Of a DNA stretch of 52,534 nucleotides, positions 1 through 52,534 are shown piece by piece. How positions within the stretch are numbered: the stretch's first letter is position 1; each line of letters opens with the position of its first letter. A model generated the notes under the pieces. That model had not been told where the DNA came from. It ran no database searches and worked only from the letters and a program-made list of their open reading frames with translations. The DNA comes from Pseudomonadota bacterium (GTDB lineage: Bacteria > Pseudomonadota > Gammaproteobacteria > Burkholderiales > SG8-39): contig JAKALD010000001.1 in the NCBI GenBank assembly GCA_021813275.1, forward strand, positions 1 through 52,534, read 5' to 3'. Both the position numbers and the translations under genes were made by a program.

Positions 1-301
1 GCTCGAGATCGGGATCACCATCGCGGGCGGCGCGCGCACCATCCTGCTGGACGAGCCGACCGCCGGCATGAGCCGCACCGAGACCGCGCAGGCGGTCGAG
101 CTGATCCGCCAGGTCACGGAAGGCAGGACGCTGGTGATGGTCGAGCACGACATGGGCGTCGTGTTCGATCTGGCCGACCGGATCAGCGTGCTCGTCTACG
201 GCGAGGTGCTCGCGAGCGGCTCCCCGGCCGAGATCCGCGCCAGCGCGGCGGTGCAAGAGGCGTACCTCGGCGCGTTGCACAAGGAGGCCGCGCATGCTTG
301 A
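1..301 (+). CDS. livG: Branched-chain amino acid ABC transporter ATP-binding protein, LivG-like (C-terminal part; the gene starts upstream of the window)
   Basis: Frame 2 is open from the window edge. The translation contains Walker B ILLDEPTAGM and the H-loop region LVMVEHDM. It overlaps the next ATPase gene by 8 nt, as is usual for livG-livF. Confidence 0.8.
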   Translation, partial: LEIGITIAGGARTILLDEPTAGMSRTETAQAVELIRQVTEGRTLVMVEHDMGVVFDLADRISVLVYGEVLASGSPAEIRASAAVQEAYLGALHKEAAHA

Positions 302-989
302 GGTGCGCGACCTGCACGCGTTCTACGGCAAGAGCCACATCCTGCACGGCGTGCACCTGTCGGTGGGCGCGGGCGAGATCGTGTCGCTGCTCGGCAGGAA
401 CGGCGTGGGCCGCTCGACCACGGTGAAGGCGATCATGGGGCTCGCCGAGTGCCGCGGCTCGATCCGCTTCAAGGACGAGGAGATCGCCGGCGAGAAGGCC
501 TACCGCATCGCGCACAAGGGCCTGGGCTACGTGCCCGAGAACCGCGACATCTTCCCGACGCTCACCGTGCGCCAGAACCTGCTGCTCGGGCAGAAGTCCG
601 CGCGCGCCGCGGGGCGCTGGAGGATGGAGGACATGTTCGCGCTCTTCCCGCGGCTCAAGGAGCGCGCCGACACGCAGGCCGGCGTGCTCTCGGGCGGGGA
701 GCAGCAGATGCTCACGCTCGCCCGCACGCTGATGGGCGACCCCGAGCTCATCATGATCGACGAGCCGACCGAGGGGCTCGCGCCGAAGATCGTCGCGCAG
801 ATGGCGGAGCTCTTCCAGGAGATCCGGCGCCGCGGCATCGCGATCCTGCTGGTCGAGCAGAAGCTCGCCATCGCGCTCGACATCTCGCAGCGGCTGTACG
901 TGATGGGCCACGGACGCATCGTGTTCGAGGGCTCGCCGCAGGACATCCGCACCGACGCCGCCATGCGCAAGGAGTGGCTCGAGGTCTGA
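294..989 (+). CDS. livF: Branched-chain amino acid ABC transporter ATP-binding protein, LivF-like
   Basis: 231 aa. Walker A GRNGVGRST, ABC signature LSGGEQQM and Walker B LIMIDEPTEG are present. The N-terminus MLEVRDLHAFYG is typical of LivF. Confidence 0.85.
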   Translation: MLEVRDLHAFYGKSHILHGVHLSVGAGEIVSLLGRNGVGRSTTVKAIMGLAECRGSIRFKDEEIAGEKAYRIAHKGLGYVPENRDIFPTLTVRQNLLLGQKSARAAGRWRMEDMFALFPRLKERADTQAGVLSGGEQQMLTLARTLMGDPELIMIDEPTEGLAPKIVAQMAELFQEIRRRGIAILLVEQKLAIALDISQRLYVMGHGRIVFEGSPQDIRTDAAMRKEWLEV

Positions 990-1044
990 GTTTGCCGCTA
1001 AAATCCCGCCTTCCCGCGCGGCAGTCCATCCGGAGATTCCCCTC

Positions 1045-3144
1045 ATGAGCGACAGCGACGCAGCCCGGTATTCCGTCCGCGACGGCATCGCCGTCATCGC
1101 GATGAACAACCCTCCGGTCAACGGCCTCGGGCACGCGCTGCGGACCGGAATCATGGACGGCCTGAAGAAGGCCGCTGCCGATCCGGCGGTCAAGGCGATC
1201 GTGCTCGCCGGTTCGGCGAAGGCGTTCTCCGGCGGGGCCGACATCCGCGAGTTCAACACCCCCAAGGCCTCGCTGCCGCCCACCCTGCACGAGATCATCG
1301 CCGCGCAGGACGCGAGCGCGAAGACGATCGTCGCCGCGATCGGCGGCTTCGCGATGGGCGGGGGCCTGGAGCTCGCGCTCGGGTGCCACTACCGCGTGGC
1401 CGCCCCCAAGGCGCAGCTCGCGCTGCCCGAAGTGAAGCTCGGCATCCTGCCCGGCGCCGGCGGCACGCAGCGCCTGCCGCGCGTCGTGCCCGCCGCCGAG
1501 GCGCTCAGAATGATGACCACCGGCGAGCCGATCCCCGCCGAGAAGGCGCGGGAGCTCGGGCTGGTGGACGAGATTGCCGCCGGCGACCTGCTCGAGGCGG
1601 CGCTCGCCTACGCGCAGAGGCTCGCGACCGAGGGCAAGGGCCCGCGCCGCGTCCGCGACATGAAGCCGAAGCTCGAAGGCGACCCGAAGGCGTTCTTCGA
1701 GGCCGCGCGCGCCGAGGTCGCGAAGGCGAGCAGGGGCTATCCGGCGCCGCTCGAGATCGTCGCCTGCGTCGAGGCGGCGGTCACGCGACCCTTCGACGAG
1801 GGCCTGAAGGAGGAGCGCCGGCGCTTCGAGCACCTGGTGAACACGACCGAGTCGAAGGCGCTGCGCCACATGTTCTTCGCCGAGCGCCAGACGACCAAGA
1901 TCCCGGACGTGCCCGAGGACACGCCGACGCGCGAGATCAGGAAGGCGGCGATCGTCGGCGCGGGCACCATGGGCGGCGGCATCGCGATGAGCTTCGCGAA
2001 CGCCGGCATCCCGGTGACGCTCGTCGAGATGAAGCAGGAGGCGCTCGAGCGCGGCCTCGCGACGATCCGCAAGAACTACGCGAGCACCGTGGCGAAGGGG
2101 CGCCTCAAGCAGGAGGACATGGACAAGCGCACGGCGCTCATCGCGCCGAGCCTCAAGCTCGAGGACGCGCGCGGCGCGGACATCGTGATCGAGGCGGTGT
2201 TCGAGAGGATGGACGTCAAGCAGGACGTGTTCAGGAAGCTCGACGCGACCATGAAGCCGGGCGCGATCCTCGCCACCAACACCTCGACCCTCGACGTGAA
2301 CGCGATCGCCGCGGTGACGAAGCGCCCGCAGGACGTGATCGGCACGCACTTCTTCTCGCCGGCCAACGTGATGCGGCTCCTCGAGGTGGTGCGCGGCGCA
2401 CGGACCGCCAAGGACGTGCTCGCCACCACGCTGCAGCTCGGCAGGCGGCTGAGGAAGGTGCCGGTCGTCTCGGGCGTGTGCGACGGCTTCATCGGCAACC
2501 GCATGATCGAGAAGTACGGCCAGCAGAGCCTCTTCCTGCTCGACGAGGGGGCTTCGCCTTCGCAGGTCGACGCGGCGGCGCAGAAATGGGGCCTTGCGAT
2601 GGGGCCCTTCGCCATGGGCGACATGGCGGGCCTGGACATCGGCTGGGAGATCCGCAAGCGCCGCTACCAGGAGCGGCCGAACTTCGTGTACTCGCGCGTC
2701 GGCGACCGCGTCTGCGAGCAGGGGCGCTTCGGGCAGAAGACCGGCAAGGGCTGGTACCTGTACGAGCCGGGCAGCCGCAAGCCGCTCCCCGATCCGGCGG
2801 TCGACAAGATCATCGCCGAGTACCGCAAGGAAATCGGCGTCGCGCCGCGCGCGATCGGCGACGAGGAGATCGTCGAGCGCCTCGTCTACGCGCTCGTCAA
2901 CGAGGCCGCGTACATCCTCGAGGAGGGCATCGCGCTGCGCGCCTCCGACATCGACATGGTGTACCTCACCGGCTACGGATTTCCGCCCTACCGCGGCGGG
3001 CCGATGTTCTACGCCGACACCGTGGGCCTTCCCAAGGTGCTCGCCTCGATCGAGAAATTCCAGAAGGGCTATCGCGGCGAGGTGTGGAAGCCCGCGCCGC
3101 TGCTGGTGAAGCTCGCGCGCGAAGGCAAACGCTTTAACGGCTAG
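1045..3144 (+). CDS. Fused enoyl-CoA hydratase / 3-hydroxyacyl-CoA dehydrogenase (FadB/FadJ-like beta-oxidation multifunctional enzyme)
   Basis: 699 aa. The N-terminal part is a crotonase fold ([15 protein letters not shown]). The central part has a Rossmann motif ([12 protein letters not shown]) followed by a 3-hydroxyacyl-CoA dehydrogenase C-terminal region. Confidence 0.9.
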
Positions 3145-3154
3145 GAGAAGATTC

Positions 3155-4333
3155 ATGACCGACGCAGTCATCGTTTCCACTGCACGCACCCCACTGTGCA
3201 AGAGCTGGCGCGGGGCGCTCAACATGACCCACGGCGCCACGATGGGCGGCCACGTGGTGAAGCACGCCGTCGAGCGCGCGCGGCTCGAGCCGGGCGAGGT
3301 CTACGACGTGATCATGGGATGCGCCAACCCCGAGGGCGCGACCGGCGCGAACATCGCGCGCCAAATCGCGCTGCGCGCGGGGCTGCCGGTCACGGTCTCG
3401 GGAATGACCGTGAACCGCTTCTGCTCCTCGGGCCTGCAGACCGTGGCGCTCGCGAGCCAGCGGATCCTCCAGGGCGAGGACGAGATCTTCGTTGCCGGCG
3501 GCGTCGAGTCGATCTCCTGCGTGCAGAACGAGGCGAACAAGCACATGATCCACGAGGACTGGCTCGTCAAGAACAAGCCCGAGATCTACTGGACCATGCT
3601 GCAGACCGCCGAGATGGTTTCCAAGCGCTACAAGATCAGCCGCGAAGCCCAGGACCGCTACGGCGTCGAGAGCCAGCTGAAAGCGGCGAAATCGCGCGCC
3701 GCGGGCAAGTTCAAGGACGAGATCGTCCCCTTGAGCACGAAGATGAAGGTCGTCGACAAGACGACCGGGGTCGAGACGCTGAAGGACGTGACGACTTCCG
3801 AAGACGAAGGCATCCGCCCCGACACCACCTACGAGGGCGTGTCGCAGATCAAGCCCGCGCTCGAGGGCGGCGTGATCGCCGCGGGCAACGCGAGCCAGTT
3901 CTCCGACGGCGCCTCCGCCCAGGTGCTGATGAGCGACAAGCGCGCGGCGGCGAGGGGCTTGAAGCCGATGGGCGTATTCCGCGGCTTCGCCGTGGCCGGC
4001 TGCGAGCCCGACGAGATGGGCATCGGCCCGGTGTTCGCGGTGCCCAAGCTCCTCAAGCAGACCGGCATGAAGATGGAGGACATCGGCCTGTGGGAGCTGA
4101 ACGAGGCCTTCGCGGTGCAGGTGATCTACTGCCGCGACAAGCTGGGCATTCCGAGCGAGCGCCTGAACGTCGACGGCGGCGCGATCGCGGTCGGCCACCC
4201 CTACGGCATGACCGGCTCGCGCCTGATCGGCCACGCGCTGATCGAGGGCAAGCGCCGCGGCGTGAAGCACGTCGTCGTCACGCTTTGCATCGGCGGCGGA
4301 ATGGGAGCGGCGGGATTGTTCGAGGTCGTCTGA
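3155..4333 (+). CDS. Acetyl-CoA C-acyltransferase (3-ketoacyl-CoA thiolase)
   Basis: 392 aa. The active-site Cys context NRFCSSGLQ and the C-terminal motif CIGGGMG are typical of thiolases. An AGGAGAAG ribosome-binding site lies just upstream, and the gene follows the hydratase/dehydrogenase gene directly. Confidence 0.9.
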
Positions 4334-4346
4334 CCCGCTTCACGCA

Positions 4347-5273
4347 GTGAAGATCGCGATCGTCGGGACAGGCGCTATGGGGTCGGTGTACGCGACGCTG
4401 TTCGCCGCCGCGGGCCACGAAGTGTGGGCGATCGACCGCTGGCGCGAGCACGTCGAGGCGATGCGCGCGCACGGCCTGCGCCTCGAGGGCGCATCGGGCG
4501 ATCGGACGGTGCGCGTGCACGCGACGAATGACGCGCGCGACGCAGGCAGCTGCGACCTCGTGATCATCGCCACCAAGGCGATGCACGTCGCGCAGGCGGC
4601 TGAGGCGGCGAAGGCGCTCCTCAAGCCCGACACCATGGTGCTCTCGATCCAGAACGGCCTGGGCGGGCCGGATGCCGCCGCCTCGGTGCTCGGCCGCGAG
4701 CGCGTCATGGTCGGCGTGGTCGGCGGCTTCGGCGCCTCGATCAAGGCGCCGGGCCACGCGCATCACAACGGCTGGGAGCTGGTGCGCCTGGGCGAGCTCG
4801 CGGGGCCGGTCACGCCGCGCTTGGAGAGCATCGCCGAGCTGTGGCGCGGGGCGGGCTTTCGCGTGAAGGTCTTCGACGACATCGATCAGCTCGTCTGGGA
4901 AAAGCTCGTCTGCAACTGCGCCTATTCCGGTCCCTGCGCGCTCCTCGACTGCACGATCGCCGAGCTGATGGCCGACGCCGACGGCGCGCAGGTCTCGGCC
5001 GGCTGCGCGACCGAGGCCTTCCAGGCCGCGCACGCGAAGGGCGTCAGGCTGGGCTTCTCCGACCCGGTGGCCTACGTGCGCGAGTTCGGCTCGAAGATCC
5101 CGAACGCGCGGCCCTCGGTCCTCCTCGACCTGATGGCCGGGCGCAAGTCCGAGATCGACGTGATCAACGGCGCGATCCCGCGGGTCGCGCGCGAACACGG
5201 CATCGCTGCGCCCTACAACGCGGTGGTGACCGCGCTGGTGCGCGCCAAGGAGCGTCGCCTGGGCTGCGCCTAG
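4347..5273 (+). CDS. Ketopantoate reductase family (PanE/ApbA-like) NAD(P)-dependent oxidoreductase
   Basis: 308 aa with a GTG start. The N-terminal dinucleotide fold is KIAIVGTGAMGS, and the overall pattern is ApbA/PanE-like. The specific substrate is not inferable. Confidence 0.7.
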   Translation: MKIAIVGTGAMGSVYATLFAAAGHEVWAIDRWREHVEAMRAHGLRLEGASGDRTVRVHATNDARDAGSCDLVIIATKAMHVAQAAEAAKALLKPDTMVLSIQNGLGGPDAAASVLGRERVMVGVVGGFGASIKAPGHAHHNGWELVRLGELAGPVTPRLESIAELWRGAGFRVKVFDDIDQLVWEKLVCNCAYSGPCALLDCTIAELMADADGAQVSAGCATEAFQAAHAKGVRLGFSDPVAYVREFGSKIPNARPSVLLDLMAGRKSEIDVINGAIPRVAREHGIAAPYNAVVTALVRAKERRLGCA

Positions 5274-5298
5274 GATTCGCCGCCGCGCCGGGCGCGCG

Positions 5299-6477
5299 CT
5301 ACGAGAACCAGTGCTCGGCTGGCCGCGCGAAGAACTCTTCCAGCGGCACGCCCGTCTCACCAACGATCCATGGCGTCGCCCTGGGGTAGCGCTTGCGGAA
5401 AGCGGCGATGCCGCTCGGCTTGCCGCCGCGGCCGCTCTTCACTTCGATCGCCCACGAGCGCGCGCCCGAGCTGACGACGAAGTCCACCTCGTCCCCGTTC
5501 GCGCGCCAGTAGGCAACGTTCCACTGCGGCCCCTGCAGGCCGTTGAGCAGGTACGCGCCGACCGCGTTCTCGACGAGCCGCCCCCACCAGGCGCCGTCGG
5601 CGCGCGCCTGCCGAAAGCCGAGCAACGAGGGCGCGTTGACGAGCGCATTGTTCCAGAGGATGAGCTTGGGGCTGCTGCCTCGGCGCCGCACCTGCCCCTT
5701 GGCGTAGAGCTCGAGCCCGCTCGCGAGGAACGCCGTCTCGAGCAGCCGCAGGTAGGACGCGAGGGTCACGGTGTTGCCCGCGTCCTGGAGCTGCCCGAGC
5801 ATCTTCGTGTAGGAAAGGATCTGCGCGGGGTAGGCGGCGGCGAGCGCAAATAGGTGCCGCAGCAGCGCCGGCTTGGCGACGGTCTGCATTTGCAGGACGT
5901 CGCGCGCGATCACCGTCTCGATGAGCGAGTCGGTGACGTAGCGCTTCCAGGCCGTTTCGTCGCGCGCGAGCGGCGCCGCGCCGGGGTAGCCGCCGAAGTA
6001 GATCCAGCGCTCGAGCGGCCAGTCGAAGGCTTCGCCACACTCCGGCCACGACCAGTGCGCGCAGCGGTGCAGGTAGAACCGGCCCGCGAGGCTCTCGGTC
6101 AGCCCCTTCTGCACCAGCAGCGCCGACGAGCCGAGCAGGAGCGGCCGCACCCGGCCGCCCGCGCGCGCCTCCTCGTCCCACAGACGCTTGACCACCTCGC
6201 TCCAGCCGCGCACTTTCTGGATTTCGTCGAGCACCAGCAGCACGCGGCCCCGGCCGGCCGCGCGCGCGAGGCGCCACTGGGTCTCGATCCACTCCGGCGG
6301 ATGCGGCAGCGGCGCGTCGGCCGACGCGACGTGGCTCGGCCAGCCTAGGCGCGCCACCGCGTGCGCGGCGGCGGTGGTCTTGCCGACCTGCCGCGGGCCG
6401 ACCAGCACCTGCAGACGCGGTGGCCGCCGGGCAAGGCCGCGGCACAGCTCGGCGACGATGGCGCGCTCGAAGGTCAC
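5299..6477 (-). CDS. AAA+ ATPase with DUF4143-type C-terminal domain (COG1373-like)
   Basis: 392 aa with a GTG start. Walker A is GPRQVGKTT and Walker B-like is LLVLDEIQ. The C-terminal segment DEVDFVV...WAIEVKSG resembles a PD-(D/E)xK nuclease-fold motif, as described for DUF4143. Confidence 0.8.
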   Translation of the reverse strand: MTFERAIVAELCRGLARRPPRLQVLVGPRQVGKTTAAAHAVARLGWPSHVASADAPLPHPPEWIETQWRLARAAGRGRVLLVLDEIQKVRGWSEVVKRLWDEEARAGGRVRPLLLGSSALLVQKGLTESLAGRFYLHRCAHWSWPECGEAFDWPLERWIYFGGYPGAAPLARDETAWKRYVTDSLIETVIARDVLQMQTVAKPALLRHLFALAAAYPAQILSYTKMLGQLQDAGNTVTLASYLRLLETAFLASGLELYAKGQVRRRGSSPKLILWNNALVNAPSLLGFRQARADGAWWGRLVENAVGAYLLNGLQGPQWNVAYWRANGDEVDFVVSSGARSWAIEVKSGRGGKPSGIAAFRKRYPRATPWIVGETGVPLEEFFARPAEHWFS

Positions 6478-6483
6478 GCCGCG

Positions 6484-6512
6484 ATTCTAGCGTTTACTCA
6501 GTCACTGAGCAA
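6484..6512 (-). promoter_or_regulatory. Candidate sigma70-type promoter of the DUF4143 ATPase gene, possibly giving a leaderless mRNA
   Basis: Read on the minus strand: TTGCTC, 17 nt spacer, TAGAAT. The -10 hexamer ends 6 nt before the GTG start at 6477. The region is sharply AT-rich compared with its flanks. Confidence 0.35.
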
Positions 6513-6533
6513 AAATTACTCAGTCACTGAGTA
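6494..6533. repeat. Two copies of the 16-nt motif TTACTCAGTCACTGAG, 22 bp apart, each a palindromic operator-like site
   Basis: Positions 6494-6509 and 6516-6531 are identical. The second copy extends to a perfect odd-centred 17-bp palindrome, TACTCAGTCACTGAGTA (6517-6533). The first copy matches that palindrome imperfectly. Confidence 0.75.
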
Positions 6534-6580
6534 TTTTGGCAGGCGAGGCGGCGCGCCGATCGCAGCGCGATGCGACGCGC

Positions 6581-7741
6581 TCAGCCCGGCGCGCGCAGGC
6601 CGCGCAGCCGGAACGCCGGCACCGGGTGCGCGAAGCCGCGCAGCCGCAGCGACCCGATCGGCTCGGTGTCGGCCTTGTCGAGCAGCTCGGCCTCGGTCTG
6701 GGCGTCCAGGACGATCTCGCCGGCGCGCGCCTCGCCGCACAGGCGCGCCGCGAGGTTCGGCACGTTGCCGATCGCGGCGTACTCCCAGCGCTGCTCGAAG
6801 CCGATCACGCCGAGCGTCGCCTCGCCCTGGGCGATGCCGATCCCGAGGCCTACCTCGTGGCCGAGCCTCGCCCAGGCCTCGGCGATGGGCATGAACGCCT
6901 TCTGCAGACCGGCGGCCATGCGCACGGCGCGCTCGGCCGGGCGGTCGACCGGGAACGGGTCGTTGAAGAAGATCATCACGCCGTCGCCCGCGAAGTGCTC
7001 GAGCGTCCCGCCGTAGCTGCCTACGATCGTGCCGAGCGTCGCGTGGTAGCTGCGCAGCAGCTCGAGTACCTCCTCCGGATCGGCGCGGTCGGTGAAGGCG
7101 GTGAAGCCGCGCAGGTCGAGGAACACCGCGGTGATCTCGCGCCGGTGCGGCGCGAGCATGTCTTCGCCGCCCGCTTCGATCGCCTCGGCCACGTGCGGCG
7201 AGAAGAAGCGCTTGAGCCGCCCGAGGCGCTGGATCGCGCCGACCTGCTCGTTGACGCGCTCCTCAAGCCTCGCGTTCCAGTCGCGCAGCGCCTCGGCCTG
7301 CCGGCGCACCTCGTCCTGCAGCGATTTGACGCGCAAGAGCGAGCGCACGCGCGCGAACAGCTCCGTCCAGTTGACCGGCTTGGCGAGGAAATCGTCGGCG
7401 CCCGCCTCGATGCCCTTCAGGCGCTCGGCCTGCGGCTCGAGCGAGGTGACGAGCACCACCGGCAGGAGCGCCGTCTGCGGGTCGGCGCGCAGCCGCCGGC
7501 ACAGCTCGTAGCCGTCCAGCCCCGGCATCAGGATGTCGGAGACCACGAGGTCGGGATGCAGCTCGCGCACCAGCCTGAGCGCCTCCTCGCCGTCGAGCGC
7601 CGTGTGCACCTCGTAGGCGCGCTGGCGCAGCAGGCCCGCCATCAGCTCGACGTTGGTGCGCTGGTCGTCCACGACCAGGATGCGCCCCGCGCGAGCGGCT
7701 GCGCCCCCCGGCGGCGCCTTCGCCGGGTCCGAGAGGTTCAT
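6581..7741 (-). CDS. Response-regulator receiver domain fused to a class III adenylate/guanylate cyclase domain
   Basis: 386 aa after trimming the 721-aa track ORF to MNLSDPAK. The REC domain reads ILVVDDQ...DLVVSDILMPGLDG...LAKP. A coiled-coil linker follows. The cyclase homology domain reads ITAVFLDLRGFTAF...GDGVMIFF...GIGIAQGEATLGVIG. Confidence 0.85.
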   Translation of the reverse strand: MNLSDPAKAPPGGAAARAGRILVVDDQRTNVELMAGLLRQRAYEVHTALDGEEALRLVRELHPDLVVSDILMPGLDGYELCRRLRADPQTALLPVVLVTSLEPQAERLKGIEAGADDFLAKPVNWTELFARVRSLLRVKSLQDEVRRQAEALRDWNARLEERVNEQVGAIQRLGRLKRFFSPHVAEAIEAGGEDMLAPHRREITAVFLDLRGFTAFTDRADPEEVLELLRSYHATLGTIVGSYGGTLEHFAGDGVMIFFNDPFPVDRPAERAVRMAAGLQKAFMPIAEAWARLGHEVGLGIGIAQGEATLGVIGFEQRWEYAAIGNVPNLAARLCGEARAGEIVLDAQTEAELLDKADTEPIGSLRLRGFAHPVPAFRLRGLRAPG

Positions 7742-7761
7742 GCGTGCAGCCCGTGCGCGCC

Positions 7762-8868
7762 TCAGAGCACGATCACGCCGCGCGCGTTCTTGCCGGATTC
7801 GAGGTCGGCGAAGGCCTGCGCCGCCTCCTCGATCTGATAGCGGTGCGTGATCAGCTCGTCGAGCTTGAGCCGCCCCGCCATGTACAGGGCGAGCATGCGC
7901 GGGAAGTCGACCCGCGGCACGCACGAGCCGAAATAGCTCCCGGTGAGCGTCTTTTCCTCGAAGGGCAGCGTCATGGTGCGCACGCTGGTCGAGTCGCCGG
8001 GCTTGGCGACGCCCACTACGACGGCGACGCCACCGCGCCCGATCGCGCGGTACGCGACGCCGGCGAGCTCGCCGCTGCCCACGCACTCGAAGGCATAGTC
8101 CGCCCCGCCCCCGGTCAGTTTCTTGATCGGCTTGACGAGGTCTTCGCCGGCTTTCGCGAGCAGCAGGTCGGTCGCGCCGAAGCGGCGCGCCATGTCGAGC
8201 TTCGCCTGCAGCGTGTCGATCGCGACGATCCGCCCGGCGCCCGCGATCGCCGCGCCCTGAATGACGTTGAGCCCCACGCCGCCGCAGCCGAACACGGCGA
8301 CGCTCGCGCCCGGCACGACGCGCGCGGTGTTGAACACGGCGCCCACCCCGGTCGTCACCGCGCAGCCCACCAGCGCCGCGCGATCGAGCGGGATCGCGGG
8401 ATCGATCTTGACCACGTTGTCCACTGAGAGCGTCGCGTAGTCGGCCATCACGCCGCAGCCGGAGAAGACGTTGAGCGGCCTGCCCTGCCCATCGCGCGTG
8501 CGCAGCGTGCCGTCGGGCAGCGTGGTGAGCGCCTTGCCCTGCTCGAGGCAAAGCACCGGCCGCCCCATCGCGCAGAAGCGGCACTTGCCGCACATGTAGA
8601 TGAACGAGGAGACGACGTGATCGCCGACCGCGAAGCCCGTGACGCCCTCGCCCACCTCGACGACCTCGCCCGCCGCCTCGTGGCCGAGAACGAGCGGCGG
8701 CGGCATCGCGATCGTGCCGTTGGTGGCCGAGAGGTCCGAGTGGCACACGCCGCAGGCGGCGATCTTGACCATCACCTCGCCGCGCCTGGGCGAGTCCACG
8801 GTGATGCGCTCGACGACCACCGGCTTGTTCAGCTCGCGGCAGATCACCGCGCGGGCGCTATGCGCCAT
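7762..8868 (-). CDS. Zn-dependent alcohol dehydrogenase (MDR family)
   Basis: 368 aa. The catalytic Zn motif is GVCHSDL...GHEAAGEV, the structural Zn Cys cluster is CGKCRFC, and the Rossmann motif is VFGCGGVGL. Confidence 0.85.
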   Translation of the reverse strand: MAHSARAVICRELNKPVVVERITVDSPRRGEVMVKIAACGVCHSDLSATNGTIAMPPPLVLGHEAAGEVVEVGEGVTGFAVGDHVVSSFIYMCGKCRFCAMGRPVLCLEQGKALTTLPDGTLRTRDGQGRPLNVFSGCGVMADYATLSVDNVVKIDPAIPLDRAALVGCAVTTGVGAVFNTARVVPGASVAVFGCGGVGLNVIQGAAIAGAGRIVAIDTLQAKLDMARRFGATDLLLAKAGEDLVKPIKKLTGGGADYAFECVGSGELAGVAYRAIGRGGVAVVVGVAKPGDSTSVRTMTLPFEEKTLTGSYFGSCVPRVDFPRMLALYMAGRLKLDELITHRYQIEEAAQAFADLESGKNARGVIVL

Positions 8869-8952
8869 GCAATATATCCCCTCGTCCGCTCAGGCCGCCG
8901 AGTATAGCGCGCCCGCTCGGCTAAAATGGGCTTTGCCGACAAGGAGGTCCGG

Positions 8953-10380
8953 ATGATCGCGCGCGACACGTTCTACATCGGCGGCAAGTGGGTCGAGCCG
9001 TCGGGCAGGCAAACCATCGACGTGCACAACGCCGGCACCGGCGCGGTGATGGGCCGTGTGCCGGCCGGGAGCGAGAAGGACGCCGACGCGGCGGTCGCCG
9101 CGGCGCGCGCCGCGCTCGAGGGCTGGGCGCGAACACCGGTCGAGCAGCGCGCGGCGGTCCTCGAAAAGATCTCCGCCGGGCTGAAAGCGCGCGCCGACGA
9201 GCTCGCGAAGCTGATCGCCCAGGAGGTCGGCATGCCGATCAAGCTCGCCGGGCGCATCCAGGCGGGCCTGCCGATCGCCAACTTCGCGAACTACGCGAAG
9301 CTCGTGCGCGAGCTCAGCTTCGAGGAGCGCGTCGGCAACTCGCTCGTGGTCCGCGAGCCGGTCGGGGTGGTGGTCGCGATCACGCCGTGGAACTATCCGC
9401 TGCACCAGATCGCGCTCAAGGTCGCGCCGGCGCTCGCCGCCGGCTGCACGGTGGTGCTCAAGCCCTCGGAAGTCGCACCCTTCAACGCGTTCGTGCTCGC
9501 CGAGGTGATCGAGGCCGCCGGCCTGCCGCAGGGCGTCTTCAACCTCGTGACGGGCTACGGCCCCGCGGTCGGCGAGGCGCTGGTGCGCCATCCGGGCGTC
9601 GACATGATCTCGTTCACCGGCTCGACGCGCGCCGGCAAGCGCATCTCGGAGCTCGCCGCGCAGGGCGTGAAGCGCGTTGCGCTCGAGCTCGGCGGCAAGT
9701 CGCCCTCGGTGATCCTCGACGACGCCGATCTCGCCGCGGCCGTGAAGAGCACCGTCAACGCCTGCTACCTCAACTCCGGCCAGACCTGCACCGCGCTCAC
9801 CCGCATGCTCGTTCCGGCGTCGAAGTACGAGGAGGCGAAGAGAATCGCCGCCGAGGTCGCCAACGCCTTCACCCTCGGCGACCCGCTCGCCGAGACCACC
9901 AAGCTCGGCCCGCTCACCTCGGCCGCGCAGCTCGAGCGCGTGCGCGGCTACATCAGAAAGGGCCTCGAGGAAGGCGCCGAGCTGGTGGCGGGCGGCGCCG
10001 AGCCGCCCCAGGACGTTCCGGCGGGCGGCTACTTCGTGAAGCCGACGGTCTTCGGCAGGGTGAAGCCCGGCTCGACGATCGAGCAGGAGGAGATATTCGG
10101 CCCGGTGCTCTCGATCATCACCTACAAGGACGAGGAAGAGGCGATCCGCATCGCGAACGACACGCCCTACGGCCTGGCGGGCGCAGTGTGGGGCAAGGAC
10201 GAGGCGCGCGCACAGCAGATCGCGCGCCGGATCCGCGCCGGGCAGGTGGACGTGAACGGCGGCGCGTTCAACATGAACGCGCCCTTCGGCGGCTTCAAGC
10301 AGTCCGGCCACGGCCGCGAGGCGGGCGTGTACGGGCTCGAGGAGTTCCTCGAGTACAAGAGCCTGCAGCTGAAGGGCTGA
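8953..10380 (+). CDS. NAD(P)-dependent aldehyde dehydrogenase
   Basis: Start chosen at the ATG 6 nt after AAGGAGG; the track ORF starts at 8926. Aldehyde dehydrogenase motifs present: [25 protein letters not shown] and the catalytic Cys region NSGQTCTA. Confidence 0.9.
10302..10380 (+). repeat. Direct repeat copy 1 (the functional 3' end of the aldehyde dehydrogenase gene)
   Basis: This 79-nt segment recurs at 11214-11292 with about 7 mismatches, counted by eye. Confidence 0.85.
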
Positions 10381-10449
10381 GCCGCGACGATTCCGGCCAC
10401 GGCGCCGCGCGCTCGAGCGATCCGCCTCGAGCGGACGCTCGCGTGCCCG

Positions 10450-10878
10450 CTACAGGACGAGCAGGTGCTTCTTCCGGGCGCCGCGAACCGCGTCGATGGA
10501 AACCGCCGCGTCGAGGGTGACGAACCGCCCTCCGTGCCGCACGGCGAGCGCGAGCAGGTACAGATCGGTGAGTTGGCGCGGCCCGTGAATGCGCGAAGCA
10601 TCGGCTACCTCGTGATCGAGCAGGCTCACGTCGTCGGGCCAGAACTCGTGCAGGCGGCTGGCGCTCGCCTCCGCGAGCCGTTCCACGACCGCCCGCACAG
10701 GCAACGGGTTCGGGTAGCCCGGGTGCGACATGATGCGGACGCAGCCGTTCTGCGTGATCGGACACGACGCCCACCCGGCGCGCGCCTCGCCGCCGAACCA
10801 CTGGATCACGCGCGCGTGCAGCGCATGATCGGCGTCGAGCAGGGCGATCAGGACGTTGACGTCCAGAAGCGCGTGCAT
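10450..10878 (-). CDS. vapC: Type II toxin, PIN-domain ribonuclease VapC
   Basis: 142 aa after trimming to MHALLDVNVLIAL. The acidic PIN residues are in the usual spacing (LDVNV..., ...TLD). The start overlaps the stop of the upstream antitoxin ORF. Confidence 0.85.
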   Translation of the reverse strand: MHALLDVNVLIALLDADHALHARVIQWFGGEARAGWASCPITQNGCVRIMSHPGYPNPLPVRAVVERLAEASASRLHEFWPDDVSLLDHEVADASRIHGPRQLTDLYLLALAVRHGGRFVTLDAAVSIDAVRGARKKHLLVL

Positions 10879-11123
10879 CAGTAGGCGTCTTCTTCGCGCA
10901 GCTTGTCGATCAGCTCGTTGGTAACGATGCCGCCGCGCTTCGGGAACGGCCGCAAGCCGTGGAGCGCTTTCGGCGCCCGCTCGGCGGTGGCTTGCGGCGG
11001 AGCATTGAGCGCGCGGCGGGCAAGCTCGGAAATGACTTCCCCGGCGGTTTTCTTCTCGCGCCGGGCGCGCTCCTTGGCGGCCTGCAACACGTCGGCGGCG
11101 ATGTCCAGGGTCGTTCGCATCAT
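10878..11123 (-). CDS. vapB: Type II antitoxin, VapB-like
   Basis: 81 aa. The N-terminus MMRTTLDIAADVL is typical of VapB-type antitoxins. It is a small, charged protein and is translationally coupled to vapC. Confidence 0.75.
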   Translation of the reverse strand: MMRTTLDIAADVLQAAKERARREKKTAGEVISELARRALNAPPQATAERAPKALHGLRPFPKRGGIVTNELIDKLREEDAY

Positions 11124-11147
11124 CAGATGCTATCGCATCACGCATCA
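11117..11147. promoter_or_regulatory. Candidate vapBC operator (GCATCA repeats with an inverted GATGC)
   Basis: GCATCA occurs at 11117, 11135 and 11142. GATGC (11126-11130) and GCATC (11135-11139) form an inverted repeat with a 4-nt spacer. The sites span and lie immediately upstream of the vapB start codon. Confidence 0.3.
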
Positions 11148-11213
11148 AAAGTCCAAGCGGTGGCCACGGCGCACCGGCGCGCTTGGCGTCGCGCCAGGCA
11201 GGCGGGCGCGCCG

Positions 11214-11292
11214 GTCCGGCCACGGCGGCGAGGCCGGCGTGCACGGGCTCGAGGGGTTCCTCGAGTACAAGAGCGTGCAGCGGAAGGGCTAA
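11214..11292 (+). pseudogene. Orphan remnant of an aldehyde dehydrogenase 3' end (direct repeat copy 2)
   Basis: It translates as ...GHGGEAGVHGLEGFLEYKSVQRKG*, compared with [24 protein letters not shown] at the end of the intact gene. There is no upstream coding body. Confidence 0.8.
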
Positions 11293-11900
11293 CCGAGCCG
11301 GGCCGCGATCCCGTCGATCGAGACCCGCAGCTCGGCATAGCTGCGCGTCACCGCGAACTGCGGGAACTGTTGCGCGATCGCCTGGGGCGGACGGAAGAAG
11401 ATGCCGGCGTCGGCCGCGCCGAGCATGCCGACGTCGTTGTACGAGTCACCCGCGGCGATCACCCTGTAGTTGAGCCCCTGGAAAGCGCGCACCGCGGCGC
11501 GCTTCTGGTCGTCCATCCGCAGGCGGTAGACGCTCACGTAGCCTTCGGCATCGGTGTCCAGCCGGTGGCAGAGCAGCGTCGGCCAGCCGAGCCGACGCAT
11601 GAGCGGGCCGGCGAACTCGTAGAAGGTATCGGACAGGATCACGACCTGGTAGCGCTCGCGCAGGCGCGCGAGGAACTCGGCGGCGCCCTCGAGCGGCGCC
11701 ATGCTCTCGATCACGCGCTGGATGTCGGCGAGCTTCAGGCGATGGCGCGCGAGCAGCTCGAGGCGCGCGCGCATCAGCACGTCGTAGTCGGGCTCGTCGC
11801 GCGTGGTGCGCGCGAGCGCGTCGATGCCGGTGCGCTTCGCCACTTCGATCCAGATCTCGGGCACCAGCACGCCCTCGAGATCGAGGCACACGAGCTCCAT
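11289..11900 (-). CDS. thrH: Phosphoserine phosphatase / homoserine phosphotransferase, ThrH-like (HAD superfamily)
   Basis: 203 aa. It aligns by eye along its whole length with Pseudomonas ThrH as I recall it (MELVCLDLEGVLVPEIWI..., VVILSDTFYEF, IAAGDSYND). Confidence 0.8.
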   Translation of the reverse strand: MELVCLDLEGVLVPEIWIEVAKRTGIDALARTTRDEPDYDVLMRARLELLARHRLKLADIQRVIESMAPLEGAAEFLARLRERYQVVILSDTFYEFAGPLMRRLGWPTLLCHRLDTDAEGYVSVYRLRMDDQKRAAVRAFQGLNYRVIAAGDSYNDVGMLGAADAGIFFRPPQAIAQQFPQFAVTRSYAELRVSIDGIAARLG

Positions 11901-11982
11901 GCGGTCCTTTCCTGCGCGGCCGAAAAAGGGCGCATGGTACCAATTCGGCTAGAATTCCGGCTCCCCTCCGAAGGAGAAGCCC

Positions 11983-12759
11983 ATGAGCGTGAAGAAGCTC
12001 TTCGACCTCGCGGGGCGCGTCGCGATCGTCACCGGCGGCTCGCGCGGACTCGGCCTGCAGATGGCCGAGGCGCTGGGCGAGATGGGCGCGCGGCTCGCCC
12101 TCACCGCGCGCAAGAAGGACGAGCTCGACGAGGCGGTCGCGCACCTGAAGAAGCTCGGCGTCGAGGCCACGGCTTACGTGTGCGACGGTGGCAGGCGCGA
12201 GCAGATCGCCCCGGTCGCCGACGCGATCCTCAAGCACTACGGCAAGGCGGACATCCTCGTGAACAACGCCGGCGCGACCTGGGGCGCGCCCGCGGAGGAC
12301 CATCCGCTCGAGGCCTGGGACAAGCTGGTCAACCTCAACCTGACCGGCACCTTCCTCATGACTCAGCAGGTAGCGAAAAAATCGATGATCCCGAGGAAGT
12401 ACGGACGGATCGTGAACGTCGCCTCGGTCGCCGGCCTCATGGCGAGCGACCCGCGCGTGGTGCGCACCGTGGCCTACAACGCCACCAAGCACGGCGTAGT
12501 GGGCCTCACGCGCCAGTTCGCGGCCGAGTGGGGCGAGCACGGCATCACGGTGAACGCGATCTGCCCGGGGTTCTTCCCCTCGAAGATGACCCGGGGCACG
12601 CTCGACACCGTGGGCAAGCTGGTCGTCGAGGTGACGCCGACGCGGCGCCTGGGCGGCGACGAGGACCTGAAGGGCCTCGCCGTGCTGCTCGCCTCCGACG
12701 CCTCGCGGCACATCACGGGCCAGGCGATCGCGGTGGACGGCGGCGCGATAATTATCTAG
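11983..12759 (+). CDS. SDR family oxidoreductase
   Basis: 258 aa. The cofactor motif TGGSRGLG, the NNAG motif and the catalytic YNATK are present. The ribosome-binding site AAGGAGAAG lies upstream. Confidence 0.85.
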   Translation: MSVKKLFDLAGRVAIVTGGSRGLGLQMAEALGEMGARLALTARKKDELDEAVAHLKKLGVEATAYVCDGGRREQIAPVADAILKHYGKADILVNNAGATWGAPAEDHPLEAWDKLVNLNLTGTFLMTQQVAKKSMIPRKYGRIVNVASVAGLMASDPRVVRTVAYNATKHGVVGLTRQFAAEWGEHGITVNAICPGFFPSKMTRGTLDTVGKLVVEVTPTRRLGGDEDLKGLAVLLASDASRHITGQAIAVDGGAIII

Positions 12760-12761
12760 CG

Positions 12762-13187
12762 ATGAGCGCTACTCAGAAGCACGTCGAGCACGCGCGCGAC
12801 TACCAGAAGAAGATCCCCTTCCTCGCGCACCTCAAGATCGTCACCGAGGCGCTCGGCGAAGGCACGGCGCGCGTGTCGCTGCCGCTCGAGACCCACCTGA
12901 CCAACAGCTTCGGCAGCGCGCACGGCGGGGTCATCATGACGCTGCTCGACGTCGCGCTGTGCACCGCGGCGCGCACCCTGCATCCGGATTCGGTCGGGGT
13001 CGTCACGATCGACCTGAGCGCCTCGTTCATCGGCGCGGGCACGGGAAGGCGGCTGCTCGCCGAGGCGCGCGTGCTGCGCAACGGCCGCTCGACCATCTTC
13101 GTCGAGGGAGAGGCGAGGAACGAGGACGGCGGGCTCGTCGCCAAGGCGATCGGCACGGTGCGCGCGCGCCAGCCGGGCCACGCCTAG
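12762..13187 (+). CDS. PaaI-family (hotdog fold) thioesterase
   Basis: 141 aa after trimming the 742-aa track ORF to MSATQKHV. The motif NSFGSAHGGVIMTLLD is typical of PaaI/YdiI thioesterases. Confidence 0.8.
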   Translation: MSATQKHVEHARDYQKKIPFLAHLKIVTEALGEGTARVSLPLETHLTNSFGSAHGGVIMTLLDVALCTAARTLHPDSVGVVTIDLSASFIGAGTGRRLLAEARVLRNGRSTIFVEGEARNEDGGLVAKAIGTVRARQPGHA

Positions 13188-15328
13188 GCACGCGCCAGAA
13201 CGACGAGCGCGTCAGCCGCAACGACGCCCTCGCCCCGCGGCCGCACGAACAGCGGATTGATGTCCACTTCCGCGATCGCGTCGGCGTGATCGGCGAGCAG
13301 ATGTGAAAGCCGCGAAAGGGTGTCGGCCAGCGCGTCGACATCCGCCTCCCTCTGGCCCCGGTAGCCGTGAAGGATCCGCGCGGCGCGAATTTCACCGATC
13401 ATTGCGTGCGCTGTCGCGGCATCGAAGGGCGCAAAACGCAGACTCAGGTCGCGAAGCGCCTCGGCGAATATGCCACCGAGACCGAACACCACCGCCGGCC
13501 CGAAGTAGGGATCGTTCAGGCCCCCGGCAATGATCTCGAGACCGCTTGCCATCTCCTGCAGGAGCACACCCTCGACCCGCGCCTCGGGACGAGCGCGCGC
13601 CGCGGCTTCGCGCATCTGCGTCACGGCTCGCTTGAGCTCGTCGAGATCACGCAGGCCCACGCGCACCGCCCCGACTTCGGTCTTGTGCAGCAGGTCCGGC
13701 GACGACAGTTTTGCGACGAGGGGAAAGGCGAACGGCGCATGTTGCAGCCGGCCGACCTCGGCCCAGTCCAGCAGCACTTCGCGCGTAACCGGAATGCCGT
13801 AGGCCCGGAGCACTTCCTTCGACTGGTGCTCGGAGAGGGTCTTGCAATCCGCAGGAAATCGCAGGGCATGTCGGGCGATGTCGTATGCGCGCTCGGCCGG
13901 CGGCGTCCGCCTGGCGAGCTTCGAGGCGAACTGCCAAAGCGCCGCGGCGCCGAACGCGGCGCGGCCCGGAGTCGGATAGCAAGGAATGTGTGCGGCCTCG
14001 AGCACCTCGAATGCTTGCAGGGCGCGCTCGCGCGCCGCGCTTGAGACCATCAGGACGGGCTTGGACGAGCGCTTGGCGAGCCCGGCCAGCTCGAGCGCGA
14101 GTCGCTCGGCTTCGGGGCCTTGCATCGAGGCGCTCACCACGATGAGCTGCGCGACCGCAGGATCGTTAAGAACCGCCTCGCACACCCGGCCGAACATCGG
14201 GAAATCATTGAAGACCTGGGCGGTCACGTCCGCCGGGTTCGCCGCAGAGGCGAACTCGGGAAGGAGCTCCGCGAGCCGGCGCTGGGTGGCTTCGCCAAGC
14301 GGCGGCAAGGTCAGGCCGTATTCCTCGCAGCGATCCGCAAGCAGCACGCCGGCGCCGCCGGAGACCGACACTACGCCGACGCCCGCGCCAGCAGGCAAGC
14401 GTCGCGCGCGAAATGCCCGCACCGCGTCGACCAGATCGTCCACGTCGCGCACCTCAATGAAGCCGCCCTCGCGGAAGGCCGCCTTGTACAGCTCGTAGGG
14501 CGCGGTCAGATTGGCCGTGTGCGAGGCGGCGGCGCGCCGCCCAAGCTGCGAGTTGCCGACCTTCCAGACAAGCACCGGCTTGCCCGACCCCAGGGCGCGC
14601 TGCCCGAGCCGGCGCAGCGCACGCCCGTCGCGCACGCCCTCCAGGTAAACCGCGAGCGTCTCGACATCGTCCTGATCGATCAGGTGCTCGAGCAATGAAA
14701 CGGCGTCGACGTCGGTCTCGTTGCCGGTGGAGACCACATAGCTGAAGCCGATGCCGCTCGCCTCGGCGAGGCTCATGACTGCATAACCGAATCCGCCGCT
14801 TTGCGTGACGAGGGCCGTCTTGCCGCGCTGCACGTGCGCATACTGGAATGGGGCTCCGAACCCGCAATACACCGCGTGCGCGGGGCTCATCAGGCCCTGG
14901 CAGTTCGGGCCGACGACGCGCACACCGCTGTCGCGGATCGCGGACTCGAGCTCGTCCTGCAGCGCGCGGCCCTTCTCGCCGACCTCCTTGAATCCGGCGC
15001 TCAGCACGATTGCGAACGGTATCCCGGCGCGGCCGCAGTCGCGCAGCACCTGGGGAACGAGCCTGGCACCGACGGCGACGAGCGCCACGTCGCACGGTTG
15101 CGGAACCGACGCCGCATCGGGGTAGCACGGCAGCCCGCGGATCTCCCGATGGCGCGGATTGACCGGGTAGATGCGCCCGGCATAGCCGAACTCGGTGAGG
15201 GCGCGGATCGGCTGGCCGCCGATGCGCGCCGCGTCCGCCGAGGCACCCACGACCGCGATGCCCCGGGGCCCGAGCAGCCGCCCGAAATCGGCACGGCCGC
15301 GCCCGGTTGCGCGCGCCTCGGCGCTCAT
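13184..15328 (-). CDS. ADP-forming (NDP-forming) acyl-CoA synthetase family protein (CoA-binding, CoA-ligase and ATP-grasp domains)
   Basis: 714 aa after trimming to MSAEARAT. The N-terminal part, IAVVGAS...IYPVNP...VVGPNCQG, is the CoA-binding/ligase part. The C-terminal half looks like an ATP-grasp domain (SEHQSKEVLRAYGIP...VAKL...HKTEVGAV). Its start shares the tetranucleotide ATGA with the upstream stop. Confidence 0.85.
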   Translation of the reverse strand: MSAEARATGRGRADFGRLLGPRGIAVVGASADAARIGGQPIRALTEFGYAGRIYPVNPRHREIRGLPCYPDAASVPQPCDVALVAVGARLVPQVLRDCGRAGIPFAIVLSAGFKEVGEKGRALQDELESAIRDSGVRVVGPNCQGLMSPAHAVYCGFGAPFQYAHVQRGKTALVTQSGGFGYAVMSLAEASGIGFSYVVSTGNETDVDAVSLLEHLIDQDDVETLAVYLEGVRDGRALRRLGQRALGSGKPVLVWKVGNSQLGRRAAASHTANLTAPYELYKAAFREGGFIEVRDVDDLVDAVRAFRARRLPAGAGVGVVSVSGGAGVLLADRCEEYGLTLPPLGEATQRRLAELLPEFASAANPADVTAQVFNDFPMFGRVCEAVLNDPAVAQLIVVSASMQGPEAERLALELAGLAKRSSKPVLMVSSAARERALQAFEVLEAAHIPCYPTPGRAAFGAAALWQFASKLARRTPPAERAYDIARHALRFPADCKTLSEHQSKEVLRAYGIPVTREVLLDWAEVGRLQHAPFAFPLVAKLSSPDLLHKTEVGAVRVGLRDLDELKRAVTQMREAAARARPEARVEGVLLQEMASGLEIIAGGLNDPYFGPAVVFGLGGIFAEALRDLSLRFAPFDAATAHAMIGEIRAARILHGYRGQREADVDALADTLSRLSHLLADHADAIAEVDINPLFVRPRGEGVVAADALVVLARA

Positions 15329-16905
15329 GGTGCCCCGTCCCGCACGAGCTCGAGCTTCAGGTCGCCCTTCGAGATGTAGATGCGGCCCACCTTGGGCCGG
15401 CGCGTCAGCTCCTGCACCAGGTGCACGATCGGATTGCGCGCCGCAAGCGGCAAGCTGGCCGGTACCTGCGCGATCATTTCGTCGACCTGCGGGCCTGCGA
15501 ACATGAATCGCAGCAGCCGCTCGTCGTCGCCGGCGTTCGGGTACTTGCGCCGCAGCTCGGCAACCCCCGGCGGCGGCAGCGAAGGCTCGAGCGCGATGCG
15601 CTTGGAGCCGTTCTCCACGATCCGGTCGAGCACCTGGGGTTCGACGGGCGCGAGCAGCTTTCCGTAGTAGCCGAGCGCGTATTTCTTGACCTCGTCGGGG
15701 ACGATTTCGTAGCGCTGCCCGCGGACCACGTTGAGCACCGCTTGCGTGCCGACCAGCTGGGCGAAGGGCGTGATCATGATCGGCCAGCCCAGCTCGCGCC
15801 GCACTCGCGCGCACTCCTCGAGCAGCTCGTCGAACTTGTGCAGAATGCCGGCGTGCTCGAGCTGCGAGCGGAAATTGCTCAGCATGCCTCCCGGGATTTG
15901 ATGCTCGTAGTGGAACGGGTCGTACTCGAGCGGCGCACCGAGCGGCTTGCCCTCGCGCTCGGCGATCCTCCGGAAATGCTCGCCCACCTCGTCGATCAGG
16001 GCGTCGTCCACGGCGATGCGGTAGCCGCGGTGGCGCAGGGCGCGCGCCATGGACTGCGTCGCCGGCTGCGCGGCGCCGTTGGCGAGCGGCGCGATCGAGC
16101 TGTGGATCTCGTCCACGCCGAGATCCGCGCCTTCCAGGTACACGAGAGGCGCGAGCCCGGTCAGGCAATGGCTGTGCAGCTCGAGCGGCGTGTCGCCGGC
16201 CACCGCGCGCAGCGCCGGAACGAGCGTCCGGATGCGCTCCGGGGTGAGCAGCCCGCCTGCGTCCTTGATCATGATCGCGTCGACCCGGCCACGCTCGATG
16301 AGATCCTGCGCCGTCTTCACGTAGAGCTCGTCGGTGTGCACCGGGCTGAGCGAATAGGCGAGCGCGCCGAAAACGCGCACTCCGAGGCGCTTGGCGACCC
16401 GGATGCTCGCAAGCATGTTGTCGACGTCGTTCAGGCCGTCGAAGGCGCCCACGACGCGAAATCCGTTCGCCACCAGTCGCTCGACCCACAGCTCGATGAT
16501 GTCGTCGGGCACGAGGTCGAAGCTCATGATGTTGCGGCTGCGGATCAGCGCGCGCAACGGCGTCTGCTGGCAGCGCTCGCGCATGAGGCGCACCCGCAGC
16601 CAGGGATCCTCCCTCAGGTAGCGCACGCACACGTCGAACTGGATCGCGCCGGCGAGATCGATCTGCGCGAAGCCGCAGCGATCCATGCGCTCGGCCACCG
16701 GCAGCATGTGCGCCGTGGTCATGCGCGTCGCCCACAGGCACTGGTGCGCGTCGCGCAGCGTGGTATCGATGATCCGGATCTCGCGGCCCTTGCGATCCCG
16801 CTCCTGCACGGGGCGCTCCCGGTGCGCGGGCGCGGCGCGCTTCACGGGGCGAGATCGCGCCGCGGCGTCAGCGCGCGGGGTCGATGAGGACAAGCGGCTG
16901 CCCAT
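15325..16905 (-). CDS. Biotin-dependent carboxyltransferase subunit (oxaloacetate decarboxylase alpha / pyruvate carboxylase B / transcarboxylase 5S type) lacking a biotinyl domain
   Basis: 526 aa. It has an HMGL-like barrel (IIDTTLRDAHQ, ...KDAGGLL, LELHSHCLTGLA) and a PYC_OADA-like middle region. There is no AMKM/EVMK motif at the C-terminus. The start is uncertain: ATG at 16905 overlaps the BCCP gene, and GTG at 16845 is the alternative. Confidence 0.85.
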   Translation of the reverse strand: MGSRLSSSTPRADAAARSRPVKRAAPAHRERPVQERDRKGREIRIIDTTLRDAHQCLWATRMTTAHMLPVAERMDRCGFAQIDLAGAIQFDVCVRYLREDPWLRVRLMRERCQQTPLRALIRSRNIMSFDLVPDDIIELWVERLVANGFRVVGAFDGLNDVDNMLASIRVAKRLGVRVFGALAYSLSPVHTDELYVKTAQDLIERGRVDAIMIKDAGGLLTPERIRTLVPALRAVAGDTPLELHSHCLTGLAPLVYLEGADLGVDEIHSSIAPLANGAAQPATQSMARALRHRGYRIAVDDALIDEVGEHFRRIAEREGKPLGAPLEYDPFHYEHQIPGGMLSNFRSQLEHAGILHKFDELLEECARVRRELGWPIMITPFAQLVGTQAVLNVVRGQRYEIVPDEVKKYALGYYGKLLAPVEPQVLDRIVENGSKRIALEPSLPPPGVAELRRKYPNAGDDERLLRFMFAGPQVDEMIAQVPASLPLAARNPIVHLVQELTRRPKVGRIYISKGDLKLELVRDGAP

Positions 16906-17395
16906 ACTCCACGAGCTCCCCGTCGGCGGCGAGAACGTCGAGCACCGTTCCCTTCGTTCCCGCCTTGACCGAATTGAACAGCTTCATCACCTCGACCAGG
17001 CACACGGGGTCCTCGGGCCCGACCTGGTCGCCGATTTCCACGAAAGGCGGCGCGCCCGGGGAGGCAGCCCGGTAGAAGGTTCCGAGCATCGGCGCGCGCA
17101 CGGCCGCGCAGCCTTCCGGAACGCGCACTTCTGACCGCGCGGCGAGCACCGGCCCGAACTCGGGCGCCTGCGCAGGATCGGCCGGCGCGGGGACTGCCGA
17201 AATGTCGGCGATGCGCGGCTCTGCCGGCACGCTCCATCCGCCCGAGGAGCGCCGCAGGTGGATCTTGAGGTCCGCGAACTCCACGCGCAGCTCGTCGAAC
17301 TGCCACTCATCGACGAGCTTCAGGATCCTAGCGACGTCGTCCTCGGTCAGCGCCACCGCACGTTCCCCCCGCCGCCTTGCTTGAGCGAAACCCAC
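16868..17395 (-). CDS. Biotin carboxyl carrier protein (BCCP)
   Basis: 175 aa. The C-terminal biotinyl domain carries the motif CLVEVMKLFNSV and is preceded by a Pro/Ala-rich linker. The start is uncertain: GTG at 17395 or GTG at 17356. Confidence 0.8.
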   Translation of the reverse strand: MGFAQARRRGERAVALTEDDVARILKLVDEWQFDELRVEFADLKIHLRRSSGGWSVPAEPRIADISAVPAPADPAQAPEFGPVLAARSEVRVPEGCAAVRAPMLGTFYRAASPGAPPFVEIGDQVGPEDPVCLVEVMKLFNSVKAGTKGTVLDVLAADGELVEYGQPLVLIDPAR

Positions 17396-17464
17396 CTGGG
17401 CCCCGGACCTCCCCTGCGGAAAGCGCCTTTTGCAGCCCAGTGAGGATCGGCCGGCGGCCCCTCC

Positions 17465-18496
17465 TTACTGCCAGTGGATCGCCTTCTCGGCGCGGTCGAG
17501 GTAGCTGTAGTCGATGTACTTGTTCATCCAGCCGTCGATGTCCTTGCCGAAGGAAGCCGGGATCTTCTTCGCGTCGATGACCGACTTCAGGATGATCCGT
17601 GTCGAGGGCATGTCGATCCGCGGGTCGGTCACGATGATCGACTTCATGGCATCCAGCACGATCGGCACTCCCTTGGGATTGTTCATCTTCTTGGCGACGA
17701 TCTCGGCCACCTGTTGCGGCGAGTGCTCCTTGATCCACTTCATGCCGCGCAGCGTCGCTTCCACGAAGCCTTCGACGGCCTTCGGGTGTGCTTTGGCGAA
17801 GGCCGGTGACACGATCACCTCGAGGCTTTCCGCGTTCTTGATCGGCGGAAGCTGGGCGATGTAGTGCAGCGCCGGGTTCTGGTGGATCGCGGTCGCGGCG
17901 GCGGGCTCCCACGAGATGAACGCGGCGATCTCACCCTTTTGCGCCATGACGGCGAAGTCCGATACCTTGGCGAACACCCGCTGGAACTTGATGTGCTGGG
18001 TGTTCTCGACGTAGGTCAGCACCGCATCCTGCACCGTACCCAGGCCGGGGCTGCCGACCTTCTGTCCGTTGAGCTCCTTGTACGAGTGGTACTTCTTGAG
18101 GCCCACCAGCGGGGCGTTGTACTTGGTGACCGACATCAGCATCTTGAAGTCCTGCCCGCGCGCGGCCATCTCCATGAACGGCGCGAGTCCGGCGGCGATC
18201 ATGTCGATCTCGCCGTTGGCGAAATGCAGCAGCCCTTCCGGGCCATTGTTGAAGGTGTGGCGCTCGATCTTGATGCCTGCGTCGGTGTAGTAGCCGAGCG
18301 CGTCGGCGACCCAGATGTTGGCGTAGTCGGCCTCCGAGCCGATCTCGTCACCCAGGCGTACGGTGGTGAGTGTCTTGCCGCCCTGAGCCCACACCGACGG
18401 CGTGACGCTCAGCGCGAGCCCGAATGCAAAGGCGGCCCCGAGCAGGCTGGAGAACAGCCGGCGTCCGCGGCGCGATACACGATCAGCGAATTGCAT
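17465..18496 (-). CDS. ABC transporter substrate-binding protein, NitT/TauT (NMT1/THI5-like) family
   Basis: 343 aa. It has an N-terminal signal peptide (LLGAAFAFGLALSVTPSVWA) and lies next to a matching permease and ATPase. Confidence 0.8.
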   Translation of the reverse strand: MQFADRVSRRGRRLFSSLLGAAFAFGLALSVTPSVWAQGGKTLTTVRLGDEIGSEADYANIWVADALGYYTDAGIKIERHTFNNGPEGLLHFANGEIDMIAAGLAPFMEMAARGQDFKMLMSVTKYNAPLVGLKKYHSYKELNGQKVGSPGLGTVQDAVLTYVENTQHIKFQRVFAKVSDFAVMAQKGEIAAFISWEPAAATAIHQNPALHYIAQLPPIKNAESLEVIVSPAFAKAHPKAVEGFVEATLRGMKWIKEHSPQQVAEIVAKKMNNPKGVPIVLDAMKSIIVTDPRIDMPSTRIILKSVIDAKKIPASFGKDIDGWMNKYIDYSYLDRAEKAIHWQ

Positions 18497-18583
18497 TTTC
18501 TTCCCTCCTCCGAGTTATCAGCTACCACTTCGACCCAGCGCGCGGCGCAGGCGCAGCGCGCCACATCCGTATGCCCGGTGGAC

Positions 18584-19378
18584 CTATCGACCGGAGCGCG
18601 ACGGCAAGGCGGAATTCAGCAGGCTGGCGAACTGCGTGCGCAGCCGCATGAACTCGGGGCTCAAGGTGTTGCGCGGCCGCGGCAGCGTGATCGGCACGTC
18701 GGCCAGGATCCGCGCCGGCTTGGCCGACAGCACGATGGTCCGATCCCCGAGGAACACGGCCTCCTCGAGGTTGTGCGTCACGAAGATGATGGTCCCCTTC
18801 TTGCGCTCCCAGATGCTCAGCACCTCGGCCTGCATCCGCTCGCGCGTGGGTTGATCGAGGCTGACGAATGGCTCGTCCATGAGGATGACGTCAGCGTCCG
18901 TGGCGAAGGCGCGCGCGATCGCCACGCGCTGCTTCATGCCGCCCGAGATCTGGTGCGGGTAATAGTCCTCGTAGCCGCGCAGATTGACGACCCCAAGAAT
19001 GTCGTCGACCACCCGCCTCACCTCGGCCTCGGGACGCTTTTTGATGCGCAGCCCGACGGCCACGTTGTTGCGCACGGTGAGCCACGGCAGGGTCGATGGC
19101 TCCTGAAATACGAACGAAATGTTGTGCCGCTTCGGATCCACCGGCTCGCCGTGGACCAGGACGCGCCCGCGGGTGGGCTTCAGCAGGCCGGCCAGGATGT
19201 CGAGCAGCGTGGTCTTGCCGCAGCCGCTCGGACCGCACAGACAGAGGAACTCGTTCTCGCGGACCGCGAACTGCAGCCCGTCGTGCACGCATAGCGCGCC
19301 GAAGCTGTGCGCGATGTCCACGTCCACCTTCACCTCGCGCGCGGCGGCGTCCCGCGGCCTGGGGAGCGTAGCCATCAT
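18584..19378 (-). CDS. ABC transporter ATP-binding protein, NitT/TauT family
   Basis: 264 aa after trimming to MMATLPRP. Walker A GPSGCGKTT, signature ISGGMKQRVAIARA and Walker B ILMDEPF are present. Confidence 0.85.
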   Translation of the reverse strand: MMATLPRPRDAAAREVKVDVDIAHSFGALCVHDGLQFAVRENEFLCLCGPSGCGKTTLLDILAGLLKPTRGRVLVHGEPVDPKRHNISFVFQEPSTLPWLTVRNNVAVGLRIKKRPEAEVRRVVDDILGVVNLRGYEDYYPHQISGGMKQRVAIARAFATDADVILMDEPFVSLDQPTRERMQAEVLSIWERKKGTIIFVTHNLEEAVFLGDRTIVLSAKPARILADVPITLPRPRNTLSPEFMRLRTQFASLLNSALPSRSGR

Positions 19379-19380
19379 GC

Positions 19381-20247
19381 CTACAGCGTCACCTGCCAGC
19401 GCCACCGAAAGAGGTATTTCTCCAGCAGCAGCAAGATCTCGTTCAGCACGAACCCGATCAGCCCGATCAGCACCATGGAGACGACCACCTCGGGAATGCG
19501 CAGCAGCTCGGAGTAGTTCACCATCATGCGGCCGAGGCCGATCGGCGTACCTCCGGTGAGCTCGGCGGCGACGATCGTCATCCATGCGGTGCCCAAGCCG
19601 ACTCGCATGCCTCCGAGGATGTCTGGCAGGACGGTCGGCACCACGATGCGCGCAAGCACGTAGGCCTTGGTTGCGCCGTAGACCAGCGCCACTTTGCGGT
19701 GAATCGGCTCAACGCGCGCCACGCCGATCAGGGTCGCCGTAAACACGGGGAAGAAGGCGCCGAGGAAGATCAGGAACGCGTAGCGCGTCAGGCCGGTGAA
19801 CAGGATGATGGCGAGCGGGATCCACGCGATCGGCGGAATGAAGCGGAAGGGCTCGATCACGGCACGAACGTTGCGGTAGACGGAGTTGTACAGCCCCATG
19901 AGCAGGCCGAGCGGCACCCCGAACACGACGCCGAGGCCGAAGCCGACGAGCAGGCGGTACACGCTCGCCCAGATGTGGCTCCACAGGCTGTTACCGAGCA
20001 CGTCGCCGTGGCGGGCCAGATCGATGAACGCTTCGTAAATCGCGGCCGGCCCTGGCAGGTACGGCGAGTGATACTCGGCGGCGCCGATCTGCCACACGAC
20101 GAGCGCGACGGCGAGCGACACGCAGTTCCACAGCACCGTCCACCAGCGGGAACGAGCTCTCGGCCCGGACGGCGCAACCGCGGCCGGCGGCGCCGGCTCC
20201 TGCGGCTCCGCCCGCACGCTGCTCAGCACCGGCGCGTGCCCGGACAT
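19381..20247 (-). CDS. ABC transporter permease, NitT/TauT family
   Basis: 288 aa after trimming to MSGHAPVL. It has multiple hydrophobic helices and the EAA-like loop VYGATKAYVLARIVVPTVLP. Confidence 0.8.
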   Translation of the reverse strand: MSGHAPVLSSVRAEPQEPAPPAAVAPSGPRARSRWWTVLWNCVSLAVALVVWQIGAAEYHSPYLPGPAAIYEAFIDLARHGDVLGNSLWSHIWASVYRLLVGFGLGVVFGVPLGLLMGLYNSVYRNVRAVIEPFRFIPPIAWIPLAIILFTGLTRYAFLIFLGAFFPVFTATLIGVARVEPIHRKVALVYGATKAYVLARIVVPTVLPDILGGMRVGLGTAWMTIVAAELTGGTPIGLGRMMVNYSELLRIPEVVVSMVLIGLIGFVLNEILLLLEKYLFRWRWQVTL

Positions 20248-20415
20248 CAGGATCGCATCCCGGCTCGCGAGCGCAGGGACGTGCCACGCCGCGACGCGGG
20301 CCGCGCTTTGGCTTGGCGCTGCAGATGCATCACTCCTCCTCGTTCCGGGACCCGCTCGGCGCGCAGCCCTGCGCGCTCGGCGAAGCCGCGCCGTTCGTCC
20401 GCGGTAGACGCTACT

Positions 20416-20425
20416 ACTATATAGT
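20416..20425. promoter_or_regulatory. Perfect 10-bp palindrome ACTATATAGT in the divergent permease/GntR intergenic region (candidate GntR/HutC-type operator or -10 element)
   Basis: The palindrome was read directly from the sequence. It sits in an AT-rich island within an otherwise GC-rich spacer. Confidence 0.25.
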
Positions 20426-20443
20426 TTTGGTGTCAACGCAAAC

Positions 20444-20456
20444 GGCAAACGTTTTC
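20444..20456. promoter_or_regulatory. LacI-type operator-like motif GGCAAACGTTTTC
   Basis: It is identical to the 13-mer at 25626-25638 and closely resembles the perfect palindrome GCAAACGTTTGC at 25787-25798. Confidence 0.4.
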
Positions 20457-20534
20457 GCTGCGACCCGCGGTCCCGCCCGCGACGCAAGGAAGCGGTATGC
20501 TAACCGTCGCCGTCGCCAAGGCCGACATCCCGAC

Positions 20535-21386
20535 ATGAGCCCCGCGCCACCGGAACGCCGGCCCGAGAAGTTCTTCGCCAAGTACCGGCCGAGCGTCGCC
20601 CACGGCGGCCCGAAATATCGGATCCTGCGCGACGCCCTCATCGCGGCGATCGAGGACGGCTACTGGGAAGTCGGCGACCGACTTCCGACCGAGCTGGAGC
20701 TGACGGCGATGACGCCTTACAGCCTCGGAACCGTGCAGCGCGCGATCCAGGCCCTGGTCGCCGAAGGTTTCGTCACCCGCAAGCCGCGCAGCGGCAGTTT
20801 CGTTGCTCCCGGGCACCGGCGCATCGGCGGCCCCTGGCTGTTCCGCTTCCTGGCCGAGGACGGGAGCGGTTTTCTCCCGATGTTCACCAAGGTGGTCGCC
20901 CGTCGGCAGGTGAAGGAGCGCGGCCAGTGGTTCGACTGGCTGACGCAGGGCGAGCCGCGCAAGCGGCTATTGCGCATCGACCGGCATATCCGGGTCGACA
21001 GCGAGCTGATTGCGTTCAACCGCGTCTATCTGGATCCCCAGCGCTATCCCGTGATTGCCTCCGCCCCGACCCGGGAGCTGGACGGCGCCAACTTCGTGCA
21101 CATGATCGAGCACGCCTACCGCCTGCCGGTAAACCACATCGCGCATACCGTGCGTTGCGCGATGCTGCCCGAGGTGGCGCGGCGCGCAATCGGCTTGAAG
21201 AAGCGCACGCTCGGCACGATTGTCGAGATCGCCGCGAGCGCCGGGCGGAGCCGCCCGGTGTCCTACCAACAAATCTTCGTGCCGCCGACCGCCTATCGTC
21301 TCTACATTTCGGAGACGAGCGCGGACTGGCACACCACGCGCTCGGGCGAGCCGCTGCCCGAGGCGCGCGGGGCCGCCTCCGGTTAG
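20535..21386 (+). CDS. GntR family transcriptional regulator (HutC/UTRA-type)
   Basis: 283 aa after trimming to MSPAPPER. The winged helix-turn-helix reads LPTELELTAMTPYSLGTVQRAIQALVAEGFVTRKPRSGSFV and is followed by a UTRA-like effector domain. Confidence 0.8.
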   Translation: MSPAPPERRPEKFFAKYRPSVAHGGPKYRILRDALIAAIEDGYWEVGDRLPTELELTAMTPYSLGTVQRAIQALVAEGFVTRKPRSGSFVAPGHRRIGGPWLFRFLAEDGSGFLPMFTKVVARRQVKERGQWFDWLTQGEPRKRLLRIDRHIRVDSELIAFNRVYLDPQRYPVIASAPTRELDGANFVHMIEHAYRLPVNHIAHTVRCAMLPEVARRAIGLKKRTLGTIVEIAASAGRSRPVSYQQIFVPPTAYRLYISETSADWHTTRSGEPLPEARGAASG

Positions 21387-22327
21387 GCGCAGGAGCCGCC
21401 CGCCAGCGTTTCGGATAGGAAACGCGCCGCCAGCGCATGCGCTGCGCGCGCGCCCCGCACCATTCCGCCCATATTGAAGAAGCCGTGGATCATGCCGGGG
21501 AAGACCTCGAGCGAGACATCGTTGCCGGCACCTGCCAGGGCCCCGGCATAGGCTCGGGCATCGTCGGCCAGCGGATCGCACTCCGCGGCGATGATCAGGC
21601 AGCGCGGCTGCCCGGCGAGGGTGCGCGCCGCAACCGGTGCGAATCGCGGGTCGTCGTCCCGGTCGCGCCCCTGCGTGTAGTTCCGATAGAACCACTCGAG
21701 GTCGTTGAGGGTCAAGAAATGGCCCTCTGCAAACTGTTGCTTCGAGGCGCTCGGCCTTCGCCCGATGGCGCTCGGGTAGACGAGGATCTGCGCCGCGGGA
21801 AGCGGCAGATCAGCCTCACGCGCGCGCAGCGACACGACGGCCGCGAGGGTCGCACCGGCGCTGTCGCCCGCGATCGCCAGATTCGCCGGCCGCTCCGCGC
21901 CCTCGCCCAAGCGCGCCAGCGCCCAATCGTACGCGCGCACGGCGTCGTCGACCGCAGCTGGAAACGGATGCTCCGGCGCGAGCCGGTAGCCCGCCGAGAA
22001 CACTCTGCAACCGCAGCGCGCCGCGAACATGCGGCAGACAATGTCGCTCGTCTCGATGCTGCCCACGCAGTAGCCGCCGCCGTGCAGCCACAGCAATCCG
22101 CCGGCGCCCGGAGCACGCCTCTCCGGTGCGTACTCGCGCACGACCAGCCCGGCTCCGAGCGGCTCATCGCTCGCCGCGACCGACGGCTCGGGCGCGAGGT
22201 CGAGCAGGCGCAAGCCCTTGTCGTAGGCCTTGCGAGCCGCGTCGATCGGCTGTGTCCATAGCGGCGGCGTGTTGTTGCGCCGCATGCCCTCCAGGATGCG
22301 CGCGACGTCCGGGTCGAGCCCTTGCAT
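21383..22327 (-). CDS. Alpha/beta hydrolase, hormone-sensitive-lipase (Abhydrolase_3) family esterase
   Basis: The oxyanion motif is LHGGGY and the nucleophile elbow is GDSAGA. The acid and His residues fall in CDPLADD and IHGFF. Start chosen at MQGLDPDV (22327); the track ORF begins at 22363, overlapping the upstream gene. Confidence 0.8.
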   Translation of the reverse strand: MQGLDPDVARILEGMRRNNTPPLWTQPIDAARKAYDKGLRLLDLAPEPSVAASDEPLGAGLVVREYAPERRAPGAGGLLWLHGGGYCVGSIETSDIVCRMFAARCGCRVFSAGYRLAPEHPFPAAVDDAVRAYDWALARLGEGAERPANLAIAGDSAGATLAAVVSLRAREADLPLPAAQILVYPSAIGRRPSASKQQFAEGHFLTLNDLEWFYRNYTQGRDRDDDPRFAPVAARTLAGQPRCLIIAAECDPLADDARAYAGALAGAGNDVSLEVFPGMIHGFFNMGGMVRGARAAHALAARFLSETLAGGSCA

Positions 22328-22335
22328 GGCCGGAA

Positions 22336-22578
22336 TCAAGGCGCGGCCGGCTCCACGCGGCACACGACGCCACCGACCTCCACGATGTCCTCGACGTTCG
22401 CGACAATCTCGACCAGCTTGCCGTCGAACGGCGCCGGGATCTCGGTGGCGACCTTCTCGGTCTCGATGTCGTAGAGCGGCTCGCCTTGCTTGAACGGATC
22501 TCCTGGCCCCTTGTGCCAGACCTTGATCGTGGCCTCTTCCATGTTCATTCCGATCCTGCCGAGCTTCAGCTCAACCAT
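22336..22578 (-). CDS. Free-standing lipoyl-attachment domain protein
   Basis: 80 aa, consisting of a single biotin/lipoyl-attachment fold. The lipoyl-lysine context is DIETEKVATEI, resembling the canonical ETDKA motif. The protein ends in a linker-like EPAAP. Its start overlaps the E1 beta stop by 8 nt. Confidence 0.8.
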   Translation of the reverse strand: MVELKLGRIGMNMEEATIKVWHKGPGDPFKQGEPLYDIETEKVATEIPAPFDGKLVEIVANVEDIVEVGGVVCRVEPAAP

Positions 22579-23563
22579 GGCGGCGCGCTCCTTCGGAGCC
22601 GGCGATCTCGAGCACCGCGCCGACTATCCTCTGGTGACCGGGTATCACGGCCTTCTCCAGCACCGGCGAATACGGGATCGCGACGTCCTCGACCGCGACG
22701 CGCCTGATCGGCGCCTTGAGCAGGTGAAAGCCACGCTCGGCCACGGTCGCGGCGATCTCGCTCGCGACACTGCACGACTTGCGCGCCTCGTCGACCACGA
22801 CCAGGCGGCCGGTGCGGCGCAGCGAGCCGAGGATGGCGTCGTAGTCCATGGGCACCACCGTGCGCGGATCGATCAGGCTCGCGGAGATACCCTGCTTCGC
22901 CAGCTCGTCGCAGGCCTTGAGCGCGGGCTTCACCATGCTGCCGAGCGCCACCACGGTGACGTCGTCACCGGCGCGCTTCTCCTCCGCCTTGCCGAGCGGA
23001 ATCACGTAGTCGCCGTCGGGCACCTCGCCGGCCTCGCCGCCGCGGCCGGCGGCCTGCAGAAGGAACACGGGGTTGTCGTCGCGAAGCGCGGCCTTGACCA
23101 GGCCCTTGGCATCGCCCGGCGCAGCCGGCATGACGATCTTGACGCCACCGAGGTTCATCAGCAGCGGATGCATGCTGTCGGAGTGCTGGGCCGCGACCGA
23201 GCGCCCGCCGCCGATCATCGCCATGTACAGGATCGGCAGCTTCACCTGCCCGCCGAGCATGTAGCGCAGCTTCGCCGCCTGGTTCGCGATCGCGTCGAAG
23301 CCGGTGTAGATGAAGTTGCCGTAGAACAGATGGCAGATCACGCGCAGGCCGGTGGCCGCCGCGCCCACCGCCATGCCGCTCATGACCGACTCCGAGATCG
23401 GCGTGTTGCGCACCCGCGCCGCCCCGAAGCGCTCGATCAGCCCGCGCGTGTCGCCCACCGGGCTGATGTGCACGTCCTCGCCCATCACGATGATCGACGG
23501 GTCGCGCTCCATTTCCTCGGCGATCGCCTCGTTGATCGCCTGCACCATGCGTTTCTTCGCCAT
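22571..23563 (-). CDS. 2-oxoacid/acetoin dehydrogenase E1 component, beta subunit
   Basis: 330 aa after trimming to MAKKRMVQAINEAI. It shows a transketolase-like pyrimidine-binding and C-terminal domain pattern (VRNTPISE..., PVFLL...). Confidence 0.9.
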   Translation of the reverse strand: MAKKRMVQAINEAIAEEMERDPSIIVMGEDVHISPVGDTRGLIERFGAARVRNTPISESVMSGMAVGAAATGLRVICHLFYGNFIYTGFDAIANQAAKLRYMLGGQVKLPILYMAMIGGGRSVAAQHSDSMHPLLMNLGGVKIVMPAAPGDAKGLVKAALRDDNPVFLLQAAGRGGEAGEVPDGDYVIPLGKAEEKRAGDDVTVVALGSMVKPALKACDELAKQGISASLIDPRTVVPMDYDAILGSLRRTGRLVVVDEARKSCSVASEIAATVAERGFHLLKAPIRRVAVEDVAIPYSPVLEKAVIPGHQRIVGAVLEIAGSEGARRHG

Positions 23564-23571
23564 CGGCTGCC

Positions 23572-24546
23572 TCACGCAAACATGTGTTGGAACGCCGCTT
23601 CCGGCTGCGGCCACGGCGCCGCGGCCGCGTACTCGAACGCCGCCTGCACCGCGGCGCGCTCCTTGTCCTCGGCGGCCGCGATCGCATCTGGCGCGATCCT
23701 CGCGCCGCGCAACGCCGCGAGCGCGACGCGCAGCGGCTCGCGCTCGCGGCGCCGCTCGACTTCCTCGTCGCTGCGGTAGCTCTTCGCGAGGAACGACTTC
23801 TCCGCCTCGACGTGACCGCGCAGGCGGTAGGTGCGCATCTCGAGGAGTGTCGCGCCACCGCCGCCGCGCGCGCGCTCGATCGCCTCGCCCGCCGCGGACC
23901 AGACTTCCCGCACGTCGTTGCCGTCGACCGGCTCGCCCGGTATGCCGAAAGGCGTGGCGCGCTTCCAGATCTCGCCCGCGGTCACCGTCGCTGTGGGCGA
24001 GAACTCCGAGAAGCCGTTGTTCTCGCACACCAGCACGAGCGGCAGCTTCCACAGCGCGGCGACGTTGAGCGATTCGAGCAGCACGCCCTGGTTCGCCGCG
24101 CCGTCGCCGAAGAAAACCACTGCCACGTTGCGCGTGCCGCGCGTCTGCGCCGACAGGGCCGCGCCGGTGGCGAGCGCGATGCCGCCGCCGACGATGCCGT
24201 TCGCGCCGAGGATGCCCTTCGAGACGTCGGCGACGTGCATCGACCCGCCCTTGCCCCCGCAGACCCCGGACGCGCGGCCGTAGACCTCGGCGACGAGCTT
24301 GCGGATTTCGTCGCTCTTGGCGAGGAAATGGCCGTGGCCGCGGTGCGTGCTGCAGATCCAGTCCTGGTCCGACAGGTGCGCGCACACCCCGACCGCCACG
24401 GCCTCCTGGCCGATGTACAGATGCACCGGGCCGGGCAGCTCGCCCGCCGCCTGCACCTGCGCCAGCCGCTCTTCGACCGTCCGGATGCGGAACATCCGGC
24501 CGTACAGCTCGAGCAGCTTCCCGCTTGTCAGTTCCTGAACGCTCAT
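23572..24546 (-). CDS. 2-oxoacid/acetoin dehydrogenase E1 component, alpha subunit (TPP-binding)
   Basis: 324 aa. The TPP motif is FFGDGAANQG...CENNGF, and THRGHGH is also present. Confidence 0.9.
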   Translation of the reverse strand: MSVQELTSGKLLELYGRMFRIRTVEERLAQVQAAGELPGPVHLYIGQEAVAVGVCAHLSDQDWICSTHRGHGHFLAKSDEIRKLVAEVYGRASGVCGGKGGSMHVADVSKGILGANGIVGGGIALATGAALSAQTRGTRNVAVVFFGDGAANQGVLLESLNVAALWKLPLVLVCENNGFSEFSPTATVTAGEIWKRATPFGIPGEPVDGNDVREVWSAAGEAIERARGGGGATLLEMRTYRLRGHVEAEKSFLAKSYRSDEEVERRREREPLRVALAALRGARIAPDAIAAAEDKERAAVQAAFEYAAAAPWPQPEAAFQHMFA

Positions 24547-24598
24547 ATGGTCGAATTCCTCGTTTTCGTTGAGGGTGATCCAATGCCCCCGCCGCGCC

Positions 24599-25630
24599 TC
24601 ACGCGGCTGGAGGCGGGGCGGTCGAGCTGCGCACGACCAGCTCGGCTTCGAGCCTCACGTGGTCGGGCGTCGGGGTTCCCGCGAGGCGCGCGACGAGGAA
24701 GTCCGCGGCGCACAGGCCGATCTCGGCCGCGGGCACTCGCATGGTGGTCAGCGATGGAACGATGTGTGAAGAAAGCTCGACGTCGTCGAAGCCGGCGATC
24801 GACAGCGACTGCGGTACGCTTACCCCCTGCGCGATGCACTCGTAGAGCGCGCCGTGCGCCAGGATGTCGTTGCCGCACACCACCGCGGTCGGCGGCTCAC
24901 GCTGAGCGAGCAGCATGCGCAGCGCGCTGCGCCCGTCCGCGATGCTGTACGGCCGCTCGACGATCCGCGCCGCCGGCAGCTTGATGCCGCGCGCCGCGAG
25001 CGCATCGACTAGGCCTGCCTTGCGCTGCGCCGCGCGGTCGTTACCGCGCGTGATGCCGGCGATCATGGCGAAGCGCCGGTGGCCGAGGTCGTACAGATAG
25101 TTCGCCAGGCGCATCATCGCCAGGCGATTGTCGAAACCGATGCACGGCGCCTGGCCCGCGCCGTCGTAGATCCAGGTGTGCACGAACGGGATCGCCCGCG
25201 CCTCGATCAGGCGCGCGACTTCGGAGCCGTGCTCGGCGCCCACCAGGACGATGCCGTCGATGCCGCGCTCGACGAGCGACTGCAGCTCCGCGGACTCGCG
25301 CTCGGCCTGGTAGTCCGTGCTCGCGAGCAGCAGCGTGTAGCCGTGCGTGTTGAGCCGGCTCTGCAGCGCGTGCAGGGCCTTCGCGAACATCGCGTTGTCG
25401 ATCGTCGGCACGATTGCGCCGATGGTGCCGAACTGCTTCGAGACGAGCGAGCGCGCCGCCCGATCGGGCACGTACTTCAGCGCCTCGGCCGTCGCGCGGA
25501 TGCGCGCGACGGTCTCGGCCTTGACGCGGCCCGGGTTAGTCAGCGCGCGGGAGACCGTGGCGATGGACACGCCCGCCTTGCGCGCGACGTCCTTGATGGT
25601 GGCGGATTTTCCGCCGGCCGCTCTAGGCAA
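24599..25630 (-). CDS. LacI family transcriptional regulator
   Basis: 343 aa. The N-terminal helix-turn-helix reads ATIKDVARKAGVSIATVSRAL and is followed by a periplasmic-binding-protein-like effector domain. The apparent start is a TTG, because no in-frame ATG lies near the N-terminus. Confidence 0.85.
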   Translation of the reverse strand: MPRAAGGKSATIKDVARKAGVSIATVSRALTNPGRVKAETVARIRATAEALKYVPDRAARSLVSKQFGTIGAIVPTIDNAMFAKALHALQSRLNTHGYTLLLASTDYQAERESAELQSLVERGIDGIVLVGAEHGSEVARLIEARAIPFVHTWIYDGAGQAPCIGFDNRLAMMRLANYLYDLGHRRFAMIAGITRGNDRAAQRKAGLVDALAARGIKLPAARIVERPYSIADGRSALRMLLAQREPPTAVVCGNDILAHGALYECIAQGVSVPQSLSIAGFDDVELSSHIVPSLTTMRVPAAEIGLCAADFLVARLAGTPTPDHVRLEAELVVRSSTAPPPAA

Positions 25631-25638
25631 ACGTTTTC
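25626..25638. promoter_or_regulatory. LacI-type operator-like motif GGCAAACGTTTTC overlapping the LacI start codon
   Basis: It is an 11/12 match to the palindrome GCAAACGTTTGC and is identical to 20444-20456. The position fits autoregulation. Confidence 0.4.
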
Positions 25639-25751
25639 CACCTTCTCAATCGAAACGTCGCGATTCTATCAAGGACCAGGCCGCGCGGCGGAGCGTCGAT
25701 TCGACACGTCCGGCGCCCCCTCCCCGTAACGACCGTTGTTTCGCGTTCTGC

Positions 25752-25781
25752 TTGACAAGCGGTCGCCGAGCCCGTTAGCGT
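25752..25781 (+). promoter_or_regulatory. Candidate sigma70 promoter of the SDR/ABC/beta-hydroxyacid dehydrogenase operon
   Basis: A perfect -35 TTGACA (25752-25757) is followed by an 18-nt spacer and TAGCGT (25776-25781). The operator palindrome lies immediately downstream. Confidence 0.4.
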
Positions 25782-25786
25782 TCCGT

Positions 25787-25798
25787 GCAAACGTTTGC
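25787..25798. promoter_or_regulatory. Perfect 12-bp palindrome GCAAACGTTTGC, candidate LacI-family operator
   Basis: It fits the LacI/GalR operator pattern with a central CG. It sits between the candidate -10 element and the first gene of the plus-strand operon, divergent from the LacI gene. Confidence 0.55.
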
Positions 25799-25875
25799 CA
25801 TTCGCGCCCGCCTGGAGAAAGAGCGGCCGAAGGCGCGGTCTTCTTGATTCGATTGCACCGGAGGTCGGAGCGCAC

Positions 25876-26712
25876 ATGAGCCACCCCTCCAAAGCGGGGC
25901 GCGCGCGCTCGAGCGGCCGAGCGGGCCCCACCGCGTGCGCGGGTACCGACCTGAGCGTGGTGATCAGCGGGGGCGCAAGCGGCATCGGCGCGGCCACCGC
26001 ACGCCGCATCGTCGCCGCCGGCGGCCACGTGGGCATTCTGGACGTCAACGGCGCCCTCGCGAGGCAGGTCGCGAAGGGGCTGGGCGAGCGCGCCGTCGCG
26101 GTAACAGCCGACGTCCTGGACGAAGGCCAGGTCCGGCGCGCGCACCGCCGCTTCGCAACCGCGCTCCCCGACATTCGCGGCCTGGTCAATTGCGCCGGCA
26201 TGCCGCAGGTGCCGCGGACGATCGAGGAATACGCGGTCGAGGACTGGTCCGCGGTCCTCGACTCGCATCTGCGCACGACGTACGTCGCGTGCCGCGAGTT
26301 CGGAGGCGCGATGGCGCGCCGCGGGGCCGGCGCCATCGTTAATCTCGCTTCGGTGCTCGCGTTTCGGCCCGGGCCGGTGCTCGCGTACGGTCCGGCCAAG
26401 GCCGCGGTCGTGAGTCTCACCGAAAGCCTGGCGGTGCAGTGGGCGCACCGCGGCGTGCGCGTCAACGCGGTAGCGCCGGGATGGACTGACACCCCGTTCC
26501 TGCGGCCCAAGGAGCGCAAGGGCGAGCGCGACCTGACGCCCATCATTCGCGCGACTCCGCTCGGGCGGCTGCTCAAGCCGCAGGAGATCGCCGAGGTGAT
26601 CGTGTTCCTGCTCTCAGCCGCGGCGAGCGGCGTGACAGGAGCGACCGTCGCCTGCGACGGCGGCGTGATGGCCGGCAGCGGCTGGATGCCCTATGGCGGG
26701 ATCCCCGCGTAG
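25876..26712 (+). CDS. SDR family oxidoreductase
   Basis: Start trimmed to MSHPSKAG. The cofactor motif is ISGGASGIGAA and the catalytic motif is YGPAKAAV. Confidence 0.8.
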   Translation: MSHPSKAGRARSSGRAGPTACAGTDLSVVISGGASGIGAATARRIVAAGGHVGILDVNGALARQVAKGLGERAVAVTADVLDEGQVRRAHRRFATALPDIRGLVNCAGMPQVPRTIEEYAVEDWSAVLDSHLRTTYVACREFGGAMARRGAGAIVNLASVLAFRPGPVLAYGPAKAAVVSLTESLAVQWAHRGVRVNAVAPGWTDTPFLRPKERKGERDLTPIIRATPLGRLLKPQEIAEVIVFLLSAAASGVTGATVACDGGVMAGSGWMPYGGIPA

Positions 26713-27499
26713 CCCGGGCCGCGGCGCGCCGCGCGCGCGGGTGCAGCGCTCCGCGGTCGCCGCAGGCCTCGTCGTGGCGCTGCTCGCCGCGTGGTACCTC
26801 ACGACCGGGCCCTTGGAGCTGGTCAACTCGCTGCAATTCCCTTCGCCAGACGACGCGTACGAAGCGCTCAGGCAGCTGACGAGCCCGGGCTACGCCGGCG
26901 CGACGCTCGCGCGCCACATCGCCGACAGCCTCGCGCTGGTGGGACTGGGATTCGTCGCGGCGACGCTCACCGGAATTCCGCTCGGCATCCTGATGGGCTC
27001 GAGCCGGCTCGCGGAGGCCTACATCAACCCGGTCTTCCAGCTGATCCGGCCGATCGCGCCGATCGCCTGGATCCCGCTCACGATCCTGTGGTTCGGCCTC
27101 GGCACGGCGGCAAAGGTGTTCGTGGTCTGGCTGGCCGCGTTCTCGCCGGCGGCGATCAACGCCTTCACGGGAGTGCGCAACGTCGATCCGGTGCTGATCG
27201 CGGCCGCACGGGTGCACGGCGCCTCGGCGCGCCAGGTACTCTCGCAGGTCGTGATACCGGCGTCCCTGCCGACCATCTTCACCGGCCTGCGGGTATCCCT
27301 CCAGGCCTGCTGGATGGTGCTGGTGGCCGCGGAGCTGGTCGGGTCGTTCGCCGGGCTCGGCCACATCATGATCATTGCGACCCGCGATCTCAATTCCGGA
27401 ATGATCTTCGTGGCGATGGCGTGCGTGGCGCTGCTCGGCGTGGCGTTGAGCGTCGCGCTCGCGTGGGTCGAGCGCTGGGCGGTTCCATGGCGACGCTAG
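26693..27499 (+). CDS. ABC transporter permease 1, NitT/TauT family
   Basis: 268 aa. Hydrophobic helices are present, with PIAWIPLTILWFGLG and the EAA loop AARVHGASARQVLSQVVIPASLP. The start is uncertain: ATG at 26693 or GTG at 26741. Confidence 0.8.
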   Translation: MAGSPRSPGRGAPRARVQRSAVAAGLVVALLAAWYLTTGPLELVNSLQFPSPDDAYEALRQLTSPGYAGATLARHIADSLALVGLGFVAATLTGIPLGILMGSSRLAEAYINPVFQLIRPIAPIAWIPLTILWFGLGTAAKVFVVWLAAFSPAAINAFTGVRNVDPVLIAAARVHGASARQVLSQVVIPASLPTIFTGLRVSLQACWMVLVAAELVGSFAGLGHIMIIATRDLNSGMIFVAMACVALLGVALSVALAWVERWAVPWRR

Positions 27500-28308
27500 G
27501 CGCCCCGGCCCGCGCGCACGCGGCACCGCAGGCGCTTTCCGACTCGGCCGCGTGGCGGACGATCGCCTCGACGCTGGGCGTCGCGACGTTCATCGGGGTC
27601 TGGGTCGCCGTGACCTCCCTCGGGCTGGTGCCGCCGACGTTCCTGCCCAGCCCGACCGCGGTGCTGGCAAGAATCGTGGACCTCACGCACGAGCCGTACT
27701 CCGGTTCGTTGCTGCAGGCACATCTGCTCGCCAGCCTGCGCAAATTCGGGTTGAGCTACCTGCTTGCGGTCGTGATCGGCGTTCCGCTCGGCCTGCTCAT
27801 GGGGCGCTTCCGCTTCGTCGATTGGCTGGTCTCGCCTGTGTTCGAGGGACTGCGCTTCATTCCGCCGATTGCGTGGGTGCCCTTCTCCATCCTCTGGTTC
27901 GGCACCGGATTCCTCGCTCCGACCCTCGTGATCTTTGCCGGGGCCTTCTCACCCTGCGTGTTAAACGCCTACCGCGGCGCGAAGCTCATCGACCGGCAGC
28001 TCATCGAAGCCGCGCAGACCCTCGGCGCGCGGGGCTGGACCATGCTCGGCCAGGTCATGCTGCCGGCGGCGCTTCCGCACATCGTGGCCGGGCTACGCGT
28101 AAGCGCCGGCTTCGGCTGGCAGTCGCTCATCGGGGCCGAGCTGATCGTGGGCTCGACCGGCTTGGGCTACATGATCGTTCAGGGTGAAAGCAATCTGGCG
28201 CCGGCCGTCGTGATCGCCGGAATGGCGACCATCGGCGTCGTCGGGGCGCTGATCGACTACACCATGCGTGCCCTGGAGGACTGGATCCGGCGCGATTGGG
28301 GTCGCTAG
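27487..28308 (+). CDS. ABC transporter permease 2, NitT/TauT family
   Basis: 273 aa after trimming to MATLGAPA. It contains PIAWVPFSILWFGTG and the EAA loop AAQTLGARGWTMLGQVMLPAALP. It overlaps permease 1 by 13 nt. Confidence 0.8.
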   Translation: MATLGAPARAHAAPQALSDSAAWRTIASTLGVATFIGVWVAVTSLGLVPPTFLPSPTAVLARIVDLTHEPYSGSLLQAHLLASLRKFGLSYLLAVVIGVPLGLLMGRFRFVDWLVSPVFEGLRFIPPIAWVPFSILWFGTGFLAPTLVIFAGAFSPCVLNAYRGAKLIDRQLIEAAQTLGARGWTMLGQVMLPAALPHIVAGLRVSAGFGWQSLIGAELIVGSTGLGYMIVQGESNLAPAVVIAGMATIGVVGALIDYTMRALEDWIRRDWGR

Positions 28309-28361
28309 AGCATGTCCATCGGAGCGGGAGGCGCTCCATGTCACCACGAGGAGGAGAGGAA

Positions 28362-29435
28362 ATGAGAAGCCGAGCATCGAAGACGCTAGTGGGTGTGCTG
28401 CTGGCCGCACTGGCCGGCGCGGGCGCGAGCGCTGCCGCGCGCGCGGCCGACCCGAGTCCATTCCCGGTCCGGGTGAGCCAGCAGCCCCAGCGCTGGGCGC
28501 TGGAGTGGTACATCGCGACGCAAAAGGGCTGGTGGCAGCAGCTCGGCCTGCAGCCGACAATGGTGACGTTCGCCTCCGGAGCGCCGCAGGTCGCCGCCGG
28601 CGCGTCGGGTTCGTGGGACGTCGGCGGCGCGGGTGACCTGCCGGCCGTGCTCGGCGGCAGCCGCTACCGCCTGCAGACCATCGCCATCGCGGACGAGGAG
28701 GCCGCGATCATCACGATCATGGCGACCAAGGACAAGGCCGAGCAGTACGCGAAGAACCCGGCCCTCATCAAGGGCAAGACCATCCCGGTCACGACCAATT
28801 CGACCGGCCAATGGGGCGCGGCGGTTTGCCTGGAGAAGAAATTCGGCCTCAAGCCGGGCGACTACCAGTTCGTCAACCTTTCGCCGCCGGAGATCAATGC
28901 CGCGGTGAGCAGCGGCCGGTACGACATTTCCGAGGTGTGGGCGCCGAACACCTACATTCTCGACTCGACGATCGGGGCCAAGGTGATTTGCGACGGCAAG
29001 GAGATGGGCCTGCCGATCACGAGCAACCTGTTTGCCACGCCGGCCTTCGCCAAGAAACATCCCGAGATCGTCGCCAAGTTCCTTGCGGTGTATCTGCGCG
29101 CGGTCGCGTGGGAGCGCGCCCACCCCAAGGAGACCGTCGAGATGCTGGGTGCGTTCTTCAACTCGGTCGGGGTCAATATTCCCGAAAAGTACCTGCCCGT
29201 GGAGCTGCACAACCGGCCTGCGTTCACGCTGCAGGAGCAGCTGAAGATCTTCCGCGGCAGCGCGAGCGGCAAGTCGCTGGCGGCCGACTGGTCGAATCAG
29301 GTCGCGCAGTTCATGACCTCGGTCGGCGTGATCAACAAGGTTCCGGACGCGAAGGGCTACGTGACCGACAAGTATCTGCTGATGATCGAGCACGATCCGA
29401 AGCTGAAGGCCTTCGCCGAGAACGCCTCGGACTAA
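28362..29435 (+). CDS. ABC transporter substrate-binding protein, NitT/TauT (NMT1-like) family
   Basis: Start trimmed to MRSRASKT, with a GAGGAGAGGAA ribosome-binding site upstream. The signal peptide is LLAALAGAGASAAARA. Confidence 0.8.
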   Translation: MRSRASKTLVGVLLAALAGAGASAAARAADPSPFPVRVSQQPQRWALEWYIATQKGWWQQLGLQPTMVTFASGAPQVAAGASGSWDVGGAGDLPAVLGGSRYRLQTIAIADEEAAIITIMATKDKAEQYAKNPALIKGKTIPVTTNSTGQWGAAVCLEKKFGLKPGDYQFVNLSPPEINAAVSSGRYDISEVWAPNTYILDSTIGAKVICDGKEMGLPITSNLFATPAFAKKHPEIVAKFLAVYLRAVAWERAHPKETVEMLGAFFNSVGVNIPEKYLPVELHNRPAFTLQEQLKIFRGSASGKSLAADWSNQVAQFMTSVGVINKVPDAKGYVTDKYLLMIEHDPKLKAFAENASD

Positions 29436-29630
29436 GCGCCACCGCCAGCTCGGTCGCGGCTAGTCGCCGGCGCGCTCGCGTCGGCGGCCGCCACGGCCGG
29501 TCGGCGCGTTTCATCGTGCGTGGGCCGACGCGCCCGCCCGGGCGTCATAATCGGGGTCACCGCGCACGCGTGCCGCAAACGGATACGCGCTCCAGCATCC
29601 GGCGCGGCGTCGGGCAAGGGAACAACAATT

Positions 29631-30428
29631 GTGAGCTCCATCCAATTCGAGCGAGTCGTACGCACGTTCACGCGCAACGGGCAAGACGTGCGAGCCGTGG
29701 ACGAGGTCAGCTTCGTGGTCGCGGAGAGGGAATTCGTCGCAATCGTGGGGCCGTCCGGCTGCGGCAAGACCACGCTGCTGCGCATGGCGGCGGGACTGGA
29801 CTTTCCGACCGGCGGTGCCGTACGAGTCGGAGACCGGCAGATCGACGGGCCCGGGTCGGACCGCGCGGTGGTCTTTCAGCAGTTCGCACTGTTCCCCTGG
29901 AAGACCGTGGCGGACAACATCGCTTTTGGGCTCAAGTGCCGGGGGACTGCGGAGAGCGCCAGACAGGAGATCGTCTCGCACTATGTCGCGCTGATGGGGC
30001 TGCAGGGCTACGAGCGCGCCTTCCCGCACCAGCTCTCGGGCGGCATGCAGCAACGCGTGGCGATCGCGCGCAGCTACGCGCTCGAGCCGAGTGTGCTTCT
30101 GATGGACGAACCCTTCGGCGCCCTCGACGCGCAGACCCGCGTCGGGATGCAGGAGGAGCTCGTGCGCCTCTCGCGGATCAATCCGCGCACGGTGCTATTC
30201 ATCACCCACTCCGTCGAGGAAGCCGTCTATCTGGCCGATCGCGTCGTCGTCATGACGCGGCGGCCGGGGCGTATTCGTGAGATCGTGGAGGTCACGCCGG
30301 TCCGGCGGCGCGAGGGCTGGGACGCCTGCGAGCGCATCGAGGACGTGATGGACCAGGAGTCGTTCGTACACCTGCGCACGCACATCTGGAAGCTGCTGCG
30401 CGAGCAGCACGGCGCGTCCGCGCACTGA
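29631..30428 (+). CDS. ABC transporter ATP-binding protein, NitT/TauT family
   Basis: 265 aa from a GTG start (VSSIQFERV). Walker A GPSGCGKTT, signature LSGGMQQRVAIARS and Walker B LLMDEPF are present. Confidence 0.85.
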   Translation: MSSIQFERVVRTFTRNGQDVRAVDEVSFVVAEREFVAIVGPSGCGKTTLLRMAAGLDFPTGGAVRVGDRQIDGPGSDRAVVFQQFALFPWKTVADNIAFGLKCRGTAESARQEIVSHYVALMGLQGYERAFPHQLSGGMQQRVAIARSYALEPSVLLMDEPFGALDAQTRVGMQEELVRLSRINPRTVLFITHSVEEAVYLADRVVVMTRRPGRIREIVEVTPVRRREGWDACERIEDVMDQESFVHLRTHIWKLLREQHGASAH

Positions 30429-30443
30429 GCCGAGAGAGGAACC

Positions 30444-31322
30444 GTGAAGAAAATCGCCTTTCTGGGCCTGGGCACCATGGGTGGCCCGATGGCCCGCAAC
30501 CTGATCGCGGCCGGACACGAGCTGGCGGTGTTCGACGTGTCCGCGCGCGCGCTCGAGCCGTTCGCGAGCCTGCCCTGCCGGATCGCCGGCTCGCCGCGCG
30601 ACGCTGCCACGGGCGTCGACGCGGTCATCACGATGCTTCCCGACTCGGCGCATGTGCGCGAGGCGCTCCTCGGTGCCGCGGGTGCCTGCCAGGCGCTCGA
30701 AAAGGGCCGCCTGGTCATCGACATGAGCACGATCGCGGCTTCGTCGAGCCTCGCGCTCGCGCGCGATCTGAATGCGCTGGGCTACCGCATGCTCGACGCG
30801 CCCGTCGGCCGCACGCCGGCGGACGCCGCCGCCGGCACGCTGCTGGTCATCGTGGGGGGCGCCGAGGCCGACCTCGCCGAGGCGCGCCCGATCTTCGAGC
30901 GCCTGGGCAGCACGATCGTGCACGCCGGCCCGCAAGGCCACGGCATCAAGCTCAAGCTCGTGAACAACTACATGTCCGCCGTCGGCACGCTGCTCACCGC
31001 GGAGGCGCTCACCCTCGCGAAAAAGGTCGGGCTGGACCGGGCGATCACGGTGCAGGTGCTGAGCAGCACGACGGCCGGGCGCGGCCAGCTGATCGTGAAC
31101 TACCCGAAGAAGGTGCTTGCAGGCGACGTGAGCCCCGACTTCCCCATGCGCATGGCGCACAAGGACGTGAGCCACGCGCTCAGCCTCGGCGCCGAGGCGG
31201 GCTCGCCCCTGCTGCTTGGCGCGATCGCCCGCGAGATGCTGGCGCTCGCGGGACCATGGGGTCGCGCCGACCAGGACTGGACGGCGATGCTCCTGCTGCT
31301 CGAGGACCTCAGCCGGGCCTGA
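30444..31322 (+). CDS. Beta-hydroxyacid dehydrogenase family oxidoreductase (3-hydroxyisobutyrate / tartronate semialdehyde reductase-like)
   Basis: 292 aa with a GTG start. The N-terminal motif is KIAFLGLGTMGGPMA, and the conserved region is LDAPVGR...G...KLVNN. Confidence 0.85.
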   Translation: MKKIAFLGLGTMGGPMARNLIAAGHELAVFDVSARALEPFASLPCRIAGSPRDAATGVDAVITMLPDSAHVREALLGAAGACQALEKGRLVIDMSTIAASSSLALARDLNALGYRMLDAPVGRTPADAAAGTLLVIVGGAEADLAEARPIFERLGSTIVHAGPQGHGIKLKLVNNYMSAVGTLLTAEALTLAKKVGLDRAITVQVLSSTTAGRGQLIVNYPKKVLAGDVSPDFPMRMAHKDVSHALSLGAEAGSPLLLGAIAREMLALAGPWGRADQDWTAMLLLLEDLSRA

Positions 31323-31340
31323 GCGGCCTCGCGCAGGACC

Positions 31341-32333
31341 TCAGGGAATCAGCAGCACCTTTGCCGCCGCAAGGCGGCCGCGGTCGAGATCGTCGAACGC
31401 GCGGGCGCCTTCGCCAAGGCTGCGCTCCTCCACCCAGGAAAGGTCGCCGAAGGCGCCTGCGTGCAGCGCTCGCACCGTGGCGCGCAGGTCGGCGGTCGTG
31501 TAGGTATAGGTTCCGAGCAGCGTGATTTCGGCGAGCGTGAGCCTGCGCATGTCGATCTCGCTCGCCCAATCCTGCAGGCCGACGTGCATCACGACGCCGC
31601 CCGGCTTCACCGCCGACAGCGCGGCGCGCCGGGTGTCTTTGCTGCCGACCGCGTCGAACACGAAGTCCACGCTGCCTTCGGCCGGGCCGCTTTCCTTCAG
31701 CGGATCATAGGCGCGGCAGCCGGCGTGGCGCTCGGCCGCCGCGCGGCGCAGCGGGTTGACCTCCGCGGTGCGCAGCCCCCGGCAGCCGTAAGAGCGCATG
31801 AGGAGCGCCGCGAGCAGGCCGACCGCCCCGGCGCCGATCACCAGCACGGTGGCCTCCGGCAGCGGGCGCGCCAAGGCGCGCATCGACAGGTGCAGCGCGT
31901 GCAGCGCCGTCGCGGCGGGCTCGGTCAGCGCGGCCTGCCGCGCGCTCATGTCCCCCGGAAGCTCGATCAGGCTGCTCGTTGGGATCGACATGTACTGCGC
32001 GAAGGCGCCGGGACGGCTCATGCCGACCATGCTGCGGTTCGCGCACAGGTTGTTGCGGCCCTGCGCGCAGAATTCGCAATACCCGCAAGTGATGAGCGGG
32101 TTCGCGGTCACGCGCTTGCCCGTGCCGGGTCCCGCCACGATCTCGCCGGCGAGCTCGTGCCCGAGGATGAGCGGCGGCACGCGCCGCGGATCATGCCCGT
32201 GATAGGCATGCATGTCCGAGCCGCAGATGCCGGCGGCTTCGATCCTGATCACTGCTTCGCCTGGCGCCTGAGCCGGCTCGGGCTCGTCGCGAAAGACCAC
32301 TTCGCGCGGGCCCGTGTAGACGAGGGCTTTCAT
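31341..32333 (-). CDS. Zn-dependent alcohol/polyol dehydrogenase (MDR family)
   Basis: 330 aa. Zn ligand motifs GICGSDMH and GHELAGE, the structural Cys cluster CGYCEFC and the Rossmann motif VIGAGAVGL are present. Confidence 0.85.
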   Translation of the reverse strand: MKALVYTGPREVVFRDEPEPAQAPGEAVIRIEAAGICGSDMHAYHGHDPRRVPPLILGHELAGEIVAGPGTGKRVTANPLITCGYCEFCAQGRNNLCANRSMVGMSRPGAFAQYMSIPTSSLIELPGDMSARQAALTEPAATALHALHLSMRALARPLPEATVLVIGAGAVGLLAALLMRSYGCRGLRTAEVNPLRRAAAERHAGCRAYDPLKESGPAEGSVDFVFDAVGSKDTRRAALSAVKPGGVVMHVGLQDWASEIDMRRLTLAEITLLGTYTYTTADLRATVRALHAGAFGDLSWVEERSLGEGARAFDDLDRGRLAAAKVLLIP

Positions 32334-32349
32334 CGTCGCCTTCCGGTCG

Positions 32350-33120
32350 TCACTTGGCGCTGAATCCGCCGTCCACGTAGATCGTCTGGCCGGTGATGTA
32401 CGCGGACGCGTCCGAGGCGAGGAAGACCGTCACGCCGTGCAGGTCCTCGAGCTCGCCGTTGCGGCCGATCATGGTGCGCGCCGCCAGATCGGCCACGCGC
32501 CTGGGGTCGGCGTACACCGGGGCGGTGAGGGCGGTCGGGAAGAATCCGGGACCGATTGCATTGCAGGTCACGCCCTTCGCGGACCAGGTCTCGGCCATCG
32601 CTCGGGTGAGCTGCACGATCCCGCCCTTCGAGGCACCGTAGGGCGCTCCGTCGGGAAAGGCGCGCAGCGACTGCATGGATGCAACGTTGATGATCCGGCC
32701 GCGCCCTTTCGCGACCATACCCGGCACCACGTGCCGGGAGAGAAAGAACGGCACGGTCAGGTTGAGCAGGATCTGCGCGTCCCAGCTCGCCTCCGTGATG
32801 CGCTCGGCCGGCTCGCGCAGGTTGATCCCGGCGGCGTTCACCAGGATGTCCGCGGCTCCGAAGTGGGCCGCTGCGTGCGCCATGCACTCGGCGAGCCGCG
32901 AGCGCTCGCTCACGTCGCATGCCACGTAGGCGGCGCGCGCCCCGGACTCCGAGATGCCGCGTGCCGCCTCGCGCAGCGCGTCCTCTCGGCGCGCAACCAG
33001 CACCACGGCCGCGCCGGCGCCCGCGAGCGCCTGCCCCATCGCGAGCCCGATGCCGGAGCTCCCGCCCGTGACGAGGGCGACGCGGCCGGTCAGATCGAAC
33101 AGGGCGGGAATCGGGCGCAT
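32350..33120 (-). CDS. SDR family oxidoreductase
   Basis: 256 aa. The motifs TGGSSGIG, NAAG and the catalytic YGASKGG are present. Confidence 0.85.
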   Translation of the reverse strand: MRPIPALFDLTGRVALVTGGSSGIGLAMGQALAGAGAAVVLVARREDALREAARGISESGARAAYVACDVSERSRLAECMAHAAAHFGAADILVNAAGINLREPAERITEASWDAQILLNLTVPFFLSRHVVPGMVAKGRGRIINVASMQSLRAFPDGAPYGASKGGIVQLTRAMAETWSAKGVTCNAIGPGFFPTALTAPVYADPRRVADLAARTMIGRNGELEDLHGVTVFLASDASAYITGQTIYVDGGFSAK

Positions 33121-33123
33121 CGC

Positions 33124-35499
<2,376 letters not shown>

Positions 35500-35522
35500 T
35501 CATTCGGGTTGATCGACGACGT

Positions 35523-36344
35523 TCACGCGGGCTGCGCCGGCACCCCGGGCACCGCCGCGCCTTCCTGCTGTTCGCGCAGCATGCGCCAGATCCTGGTGCG
35601 CAGATGCACGAACGACTCCAGATCCATGACCTCTTCGACGTGCTCGAGCTTCTCCCACGCTTCTCTCCTGCGCACCGAAGCGATGTCGAGAATCTCGCGG
35701 ATGCGCCCGGGCGAGCGCGTCATCACCACGACGCGATCGGCGAGGTACACGGCCTCCTCGACGCTGTGGGTGATGAACAGCGCGGTGCGCGGATTCACCC
35801 GACACAGCTTGATCAGCTCCTCTTGCATCACGACGCGGGTCTGCGCATCGAGCGCGCCGAAGGGCTCATCCATGAGCAGCACGTCCGGATCGAGCGCGTA
35901 GCTGCGGGCGATCGCCACGCGCTGCTGCATGCCGCCGGAGAGCTGCTGCGGGTAGGCGCGCTCGTAGCCCTGCAGCCCCATCAGCTCGACGTAGCGGGCC
36001 ACGATCGCCGCGCGGGCGTCGGAGGGCGTCCCGCGGCAGCGCAATCCGAAGCCGATGTTCTCTTCCACTGTCTTCCACGGGAACAGCGCGAACTGCTGGA
36101 ACACCACGGCCCGGTCCGGGCCGGGGCCCGCCACTTCGTGCGCTCCGACCAGCACCGAGCCCGCGCTCGGGAAATCCAGCCCCGCCGCCATGCGCAGCAG
36201 CGTGGTCTTGCCGCAACCCGAGGGCCCGACGATGGCGACGAATTCCTTCTCGCCGACCTCGAAGCTCACGTCATCGAGCGCCAATACCTCCTGGTCGCTC
36301 CGGCGGAAGGCGCGCTTGACGTTGCGGAACACGATCCGGCTCAA
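35523..36344 (-). CDS. ABC transporter ATP-binding protein, NitT/TauT family
   Basis: Walker A GPSGCGKTT, signature LSGGMQQRVAIARS and Walker B LLMDEPF are present. There is no in-frame ATG near the N-terminus. The likely start is TTG at 36344, forming TTGA with the upstream stop, or alternatively GTG at 36332. Confidence 0.8.
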   Translation of the reverse strand: MSRIVFRNVKRAFRRSDQEVLALDDVSFEVGEKEFVAIVGPSGCGKTTLLRMAAGLDFPSAGSVLVGAHEVAGPGPDRAVVFQQFALFPWKTVEENIGFGLRCRGTPSDARAAIVARYVELMGLQGYERAYPQQLSGGMQQRVAIARSYALDPDVLLMDEPFGALDAQTRVVMQEELIKLCRVNPRTALFITHSVEEAVYLADRVVVMTRSPGRIREILDIASVRRREAWEKLEHVEEVMDLESFVHLRTRIWRMLREQQEGAAVPGVPAQPA

Positions 36345-37156
36345 CCCTGATCCCCCCAGCTGCGCCGCACCGCCCGCTCCAGCGCGCGCAGTGCGACGTC
36401 GATGACGAAACCGATCACGCCGATCGCGACCATGGCGGACATCACGATCGGCGTCTGCAGGGAGGTCTGTCCCTGCACCATCAGGTAGCCGACGCCGCTG
36501 GAGACGACGATCAGCTCGGCGCCGATGAGCGACTGCCAGCCGAGGCCGGCGCTCACCCGCAGGCCGGCGACGATCGAGGGGAGCGCCGCCGGTACCAGCA
36601 CCTCGCCGATGGCCCTCAGGCCGCCCGCCCCGAGCGTCTGCGCAGCCTCGACCAGGACCTTGTCGACCTGACGCGCGCCGCGGTATGCGTTGATCACGCA
36701 CGGCGGGAACGCGCCGCTGAATATGATGAGAATCGGCCCGCCGATTCCCGTGCCGAACCAGAGCGCCGCGAACGGCACCCACGCGATCGGAGCGACGAAG
36801 CGCACCGCCTCGAACAGCGGCGTAACCAGATCGTCGAGCCAGCGGTACCAGCCCATGAGCAGGCCGAGCGGCACGCCGAGCGCCGCAGCGAGACCAAAGC
36901 CGAGCGCGAAGCGCTTCAGGCTCGCCAACGTATGGACCTGGATCGTGTAGCCCGCATAGGGCTGCTGCGCGAGCCGGTCGATCATTTCGGCGATCACTTG
37001 CGGGCCCGGCAGGAAGCGCGAGGGCACCCATCCGCTCGCGGCAACGCCGTACCACGCGGCAAAGAACAGCAGCAGGCCGGCGACAGACAGGGCGGCGAGC
37101 TCGGGCGCCGATGGGATGCCGCGCCCCGGGCGCCGGCTCGCCACTAGCTGCGCCAT
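36341..37156 (-). CDS. ABC transporter permease 2, NitT/TauT family
   Basis: 271 aa after trimming to MAQLVASR. It is closely alignable with the permease at 27487-28308 (PIAWVPFAALWFGTG, AAQTLGAGGLRAIGEVLVPAALP). Confidence 0.8.
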   Translation of the reverse strand: MAQLVASRRPGRGIPSAPELAALSVAGLLLFFAAWYGVAASGWVPSRFLPGPQVIAEMIDRLAQQPYAGYTIQVHTLASLKRFALGFGLAAALGVPLGLLMGWYRWLDDLVTPLFEAVRFVAPIAWVPFAALWFGTGIGGPILIIFSGAFPPCVINAYRGARQVDKVLVEAAQTLGAGGLRAIGEVLVPAALPSIVAGLRVSAGLGWQSLIGAELIVVSSGVGYLMVQGQTSLQTPIVMSAMVAIGVIGFVIDVALRALERAVRRSWGDQG

Positions 37157-38004
37157 GGGATCACCCGTTTCTCGACCACGCCGAGGGCCTTCGTCATCGC
37201 TGCGCCCATGATCCCGACCCAGATCATGGCGTACAGGATCATGCCCGGATAAATGTCGAGCGACGCGACGATCAGCACGTGCCCCAGCCCGAGGATCGCC
37301 CCGACGAGCTCCGCCGCGACCAGCGTCGTCCACGATGCCTGCAGCGACAAGCGCAGCCCGGTGAAGATCATCGGCAGCGCACCGGGGATCAGGACGTGCC
37401 GGACGATCTGCGGCGGCGAGGCCCCGTGTACGCGCGCGGCTGCGATCAGCGTCGGGTCGAGATTCCGCACCCCGGTGTGGCTGTTGATGACCGCCGGGAC
37501 GAATGCGGCGAACCAGATGACGAAGATCTTGGCTCCGTCGCCGAGCCCGAACCAGAGGATCGCCAGCGGGATCCAGGCGAGCGGCGGGATCGGCCGCAGC
37601 AGCAGGAACGCAGGATTGATCAGGGCCTCGGCGCGACGGCTCCAGCCCATCAGCAGCCCGAGCGGGACGCCCACGCCCGAGGCGACCGCGAAGCCCATCA
37701 GCACCAGCTTGCTGCTCTGCCAGACCTGGCGCGACATGGTCCCGCCCGCATACCCGTTCCCGTGCGAGATCTGCAGCGCCGCCTGATAGACGTCGTGGGG
37801 CGACGGAAATCGACCCGGGCTGACGGTATGCGTCACCGAAGTGAGCACATACCAAAGGATCAGCAGCGGCACGATGGCAGCCAGAGCGAGCACCGCGCGG
37901 CGCTGACCGCCCAGGCGTTTGGCGTCGCGCGTCGCGCGCGTCGCGGACGACGACACCGCGGAGGAGCGGCCGGTGGCCGAAGCGGAGCGGACGCTCGCCG
38001 CCAT
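37144..38004 (-). CDS. ABC transporter permease 1, NitT/TauT family
   Basis: Start trimmed to MAASVRSA, which is uncertain. It is alignable with the permease at 26693-27499. It overlaps permease 2 by 13 nt, the same overlap as in the paralogous cluster. Confidence 0.75.
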   Translation of the reverse strand: MAASVRSASATGRSSAVSSSATRATRDAKRLGGQRRAVLALAAIVPLLILWYVLTSVTHTVSPGRFPSPHDVYQAALQISHGNGYAGGTMSRQVWQSSKLVLMGFAVASGVGVPLGLLMGWSRRAEALINPAFLLLRPIPPLAWIPLAILWFGLGDGAKIFVIWFAAFVPAVINSHTGVRNLDPTLIAAARVHGASPPQIVRHVLIPGALPMIFTGLRLSLQASWTTLVAAELVGAILGLGHVLIVASLDIYPGMILYAMIWVGIMGAAMTKALGVVEKRVIPWRS

Positions 38005-38163
38005 GTCAGCCCCGGCGCGCCCGGGCGCCGCTGCCCGCCGCGCGCACGGCAAGCGGCGCTCCGATACGGACGGCTGCCGCGCCGGTCCGGCAATGCATAT
38101 CTCCTCCTCTAATCCCCTCGAGAGCCGGCGCGTCGCCGGCCAAACCCCTGCCTTGAGCAAGGA

Positions 38164-38177
38164 TGAAAGCGCTCTCA
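38164..38177. promoter_or_regulatory. LacI-family operator-like site TGAAAGCGCTCTCA
   Basis: 12 of its 14 positions are palindromic, and it fits the TGnAAnCGnTnnCA pattern. It lies in the divergent intergenic region between permease 1 and the second LacI gene. Confidence 0.45.
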
Positions 38178-38309
38178 AAATCTAGGCTGCTTTGATGCTA
38201 GAGTCAATCGCTCCCAGCTGCCATTTCGCGCCGGCCAAGGTGTTATCCTTATGAAAGAAATCCCGGAACGAGATCCATTGCCGTCCCGGCGCGGTCCAGG
38301 CAAGTTTTT

Positions 38310-38321
38310 GGAAGCGCTTCC
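38310..38321. promoter_or_regulatory. Perfect 12-bp palindrome GGAAGCGCTTCC, candidate LacI-family operator
   Basis: The palindrome was read directly from the sequence. It lies about 90 nt upstream of the LacI GTG start and has a central CG, as in LacI/GalR operators. Confidence 0.45.
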
Positions 38322-38413
38322 GGTCGCGGGAGAACGACCTAGCCGCCGATGCGGCGTGTCGCAGCGATGTCCATTTCGACGCGTGGCGCGATGAAGCGCG
38401 CAGCCGAACGTCC

Positions 38414-39448
38414 GTGAGCAAGGGCGCGCCGAAGCTGAGCGACGTGGCGCGCATGGCCGGCGTCTCGCCGGCGACCGCGTCGCGCGCCCTTTCGACGCCC
38501 GCGCAGGTGCGCCCGGAGACCCGCGCCAAAGTCGACGACGCGGCGCGCCTGCTCGGCTACGTCCCCCACGGCGCCGCGCGCGCGCTGGCCTCGCAGCGCA
38601 GCCGGACGATCGGCGCGGTCATCCCCACGCTGGACAACGCGATCTTCGCCAACTCGGTAAACGCGCTGCAGCGCTCGCTGGCCGAGTCGGGCTACACGCT
38701 GCTGCTGGGCTCGCACGGCTACGACCCCGCAGTCGAGCTCGAGGTCACGCGCGCGCTCATCGAGCGCGGAGTCGACGGGATCGTCTTCGTCGGCACCGAC
38801 CACGATCCGCAGCTCTACCGCATGCTCGCCACGTTCCGCATCCCCTACGTTCTCACGTGGTCGCTGGATCCGAGCGGGCACCATCCCTGCATCGGCTTCA
38901 ACAACCGCGAGGCCGCGATGCAGGTGACCCGCTTTCTGCTCGACCTCGGGCACCGGAACTTCGCCGTGATCTCGGGGCTGACCGCGCACAACGATCGCGC
39001 GCGCGATCGCGTCGCGGGAGTGCGCGACGCGTTGCGCGCGAGGGGCCTGGACCTCACCCCGCAGGCGGTCATCGAACGGCCCTATTCCTTCGCCAGCGGT
39101 CAGGAGGGCATGCGCGAGCTGCTGAAGCGCGCGCTGCGCCCTAGCGCCGTGGTGTGCATCAACGATGTGCTCGCCGTCGGCGCAATCATCGAATGCCGGG
39201 CCGAAGGGCTCGACATCCCGCGCGACGTCTCGATCACGGGCTTCGACGACATGGAGATCGCGGCGCAGCTCGCGCCGGGGCTCACGACGATGCGGCTGCC
39301 TACGGTCGACCTGGGGCGGTCGGCGGCGGCGTATCTGCTCGACCGGCTCGCGGGCCGCGAGGTCGCGCCCAGCACCGAGCTGCCCGTACAGTTGGTCGTG
39401 CGCGGCAGCACCGCGCCGCCGCGAAGCCGGTCCGCAGGACGGAAGTGA
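38414..39448 (+). CDS. LacI family transcriptional regulator
   Basis: 344 aa with a GTG start. The helix-turn-helix reads PKLSDVARMAGVSPATASRAL and is followed by a sugar-binding-like effector domain. Confidence 0.85.
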   Translation: MSKGAPKLSDVARMAGVSPATASRALSTPAQVRPETRAKVDDAARLLGYVPHGAARALASQRSRTIGAVIPTLDNAIFANSVNALQRSLAESGYTLLLGSHGYDPAVELEVTRALIERGVDGIVFVGTDHDPQLYRMLATFRIPYVLTWSLDPSGHHPCIGFNNREAAMQVTRFLLDLGHRNFAVISGLTAHNDRARDRVAGVRDALRARGLDLTPQAVIERPYSFASGQEGMRELLKRALRPSAVVCINDVLAVGAIIECRAEGLDIPRDVSITGFDDMEIAAQLAPGLTTMRLPTVDLGRSAAAYLLDRLAGREVAPSTELPVQLVVRGSTAPPRSRSAGRK

Positions 39449-39476
39449 CCGGGGCGGCCGCTCCGGGCCGGGCTCG

Positions 39477-40172
39477 CTAGCGTTTCTCGTACTGCTTCTT
39501 GCCGAACAGCACCTCCATCTCCTGCGGCGTGCGCGGGCCGGCGCGGCGCCGCTCGGCGAGCACCGCGAGCGCGCGCTGCACCGCCGGGCGCGCGTCGATC
39601 GCCTCGAACCAGCGCTTCACGTTCGGGTATTCGTCGAGGTCCACGCCCTGGTTCTTGTAGGAGCGCAGCCACGGGAAGATCGACATGTCGGCGATGGTGT
39701 GCTCGGCGCAGGCGACGAACTTCGACTCGGCGAGCCGGCGCTCGAGCACGCCGTAGAGGCGGTTCGCCTCCTTGCTGTAGCGCTCGATCGCGTAGGGGAT
39801 CTTCTCCGGCGCGTACACGAGGAAGTGGTGCGCCTGGCCGAGCATCGGGCCGATGTGCCCCATCTGGAACATCACCCACTGCATCACCGCCCAGCGCTCG
39901 CCCAGGTCGCGCGGCAGGAACTTGCCGGTCTTGGAGGCGAGGTAGAAGAGCATCGCGCCCGATTCGGCGAGCGCGAGCGGCTTGCCGCCCGGACCTTCGG
40001 AATCGACCATGGCCGGGATCTTGTTGTTCGGCGAGATCGCCAGGAACTCGGGCTTGAACTGGTCGCCGGCGCCGATGTCCACCGCGTGCACCCGGTAGGG
40101 CAGCCCCGTTTCCTCGAGCATGATTTGGATCTTGTGGCCGTTCGGCGTCGGCCAGGTGTACAGGTCGATCAT
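39477..40172 (-). CDS. yfcG: Nu-class glutathione S-transferase, YfcG-like
   Basis: 231 aa. The N-terminus MIDLYTWPTPNGHKIQIMLEE...ISPNNKIPAMVD closely matches E. coli YfcG as I recall it. Confidence 0.8.
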   Translation of the reverse strand: MIDLYTWPTPNGHKIQIMLEETGLPYRVHAVDIGAGDQFKPEFLAISPNNKIPAMVDSEGPGGKPLALAESGAMLFYLASKTGKFLPRDLGERWAVMQWVMFQMGHIGPMLGQAHHFLVYAPEKIPYAIERYSKEANRLYGVLERRLAESKFVACAEHTIADMSIFPWLRSYKNQGVDLDEYPNVKRWFEAIDARPAVQRALAVLAERRRAGPRTPQEMEVLFGKKQYEKR

Positions 40173-40208
40173 CGCGAAGTCCCTTTCCGCTGCGTTCGCT
40201 ACGCTGGG

Positions 40209-40673
40209 CTACCTGAGCCCGCTCATGCCGTGCAGGAGCGCGGCCAGCGCGTTCTTATACTCCAGAGCGATCCATCCTATAAGAGGAGTCAGGATGAGCG
40301 CGCTGACGAGGCTGTAAGCGAGCATGCGCTTCCTGTCCGCGCCGAGCGCCTGAAAAACGAGGATCACGGTGAAGGTCCCGAGCACGAGCGGCCCCAGGAC
40401 GACCGCGTACGGCAGGCCTTTCCCTTCGATGAGTTTCGTCATCTTGCGGCCGCGCTTTTTCTCGATGAAGCGCCTCACCGCCTCGATGTGCTCCAGCCTG
40501 TCGATCAGCAGGATGATCGCGCCGGCCAGGATGAAATTGCTGATTCCCGCGACCACGAACACCCAGGTCGAAGGCAGCCCGAATCCCACTCCGAGAGGGA
40601 TCGCGACGGCTCGGCCCGTGAGGGGCGTGATCGTCGCCACCACCACCGCGAGCCACTTTTCGGCCAGAACCAC
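40209..40673 (-). CDS. Small integral membrane protein (possibly of the small multidrug export family)
   Basis: 154 aa with four predicted hydrophobic segments and a basic central loop (KKRGRKMTK). The family assignment is from memory only. Confidence 0.5.
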   Translation of the reverse strand: MVLAEKWLAVVVATITPLTGRAVAIPLGVGFGLPSTWVFVVAGISNFILAGAIILLIDRLEHIEAVRRFIEKKRGRKMTKLIEGKGLPYAVVLGPLVLGTFTVILVFQALGADRKRMLAYSLVSALILTPLIGWIALEYKNALAALLHGMSGLR

Positions 40674-41129
40674 TCAATCCTCGTAGACGACCGCGGTGCC
40701 CGCGATCTTGTCGTGAAAGCCCTGCTTGCGGCGGTCGATGCCGATCCACACGAAACCCAGGCCGAGCGTCAGCGGGAACGACACCAGATAGGCGAAGTAG
40801 CGCAGCACCAGCTTGCCGGTCGAGGGCGGGCCGCCAGTCTTCGCGTCGACGATCTTCGCCGAGATCGCCATCTTGCCGGGCGTCGCGCCGCGGAACTTCC
40901 AGAAGAGGATCACGGTGATCGTCGGCAGCAGCCACTGGATCACGAAGTCCCAGAAGCCGGCCAGCCCGCCCTCCGCGCGCGCCCGCTCGAGATACGCGCG
41001 GCCGTAGATCGCGAGCAGCAGCGGCACCGAGATGACGACGAGGATCAGCACGTCGATCGCGAAGGCGAGCAGCCGCTTCCAGAAGCCCACGTACTCCAGG
41101 CGCGGCGGCGCGGCGATTTCGTCGCTCAT
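40674..41129 (-). CDS. RDD family membrane protein
   Basis: 151 aa. It starts with GFWKRLLAFAIDVLIL and ends with RKQGFHDKIAGTAVV, which is characteristic of RDD domain proteins. Confidence 0.8.
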   Translation of the reverse strand: MSDEIAAPPRLEYVGFWKRLLAFAIDVLILVVISVPLLLAIYGRAYLERARAEGGLAGFWDFVIQWLLPTITVILFWKFRGATPGKMAISAKIVDAKTGGPPSTGKLVLRYFAYLVSFPLTLGLGFVWIGIDRRKQGFHDKIAGTAVVYED

Positions 41130-41149
41130 GCGGGATCGGCGGCCTCAGG

Positions 41150-42148
41150 TCACCCCAGCTTCACCAGCTGTTTGCCGAAGTTCCGGCCCTTGAGCAGCGC
41201 GATCAGCCCCTGCGGCGCGCGCTCGATGCCCTGCAGGACCGACTCGCGGTACTTGAGCCTGCCCGCCGCGAGGTAGCCCGCGAGCGCCTGCACCGCCTCG
41301 GGGTAGCGCTCGCGCCAGTCGAACACGATCATGCCCTGCATCTTGATGCGGTTGACCAGCACCGCGCGCAGGTTCTTGTGCGCGTAGGGCTCGGTGAGGT
41401 TGTATTCAGCGATCATGCCGCACACGACGATGCGCGAGAACGGGTTCATGAGCCTGAGCAGCGTGTCGAGCATCTCGCCGCCGACGTTCTCGAAGTACAC
41501 GTCCACGCCCTTTGCGCAGGCTTCCTTCAGGTCGCGGTGCAGGTTCCCCGCCTTGTAGTCGACGCAGGCGTCGAACCCGAGCTCCTTCACCACGTAGTCG
41601 CACTTCGCCTTGCCGCCGGCGATGCCCACCGCGCGGCAGCCGGCGATCTTGGCGAGCTGACCGACCACGCTGCCGACCGCGCCCGAAGCCGCCGACACCA
41701 CCACCGTCTCGCCCGCCTTCGGCCGGCCGATCTCGTTCAGCCCGAAGTACGCCGTCTTGCCCGGCATGCCGAGCACGCCGAGGTAATAGGAAAGCGGCGC
41801 GCGCGAGGCGTCGACCTTGGTGAGCTCAGCGCCCTTCGCGCAGCCGTAGAGCTGCCAGCCGAGCGGCGCGCAGACCTTGTCGCCCGGCCTGAAGCCGGGG
41901 TGCTTCGACTCGAGCACCTCGCCCGCGACCTCGCCCACCATCACCTGCCCGATCTGCACCGCCGGCACGTAGGACTTCACGTCGTTCATGCGCCCGCGCA
42001 TGTACGGGTCGAGCGAGAGCCATTCGCCCTTCACCAGCACCTCGCCTTCCTGCGGGCGCGGCGCTTCCGACTCGACCAGCTTGAAGTTGTCCTCGGTCAC
42101 CCAGCCGGCGGGGCGGCTCGCGAGCGTCCATGCCTTGTTGGTCGCCAT
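41150..42148 (-). CDS. NADP-dependent alkenal/one oxidoreductase (zinc-independent MDR, YncB/CurA-like)
   Basis: 332 aa. The cofactor motif is SAASGAVGSVVGQLAK, and the N-terminal pattern is typical of the leukotriene B4 12-hydroxydehydrogenase family. Confidence 0.85.
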   Translation of the reverse strand: MATNKAWTLASRPAGWVTEDNFKLVESEAPRPQEGEVLVKGEWLSLDPYMRGRMNDVKSYVPAVQIGQVMVGEVAGEVLESKHPGFRPGDKVCAPLGWQLYGCAKGAELTKVDASRAPLSYYLGVLGMPGKTAYFGLNEIGRPKAGETVVVSAASGAVGSVVGQLAKIAGCRAVGIAGGKAKCDYVVKELGFDACVDYKAGNLHRDLKEACAKGVDVYFENVGGEMLDTLLRLMNPFSRIVVCGMIAEYNLTEPYAHKNLRAVLVNRIKMQGMIVFDWRERYPEAVQALAGYLAAGRLKYRESVLQGIERAPQGLIALLKGRNFGKQLVKLG

Positions 42149-42149
42149 G

Positions 42150-43292
42150 TCAGCCCCGCTCGAGCGCCGCGAAGCGCTCCAGGTGATGCTCGGCGTCGCC
42201 GAACTGCTGCCCGATCATCGTCAGGCGCCGGAACGTGTGGCTCACTTTCATCTCCTCGGTCATGCCCATGCCGCCGTGCAGCTGGATCGACTCCTGGCTG
42301 ACGTGGCGGCAGGCGTCCGCGATTCTCACCTTGGCCGCCGACACCAGGCGCTTGCGCTCGCGCGCATCCGTCTCACCGTCCACCTTGGCGCAGGCGAGGC
42401 AGGCCATCGAGCGTGCCTGCTCGGCGGCGATCACCATGTCCACCATGCGGTGCTGCAGCGCCTGGAAGGTGCCGATCGGCACGCCGAACTGCTTGCGCGT
42501 CTTGAGGTATTCGAGGGTCGCGTCGTTCGCGTATTTCATCGCCCCCAGCGCCTCGGCGCACAGGAGCGCGGTGGCGTAGTCGACCACCTCCTCGATCAGC
42601 GCGAGCGCCTCGCCTTCCTTGCCGATCAGCGCGTCGGCGCCGACCTCGACCGCCTGCAGCACGACATCGGCCGCGCGCGTCTCGTCGAGCGTCACGTAGG
42701 GGCGCAGGCTCACGCCGGCTGCCTCCCGGTCGACCAGGAACAGGCTGATGCCCTGCTGGTCGGCCGGCTTGCCCGAGGTGCGCGCCGAGACGACCAGCTT
42801 GTCGGCGAGCGGCGCGCCGAGCACCATGCGCTTGTCGCCCTCGAGCACCCAGACCTCGCCCGCCCTGCGGGCGCTGGTCGCGACGCGCGCGAGGTCGTAG
42901 CGCGCCCCGCGCTCGGTCTGGGCGAAGGCCATCTTCATGCGGCCCTCGATGACCGCGGGCAGGATCGCCTTCTTCTGCGCCGCGCTGCCGCCGCGCGCGA
43001 CGAGCTGCGCCCCGAGGCCCACCGTGGCGAGAAACGGCTCGACCACCAGCGCCTCGCCGATCGCCTCCATCGCACTCATGAGATCGATCGCCCCGCCGCC
43101 GAAACCGCCCAGCTCGGCGGGGAACGGGATGCCGAGCAGGCCCATCTCGGCGAACGTGCTCCAGACCTGCGCGCTACAGCCGTCCCTGGAGGCGACGATT
43201 CTCTTGCGTGCCTCGAAGCCGTAGTCCTTCTGGACGAACCGCCGGACCGAGTCGGCGAGCAGCTGCTGCTCTTCGTTGTAGTCGAAGTTCAT
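42150..43292 (-). CDS. Acyl-CoA dehydrogenase
   Basis: 380 aa. The pattern is that of the acyl-CoA dehydrogenase family, ending in QLHGGMGMTEE. Confidence 0.9.
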   Translation of the reverse strand: MNFDYNEEQQLLADSVRRFVQKDYGFEARKRIVASRDGCSAQVWSTFAEMGLLGIPFPAELGGFGGGAIDLMSAMEAIGEALVVEPFLATVGLGAQLVARGGSAAQKKAILPAVIEGRMKMAFAQTERGARYDLARVATSARRAGEVWVLEGDKRMVLGAPLADKLVVSARTSGKPADQQGISLFLVDREAAGVSLRPYVTLDETRAADVVLQAVEVGADALIGKEGEALALIEEVVDYATALLCAEALGAMKYANDATLEYLKTRKQFGVPIGTFQALQHRMVDMVIAAEQARSMACLACAKVDGETDARERKRLVSAAKVRIADACRHVSQESIQLHGGMGMTEEMKVSHTFRRLTMIGQQFGDAEHHLERFAALERG

Positions 43293-43344
43293 GAACTTCG
43301 CCTTTTCTGAAAGTCGCGCGCTGCGACGCAGCGCAGCGTTGTTC

Positions 43345-44529
<1,185 letters not shown>

Positions 44530-44579
44530 GCTGCACCTCCTGCGGGCGCGGGCTGCCGGGGGATGGAAGTTTAGCCGAG

Positions 44580-45347
44580 TCAGACGACCGTGATGCCCCC
44601 GTCGGCGATGATCACCTGGCCGGTGACGAAGGCCGCCGCTCGCGAGGCGAGGAACACCGCGATGCCGCCGATGTCGCGCGGCTCGCCGAGGCGGCGCAGG
44701 GGCGTGCGCGCCTCGCGCTCCTTGCGGCGCGCCTCGTCCTCCCACAGCGCGCGCGCGAAGTCGGTGCGGATGAGGCCCGGGGCGATCGCGTTGACGCGCA
44801 CGTTCTTCGGGCCCCACTCCGCTGCAAGGTTCCTCACCAGGTGATGGTCCGCGGCCTTGGAGATGCCGTAGGCCCCGATGACGGTGTTCGCGCGCAGCCC
44901 GCCGATCGAGCCGACCGTGATGAAGCAGCCGCCGCCGCGCTCGGCCATGCCGGGCAGCGTCAGGTTGGCGAGCCACAGCACGCTCTTCACGTTGTTGGTA
45001 AAGATCTTGTCGAACACCTCGTCGGGCAGCGCGGCGAGCGGCCCGTAATACGGGTTCGCCGCGGCGTTGGCGACGGCGATGTCGATGCGCCCCCAGGTCG
45101 CGAGCGTGCGCTCGGCGAGCGCCTGCAGATCCTCCTTGCGCGATACGTTGCACGGCTGGGCGATGACAGGCCAGCCGCGCTGCTCGAACTCGGCGCGCAC
45201 CTGCTCGCAGGCCTCGGCCTTGCGGCTGGAGACGACCACCTTGGCGCCGGCGCGCGCCAGCTCCTCGGCGATCGATCTTCCGATGCCGCGCGTGGAGCCG
45301 GTGACGAGGGCCACCTGGCCGGACAGGTCGAAGAGGGACTGGGGCAT
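44580..45347 (-). CDS. SDR family oxidoreductase
   Basis: 255 aa. The motifs TGSTRGIG, NAA and the catalytic YGISKAA are present. Confidence 0.85.
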   Translation of the reverse strand: MPQSLFDLSGQVALVTGSTRGIGRSIAEELARAGAKVVVSSRKAEACEQVRAEFEQRGWPVIAQPCNVSRKEDLQALAERTLATWGRIDIAVANAAANPYYGPLAALPDEVFDKIFTNNVKSVLWLANLTLPGMAERGGGCFITVGSIGGLRANTVIGAYGISKAADHHLVRNLAAEWGPKNVRVNAIAPGLIRTDFARALWEDEARRKEREARTPLRRLGEPRDIGGIAVFLASRAAAFVTGQVIIADGGITVV

Positions 45348-45489
45348 CGATCGGGCTCCCGCGGGACGCAGGCGCGTAAGCCTAATGAGTTTGAGGTCAT
45401 TCCGTGAGTGCCGCGCCGCGCAGGCCGATGCCGCCGGCCAACCCCACCGCCGGCGCGGGTTTCAATATTCGAAATCCAATGTTGCTAAG

Positions 45490-45518
45490 TTGACAGAGCG
45501 CGCGCCCTGGCAAAGAAT
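45490..45518 (+). promoter_or_regulatory. Candidate sigma70 promoter of the IclR-family regulator gene
   Basis: A perfect -35 TTGACA (45490-45495) is followed by a 17-nt spacer and AAGAAT (45513-45518). It lies in an AT-rich patch of the divergent spacer. Confidence 0.35.
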
Positions 45519-45618
45519 CGAAATGCGAAACGTTCCCCTGCACGACCGTAGCAGTGCGCCGCGCTCCGACGCGCGCGCCGCCACGCCAATAAGCAGACAA
45601 AACGAGGAGGCACGAATC

Positions 45619-46446
45619 ATGGGCGCGCCCGAGTCCGCTGCACCGCTGTCCCAACCCGCCGCGACCTTCAGCTACGAGCACGAGGGCGACCGCCAGTTCG
45701 CCACCACCCTCGCGCGCGGGCTCGAGGTGCTGCGCTGCTTCACGCCCACCGAGGCGATGCTCGGCAACAAGGAGATCTCGGTGCGCACCGGGCTGCCGAA
45801 GCCGACCGTCTCGCGCCTCACCTACACGCTCACCAAGCTCGGCTACCTGCGGCACAACATGCGCCTCGGGAAATATCAGCTCGGCTCGGCGGTGCTGTCG
45901 ATCGGCTACCCGCTGCTCGCCTCGATGAGCGTGCGCCAGATCGCGCGGCCGTTCATGAAGGAGTTGGCCGACTACTGCAGCGGCTCCGTCTCGATGGGCA
46001 TCCGCGACCGGCTGAACATGGTCTACGTCGAGTCCTGCCGCAACGGCAACGGCTTCTCGACCCTGCCCGACATCGGCACCGCGGTGCCGATCGCGCAGGC
46101 CGCGGTCGGCCGCGCGTTTCTCGCCGCGCTCGCGCCCGCCGAGCGCGAGGCGGTGCTCAACCAGATCAAGGTGAAGCAGCCCGAGAGCTACCGCAAGTAC
46201 AAGCCGCAAATCGACAAGTCGCTCGAGGAAATCCGCGCGCGCGGATTCTGCGTCGCGCTCGGCGAGCTGCGCCGCGAGGTCTACGCCGTGGGCGTGCCGA
46301 TGCGCCGCACGGTCGACGGCGAGATCGTCGCGTTCAACTGCGGCGTGCCCGCGTTCAGCCTCAAGAAGGGCCAGCTCGAAGACGACATCGGCCCGCGGCT
46401 GGTCGCGATGGTGCGCACGATCGAGGCGTCGCTCGGCATGCACTGA
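45619..46446 (+). CDS. IclR family transcriptional regulator
   Basis: 275 aa after trimming to MGAPESAA, with a GAGGAGG ribosome-binding site upstream. The winged helix-turn-helix reads LGNKEISVRTGLPKPTVSRLTYTLTKLGYL and is followed by an IclR effector domain. Confidence 0.85.
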   Translation: MGAPESAAPLSQPAATFSYEHEGDRQFATTLARGLEVLRCFTPTEAMLGNKEISVRTGLPKPTVSRLTYTLTKLGYLRHNMRLGKYQLGSAVLSIGYPLLASMSVRQIARPFMKELADYCSGSVSMGIRDRLNMVYVESCRNGNGFSTLPDIGTAVPIAQAAVGRAFLAALAPAEREAVLNQIKVKQPESYRKYKPQIDKSLEEIRARGFCVALGELRREVYAVGVPMRRTVDGEIVAFNCGVPAFSLKKGQLEDDIGPRLVAMVRTIEASLGMH

Positions 46447-46677
46447 GGTGCATGCCGAACGACCCTGAAAGTCGGCTGCGGGGAAAGGGAGGCGGAGCCC
46501 TTCCCCCGCACCCCCTACCCCGCCTCGCGGATATCTCGCTGAATCGCTGAGGCCGGGCCCGCGCAAGGGCGACTCGGCGGCTGCTAACATCGCGGCCGCA
46601 GTGAGACCATCCCGCTCGCTTCGCGGCGGCGTCGCCCGGCGCCGCTTCGATCCCGTGATCCGCCCGGAGGACAACCC

Positions 46678-47589
46678 ATGAACGCGCTGCTCGACTATTT
46701 CAACCACCTCGACGCCGACCTGAAGGAAGCCATCACGCACGCGATCCGCATCGTGGTCATCCTCGTGCTCGCCGGCGTGCTGGAGGCGGTCGCGGCACGC
46801 CTCATCCGCGTGTTCCGCGCCTACATGGCCCGCCGCAAGGGCGACGGCGAAGCGGCGCGGCGCATCGCCACGCTCGAGCGCGTGTTCCGCTACATCGCGG
46901 CGGTGGTCATCGCGCTGGTGGCGGGCACATTGGTGCTCGGCGAGCTCGGCATCTCCGTGGCACCGGTGCTCGCCACCGCCGGCGTCGCCGGCATCGCGAT
47001 CGGCTTCGGCGCGCAGAGCCTGATCAAGGACTACTTCAACGGCTTCTTCCTGCTGCTCGAGGACCAGATCCGCCAGGGCGACGTCGTCGACCTCGGCGGC
47101 CAGGCGGGGCTGGTCGAGGAAGTCACGCTGCGCTACGTACGGATGCGCAATTTCGACGGCCACGTGATCTTCGTGCCGAACGGCGAGATCAAGGTCGTGA
47201 AGAACCTGACCCGCGAATACGCGCAGGCGGTGATCGAGGTCGGCGTGGCCTACCGCGAGGACCTCGACGAGGCGCTCGCAGTGATGCGCGAGGTCGGCCA
47301 GGCGATGCGCGCCGACCCGGTCTGGGGAGCTAGGATCGCCGACGACACCGAGATCATAGGAGTCGAGAAGTGGGGCGACTCGGCAGTCAACATCCGCTGC
47401 CGCGTGAAGGTGATCCCGCCGATCGAGCAGTGGAACGTGAAGCGCGAGTTCCTGAAGCGCCTGAAGAAGGCCTACGACGAGCGGAACATCGAGATCCCCT
47501 TCCCGCACCTTACCGTGTACCCGGGGCAGCTGAAGGACGGCACAGCACCGCCGATCCACGTCATGAGCCTGGAGCGGGGGGCGGCTTAA
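46678..47589 (+). CDS. Mechanosensitive ion channel protein, MscS family
   Basis: 303 aa. The pore-lining helix reads GIAIGFGAQSLIKDYFNGFFLLLEDQIRQGD and is followed by a beta domain. Confidence 0.85.
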   Translation: MNALLDYFNHLDADLKEAITHAIRIVVILVLAGVLEAVAARLIRVFRAYMARRKGDGEAARRIATLERVFRYIAAVVIALVAGTLVLGELGISVAPVLATAGVAGIAIGFGAQSLIKDYFNGFFLLLEDQIRQGDVVDLGGQAGLVEEVTLRYVRMRNFDGHVIFVPNGEIKVVKNLTREYAQAVIEVGVAYREDLDEALAVMREVGQAMRADPVWGARIADDTEIIGVEKWGDSAVNIRCRVKVIPPIEQWNVKREFLKRLKKAYDERNIEIPFPHLTVYPGQLKDGTAPPIHVMSLERGAA

Positions 47590-48395
47590 GCGACCGCGTG
47601 GCGCGCGCTCCACGCAGCGAGGATCGAGTGGATGCGCCGCACGCCGTCGGTGAGCGCCGCGGGCCCGGGCTGCAGGATGTCGGCCGACTTGATCTCGTGC
47701 AGCTCGCCGTCGCGCACCGCCGGGATCTCGCTCCAGCCGGGGCGCGCGGCGACGCGCTCGGGGCGGAACTTCTTCCCGCACCACGATCCGAGAATCACGT
47801 CGGGGCTGCGGCGCACCACCTCGCTTGAAGCGGCGATCGTGCGCCCGCTCGCAGCGGGAGAGCGAGCGAGCTCCGGAAAGACGTCCTCGCCGCCCGCGAT
47901 CGCGACGAGCTCGCTCACCCAGCGAATCCCGCTGATCATCGGCTCATCCCATTCCTCGAAGTACACGCGCGGCCTGCGCCGGAAGGCTCCCGCCGCGGCG
48001 CGAATTTCCTCCAGGCCTTTCTCCAGGCGCTCGATCAGCGCCCGGCCCCTCGCCGCCGCACCGACGATCGCGGAAAGCGTGAGGATCGTCGACAGGATCT
48101 GGTCTACCGAGCGCTGGTTGAAGACGAGCACGTCGAGCCCGGCCTTCGCCAGGTCGCGCAGGATGTCGGCCTGAAGATCCGAGAAGCCGATGACGAGGTC
48201 GGGCTTGAGCTCGAGGATCTTGTCGATCTTCGCCGAAAGGAACGCCGACACCCGAGGCTTCTCGCGCCGCGCCTGCGGCGGGCGCACCGTGTAGCCGGAG
48301 ATGCCGACGATTCTGTGCTGCTCGCCGAGGAGATAGAGGGTCTCGGTCGTCTCTTCTGTGAGGCAGACGATGCGTTCCGGGTAGCGCGCGGGCAC
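47586..48395 (-). CDS. Periplasmic-binding-protein fold (BtuF / Fe-siderophore / cobalamin-binding-like) protein without a signal peptide
   Basis: 269 aa. RIVCLTEETTETLYLLG...PDLVIG is typical of the class III substrate-binding fold. There is no N-terminal hydrophobic segment. Confidence 0.65.
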   Translation of the reverse strand: MPARYPERIVCLTEETTETLYLLGEQHRIVGISGYTVRPPQARREKPRVSAFLSAKIDKILELKPDLVIGFSDLQADILRDLAKAGLDVLVFNQRSVDQILSTILTLSAIVGAAARGRALIERLEKGLEEIRAAAGAFRRRPRVYFEEWDEPMISGIRWVSELVAIAGGEDVFPELARSPAASGRTIAASSEVVRRSPDVILGSWCGKKFRPERVAARPGWSEIPAVRDGELHEIKSADILQPGPAALTDGVRRIHSILAAWSARHAVA

Positions 48396-48418
48396 GCACA
48401 GCAGGATATCATCGGCGC

Positions 48419-49570
48419 ATGGGACCGCTTTCCGGCATCCGCGTCCTCGAATTCGAGGCGATCGGCCCGGGGCCGTTCGCGGGAATGATGCTCGCCGACA
48501 TGGGCGCCGACGTGCTGCTCGTCGACCGGCCGGCCTCGTCCGGCCTCGGCCTCGAGCGCGAGCGCTGGAACGACGTGATGCTGCGGGGGCGGCGCTCGGT
48601 GACGCTCGACCTGAAGAGCGCGGGCGGGCGCGACGCCGCGCTCGAATTGGCCTCGCGCGCCGAGGCGCTGATCGAAGGCTTCCGCCCCGGCGTAATGGAG
48701 CGCCTCGGGCTCGGCCCCGGGATCCTGCTTACGCGCAATCCCCGCCTCGTCTACGGCCGCATGACGGGCTGGGGTCAGTCGGGGCCACTTGCGCCGCGCG
48801 CCGGGCACGACATCGACTACATCGCGCTCGCGGGCGTGCTGCACGCCTTCGGTCGCAAGGGCGAAGCGCCCGTCCCCCCTCTTAACCTCGTTGGCGACTT
48901 CGGCGGCGGCGGAATGCTCCTTGCCTTCGGCATCGCCTGCGCGCTCCTCGAGGCGAGCCGCTCCGGCAAGGGCCAGGTGGTCGACGCCGCGATGGTCGAG
49001 GGCGCATCGCTCCTCGCGGCGATGTTCTCCGGATTCCTCGCCGCCGGCCGCTGGAGCGAGGCGCGCGGCGAGAACCTCCTCGACACCGGCGCGCCCTGGT
49101 ACGACGTGTACGAAACGAAGGACGGCAAGCACGTCGCGATCGGCGCGATCGAGCCCAAATTCTTCGAGGAGCTCGTGAGGCGCCTGGGCCTTGCCGGGCT
49201 GCCCGGGCAGAGCGACCGCGCGCGCTGGCCCGAGATGCGCCGCCGCTTCGCCGAGGCGTTCAAGGCGAAGACGCGCGAGGAGTGGTGCGCGGTCTTCGAA
49301 GGCTCGGACGCCTGCTTCGCGCCGGTTCTTTCGTTCAGAGAGGCGCGGCAGCACCCGCACAACCTCGCGCGGCGGAGCTTCGTCACGGTGGGCGAGGTCG
49401 ATCAGCCCGCGCCCGCGCCGCGCTTTTCGCGCACGCCCGGCGCGGTGCGCCGCGCGCCGCCCGAGCGCGGTCAGGGCGGGCGCGCTGCGCTCGCCGACTG
49501 GGGCTTCGGCGACGCCGACATCGCGCGCCTTCGCTCGCTCGGTCTCGGATTCGGCGACGGGCAGGAATAA
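48419..49570 (+). CDS. Family III CoA-transferase (CaiB/BaiF; alpha-methylacyl-CoA racemase-like)
   Basis: 383 aa. The motifs GIRVLEFEAIGPGPFAGMMLADMGADV, GHDIDYIA and D...G are characteristic of the family. Confidence 0.85.
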   Translation: MGPLSGIRVLEFEAIGPGPFAGMMLADMGADVLLVDRPASSGLGLERERWNDVMLRGRRSVTLDLKSAGGRDAALELASRAEALIEGFRPGVMERLGLGPGILLTRNPRLVYGRMTGWGQSGPLAPRAGHDIDYIALAGVLHAFGRKGEAPVPPLNLVGDFGGGGMLLAFGIACALLEASRSGKGQVVDAAMVEGASLLAAMFSGFLAAGRWSEARGENLLDTGAPWYDVYETKDGKHVAIGAIEPKFFEELVRRLGLAGLPGQSDRARWPEMRRRFAEAFKAKTREEWCAVFEGSDACFAPVLSFREARQHPHNLARRSFVTVGEVDQPAPAPRFSRTPGAVRRAPPERGQGGRAALADWGFGDADIARLRSLGLGFGDGQE

Positions 49571-49574
49571 CGCG

Positions 49575-50321
49575 ATGCGCCGCGCGTCCCACGAAGCGAA
49601 AGAATTGCACGGCGCGAACGTCGACTGCAAGAACTGCAGCATGTTCGCGCTCTGCCTGCCGGTCGGGGTCGGCGACGCCGATCTCGATCTGCTCGAGCGC
49701 ATCATCAAGCGCCGCAAGCTCATCCGCCGCGGCGAGGACCTGTTCCGCCGCGGCGATCGCTTCCACGCCGTGTACGCCGTCAAGTCCGGCTCGATCAAGA
49801 CCTTCACGCCCGCCGACCGCAAGACCGTGCAGGTCACGGGATTTCACCTGCCGGGCGAGCTGCTCGGGCTCGACGCGGTCGGCGCGGGTGTCTATCAGTA
49901 CAGCGCCCGGGCGCTCGAGACCGCGAGCCTGTGCGAGGTGCCCTTCGACAAGCTGGAGGGCCTGGGCGCGATCGTGCACGGGGTGCAGCGCCAGATGCTC
50001 AGGATCATGAGCGCGCAGATCCGGCACGACCTGGCGATGCACGCGCTGCACTGCAAGAGCGGCGCCGAGGGGCGGCTCGCGGCCTTTCTCGTCAACCTGT
50101 CGGCGCGCCTGGGCGAGCGCGGGTTCTCGCGCGCCGAGTTCCGCCTGAGCATGTCGCGCGCCGACATCGGCAACTACCTCGGCCTCGCGAAGGAAACGGT
50201 GAGCCGGCTGTTCACGCAGTTCCAGGAGCGCCAGCTCATCTCGGTGAAGCGCAAGTCCCTGCGCGTCCACGACCTTTACCGCCTCGAGGCGCTCGCCGGC
50301 TTGCACCTCGCTGGCGCCTGA
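49575..50321 (+). CDS. fnr: FNR-type (Crp/Fnr family) oxygen-responsive transcriptional regulator
   Basis: 248 aa after trimming to MRRASHEA. The N-terminal Cys cluster is CKNCSMFALC (C-x2-C-x5-C), and a fourth Cys lies in ASLCEVPF. The DNA-recognition helix is ETVSR. It is alignable by eye with E. coli FNR. Confidence 0.85.
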   Translation: MRRASHEAKELHGANVDCKNCSMFALCLPVGVGDADLDLLERIIKRRKLIRRGEDLFRRGDRFHAVYAVKSGSIKTFTPADRKTVQVTGFHLPGELLGLDAVGAGVYQYSARALETASLCEVPFDKLEGLGAIVHGVQRQMLRIMSAQIRHDLAMHALHCKSGAEGRLAAFLVNLSARLGERGFSRAEFRLSMSRADIGNYLGLAKETVSRLFTQFQERQLISVKRKSLRVHDLYRLEALAGLHLAGA

Positions 50322-50380
50322 GCGCCGCGCCCTCGCCGCGCGCGGCGCTGAAGGAGGCGCCCGGCGCCGGGCGCTGCGAA

Positions 50381-50398
50381 TGGTGACGCAGATCACCA
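50381..50398. promoter_or_regulatory. Crp/Fnr-type palindrome TGGTGA-N6-TCACCA upstream of coxB
   Basis: It has perfect 6-bp inverted arms around a TGA-N6-TCA core. It lies about 100 nt upstream of the coxB start and directly downstream of fnr. Confidence 0.4.
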
Positions 50399-50496
50399 AA
50401 CGTCTTCGATGCGATTGAGCGCGCGGCGCTCCTCGGGAATCCTCCACGGTCGGCTCGCGCGAGCGCGCCGCACATCGACCCGAAGAACAGGACGCC

Positions 50497-51714
50497 ATGC
50501 TCAAGCACCCACGGCTGCTGCCGCGCGCCGCAGCACTCGGCGCGCTCCTCGCCGCGCCGCTCGCGCGCGCGCGTAACCCCTTCGAGTTCCAGGCGCCTGT
50601 CACGCCGGTCGCCCGCGAGACGCTGTACGTCCACAACCTGTTCCTCGTGATCATCGCGATCCTGTTCGTCCTCGGAATGAGCTTCCTGCTCTATTCCGTA
50701 TACCGGCACCGCAAGAGCCGCGGCCACCAACCCGCGACCTTCACCGGGCCGACCCGCCGCAGGCAGTGGGTGTGGATCGCGCTGCCCTTCGTCGCGCTCG
50801 TGTTCATCGACTACGTCGTGATGGGAATCCCCGCGTATCACGCGGCAATCGCCATGGCCGACACCCGCGACGACGCCAAGCTGGTGGTGAAGGCGACCGG
50901 CAGCCAGTGGAAATGGCAGTACGAGTACCCCGGCGAGCACGTCCGGTACAGCAGCACCCTCGCCACGCCTGCGGACCAGTTCGACGGGCGCGCGCCCAAG
51001 GACCCGAACTACCTGCTCGAGGTCGATCATCCGCTGGTGCTGCCGGTGGGCGAGAAGGTGCGGATTCTCCTCACCTCGACCGACGTGATCCACAGCTGGT
51101 GGGTGCCCGCCTTCGGGGTGAAGCAGGACGCCGTACCCGGGTTCCTGCGCGAGACCTGGGTGAAGATCGACAAGCCCGGGGTGTACCGCGGCCAGTGCGC
51201 CGAGCTGTGCGGGGTCGGCCACGCCTATATGCCGATCGTGGTCGTCGCGAAGGCCGAGCCCGAATTCCGCGCGTGGCTCGCGAAGACACGGGCCGCCGAG
51301 GCTGCGGCGGCCGCCGAGCCGGCGAAGACGCTGAGCCTCGAAGAGCTGCGCGCGCGAGGCAATTCGGTCTACGAGAAGAACTGCAGCGCCTGCCACCAGG
51401 CGAACGGCCTCGGCATAGCCGGTACCTTCCCGCCGCTCGCCGGCGGCCACCCGTTCTCCGCGCCCGCGGCCATGACCTCGGCGCTCGAGCAGCGCGGCTT
51501 CTACCGCGACGGCAAGATCGTCCTCGGGCCCGTCGCGAAGCACCTCGACATCGTGCTGCACGGCATCCCCGGCACCCCCATGGCGGCCTTCGGCGCGCAG
51601 CTCTCCGACGCCGACATCGCCGCGGTCGTCACCTACGAGCGCAACGACTTCGGCAACCACACGGGCGAAGCGGTGCAGGCGGCCGACGTGCGCGCGGCGC
51701 GCGCCGCGAAGTAG
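50497..51714 (+). CDS. coxB: Cytochrome c oxidase subunit II with C-terminal cytochrome c domain
   Basis: 405 aa. It has a signal/anchor segment and two transmembrane helices. The CuA site is HSWWVPAFG...CAELCGVGHAYM. The C-terminal heme c motif is CSACH. Confidence 0.9.
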   Translation: MLKHPRLLPRAAALGALLAAPLARARNPFEFQAPVTPVARETLYVHNLFLVIIAILFVLGMSFLLYSVYRHRKSRGHQPATFTGPTRRRQWVWIALPFVALVFIDYVVMGIPAYHAAIAMADTRDDAKLVVKATGSQWKWQYEYPGEHVRYSSTLATPADQFDGRAPKDPNYLLEVDHPLVLPVGEKVRILLTSTDVIHSWWVPAFGVKQDAVPGFLRETWVKIDKPGVYRGQCAELCGVGHAYMPIVVVAKAEPEFRAWLAKTRAAEAAAAAEPAKTLSLEELRARGNSVYEKNCSACHQANGLGIAGTFPPLAGGHPFSAPAAMTSALEQRGFYRDGKIVLGPVAKHLDIVLHGIPGTPMAAFGAQLSDADIAAVVTYERNDFGNHTGEAVQAADVRAARAAK

Positions 51715-51742
51715 CCCTAACACCCGTCACGAAGGAGCCTCC

Positions 51743-52534
51743 ATGAGCCAGGCGATCGCCCATCACGCGCACGACGAGCACGGCCCGCGCGGCCTCGCGC
51801 GCTGGCTGACCACCACCAACCACAAGGACATCGGCGCCATGTACATGATCTTCGGCGCGTCGATGTTCCTCGTCGGCGGGCTGCTCGCCATGCTGATCCG
51901 GGCGGAGCTGTTCGAGCCCGGGCTGCAGGTCCTCGAGCCCGAGCTGTACAACCAGTTGATCACGCTGCACGGCCTGGTGATGGTGTTCGCTGCGCTCATG
52001 CCGTTCACCGCCGGCCTCGCGAACTACCTCATTCCGCTCATGATCGGCGCGCCCGACATGGCGCTGCCGCGGCTCAACAACTGGGGCTTCTGGCTGCTTC
52101 TGCCGGCCGCGATCCTGCTCCTCATGCCCTTCGGGCTCGAGCTCGCCGGCATCGGCAGCGGGCCGATCGACACCGGCTGGACGATCTACGCGCCGCTCTC
52201 GGTGCAAAGCGGCCTGGGCGTGGACTTCGCGGGGCTCGCCGTGTTCCTGCTCGGGGCCTCGTCGCTCGCCGCCTCGATCAACATCATCGTCACGGTGTTC
52301 AACATGCGCGCCCCCGGCATGACGCTGATGAAGCTGCCGATCTTCGTCTGGGGCTGGCTGGTGACGGCGTTCCTGCTGATCGCCGTGTTCCCCGCGCTCG
52401 TCGCGGGCGTGGCGATGCTGGTCGCCGACCGCCACTTCGGCACGCACTTCTTCAATCCCGCCGGCGGCGGCGACCCGGTGCTGTGGCAACACCTGTTCTG
52501 GTTCTTCGGGCACCCGGAGGTCTACATCCTGCTG
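51743..52534 (+). CDS. ctaD: Cytochrome c oxidase subunit I (N-terminal part; continues beyond the window)
   Basis: It is not in the ORF track because the frame stays open to the window edge. An AAGGAG ribosome-binding site is followed by ATG at 51743. The translation MSQAIAHH...TTNHKDIGAMYMIFG...LHGLVMVF...WFFGHPEVYILL is the classic heme-copper oxidase subunit I sequence. Confidence 0.9.
   Translation, partial: MSQAIAHHAHDEHGPRGLARWLTTTNHKDIGAMYMIFGASMFLVGGLLAMLIRAELFEPGLQVLEPELYNQLITLHGLVMVFAALMPFTAGLANYLIPLMIGAPDMALPRLNNWGFWLLLPAAILLLMPFGLELAGIGSGPIDTGWTIYAPLSVQSGLGVDFAGLAVFLLGASSLAASINIIVTVFNMRAPGMTLMKLPIFVWGWLVTAFLLIAVFPALVAGVAMLVADRHFGTHFFNPAGGGDPVLWQHLFWFFGHPEVYILL

Follow-up and report, generated by a model that had tools for sequence, protein, structure and literature searches.

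The operon described here represents a widespread biotin-dependent carboxylation pathway in shortened form, the gene for biotin carboxylase (BC) having been deleted. It runs on the minus strand, from position 20247 down to 13184, of the window, i.e., the whole 52.5 kb stretch of DNA that was analysed. In its full form, the core of this operon is a three-protein carboxylase, made up of an AccC-like BC, an AccB-like biotin carboxyl carrier protein (BCCP) and a 5S/PycB-type carboxyltransferase (CT) without a BCCP domain, together with a dedicated NitT/TauT importer. The reading that we hold to be probable is that of a reduced catabolic operon with its BC in trans, in which carboxylation is followed by CoA activation and thiolysis. 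No publication on this operon family was found, nor any description of an association of its acyl-CoA synthetase with biotin-carboxylase genes, nor a characterised enzyme that matches the trio of BCCP, CT and synthetase.

Gene content of the operon

An earlier note, made from the sequence of the window, had delineated the operon as an importer followed by BCCP, CT and an acyl-CoA synthetase, and gene calls and domain searches agree with it. The importer consists of a NitT/TauT-type permease (19381..20247, minus strand, 288 aa; Pfam BPD_transp_1), for which the nearest NCBIfam models, SaoP and TauC, each score below cutoff, an ABC ATPase (18584..19378, minus strand, called at 264 aa; ABC_tran), and a periplasmic, NMT1/SsuA-like substrate-binding protein (SBP; 17465..18496, minus strand, 343 aa; NMT1, NMT1_2), which scores 70 bits against TIGR01728 (SsuA_fam), below its cutoff, and has only weak matches in the PDB (3qsl and the taurine SBP 6ssy). 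Among related loci, which are designated by L numbers, orthologues of the permease with 63–92% identity accompany the CT in 43, the ATPase in 46 and the SBP in 35. The divergent gene for a GntR-family protein (20535..21386, plus strand, 283 aa; Pfam GntR) is likely to specify the regulator of the operon, and a divergent GntR/UTRA regulator occupies the equivalent position in L087, L172 and Polynucleobacter loci. At the opposite end, a convergent gene for a hotdog-fold (4HBT/PaaI-like) thioesterase (12762..13187, plus strand; Pfam 4HBT, TIGR00369) overlaps the synthetase stop with its 3' end. It is retained beside the synthetase in L006 (86% identity), L092 (85%) and L179, and in L019 a 4HBT thioesterase stands before BKACE. 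Adjoining it is an SDR of the gluconate-5-dehydrogenase subfamily (11983..12759, plus strand; NF006070, 397 bits, cutoff 279), which has 92–93% identity to the gene at the same position in L006 and L092.

The BCCP (16868..17356, minus strand, 162 aa; Biotin_lipoyl) is a stand-alone protein with the biotinylation motif EVMKL, as had been proposed, and scores above cutoff with the AccB model TIGR00531 (117.6 versus 115.2) over the full model length. Its alignment displays an AccB-like N-terminal domain, a Pro/Ala linker, the thumb, and the motif itself, with the biotinyl lysine (K125) encoded at 16982–16984. Public gene calls place the start at 17356, probably the true one, with a GTG at 17395 as the alternative. 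Sequence comparison indicates that it is orthologous and closest to those BCCPs that directly precede a BC; for example, it shares 46% identity with the BCCP of L174, which lies directly upstream of a BC.

The CT (15325..16809, minus strand, 494 aa; HMGL-like, PYC_OADA) is of the 5S/OadA/PycB type. It had been described as a 526-aa protein that had lost its biotinyl domain, of which the type and the absence of the domain stand (a domain search finds no Biotin_lipoyl in it), but the absence is shared by the entire CT family and is not a loss particular to this gene, and the start is probably the GTG at 16809 called by NCBI rather than the ATG at 16905, since 494 aa fits the family length of 465–519 aa. 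PGAP names the product 'pyruvate carboxylase subunit B', and the NCBIfam model of that name, NF006761, gives 450 bits (cutoff 402); with each of the curated PycB, OadA and 5S equivalog models it stays far below cutoff. Its best PDB matches are OadA 2nx9 (E = 1e-90), PycB 5ks8_C (7e-88) and 5S 1rqb (2e-77). Conserved features include the metal ligands D20, K182, H212 and H214, the Arg of LIRSRN, the motif PGGMLSN, and the substrate-binding Arg and Gln, so that the residues binding the pyruvate carboxylate are retained. The substrate loop, however, reads IRSRNIMSF and not LRGQNLLGY as in pyruvate carboxylase (PC), oxaloacetate decarboxylase (OAD) and 5S.

The last protein (13184..15328, minus strand, 714 aa), previously assigned to the NDP-forming synthetase type, is by domain search and PDB matches a fused alpha-beta, ADP-forming acyl-CoA synthetase (ACS) of the ACD superfamily, with five ACD domains (Pfam CoA_binding_2, Succ_CoA_lig, Ligase_CoA_2 and ATP-grasp_5). 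It has the same five-subdomain architecture as its best PDB matches, the 3-hydroxypropionate/4-hydroxybutyrate CoA ligases 9y43/8wzu, ckcACD 4xyl and DddX 7cm9, and retains intact CoA-binding domains and both catalytic histidines, namely the phosphohistidine H270 (SHTANL) and the beta-subunit H548 (HKTEVGAV). It differs from them in the unusual phosphohistidine motif of its clade, SHTA(N/R)(L/M)T as against SHTGSLAG, which is common to ACS orthologues in BC-containing clusters, and its identity to the distant ACD homologues sampled is about 30–35%. Domain search and tblastn found no BC module within it. The CT stop and ACS start share the tetranucleotide ATGA (15325..15328, minus strand), an overlap that is identical in L006 and L092; the two genes also overlap in L053 and L065, and are separated by gaps of 2–9 nt in L009 and L174.

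Related loci and the missing biotin carboxylase

Searches of the window by tblastn, using E. coli AccC or the cluster-type BC of L172, gave no BC match, and Pfam searches of nearly all of its predicted genes gave none to Biotin_carb/CPSase_L_D2, Carboxyl_trans (12S) or OAD_beta/gamma, a few transporter subunits of two other ABC systems having been identified by tblastn alone. Among the 40 well-flanked CT loci (at least 5 kb on either side), an AccC-like BC is present in 29 and a BCCP in 36, while eight carry a BCCP without a BC and three carry neither. A BC is also present in seven of the eight other layouts that keep both CT and an orthologous ACS (L008, L065, L172/173, L174, L175, L176/L177 and L180); L053, with an upstream flank of just 1.4 kb, shows neither BCCP nor BC. 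In a separate BC-less lineage the genes run SBP-like, FAD-oxidase, BCCP, CT. Three genomes, all of them MAGs, were sampled at more than one locus, and each combines BC-less CT loci with a locus of the same family that has a BC (L060 with L067; L083 with L061; L064 and L084 with L078). Two CTs surround a single BCCP–BC pair in L067 and L077, and only in L176 and L177 does a 12S-type CT adjoin BCCP–BC–CT.

The ACS adjoins an SCP-x-type thiolase and a DUF35 protein in L172, L175, L176, L177, L065 and L180, and in L172 and L175 the ACS–DUF35–thiolase trio is placed between BCCP and BC. Beside the CT, none of the 40 well-flanked loci has ACS and BKACE together (ACS in eight, BKACE in 14; hypergeometric P 0.02, uncorrected for phylogeny). 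The ACS of L179 (81% identity to that of the window) has no CT or BCCP within 10 kb upstream, the contig extending just some 0.5 kb downstream, so that its link with the carboxylase may not be obligatory.

The nearest fuller operons have a BC between BCCP and CT, which is absent from the lineage of the window. Arranged by gene order, the operons give a deletion series, from Perm–ATPase–SBP–GGT–SDR–BCCP–BC–CT–ACS in L180, through Perm–ATPase–SBP–GGT–BCCP–CT–ACS in L006 and L092, which are without SDR and BC, to Perm–ATPase–SBP–BCCP–CT–ACS in the window, where GGT is missing too. The reading frames are all intact, and purifying selection still acts on BCCP, CT and ACS in the BC-less clade, with dN/dS values of 0.34–0.41, 0.09–0.19 and 0.18–0.20, respectively, based on three diverged members with dS of 0.2–0.5.

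The dehydrogenases that flank the CT differ from locus to locus, and orthologues of CT-flanking genes of other genomes are carried by two further importer islands of the window, both assigned by Pfam. The second NitT/TauT importer (25756..31322, plus strand) is accompanied by an SDR (25756–26712), with 56–60% identity to the CT-neighbour SDR in L036, L040 and L052, and a HIBADH-type dehydrogenase (30429–31322), with 70–78% identity to the gene directly 5' of the CT in L040, L036, L032, L034, L024, L033 and L052. The third (31341..38181, minus strand) includes a histidinol-dehydrogenase-like gene (33124–34434; 67–72% identity to counterparts in L035, L018, L051 and L041), an SDR (32350–33123; 57–62% identity to the SDR directly 5' of the CT in L172, L087, L007, L038 and L023) and a Zn-ADH (31341–32429).

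Comparison with characterised enzymes

The two-subunit (alpha4beta4-type) PycA/PycB enzymes, such as the PC of Methylobacillus flagellatus (5ks8), and the 2-oxoglutarate carboxylase CfiAB have a CT of the same fold and subfamily, with the same metal ligands and substrate-binding Arg and Gln, and most loci related to the window also have an AccC-like BC. Their carrier is the C-terminal domain of the CT subunit, whereas that of the window is a separate protein and has no BC gene beside it; the equivalog scores and the substrate loop set the CTs apart as well, and the importer and CoA-ester enzymes of the window operon family (ACS with thiolase, or BKACE) would be superfluous for an anaplerotic PC. 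The oxaloacetate decarboxylase Na+ pump (OadA/OadB/OadG) is also biotin-dependent and needs no BC, but no OadB/OadG was found in the window, its CT has no fused biotinyl domain and its carrier is of the AccB type; the BC in the orthologous clusters points to carboxylation as the direction of the reaction. The Propionibacterium transcarboxylase (12S + 5S + 1.3S) shares with the window a homologous 5S-type CT including PGGMLSN, a separate carrier protein and the absence of a BC in cis; in contrast, the window has no 12S, its carrier has the architecture of AccB and not of 1.3S, and most of its relatives come with a BC.

A further parallel is provided by the acetone and acetophenone carboxylase routes, in which a ketone is converted to a beta-keto acid, then to a beta-ketoacyl-CoA that undergoes thiolysis. 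The order that may be deduced here (dehydrogenase, carboxylase, CoA ligase, thiolase) is similar, the corresponding gene sets being SDR, BC/BCCP/CT, ACS and DUF35/thiolase. The likeness is mechanistic and does not extend to homology, as acetone and acetophenone carboxylases are biotin-independent members of the hydantoinase family, with AMP-forming CoA ligases, and the present system has a biotin-dependent 5S-type CT and an ADP-forming ligase.

Alternative readings and the proposed pathway

The product name of the CT, its NF006761 score and its conserved pyruvate- and metal-binding residues would fit an ordinary anaplerotic PC with its BC in trans, the ACS being an unlinked neighbour in the island, and the variable dehydrogenases (as if many routes fed one shared intermediate) and the solitary ACS of L179 point the same way. 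Such an enzyme is nevertheless unlikely, given overlapping or nearly abutting CT–ACS junctions in six loci, the ACS–DUF35–thiolase trio inserted between BCCP and BC, the mutual exclusion of ACS and BKACE, the altered substrate loop and the poor equivalog scores. We consider it quite unlikely that BCCP and CT act without BC or ATP as a transcarboxylase or decarboxylase, with the CT loading biotin with CO2 taken from one beta-keto acid (oxaloacetate, for instance) and then either releasing it or handing it on, within the same active site, to another acceptor (2-oxo or ketone), and with the ACS handling the acid product or yielding ATP from the CoA ester. The CT domains of PC and OAD do couple oxaloacetate decarboxylation to biotin carboxylation, ACD enzymes are reversible, BCCP–CT pairs without a BC recur (including the lineage with the FAD-oxidase order), and both proteins are under purifying selection with no BC nearby. 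However, the CT is 75–78% identical to CTs located with a BC and the BCCP is orthologous to BC-adjacent carriers, which suggests shared chemistry; nor is the BCCP of the short type found in decarboxylases and transcarboxylase, the window has no OadB/G, 12S or other sink for carboxybiotin, and every genome sampled at several loci has a paralogous locus with a BC.

Stepwise gene loss, and a dN/dS for BCCP that is the highest in the operon, might be taken to mean that BCCP and CT are non-functional passengers left behind when first BC and later GGT and SDR were lost, but this is very improbable with intact frames, catalytic residues and biotinylation motif, and dN/dS values well below 1. It is scarcely credible that the ACS replaces the BC, using its ATP-grasp/phosphohistidine machinery to make carboxyphosphate from bicarbonate and to carboxylate biotinyl-BCCP instead of CoA. 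In the window clade it is the sole ATP-using enzyme of the operon and is translationally coupled to the CT, its motif is unusual, and acyl-phosphate formation by ACD enzymes may be seen as formally analogous to carboxyphosphate formation. Yet the same motif occurs in orthologues from BC-containing clusters, the enzyme has kept its CoA-binding domains intact, DUF35 and thiolase, which require a CoA ester, usually come after it, the L179 ACS has no BCCP in 10 kb upstream, and a bona fide BC in seven of the eight other CT and ACS layouts indicates that the ACS comes on top of a BC instead of replacing it.

For the reduced operon with its BC in trans, we infer a beta-keto-acid route from gene content alone. 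The BCCP would be charged by a paralogous cluster-type BC or by housekeeping AccC, the CT would carboxylate a pyruvate-like carbonyl derived from the imported compound to give a beta-keto acid, and the translationally coupled ACS would turn this into a CoA thioester for cleavage by a thiolase. In other genomes thiolysis could be carried out by the adjacent DUF35/SCP-x thiolase pair, and in many others BKACE may replace ACS and thiolase in one step using acetyl-CoA. The window has no GGT-like hydrolase, DUF35/thiolase pair or BKACE, and is more reduced than this route requires, so a classical thiolase would be needed in trans. If the substrate were pyruvate itself, as the retained carboxylate-binding residues of the CT would allow, CoA activation and thiolysis of oxaloacetate would make little metabolic sense.

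The earlier note had favoured a non-canonical, BC-independent biotin enzyme, a view that gives way before the finding that, as a rule, orthologous clusters have an AccC-like BC close by (29 of 40 loci), which the window lineage has lost from between BCCP and CT. Its other observations hold: no BC, 12S CT or OadB/OadG was found in the 52 kb and no BC module in the ACS, and the functional link between CT and ACS is borne out by tight junctions in five other loci. Its fallback, a BC supplied in trans, is favoured by the AccB-type BCCP, the purifying selection and the coexisting BC loci; with 52.5 kb of the genome in view, it is drawn from analogy and from the general occurrence of AccC in bacteria. 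The operon is unlikely to specify a novel type of enzyme and, its BC gene having been lost by deletion, most likely borrows a BC from elsewhere in the genome.

The operon and its proteins

The six genes of the minus-strand operon, which lies in a window of about 70% G+C, are tightly spaced and run from a permease (19381–20247), an ATPase (18584–19378) and an NMT1/SsuA-like binding protein (17465–18496) to a biotin carrier (BCCP; 16868–17356, or to 17395), a carboxyltransferase (CT; 15325–16809, or to 16905) and an ADP-forming acyl-CoA synthetase (ACS; 13184–15328). Successive gaps are 2, 87, 108 and 58 nt, followed by the 4-nt ATGA overlap of CT and ACS, and the starts of BCCP and CT are probably 17356 and 16809. 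This layout is as the earlier note described it, and all the domains it named for the operon proteins were recovered by Pfam and NCBIfam. Its list of missing subunits also held for the 52.5-kb window: no biotin carboxylase (BC) was detected by tblastn with either E. coli AccC or the BC of a related cluster (L172), and among nearly all predicted window genes there was no Pfam match to the BC domains Biotin_carb_N, CPSase_L_D2 and Biotin_carb_C or to the 12S-type Carboxyl_trans, nor, in the genes scanned, to OAD_beta or OAD_gamma (OadB/OadG). A few transporter subunits of two other ABC systems in the window were identified by tblastn only.

The carrier matches the AccB equivalog TIGR00531 over its full length (score 117.6, cutoff 115.2) and has an AccB N-terminal domain, a Pro/Ala linker, a thumb and the EVMKL motif, an instance of the (A/V)MK(M/L) signature in which K125 is the putative biotinyl lysine. 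Such AccB-type architecture is the type that docks onto a housekeeping-style BC. The window protein, one of an EVMKLFNS subgroup, shares 46% identity with the carrier of the related locus L174, whose gene directly precedes BC.

The CT consists of HMGL-like and PYC_OADA domains only. It is indeed without a biotinyl domain, but the gene-specific loss that had been proposed is instead a trait of the whole CT family, since the best 120 homologues listed (465–519 aa) have the same two domains and likewise no biotinyl domain. It aligns with OadA (2nx9), PycB (5ks8_C) and the transcarboxylase 5S subunit (1rqb; E = 2e-77), and the metal ligands D20, carbamyl-lysine K182, H212 and H214, together with R90 of the LLRGxN loop and PGGMLSN, match catalytic or metal-binding residues of all three; the Arg and Gln of DTTLRDAHQ are kept as well. 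The substrate loop is altered, with IRSRNIMSF where pyruvate carboxylase, oxaloacetate decarboxylase and 5S have LRGQNLLGY. Because the CT scores only 295 bits against the 827-bit cutoff of the 5S equivalog NF008984, it is a homologue of the 5S subunit and not an orthologue. It likewise lacks the fused BCCP of a PycB orthologue and falls below both PycB equivalog cutoffs (NF010644, 368 versus 734; NF010645, 280 versus 1182), passing only the 'domain'-type PycB model NF006761. The oxaloacetate decarboxylase Na+ pump differs in needing OadB and OadG, and in having an alpha subunit with its own C-terminal biotinyl domain. Of the transcarboxylase (12S/5S/1.3S), the window has a 5S-type subunit but no 12S counterpart.

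A conserved tail, P(I/L)VxL(V/L)xEL..R...G.(I/V)Y(I/V).KGD..LE(I/L), ends the BCCP-less CT family; it comprises the C-terminal ~35 residues (window 15325–15430) and was seen in homologues P0001–P0117. Visual comparison suggests a likeness to the AccB N-terminal motif (ILxLVDE....L..GD.KL.LRR); BLASTP gave no alignment of the two, and the resemblance may be a coincidence or a docking element.

All four domains of the 714-aa ACS (CoA_binding_2, Succ_CoA_lig, Ligase_CoA_2 and ATP-grasp_5) score above cutoff, giving it the CoA-binding, flavodoxin-like CoA-ligase and ATP-grasp_5 subdomains of the ACD superfamily; it contains no BC module, in agreement with the earlier note. Both histidines of the superfamily are present: the phosphohistidine H270 lies in ASHTANL, which corresponds to SHTGS(L/I) in 9y43 and 4xyl_A and to SHTGAL in 8wzu, and H548 of the beta part, in LLHKTEVGAV, aligns with (I/L)HK(T/S)DxGGV. 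Its best matches are archaeal 3-hydroxypropionate and 4-hydroxybutyrate CoA ligases and DddX, and it lies far below every cutoff of the NCBIfam equivalogs for acetate, 3-hydroxypropionate and 4-hydroxybutyrate ligases. In nearly all of 120 homologues (P0121–P0240; window residues 268–274) SHTA(N/R)(L/M)(T/S) replaces the canonical SHTGSLAG, as a signature of this clade, whose beta-part motif is mostly PHKTEAGAV.

Gene neighbourhoods of the carboxyltransferase family

The CT was surveyed in one genome per species, giving 457 relatives, of which the best 80 loci (61–89% identity) were analysed, together with their flanks to a maximum of 10 kb either way, by tblastn and all-against-all ORF clustering. 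Its partners in these 80 loci were BCCP (55), a NitT/TauT ATPase (46), permease (43) and binding protein (35), an AccC-like BC (44), short-chain dehydrogenases (SDRs; 27), a GGT-like Ntn hydrolase (21) and the alternative beta-keto acid cleavage enzyme, BKACE (16); fewer loci held IclR/GntR regulators, HIBADH, GMC, AcnX, and GlcD-like oxidase, HisDH-like dehydrogenase or sulfatase genes. OadB and OadG were not found among the conserved neighbours of the 80 loci. If the count is restricted to the 40 loci flanked by 5 kb or more in each direction, BC is present in 29 and BCCP in 36, with BCCP but no BC in eight and neither in three. The normal state of the family is therefore a three-protein BC, BCCP and CT carboxylase with its own importer. 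When these recurrent partners (GGT-like, BKACE, SDRs, HisDH-like, AcnX, GMC, thiolase) were scanned against NCBIfam and PDB, no equivalog-level names emerged, and hence no identification of the substrate.

Linkage to biotin genes is seen for ACS orthologues from about 58% identity upwards, and is absent for distant homologues (29–37% identity) and for one at 53%. A metagenome scan with the ACS likewise returned mostly distant ACDs (29–37%) with no CT or BCCP nearby, and L092 and L093 alone were informative. The L180 cluster reads DUF35-thiolase-Perm-ATPase-SBP-GGT-SDR-BCCP-BC-CT-ACS, with the DUF35/thiolase pair first and ACS last. Related orders are SBP-GGT-...-BCCP-BC-CT-ACS (L174), GGT-CT-BCCP-ACS-BC (L008), BCCP-BC-CT-ACS-DUF35-thiolase (L065) and, in L172/173, a divergent GntR gene and then Perm-ATPase-SBP-GGT-SDR-CT-BCCP-ACS-DUF35-thiolase-BC-OYE. 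In both L172 and L175 (BCCP-ACS-DUF35-thiolase-BC, with CT divergent) the ACS-DUF35-thiolase trio separates BCCP from BC. In all, ACS adjoins DUF35 (OB_ChsH2_C) and an SCP-x-type thiolase (subfamily PRK06158) in six loci; pairs of this type include the known beta-ketoacyl-CoA thiolase BbsAB. The coupling of CT to ACS is conserved: the junction is ATGA in the closest relatives, L006 and L092, the genes overlap in L053 and L065, and gaps of 2–9 nt separate them in L009 and L174. Outside the seven BC-containing layouts (L180, L174, L008, L065, L172/173, L175 and L176/L177), L053 (SDR-SDR-CT-ACS) has neither BCCP nor BC on a contig that spans 1.4 kb upstream of CT, and in L009, where a more distant ACS (44%) adjoins CT, neither occurs in 21 kb.

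Elsewhere the CT stands with BKACE, sometimes with a hotdog thioesterase in addition. ACS and BKACE never occur together beside CT (8/40 and 14/40 loci, overlap 0; hypergeometric P = 0.02, not corrected for phylogeny). The BKACE of a Polynucleobacter cluster (L012, 16053–16934) is very close (E = 2e-97) to the recent PDB entries 9zsc, 9zsh, 9zsn and 9zsv, which carry only the name '3-keto-5-aminohexanoate cleavage protein'. The ACS may not be tied exclusively to the carboxylase, because in L179, where it is 81% identical to that of the window, no CT or BCCP lies within 10 kb upstream of it (the contig reaches about 0.5 kb downstream); it is found there with a thioesterase, beside a TRAP transporter and E1-alpha/beta, lipoyl and hydrolase genes of the window type.

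TauE-family (sulfite-exporter-like) genes were seen next to the carboxylase operon in three loci (L172, 14431–17123; L087, 20474–21482; L175, 200–967), in two of them with Ldh_2 and 2-Hacid_dh dehydrogenases alongside, a hint of organosulfonate metabolism.

The source of the missing biotin carboxylase

Among loci with an ACS orthologue, only the window, L006 and L092 clearly lack BC, and they are close relatives (ACS 84–85% and CT 88–89% identical to the window). A deletion series can be read from ...SBP-GGT-SDR-BCCP-BC-CT-ACS in L180, through ...SBP-GGT-BCCP-CT-ACS in L006/L092, to ...SBP-BCCP-CT-ACS in the window, from which the GGT-like gene, DUF35/thiolase and BKACE are all absent. BC was lost by deletion within a shallow clade, and the puzzle of its absence thus has a mundane answer: the window feature is a gene-loss variant. 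The earlier note had favoured a BC-independent, non-canonical biotin enzyme, with BC supplied in trans as a fallback; by the note's own test the former is not sustained, BC being normally adjacent and missing only in the window's clade. That the operon is itself a decaying remnant is improbable, since dN/dS, calculated between each two of the window, L006 and L092 (dS 0.13–0.53), shows that its genes are maintained by selection (CT 0.09–0.19, ACS 0.18–0.20, BCCP 0.34–0.41, transporter genes 0.11–0.27).

Bacteria with type II fatty acid synthesis carry accC, and within the family several CT paralogues can be seen to share BC and BCCP. Three MAGs are each represented by BC-less CT loci and a BC-containing one (L060 with L067; L083 with L061; L064 and L084 with L078), two CT paralogues surround a single BCCP-BC pair in L067 and L077, and a 12S-type and a 5S-type CT do so in L176 and L177. 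The BC of the window operon would accordingly act in trans, and this, with ACS as a downstream ligase, is the explanation we consider probable and the best available. L176/L177, which read (CoA-transferase, 12S CT)-BCCP-BC-CT-ACS-DUF35-thiolase-TRAP-SDRs, are the only loci with a 12S-type CT beside BCCP-BC-CT, and one BC/BCCP pair apparently serves both types there. This arrangement, with its family-III CoA-transferase and 12S-type Carboxyl_trans genes, was noted at 1–710 in L176 and at 2821–9004 and 18085–20112 in L177; in L177 these two genes are directly upstream in the same operon, and a further set of BC, 73-aa carrier and 12S genes follows downstream.

Other readings of the operon carry less weight. 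The CT keeps the pyruvate-type carboxylate-binding residues, and it is conceivable, if unlikely, that CT and BCCP form an ordinary pyruvate carboxylase to which ACS is unrelated; speculatively, an altered 2-oxo or keto acid is the more likely substrate than pyruvate itself, because the CoA chemistry downstream makes little sense with pyruvate. A BC-independent transcarboxylase or decarboxylase is slightly less likely again, although BCCP-CT-only loci recur, including in an independent lineage. In the latter (L060, L063, L070–L073, L079, L080 and L085; CT 61–65% identical to that of the window) the order is NMT1-like SBP, GlcD-like FAD oxidase, BCCP and CT; these loci lack a BC, ABC permease or ATPase in the vicinity and run on into housekeeping genes (msrB, ispZ/yciB, PPIase). 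For these clusters and, independently, for the window, L006 and L092, we give a small chance to the idea that the AccB-type carrier and 5S-type CT form an ATP-independent carboxyl shuttle, in which a single-CT transcarboxylase would supply the pathway substrate with CO2 taken from oxaloacetate or a different beta-keto acid; in its extreme version the ACD-type synthetase would itself charge biotin. Either would, if true, be a new mode of operation for a biotin enzyme. That ACS, with its ACD-type domains only, is a surrogate BC is the least probable proposal of all.

A candidate carboxylation-dependent pathway

The CT family joins a three-protein 5S-type biotin carboxylase to either ACD/thiolase or BKACE chemistry. 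From a beta-keto acid and acetyl-CoA, BKACE makes an acyl-CoA and acetoacetate, and ACS/thiolase and BKACE are two biochemically equivalent disposals of a beta-keto acid, from which a beta-keto acid route is inferred. A compound would be imported, possibly hydrolysed and oxidized, and carboxylated by the biotin enzyme to a beta-keto acid, which would then undergo CoA ligation and thiolysis or, instead, cleavage by BKACE. Such a route would parallel the acetone and acetophenone carboxylase pathways in its logic, with a biotin enzyme doing the carboxylation. Gene content points to such carboxylation-dependent catabolism, probably of an anionic carbonyl compound. Oxamate, sulfonates (sulfopyruvate, sulfoacetone), levulinate (to 3-oxoadipate), acetol, acetoin and, as the transported species, bicarbonate were considered, and none is claimed.

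Judged by its gene content, the window as a whole resembles this catabolic system in dispersed form. The dehydrogenase modules found beside CT elsewhere have orthologues here (HIBADH, 70–78% identity; HisDH-like, 67–72%; SDR, 57–62%), spread over 25.7–38.2 kb together with two more NitT/TauT importers, a classical FadB/FadA pair occupies 904–4333, and a hotdog thioesterase gene is convergent with ACS. The three paralogous importers lie within 21 kb (17465–20247, 26669–30428 and 34437–38181), have permeases and ATPases of 33–42% mutual identity, and each adjoin dehydrogenases (SDR, HIBADH, HisDH-like, Zn-ADH), with LacI-type regulators near two. At 21383–24546 (minus strand), beside a LacI-type regulator (24599–25645), acetoin-/2-oxoacid-dehydrogenase-like E1 alpha and E1 beta genes are followed not by a normal E2 but by genes for a free-standing lipoyl-domain protein of 80 aa and, separately, an Abhydrolase_3/BD-FAE hydrolase; the same four genes occur near the ACS orthologue of L179 (3355–6506), and the set may belong to this catabolic island as a further arm. 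Between aldehyde dehydrogenase and ThrH-like phosphatase genes, a 142-aa PIN-domain protein preceded by an 81-aa ORF without a Pfam match (10450–11123, minus strand) has the layout of a VapBC-type toxin–antitoxin pair.

The CT family is not described by any NCBIfam equivalog, by any close PDB entry or in the literature that could be searched, and no paper on the cluster was found, those joining BKACE to a carboxylase being synthetic CO2-fixation designs only. Searches for 'SaoX', the nearest NCBIfam name for the transporter, gave unrelated AOX papers only. The names given in public records, 'pyruvate carboxylase subunit B', 'oxaloacetate decarboxylase alpha' and 'acetate--CoA ligase family', are homology labels, and the current annotation of the gene set is probably misleading. 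This combination of a three-protein 5S-type biotin carboxylase, a TauT-like or TRAP importer, dehydrogenases, and either BKACE or an ADP-forming CoA ligase with DUF35/thiolase is widespread in Alpha- and Betaproteobacteria, including isolates of Polynucleobacter and Hyphomicrobium, and appears unstudied. The identity of its substrate would add a new specificity to the biotin-dependent carboxylases and correct many annotations.

Follow-up and report, generated by a model that had tools for sequence, protein, structure and literature searches.

The locus considered here raises the question of whether a short, operator-like motif, repeated beside neighbouring operons, joins a biotin module and a lipoyl module in the regulon of a single LacI-family protein. 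The window, i.e., the whole 52,534-nt stretch of DNA that was analysed, had been given a first-pass annotation, which placed an identical 13-mer in front of two operons and a palindrome of the same half-site in front of a third, and which proposed that the three operons form one LacI regulon.

Occurrence and rarity of the motif

The 13-mer GGCAAACGTTTTC is present without mismatch at both 20444–20456 and 25626–25638, and the palindrome GCAAACGTTTGC at 25787–25798, as annotated. The genome is a 3.67-Mb draft of 376 contigs with 70% GC, and for this reason further sites may be missing from it. In this draft the 13-mer occurs only twice, both times in the window, against an expectation of 0.024 copies, which agrees with the claim that its recurrence exceeds chance, and the motif is rare genome-wide. 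The 8-mer core AAACGTTT has five genome copies versus 5.3 expected, with three of the five located inside 5.3 kb of the window, and none of 100 shuffles reached the number of near-matches to the motif observed in the window. Regarding the 14/18 inverted repeat also annotated at 25648–25665, it is present, but 33% of shuffled spacers have one, i.e., the chance level, and the spacer alignment shows that it is not conserved in the orthologues.

The operator matrix was made from sites of other genomes only, and was scanned over 3.66 million genome positions. The LacI-1 operator consensus TGGCAAACGTTTGCCA, derived from 10 sites at five other loci, spans 16 bp and is an even palindrome centred on CG; operators of LacI-family regulators are recognized as even palindromes of 16–22 bp with a central CG (PMC4052901), and the motif was rightly described as being of this type.

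The lacI spacer and its two predicted operators

The features of the lacI spacer and of the two operons that flank it are as follows.

24599–25630, minus strand: lacI-1, encoding a 343-aa LacI-family regulator with a TTG start (Pfam, structure homologues)
25625–25640, no strand: O2, predicted second LacI-1 operator AGGCAAACGTTTTCCA, containing the 25626–25638 13-mer (matrix rank, conservation)
25663–25671, minus strand: putative extended −10 element of lacI, TGATAGAAT (conservation)
25752–25781, plus strand: putative promoter of the SDR/ABC/dehydrogenase operon, with −35 TTGACA at 25752–25757, an 18-nt spacer and −10 TAGCGT at 25776–25781 (conservation)
25785–25800, no strand: O1, predicted primary LacI-1 operator GTGCAAACGTTTGCCA, containing the 25787–25798 palindrome (matrix rank, conservation)
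25876–31322, plus strand: divergent target operon, encoding an SDR, two NitT/TauT-type permeases, an SsuA-like binding protein, an ATPase and a beta-hydroxyacid dehydrogenase (gene calls, profile matches)
21383–24546, minus strand: genes predicted to be co-transcribed with lacI (Pfam and NCBIfam matches, gene calls on conspecific contigs), namely the next four
23572–24546, minus strand: E1 alpha
22571–23563, minus strand: E1 beta
22336–22578, minus strand: 80-aa lipoyl protein
21383–22327, minus strand: HSL-type esterase

LacI-1 has the LacI HTH domain PF00356 (residues 11–56) and the effector domain PF00532/PF13377 (Peripla_BP_1/3) according to Pfam, and is similar over its full length to the structures of PurR, CcpA and RbsR, the nearest solved ones being PurR and CcpA (E about 1e-44). 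It reaches no NCBIfam equivalog cut-off, and no named orthologous group fits it. The genome has five LacI paralogues, each with a different palindrome beside its own gene, and this allows the AAACGTTT-core box to be assigned to LacI-1. Moreover, most LacI-1 orthologues have the hinge motif SLVSK, with S exchangeable for A, G or Y, and this motif differs in the paralogues.

Eight orthologous lacI loci, with 64–88% protein identity, were compared: L001, L032, L002, L045, L046, L047, L048 and L049. A promoter-proximal box of the O1 type is found in all eight, and in all but L048 another box lies at the lacI start or immediately upstream. In these seven loci (67–88% identity), the strong box pair lies within the lacI spacer, at positions conserved relative to TTGACA-N17/18-TAnnnT and TGnTAnAAT; L048 (64% identity) keeps the O1 box and has the second box downstream of lacI. 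In the spacer alignment, both boxes are among the few invariant islands, together with the promoter hexamers, of an otherwise diverged spacer. With the orthologue-only matrix, O2 and O1 rank first and second, respectively, among the 3.66 million genome positions.

The TTGACA-N18-TAGCGT arrangement was correctly annotated just upstream of the palindrome, and equivalent hexamers (TTGACA or TTGACT, and TAnnnT, 17–18 nt apart) recur in nine loci, i.e., the window and the eight orthologous ones, in all of which a box follows the conserved −10 element by 3–10 nt. O1 would thereby cover the transcription start of the SDR/ABC/dehydrogenase operon. A simple consensus promoter scan made no call at 25752–25781, because the −10 TAGCGT matches only 3/6 positions, and called none of the putative promoters of this report, whose basis is the conserved hexamers. 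The same SDR/ABC/dehydrogenase genes follow the O1 promoter in every orthologous locus except L049, where the box pair controls, by position, a HisD/SDR/ADH operon; in L048 a box also precedes a second ABC/HisD-like operon. Hence, the content of the LacI-1 regulon varies by lineage, and the gain of a neighbouring site would be in character. The best match of the beta-hydroxyacid dehydrogenase encoded in the window is sulfolactaldehyde reductase, below the cut-off.

On the other side of the spacer, O2 overlaps the lacI ribosome-binding site AAGGTGG and the TTG start (25630–25628, minus strand), which is the same in the gene caller's output on conspecific contigs, and it would lie at about +24 of the lacI transcript. 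The extended −10 element, TGnTAnAAT or TGnCATAAT, is aligned in the window and in all orthologous loci other than L048 and L049, 17–24 nt upstream of O2. Seven of the eight loci have a box that follows this element at the lacI start, implying autoregulation of a lacI-E1-lipoyl-esterase unit, and in the 52-nt gap after lacI neither a terminator-like nor a promoter-like site was found. Gene calls and profiles agree with the annotated content of the three operons, and the 25626 and 25787 copies are placed to control both divergent ones. O1 and O2 are thus predicted, with high confidence, to be operators of LacI-1.

The boxes might instead be bound by another regulator, either a LacI paralogue or a PurR-like protein, given that the 12-mer core GCAAACGTTTGC also occurs in experimentally mapped E. 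coli PurR sites, e.g., at purM and xanP (PMC3159470), and that PurR is the closest solved homologue of LacI-1. We consider this highly improbable: no purine genes are nearby, the boxes accompany LacI-1 orthologues at all eight other loci, in seven of which one is at the lacI start or beside it, and the four other LacI paralogues each have a distinct palindrome of their own. Membership of the PurR regulon was likewise rejected, as LacI-1 scores 187 bits against a PurR equivalog cut-off of 501 and the targets are catabolic and transport genes.

From the sequence we infer that LacI-1 binds, where transcription starts, which sign the regulation has and what kind of effector acts, and propose the following for the two predicted operators. 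LacI-1 on O1, over the transcription start, would block the SDR/ABC-importer/beta-hydroxyacid dehydrogenase operon, and on O2 it would act as a promoter-proximal roadblock, autoregulating lacI-E1alpha-E1beta-lipoyl protein-esterase; a small-molecule effector would release LacI-1 and turn both divergent operons on. Because the binding proteins are SsuA-like, this effector is possibly a C2–C4 sulfonate or a hydroxy-acid. A looping, tetrameric repressor of the Lac type was considered and rejected. The alignment of LacI-1 to E. coli LacI reaches residue 332 of 360, four residues before the end of LacI-1, which is thus without a C-terminal extension and has no C-terminal tetramerisation helix; in addition, the O1–O2 distances (160, 168, 168, 182, 167, 134 and 177 bp) span 134–182 bp, or 12.8–17.3 turns, and since helical phase is not kept, looping is not supported.

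The third box in the gntR/ABC spacer

The remaining copy of the 13-mer lies between gntR and the operon with the biotin module.

20443–20458, no strand: O3, candidate third LacI-1-type box CGGCAAACGTTTTCGC, containing the 20444–20456 13-mer (matrix rank; species-specific)
20408–20436, minus strand: putative promoter of the ABC/BCCP/carboxyltransferase/CoA-ligase operon, with −35 TTGACA at 20436–20431, a 17-nt spacer and −10 TAGCGT at 20413–20408 (conservation)
20535–21386, plus strand: gntR, encoding a GntR/HutC-type regulator with a UTRA domain (Pfam GntR and UTRA)
13184–20247, minus strand: ABC/BCCP/carboxyltransferase/CoA-ligase operon, adjoining O3 (Pfam, NCBIfam, gene calls), with the next six genes
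19381–20247, minus strand: permease
18584–19378, minus strand: ATPase
17465–18496, minus strand: NMT1/SsuA-like binding protein
16868–17356, minus strand: BCCP-like protein
15325–16905, minus strand: 5S-type carboxyltransferase
13184–15328, minus strand: ADP-forming acyl-CoA ligase

With the orthologue-only matrix O3 ranks sixth genome-wide, at 14.9 bits versus 24–26 bits for O1 and O2, and third among the sites with a central CG and an otherwise intact core; the three sites elsewhere that outrank it are C47, which has a central CG but a deviant core, and two without a central CG. No more than 6 positions in the genome reach the score of O3, which puts the chance of finding one in the 287-bp spacer at ~3e-4. 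The identity to O2 is 13/13, with an expectation for the 13-mer of 1.3e-4 in 20 kb, and the one unusual position of O3 (−7) also varies among the orthologous sites.

Phylogenetic footprinting, which upholds the sites of the lacI spacer, gives a different answer for the 20444 copy: none of the seven orthologous GntR/ABC spacers compared (L001, L032, L033, L044, L050 and two in L051) contains O3, not even those of fully syntenic relatives with LacI 87–88% identical, so that O3 has no phylogenetic footprint. Independent assemblies of the same species provide six contigs in which O3 is unchanged, and this identity is uninformative on selection. A match beyond chance (p about 1e-3) that is confined to one species looks like a lineage-specific gain. 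The annotation itself had made absence from orthologous spacers a reason to reject the link, and this applies to the 20444 copy, the sole link to the biotin module. The annotated regulon is therefore supported for the two divergent operons but not for the biotin module, and a regulon of three operons is not ancestral or conserved, being at most a recent, species-specific extension.

This bears directly on the idea of one ancestral LacI regulon over the three operons (13.2–31.3 kb), with the 20444 site lost in the relatives examined. L001 and L032 indeed keep the three operons in the same gene order, and the carboxyltransferase (biotin) module also lies beside the E1/lipoyl module in loci arranged differently (L045, L046, L051). 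Nonetheless, we judge such an ancestry very unlikely, as the absence of the site in the close L001 and L032 and the distant L033, L044, L050 and L051 needs several independent losses, at the place of O3 the more distant loci align with another sequence, CGATGAA..., and not with a decayed box, and L045 and L046 carry no LacI-1 box near their carboxyltransferase genes. Independent backing for placing the two modules in one pathway comes from their repeated co-location in other genomes, and not from a shared LacI operator.

The ABC/biotin operon has control elements of its own. In eight spacers the element TGTCAACG and a TAGC(T/G)T hexamer recur at a constant distance from each other, although the consensus scan made no call at 20408–20436, and a conserved module CTTGCTTTATAG...GCTACTAT...TGTCAACG accompanies gntR orthologues even where LacI-1 is lacking (L044, L050, L051). 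GntR is likely the primary regulator of the adjacent operon, and the CTTGCTTTATAG arm is likely a GntR operator half and the gntR −35 element at once. This otherwise invariant arm is lost in the window species, and part of the module is kept.

O3 begins 6 nt upstream of the putative −35 (20436–20431) and would be centred at about −49 relative to the predicted start; a position upstream of the −35 is not that of a classical repressor site. Counted from the putative gntR promoter, O3 would lie at about +20, mirroring O2 on lacI. Placed in this way, O3 could reduce gntR expression, adjust that of the ABC/biotin operon, or do both.

It is possible, though in our view rather doubtful, that O1 and O2 are real LacI-1 operators and O3 is a recent look-alike, perhaps with weak binding and no selected effect, in which case LacI-1 would not tie the expression of the biotin module to that of the lipoyl module. 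The absence from the seven orthologous spacers, the location upstream of the −35 and not over the promoter, the 14.9 bits against 24–26 with the independent matrix, and the part of its own GntR-associated control module that the ABC/biotin operon retains all fit this reading; against it, a full 13/13 match to O2 no farther than 5.2 kb from lacI is very unlikely without selection, the site is in a regulatory spacer and not in coding DNA, and its place at ~+20 on the putative gntR transcript is like that of O2 on lacI. We favour, as the probable explanation of the whole locus, that O1 and O2 are conserved LacI-1 operators and that O3 arose by substitutions in the gntR/ABC spacer of the window species alone, most likely binds LacI-1, and would add a LacI-1 input to an otherwise GntR-controlled operon. 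That O3 exerts a regulatory effect is, taken separately, somewhat better than an even guess. More tentatively still, and as speculation that we would not lean on, a regulator hand-over may be in progress, in which the spacer lost the CTTGCTTTATAG arm and gained a LacI-1 box, and the biotin and E1/lipoyl halves of one uncharacterised catabolic pathway now share one signal.

Relation to known LacI-family systems

The proposed mechanism is standard for the LacI family and opens no new question. Its value lies in a testable regulon for an uncharacterised regulator, made up of a consensus operator, a pair of promoters and roughly eleven target genes, the latter forming an unusual catabolic module of E1 alpha/beta, a free lipoyl protein and an esterase along with sulfonate-type ABC importers. 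The compound releasing LacI-1 is probably the substrate of the pathway or an early intermediate, which makes the repressor a practical handle for finding the substrate.

In the comparative-genomic catalogue of LacI-family regulators (Ravcheev et al. 2014, PMC4052901), autoregulation applies to 72%, and for 93% the regulon is small, with no more than 20 genes. LacI-1 resembles the local, autoregulated members of this catalogue in its 16-bp even palindrome with a central CG, in the regulator gene that adjoins a divergent target operon, in the handful of catabolic and transport genes, and in sites within ~140 nt of start codons (PMC4052901). It differs in that its targets are not for sugar utilisation but encode E1/lipoyl/esterase proteins, NitT/TauT-type importers, an SDR and beta-hydroxyacid dehydrogenases.

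E. coli PurR, whose PUR box is ACGCAAACGTTTGCGT, is the closest solved homologue (E 7e-45), and mapped PurR sites have the same central 12 bp, GCAAACGTTTGC, as the LacI-1 box (PMC3159470). However, the LacI-1 box is flanked by TGG...CCA and the PurR box by ACG...CGT, and the LacI-1 targets are unrelated to purine synthesis; unlike PurR, which needs a corepressor, LacI-1 would more likely be induced by a catabolic substrate.

A second likeness is to GalR. Its gal control region has two operators, OE upstream and OI inside the first gene, and the lacI spacer similarly is a single control region in which one LacI-family dimer would have two operators, one of them overlapping the coding start; unlike in gal, the O1/O2 spacing is not phased, and each operator would serve its own divergent promoter.

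Regarding O3, the closest parallel is FruR/Cra. The effect of Cra is position-dependent, with activation from sites upstream of the promoter, and O3, upstream of the −35 at ~−49, is placed like the activating Cra sites. FruR/Cra also underwent a stepwise regulon expansion (PMC4052901), and here too a local LacI-family regulator appears to have gained an extra site before further genes in a narrow lineage, although with only one extra site, next door, in one species. O3 would then illustrate, on a small scale and in nature, how a regulon is rewired between adjacent operons.

Operons and predicted operator boxes around lacI

The three adjacent operons and the gntR gene considered here were mapped with Pfam, NCBIfam and the gene calls on conspecific contigs.

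Operons and regulatory genes of the window
13184-20247, minus strand: ABC/biotin operon, with an ADP-forming acyl-CoA ligase, a 5S-type carboxyltransferase, a BCCP-like protein, an SsuA/NMT1-like binding protein, an ABC ATPase and a permease
20535-21386, plus strand: gntR, HutC/UTRA type
21383-25630, minus strand: lacI operon, with lacI (343 aa, TTG start), E1 alpha, E1 beta, an 80-aa lipoyl protein and an HSL-type esterase
25876-31322, plus strand: divergent operon, with an SDR, two permeases, an SsuA-like binding protein, an ATPase and a beta-hydroxyacid dehydrogenase

For the beta-hydroxyacid dehydrogenase, the top NCBIfam match, sulfolactaldehyde reductase, scores below the cut-off. The gap between lacI (24599-25630; product LacI-1) and E1 alpha is 52 nt long and holds no terminator-like site, and no riboswitch or other known RNA was matched by Rfam in 20150-26000.

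The first-pass annotation had proposed that one LacI-type regulator may join these operons, and with them the biotin and lipoyl modules, through a shared motif. Two exact copies of the 13-mer GGCAAACGTTTTC are indeed present, at 20444-20456 and 25626-25638. A perfect palindrome, GCAAACGTTTGC, lies at 25787-25798 and is preceded by TTGACA (25752-25757) and, after 18 nt, TAGCGT (25776-25781). Contig C354, which is the window, belongs to a draft genome of 3.67 Mb (376 contigs, 69.8% GC), in the whole of which the 13-mer has two copies, both in the window, against 0.024 expected, so that its presumed rarity is borne out. The 8-mer core AAACGTTT is found five times genome-wide versus 5.3 expected, with three of the five copies inside 5.3 kb here. 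The 14/18 inverted repeat at 25648-25665 also exists, but as an additional operator it is ruled out, since an equally good one arises in one third of shuffled spacers and no conservation was seen in orthologous spacers.

The boxes containing these motifs are O1 (25785-25800) and O2 (25625-25640), both in the lacI spacer, and O3 (20443-20458), in the gntR/ABC spacer. The lacI spacer was compared with those of eight orthologous loci from other genomes (L001, L002, L032 and L045-L049; LacI identity 64-88%). In six of them (L001, L032, L002, L045, L046 and L047), lacI was scanned with up to 10 kb of flanking sequence on each side, as far as the contig reaches, and exactly two strong boxes turned up, both within the stretch separating lacI from the divergent operon. 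When the spacers are aligned, the boxes stand out as invariant islands, together with the -35 element and part of the -10 element. Toward the divergent operon, all nine loci, the window included, have CTTGACA, a 17-18-nt spacer and TAnnnT, with a box 3-10 nt later, which therefore covers the likely transcription start. Toward lacI, seven loci have an extended -10 element (TGnTAnAAT or TGnCATAAT) and, 17-24 nt on, the second box, which lies at or just ahead of the lacI start; in the window, the TTG start falls within the 25626 box and is preceded by the ribosome-binding site AAGGTGG. Because a consensus promoter scan called no sigma-70-like site in either the lacI or the gntR/ABC spacer, the promoters described here are deduced from conserved hexamers only.

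With a weight matrix built only from the sites of other genomes (consensus TGGCAAACGTTTGCCA), O1 and O2 take the top two ranks among 3.66 million positions in the window's genome. The distance between the two boxes across loci is 160, 168, 168, 182, 167, 134 and 177 bp. DNA looping between them is ruled out, given a spacing of 134-182 bp without helical phasing and a LacI-1 that lacks the tetramerisation tail found at the C-terminus of the Lac repressor; the boxes are read instead as two independent predicted operators, one for each divergent promoter. In a survey of the LacI family, operators were even palindromes centred on CG, 72% of the regulators were autoregulated and 93% of the regulons held at most 20 genes (PMC4052901). 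The boxes of LacI-1 and their layout agree with this general picture, and O1 and O2 are conserved predicted operators of an ordinary, autoregulated, local LacI-family regulon spanning two divergent operons.

Proposed assignment of the boxes to LacI-1

The genome of the window encodes five LacI-family proteins, and each of the four others has its own, different palindrome adjoining its own gene, which makes cross-talk from these paralogues unlikely.

Palindromes of the other LacI-family genes
LacI-2, 38414-39448, plus strand: TGGAAGCGCTTCCG and TGAAAGCGCTCTCA
Paralogue on contig C210, about 4200-4560: TGTAACCGGTTACA / AGTAACCGCTTACA
Paralogue on contig C375, about 4380-4760: TGGTAGCGCTACCA
Paralogue on contig C74, about 2100-2480: TGTTAGCGATAACA / TGTTATCGCTAACA

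The palindromes on C210, C375 and C74 are often present in two copies, upstream of the start or overlapping it. LacI-2 is 50% identical to LacI-1, and its predicted operator pair, TGAAAGCGCTCTCA plus the perfect palindrome TGGAAGCGCTTCCG (38164-38177 and 38309-38322), lies in the spacer facing a HisD-like/SDR/ADH/ABC operon. The two neighbouring regulons are predicted to be mutually insulated because their central cores differ, AGCGCT for LacI-2 versus AACGTT for LacI-1. Orthologues of LacI-1 share the recognition helix GVS(I/V/A)A(T/S)(V/A)SRAL and, in most cases, the hinge SLVSK, in which S is sometimes A, G or Y; the paralogues depart from this pattern, above all at the hinge.

The palindrome GCAAACGTTTGC is also the core of Escherichia coli PurR sites (PMC3159470). 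PurR is the closest solved homologue of LacI-1 and has the same core, but LacI-1 scores far below the PurR equivalog cut-off and its targets are unrelated to purine synthesis.

The third box and the gntR/ABC spacer

The phylogenetic footprint that holds for the lacI spacer does not extend to O3. Gene order in L001 and L032 is the same over all three operons, with LacI 87-88% identical, and yet O3 is absent from their gntR/ABC spacers, as it is from those of L033, L044, L050 and both copies in L051 (GntR identity in orthologous loci, 65-80%). Within the species, six contigs from independent assemblies carry O3 in a 100% identical spacer; an assembly artefact is therefore ruled out, while such identical conspecific contigs are uninformative on selection. 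The segment holding O3 aligns with counterparts of similar length but different sequence (CGATGAA...) in more distant loci, and L001 and L032 have a deletion there, so that substitution in place is the most likely origin of O3. Its origin as a duplicated or inserted copy of O2 has no support, as identity ends at the 13-mer and the segment matches the distant orthologues in length.

As a box, O3 is nevertheless good: its left half-site (GGCAAAC) is perfect, and its right one (CGAAAAC) is off at position -7 alone, a position at which orthologous sites vary. Six positions genome-wide, O1, O2 and O3 itself included, score at least as high as O3 with the other-genome matrix, and two of the three remaining ones lack the central CG; a match like this would fall in the 287-bp gntR/ABC spacer with a probability of about 3e-4. 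O3 starts 6 nt upstream of the -35 element of the predicted ABC promoter, centred at about -49, and lies at about +20 on the predicted gntR transcript, mirroring the position of O2 on lacI. We regard it as a lineage-specific addition, for which a regulatory function is plausible.

All gntR orthologue spacers have a module in common, consisting of CTTGCTTTATAG(C/T)AG, a 6-7-nt gap, GCTACTAT, a 14-nt gap and TGTCAACG.

Positions of the gntR module
Window: 20385-20440
L001: 13185-13260
L044: 9850-9910
L050: 5850-5910
L051: 3300-3350 and 5920-5975

Read leftwards, the module gives TTGACA, a 17-nt spacer and TAGC(T/G)T, the predicted promoter of the ABC operon, and read rightwards, TTGCTT, a 16-17-nt spacer and TACTAT, that of gntR; it thus reads as two putative promoters, overlapping and divergent. 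The inverted repeat ATAGTAG-N7-CTACTAT, which covers the two -10 elements, could plausibly serve a GntR dimer as its operator. Since the module accompanies gntR even where LacI-1 is absent (L044, L050 and L051), the main control of the ABC/biotin operon likely lies with GntR. Only in the window's species has the CTTGCTTTATAG arm been replaced, through substitutions and a 4-bp deletion, and this loss, together with the gain of O3, suggests that control of the operon may have been partially handed over from GntR to LacI-1.

Two upstream ORFs lie in the same spacer. A 13-codon ORF at 20497-20538 (plus strand; MLTVAVAKADIPT*) has its own ribosome-binding site, AAGGAAG, and a stop that overlaps the gntR start (ATGA); its length and C-terminal ADIPT* recur in both L001 and L032, an indication of translational coupling to gntR. 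On the minus strand, a basic 27-codon ORF (20247-20330; MHLQRQAKARP...) follows a strong ribosome-binding site, GGAGGAG, and ends in a stop overlapping the start of the ABC permease gene (TGATG). Comparable ORFs of 23-35 codons with GGAGGAG precede the permease in L001, L032, L044, L050 and L051.

Regulon content and gene neighbourhood

Because the third box is lineage-specific, the three operons are not predicted to form an ancestral regulon: of the single unit first proposed, what stands is the pair of divergent operons under O1 and O2, whereas the 20444 copy of the motif belongs to this species only. The link between the biotin and lipoyl modules survives on a different footing, with independent support from gene neighbourhood rather than from a shared operator. 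In L045 and L046, a 5S-type carboxyltransferase lies beside the LacI-1/E1/lipoyl cluster in other arrangements, sometimes with a biotin carboxylase, and in L051 two operons flank a GntR orthologue, ABC-E1 on one side and SDR-carboxyltransferase-BCCP-biotin carboxylase-BKACE on the other.

Among LacI-1 orthologues, the predicted regulon content is plastic and differs between lineages. L048, from a Candidimonas MAG, has a second box (11136-11151) before a further ABC/HisD-like operon downstream of lacI, and the pair in L049 (9766-9781 and 9931-9946) faces not the E1 module but a HisD/SDR/Zn-ADH/ABC operon.

Elsewhere in the window's genome, the matrix scan gave only weak regulon candidates. Outside the window, the best LacI-1-like match with a central CG is TGGAAGACGTTTTCCG (contig C47, 1778-1793); its spacer, 98 bp long, has biotin synthase (bioB) on one side and a CaiB-type CoA-transferase/carboxyltransferase gene pair on the other. 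A biotin link there would be of interest; the site is weak because its core deviates, with G at -3 where all known half-sites have A.

The E1 module itself also varies. In the more distant loci L047 (1019-6026) and L048 (2454-7464), the E1 subunits are fused into one protein of 733-741 aa, and a second fusion joins the lipoyl domain with an E3-binding and an Abhydrolase_1 domain, an arrangement seen in AcoC; in the window, by contrast, E1 alpha and beta are separate proteins, the lipoyl protein is free (80 aa), and the esterase is of the HSL type (Abhydrolase_3).

Follow-up and report, generated by a model that had tools for sequence, protein, structure and literature searches.

How does a TPP-dependent E1 hand on its acyl group when the lipoyl domain is a free 80-aa protein and the next gene encodes an esterase where an E2 core would be expected? 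The question is raised by an operon in the window, by which we mean the whole stretch of 52,534 nucleotides analyzed here (contig JAKALD010000001.1). The host is a soil betaproteobacterium, and the operon is under sugar-repressor-type control by a LacI family protein. Its genes are as follows.

24599-25630, minus strand: LacI-family repressor gene (PF00356 plus Peripla_BP_1/3), first gene of the operon
23572-24546, minus strand: E1 alpha, TPP-binding, 324 aa (PF00676, 221 bits)
22571-23563, minus strand: E1 beta, 330 aa (PF02779, Transket_pyr, plus PF02780, Transketolase_C)
22336-22578, minus strand: Lip, free-standing lipoyl carrier protein, 80 aa (PF00364, 53.6 bits)
21383-22327, minus strand: Est, family IV/HSL-type serine esterase, 314 aa (PF07859, 224.8 bits)

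The gene order given in a preliminary description of this DNA was correct in every detail, its domain calls were right, and the 8-nt overlap that it placed where E1 beta ends and Lip begins was reproduced. Gaps of 8 nt separate E1 alpha from E1 beta and Lip from Est, and no promoter-like or terminator-like sites were found within the E1 alpha to Est stretch. Judged by this spacing and the absence of such internal sites, the four genes are a tight operon. In all six frames of the window, both the E2 catalytic motif DHRxxDG and the E3 redox-disulfide motif were absent, and none of the scanned window ORFs matched PF00198 or Pyr_redox. The motif and domain searches thus confirmed the earlier statement that the window holds neither a CAT-like E2 domain nor a dihydrolipoamide dehydrogenase.

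E1 looks catalytically competent because the TPP motif GDG...NN is present in E1 alpha (residues 147-177) and His127 of E1 beta corresponds in alignment to the active-site His (HSDS motif) of PDH E1 beta. The closest solved relative of E1 alpha is human PDH E1 alpha (171 bits; BCKDH, 107), and that of E1 beta is Geobacillus stearothermophilus PDH E1 beta (255 bits). Scores remained under the cut-offs of the models TIGR03182 (PDH_E1_alph_y) for E1 alpha (301 bits; cut-off, 394) and NF006667 for E1 beta (295 bits; cut-off, 321). In sequence and modeled fold, Lip is a genuine lipoyl domain of the E2 type: the predicted lipoyl-lysine K42, in an ETEK context, is invariant in 26 homologues, and the protein is acidic (pI 4.5) and ends in EPAAP. 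NCBIfam places it closest to AcoC-type E2, in the N-terminal lipoyl domain (NF011457 positions 5-79, 69.6 bits), with only a marginal match to PF01597 (23.3 bits over 47 residues). AcoC lipoyl domains are also the top matches among fused proteins, and the top PDB fold matches of the AF2 model (pLDDT 93.7) are E2 lipoyl domains. The free-standing nature of Lip, as first proposed, was borne out by the separate downstream Est gene and by the homologues, of which 50/50 clusters are 78-106 aa long with only PF00364-type domains; 13 independent contigs share an identical Lip ORF. Such a protein would be lipoylated, and then acylated by E1.

Est, which begins at an ATG giving MQGLDPDV, has the oxyanion motif HGGG at residues 82-85, GDSAG at residues 154-158, a predicted catalytic triad of S156/D251/H281, and a predicted cytoplasmic location. 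It scored 258 bits on NF058653 (LipP1 HSL; cut-off, 350) and matched Est8 (PDB 4ypv) at E = 1.6e-60, and its AF2 model (pLDDT 94) gave TM-scores of 0.91 to LAE6 and Est8. In HMM match, motifs, and predicted fold (TM-score ∼0.9), it resembles the HSL carboxylesterases Est8, LAE6 (5jd4), and EST2 (1evq), and by HMM, sequence, and predicted fold it is otherwise an ordinary member of that group. Known family IV/HSL members, however, stand alone with no link to a lipoyl protein, and unlike them the cassette clade has conserved residues of its own beside the oxyanion hole and the catalytic Asp: Y86 and C87 after HGGG and C250 before Asp251. Arginines R16, R17, R40, R191, and R221 are likewise conserved and, if other HSL esterases are a guide, may belong to the cap. 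An esterase with just 41% identity to Est is found in a different, unrelated setting; the cassette esterases therefore form their own lineage. The proposal that the hydrolase comes from an alpha/beta subfamily other than that of AcoC also held, similarity between Est and the AcoC hydrolase domain being undetectable (E = 0.46). Neither the top 120 homologues nor the top 150 representatives included a protein in which Lip is fused to Abhydrolase_3. Within its subclade Est is more divergent (42 to 81% identity) than E1 and Lip, a faster evolution that resembles the tendency of peripheral pathway enzymes and counts against a role as E2 substitute.

We defined the subclade of related loci by E1 beta identity of at least 77%; 22 loci had enough downstream sequence. 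All of them (22/22) carry E1 alpha, E1 beta, Lip, and Est in the same order, with Est as a separate gene directly after Lip (spacer, 9-99 nt). This arrangement is far beyond chance, and the linkage of Lip to Est inside the subclade is strict. The flanks vary, with ABC or TRAP transporters and with or without LacI; a LacI gene upstream of E1 alpha is kept in L001-L007, L091, L093, L107, L109, and L112-L115. Beyond the subclade, the module of E1 alpha-beta and free Lip is widespread in soil metagenomes (∼95 loci inspected, 424 matches confirmed), a larger unit than the preliminary description saw. Within 6-7 kb at the ∼95 free-Lip loci, we detected no E2 core or catalytic domain, AcoC-type hydrolase, or GorA/Lpd-like gene; the same E2, AcoC-hydrolase, and Lpd probes did find their targets at control loci. 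A canonical E2/E3 pair just outside the operon in relatives, a possibility raised earlier, was thus looked for and not seen over this range. The layout of E1 alpha-beta, free Lip, and esterase without E2 or E3 is conserved and previously undescribed.

Est itself is limited to one subclade of these loci. At ∼70 related loci (E1 beta 45-70% identical) the esterase is absent, with no consistent or obvious substitute, and E1 alpha-beta with Lip is therefore apparently dischargeable without Est. Sister clade B encodes a CocE/NonD-type alpha/beta hydrolase, unrelated to Est, and a CoA ligase. The clade B hydrolases are orthologous (47% identity between the Burkholderiales MAG and Sphingobium plasmid copies) and closest to the lactonase family NF047920 (122 bits, under cut-off). 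We counted the presence of this different hydrolase in favor of unloading by Est. Partners at other loci include a PQQ dehydrogenase with cytochrome c, SDR dehydrogenases, an MFS transporter, an aminotransferase, and a GST.

The regulatory sites and the divergent transporter operon bear on the likely substrate.

20444-20457: third operator-like site GGCAAACGTTTTCG, flanked by the GntR gene and the operon of the second SsuA-like ABC transporter
25626-25639: second operator-like site GGCAAACGTTTTCC, overlapping the start of lacI
25786-25799: candidate LacI-type palindromic operator TGCAAACGTTTGCC, in the lacI/SDR-ABC divergent promoter region
25876-26712, plus strand: SDR dehydrogenase (PF13561/PF00106), divergent, first gene of the transporter operon
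26693-30428, plus strand: ABC importer, two permeases, substrate-binding protein (SBP), and ATPase (Pfam annotation of the identical contig L001)
28362-29435, plus strand: SsuA/TauA-like substrate-binding protein of the ABC importer
29631-30428, plus strand: ATPase of the ABC importer
30444-31322, plus strand: beta-hydroxyacid dehydrogenase, closest to sulfolactaldehyde 3-reductase (YihU)

The nearest NCBIfam model to LacI is the GntR-type gluconate regulator of Pseudomonas aeruginosa (NF052440), at 254 bits against a cut-off of 400. The candidate operator TGCAAACGTTTGCC differs by one mismatch from TGCAAACGTTTGCA, a pattern with 4 matches in the window against 0.78 expected by chance, and the similar site GGCAAACGTTTTCG would belong to the same regulon. 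The SDR dehydrogenase, which reached no NCBIfam equivalog, probably generates the keto substrate; the SDR-ABC arrangement recurs in L091, L093, and L107. The SBP scored 123.6 bits on TIGR01728 (SsuA_fam; cut-off, 163.5), and the beta-hydroxyacid dehydrogenase scored 293.6 bits on NF012005 (cut-off, 348), versus 206 for tartronate semialdehyde reductase. This gene context suggests that the substrate is an anionic polyol, a keto-acid, or a sulfonate.

Among known systems, the acetoin dehydrogenase of AcoA, AcoB, and the E2 AcoC (NF011457/PRK14875) also combines a heteromeric TPP-dependent E1, a lipoyl domain, and then an alpha/beta-hydrolase serine enzyme in place of a CAT-like core. The statement in the preliminary description that AcoC fuses a lipoyl domain to an alpha/beta hydrolase was right: annotated AcoC comprises two lipoyl domains, E3_binding, and Abhydrolase_6/1. 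Here, in contrast, Lip is a separate 80-aa protein without an E3-binding (PSBD) domain, Est is a separate gene of the Abhydrolase_3/HSL type rather than Abhydrolase_1/6, and E1 beta from loci with AcoC shares only 38% identity with the present one and branches far from it in the tree. The aco cluster shares SDR dehydrogenases and the lack of a local E3 with the present locus; since published work on Pseudomonas putida gives the cluster as acoXABC, with no gene for E3 (PMC10107126), the absence of E3 here is not unusual. The title of a work cited there attributes esterase activity to P. putida AcoC. With PDH, BCKDH, and OGDH, the module shares the E1 alpha and beta folds, TPP motif, active-site His, and E2-type lipoyl fold; it differs in that E1 lies under PDH equivalog cut-offs and in that the PF00198 core-forming domain, PSBD, and linked E3 are missing, so no multimeric scaffold is expected. 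In the haloarchaeal split E2 of a Halobaculum plasmid, the lipoyl gene is also separate and directly after E1 beta, but there a 103-aa lipoyl protein gene is followed by one for a 259-aa PF00198 protein and here by the HSL esterase. GcvH and LbpA are lipoylated, small, and free-standing, and they shuttle from one separate enzyme to another. Lip is likewise a small stand-alone carrier but is built as an 80-aa lipoyl domain of the E2 type instead of the ∼125-aa H-protein fold, and its partner is E1 alpha-beta rather than P-protein or sHdr. Finally, mitochondrial ABHD11 is an alpha/beta hydrolase experimentally shown to be a glutaryl-lipoyl thioesterase (PMC12643935). Hydrolysis of an S-acyl-dihydrolipoyl thioester is the chemistry that we propose for Est by analogy, although ABHD11 belongs to another alpha/beta subfamily and repairs E2 bound in a complex, instead of serving as the main means of unloading a free carrier.

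We propose, with a probability of roughly 0.4, that this LacI-repressed catabolic operon encodes a self-contained module of the 2-oxoacid/acetoin dehydrogenase type, without an E2 core, for oxidative C-C cleavage or decarboxylation, in which Est unloads acyl-Lip. The substrate, probably an anionic polyol, keto-acid, or sulfonate, would be imported via the SsuA-like ABC transporter and oxidized by the neighboring dehydrogenases to a keto compound, which the TPP-dependent E1 alpha2beta2 would attack, passing the acyl fragment reductively to lipoyl-Lys42 of free Lip. Ser156 of Est would then take the acyl group off S-acyl-dihydrolipoyl-Lip and either free it as an acid or hand it to CoA or another acceptor, the job presumed for the fused hydrolase domain of AcoC. 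Lip would be re-oxidized by a dihydrolipoamide dehydrogenase encoded elsewhere, E3 being supplied in trans. In weighing this proposal, we counted for it the tight operon, the competent-looking E1, the lipoyl-domain character of Lip, the gene order kept in 22/22 loci despite the divergence of Est and the changing flanks, the separate lineage of the cassette esterases, the lack of linked E2 or E3 at the ∼95 loci, the AcoC and ABHD11 precedents, the clade-specific Est residues, the conserved arginines, and the acidic carrier. We counted against it the lack of similarity to the AcoC hydrolase domain, the absence of a PSBD to recruit E3, the ∼70 relatives without esterase, the absence of Lip-Abhydrolase_3 fusions among the homologues inspected, the ordinary HSL character of Est, and the waste of the thioester bond that hydrolytic acyl release would entail.

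Only slightly less likely is that E1 alpha-beta and Lip form the functional unit, that a housekeeping E2 core and E3 unload and re-oxidize Lip in trans, and that Est is a pathway esterase or lactonase preparing or processing the imported substrate, for example by removing an acyl group or opening a lactone, at a stage either preceding or following oxidation by the SDR. The esterase is missing from most E1 alpha-beta-Lip loci, which makes a general, Est-independent discharge more parsimonious, and Est is a typical family IV carboxylesterase that diverges faster than E1 and Lip. The abundance of nearby dehydrogenases and transporters of kinds typical for the breakdown of sugar acids, polyols, or sulfonates, and the lactonase-like clade B hydrolase fit this explanation as well. 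However, housekeeping E2 cores are not known to work with foreign free lipoyl domains as an established physiological route, and Est always directly follows Lip while the remaining neighborhood changes. Moreover, the P. putida aco cluster, though without E3, still encodes an E2, acoC (PMC10107126), whereas no E2 of any kind is linked at the ∼95 loci here.

It is unlikely that Est is instead an ABHD11-like proofreading or repair thioesterase clearing dead-end or wrong acyl adducts from Lip, with another enzyme transferring the acyl group productively. ABHD11 does clear the lipoyl arm of OGDHc-E2 of glutaryl adducts, with specificity for lipoyl over CoA thioesters (PMC12643935), and the strict Est-Lip linkage is consistent with such a role. 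However, no productive acyltransferase is encoded nearby, Est is of the Abhydrolase_3 rather than the ABHD11-type family, and it would be left unexplained why one subclade alone needs repair. Still less probable is that Lip is a mere two-electron acceptor for E1, with acyl-TPP or acyl-lipoyl hydrolyzed at or by E1 and Est unrelated to the carrier. Loci where E1 alpha-beta and Lip alone lie beside a PQQ dehydrogenase and cytochrome c, MFS, aminotransferase, or GST genes favor this idea, but the E1 beta His for reductive acylation is conserved, and we know of no precedent among alpha2beta2 E1 enzymes for E1-side hydrolysis with lipoyl as electron acceptor only. A single indel splitting an ordinary AcoC-type E2, suggested by the AcoC-like order and by Lip and Est lying 8 nt apart in different frames, is negligible: Est has a full N-terminal cap and another Pfam family than the AcoC hydrolase domain, and the fusing indel that the preliminary description had envisaged was looked for and not found, being ruled out by 13 contigs with identical Lip, 50/50 short clusters, and 9-99 nt spacers in 22 loci, with separate genes conserved across dozens of sequences.

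On the sequence comparisons made here, the carrier-style, E2-less reading is well supported. Of the variant first proposed, the E2-less free carrier stands, and replacement of E2 by the esterase is not established, given the ∼70 relatives without one. AcoC and ABHD11 nevertheless provide precedents that make it plausible that an esterase replaces E2.

The five genes of the preliminary description were recovered on the minus strand of the window by ORF and Pfam scans: a LacI regulator, the E1 alpha and beta subunits (E1a and E1b), a free-standing lipoyl protein (Lip) and an esterase (Est).

24599-25630, minus strand, LacI regulator
23572-24546, minus strand, E1 alpha (PF00676, 221 bits)
22571-23563, minus strand, E1 beta (Transket_pyr, PF02779, and Transketolase_C, PF02780)
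22336-22578, minus strand, Lip, 80 aa, lipoyl domain only (PF00364, 53.6 bits)
21383-22327, minus strand, Est, 314 aa, Abhydrolase_3 (PF07859, 224.8 bits)

We confirmed the 8-nt overlap between the E1 beta stop and the Lip start; the E1a/E1b and Lip/Est junctions are 8-nt gaps. No promoter-like or terminator-like site was found in the stretch from E1a to Est, and a sigma-70 promoter scan gave no match in the GC-rich operon region. The window had been described as lacking both E2 and E3, and this held: the E2 catalytic motif DHRxxDG and the E3 redox-disulfide motif are absent from all six frames of the 52.5 kb, and Pfam searches of the larger ORFs of the window returned no match to PF00198 or to pyridine-nucleotide-disulfide oxidoreductases.

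E1 alpha carries the TPP motif GDG(X)~25NN of E1_dh alpha subunits at residues 147-177. In E1 beta, His127 lies within an HSDS motif and aligns to the G. stearothermophilus E1 beta, as expected of a beta subunit, at what we take to be the position of the conserved active-site His. E1 alpha scored 301 bits against the PDH equivalog TIGR03182 (cut-off 394) and E1 beta 295 bits against the PDH model NF006667 (cut-off 321); since both subunits fall below the NCBIfam cut-offs, the enzyme is related to PDH E1 without being PDH itself. The closest match to E1 alpha was human PDH E1 alpha (171 bits, versus 107 for BCKDH), and the closest to E1 beta was G. stearothermophilus PDH E1 beta (255 bits). Among alpha2beta2 E1 enzymes, the window E1 belongs to the PDH/acetoin branch. 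A specific kinship with AcoAB was not supported: the E1 beta of AcoC loci is 38% identical and lies far away in a neighbor-joining (NJ) tree, and among solved structures PDH-type E1 subunits come closest.

Lip carries K42 within the ETEK motif and ends in EPAAP, as previously described. In its AF2 model (pLDDT 93.7), which can be superposed on E2 lipoyl domains, K42 lies between strands 34-39 and 44-48; the top fold matches are the lipoyl domains 1ghj and 2l5t. Lys42 is invariant among 26 aligned homologues. With an [ST][DE]K motif and a predicted modifiable K42 at the hairpin, Lip fits the E2-type lipoyl domain. Its best HMM match among all E2 models was the N-terminal lipoyl domain of NF011457, the AcoC family (positions 5-79, 69.6 bits), and its best matches in annotated plasmids, free-standing Sphingobium lipoyl proteins aside, were AcoC proteins. 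We rejected a biotinyl domain because the motif is ETEK rather than MKM and the best HMM and fold matches are lipoyl domains. Lip also differs from the GcvH/LbpA H-proteins (∼120-130 aa, full-length PF01597), matching PF01597 at 23.3 bits over residues 18-64 only. A search of Lip for PF02817 (E3-binding/PSBD) gave no match, and the protein stops 3-5 residues past its lipoyl domain.

By its motifs, HMM matches and predicted fold, Est is a standard family IV/HSL esterase: HGGG (82-85) and GDSAG (154-158, with S156) are present as claimed, Asp251 and His281 complete the triad, and an N-terminal cap precedes them. The AF2 model (pLDDT 94) matched LAE6 (5jd4) and Est8 (4ypv) with a TM-score of 0.91, and the sequence match to Est8 had E = 1.6e-60. 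The score against NF058653, the LipP1 HSL equivalog, was 257.7 bits (cut-off 350). The cassette esterases form a separate lineage, essentially one cluster in a library clustered at 50% identity, and the nearest esterase beyond this lineage, from Pokkaliibacter, is 41% identical and lies in a siderophore-like context. Residues conserved solely in the cassette clade are Tyr86 and Cys87, right after HGGG, and Cys250, right before Asp251. Five arginines (16, 17, 40, 191, and 221) are also clade specific and may lie in cap regions. These clade-specific residues are candidates for recognition of the carrier or of an anionic substrate.

According to the preliminary description, AcoC, the E2 of acetoin dehydrogenase, joins a lipoyl domain to an alpha/beta hydrolase. 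Proteins on Rhizobium and Roseateles plasmids have this layout (two lipoyl domains, E3_binding and Abhydrolase_6/1), and the annotated AcoC-type proteins there sit after an E1 alpha-beta pair. Lip resembles the N-terminal lipoyl domain of AcoC. However, the reference AcoC carries a PF02817 PSBD that the window system lacks, and in place of a fused C-terminal Abhydrolase_1/6 and a full-length match to NF011457 (307 bits or more), the window has Est as a separate gene. Because these two defining features, PSBD and fused Abhydrolase_1/6, are absent, the window system falls outside the AcoC family. Est was also correctly assigned to another alpha/beta family than the AcoC hydrolase, with which it shares no recognisable similarity (BLASTP E = 0.46; PF07859; no NF011457 match). 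On the Rhizobium and Roseateles plasmids (L100 3948-11024 and L101), the fused AcoC-type E2 and its E1 lie inside clusters encoding a sugar ABC transporter, an FGGY kinase and two SDRs, followed by a small carboxymuconolactone-decarboxylase-family (CMD) gene. A CMD-family gene also follows Lip and a substrate-binding protein (SBP) gene in loci L102 and L103. The CMD family includes AhpD, a dihydrolipoyl-dependent redox protein.

To place the operon in a wider family, we scanned one genome per species with E1 beta, which yielded 80 loci. The 14 closest (52-93% identical) all encode a free Lip of 79-80 aa. At 49% identity or less, any detectable lipoyl domain lies in a longer ORF, and the longer ORFs scanned were canonical E2s or proteins with lipoyl and E3_binding domains. 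Searching metagenomes with a Lip profile gave 424 confirmed relatives; 80 metagenome loci were kept and encode a free Lip, directly after E1 beta in nearly all of those with upstream sequence. The preliminary description had raised the question of a canonical E2/E3 pair just outside the operon in related genomes. Across ∼95 free-Lip loci, tblastn over 6-7 kb detected no E2 catalytic domain, AcoC-type hydrolase or GorA/Lpd-like flavoprotein, the sole exception being the probe's own gorA source gene on Sphingobium plasmids, whereas the same probes hit other loci as positive controls (52 for the E2 catalytic domain, 3 for the AcoC-type hydrolase, and 14 for GorA/Lpd-like proteins). Given these negative loci and positive controls, E1 alpha-beta with a free lipoyl carrier and no linked E2 or E3 constitutes a large conserved family. 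The free-carrier, E2-less reading is thus well supported, and the family is broader than had been realised. A full-text literature search found no description of a system of E1ab, free lipoyl protein and esterase or of the wider free-carrier family, and the family of E1ab-free-Lip modules is apparently large and uncharacterised.

Modules of E1 alpha-beta with a free lipoyl protein of 78-82 aa (loci L107-L186, L019-L024, L096-L099, and L102-L105) occur in very diverse catabolic contexts. Those from peat and tropical soil metagenomes (L119-L142) and Acidobacteriaceae (L021-L024) adjoin genes for an RPE65-type dioxygenase, a SnoaL-like protein, MarR, and a PQQ dehydrogenase with cytochrome c, a set that resembles lignin-dimer (stilbene/beta-1) catabolism; after Lip come a conserved 137-aa protein and a conserved 446-aa protein without a Pfam match. 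A Halobaculum magnesiiphilum plasmid (L097 4934-8078) differs in carrying, after E1a and E1b, a split conventional E2 whose lipoyl part (103 aa) and PF00198 catalytic part (259 aa) are separate proteins. L034 (7956-8966), L043 (7971-9314) and ∼40 further alphaproteobacterial loci encode, after E1 beta, a protein that combines one or two lipoyl domains with E3_binding and a conserved ∼180-aa tail; the tail matched no Pfam or NCBIfam catalytic model, and a separate gene for an E2 catalytic domain lies 2-3 kb downstream.

Est was confined to one subclade, group A: it was present at all 22 loci whose E1 beta shares 77% identity or more with that of the window and at none of ∼70 loci at 70% or less. 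The order E1a-E1b-Lip-Est is constant in group A, and the flanks vary: the transporter is either SsuA-like ABC or TRAP, and LacI, a VOC protein or a split transketolase may be present or missing. The E1 beta NJ tree places group A beside its sister group B, which encodes a different, orthologous CocE/NonD-type alpha/beta hydrolase (47% identity between the Burkholderiales MAG and Sphingobium hexachlorocyclohexane [HCH]-degrader plasmid copies) and has an AMP-forming CoA ligase directly upstream of E1a. The group B cassette (L098 4040-10217, L099, L096, and L019/L020) comprises the CocE/NonD-like hydrolase, TetR, the CoA ligase, E1a, E1b, and a 79-aa lipoyl protein. On the Sphingobium plasmids pMI2, pSRL1, and pTK4 of HCH degraders, it adjoins linX, with a gorA-like disulfide reductase 5 kb downstream, and IS6100 truncates the pTK4 copy; the Burkholderiales MAG set additionally includes enoyl-CoA hydratase and acyl-CoA dehydrogenase. 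We clustered the neighboring ORFs of esterase-less loci and scanned representatives for a universal unloading enzyme beside Lip; the partners were heterogeneous, none being consistent. They include PQQ dehydrogenase with cytochrome c, SDR, SnoaL, RPE65, VOC/glyoxalase, CMD/AhpD-like and MBL-fold proteins (the last nearer RNase Z than glyoxalase II), an MFS transporter, aminotransferase, GST and a GcvT-like protein.

The surroundings of the operon offer hints to regulation and substrate. The divergent lacI/SDR promoter region contains a LacI-type palindrome, TGCAAACGTTTGCC, at 25786-25799 of the window, with weaker copies over the lacI start (25626-25639) and upstream of the GntR/ABC operon (20444-20457); operator-like palindromes gave 4 matches versus 0.78 expected by chance. 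The three palindromes (core GCAAACGTTT) suggest a single regulon of the E1/Lip/Est, SDR/ABC, and neighboring GntR/ABC operons. The divergent operon opens with an SDR gene, followed by those of an SsuA/TauA-like ABC importer and of a dehydrogenase that resembles YihU (sulfolactaldehyde reductase); past the operon, on the opposite strand, are a Zn-ADH and a gluconate-5-dehydrogenase-like SDR. Three SsuA/TauA-like SBPs, two LacI regulators, and the YihU-like reductase lie within 20 kb in the window, and two further sets of genes are listed with them:

28362-29435, SsuA/TauA-like substrate-binding protein
17465-18496, SsuA/TauA-like substrate-binding protein
34437-35486, SsuA/TauA-like substrate-binding protein
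38414-39448, second LacI regulator
30444-31322, YihU-like reductase (294 bits, cut-off 348)
13184-17395, minus strand, biotin carboxyl carrier, 5S-type carboxyltransferase (pyruvate carboxylase subunit B/OadA-like), and NDP-forming acyl-CoA synthetase
12762-13187, divergent from the 13184-17395 genes, hotdog thioesterase

The SBP, LacI, and YihU-like set hints at catabolism of an organosulfonate or related anion. Together with the genes beside some other cassettes, the divergent operon and the dehydrogenases past it suggest that the substrate may be an anionic polyhydroxy compound converted to an alpha-hydroxyketone or 2-oxo acid for cleavage by E1, with a keto-sugar acid or C3 sulfonate among the candidates. 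These are hints; no desulfonation gene was seen, and we concluded in favor of neither a sulfonate nor a keto-sugar-acid pathway. The 13184-17395 genes come after the second SsuA-like ABC transporter, with no biotin carboxylase nearby. Some cassettes adjoin TRAP transporters, split transketolase, or an HpsN-like histidinol-dehydrogenase homologue. In L091 (11474-14963) and L109-L111 (∼1 kb and ∼2 kb downstream of Lip), a second LacI, a transketolase split into N and C halves, and a beta-hydroxyacid dehydrogenase follow the cassette. The split transketolase beside part of group A suggests a ketose-type substrate.

In the mechanism that we propose, E1 would form the hydroxyalkyl-TPP intermediate and reductively acylate lipoyl-K42 of free Lip; Ser156 of Est would take the acyl group from the thioester, giving the free acid or passing it onto CoA or another acceptor; and Lip would be re-oxidised by an Lpd encoded elsewhere. 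We offer this four-step scheme tentatively. Formation of the intermediate and acylation of Lip we infer from homology and translational coupling. Unloading by Est is suggested by its invariant linkage, the absence of any E2, and the precedents of AcoC and ABHD11. In AcoC, the alpha/beta hydrolase is fused to the lipoyl part; PMC10107126 cites a title that reports esterase activity for P. putida AcoC. The alpha/beta hydrolase ABHD11 hydrolyses glutaryl-lipoyl thioesters in vitro, in preference to CoA esters (PMC12643935). For Est, genomic linkage is what makes a role as an S-acyl-dihydrolipoyl thioesterase plausible here, and its reading as an esterase instead of an E2 is plausible but unproven. 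Speculatively, hydrolytic release would be sensible if the CoA ester of the acyl group were unusable by the cell, as for glycolyl or sulfoacetyl groups. The boldest reading, to which we assign a probability of about 35%, is a scaffold-free trio within a large E2-less soil family: E1 would load a diffusible 80-aa carrier, and an HSL-type esterase would act as its dedicated acyl-lipoyl thioesterase or acyltransferase. Following AcoC and the CocE-like enzyme of the sister clade, this would be the third independent recruitment of an alpha/beta hydrolase to replace the CAT-like E2 core.

The main alternative, which we consider only slightly less probable than this mechanism, is that a housekeeping E2 and E3 unload free acyl-Lip in trans, Est being an ordinary esterase or lactonase of the pathway. 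The many esterase-less relatives and the generic character of Est favor it, as does the failure to find a Rosetta-stone fusion of Lip with an Abhydrolase_3 domain among the best 120 of 5,566 esterase homologues or the best 150 of a phmmer search of 1.84 billion representatives; the constant place of Est in group A is what the dedicated-thioesterase reading would explain. Two minor alternatives are that Est is a repair enzyme like ABHD11 and that Lip is a pure electron acceptor.

The weakest alternative, an AcoC split into Lip and Est by a single indel, whether frameshift or assembly artefact, had been raised in the preliminary description and is refuted by comparative data. The exact Lip protein occurs on 13 independent contigs (NCBI MAGs, ENA, and Logan assemblies), and its neighbors are the same on each. 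All 50 Lip homologue clusters (45-98% identical) consist of proteins of 78-106 aa with a biotin/lipoyl-type domain only. Among the loci whose E1 beta shares 77% identity or more with that of the window and whose downstream sequence spans 288 nt or more, the pattern holds at 22 of 22: Lip stops 1-5 codons past the lipoyl domain and a separate Est starts 9-99 nt further. The 13 contigs, uniform Lip sizes, invariant K42 and separate Est genes exclude such an event.

In the textbook picture, what defines a 2-oxoacid or acetoin dehydrogenase is its multimeric E2 core, which bears the lipoyl arms and organises the E1 and E3 components. A free-carrier family this widespread, without a linked E2 core, would show lipoyl chemistry operating in carrier-protein mode, comparable to ACP and GcvH. 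If Est unloads the carrier, it would be a non-orthologous replacement of E2 and a bacterial main-pathway counterpart of the recently found lipoyl thioesterase ABHD11. Compact three-part systems of this kind could serve biocatalytic C-C cleavage, and the three small proteins are directly testable. The modules are found within catabolic gene clusters of soil bacteria that are abundant yet poorly cultured (Casimicrobiaceae/Usitatibacter and Acidobacteriaceae), as well as on the plasmids of HCH-degrading Sphingobium. In this large family, they probably mark undescribed cleavage routes for keto-sugar acids, sulfonates, or lignin-derived ketones, an uncharted catabolism of abundant soil lineages.
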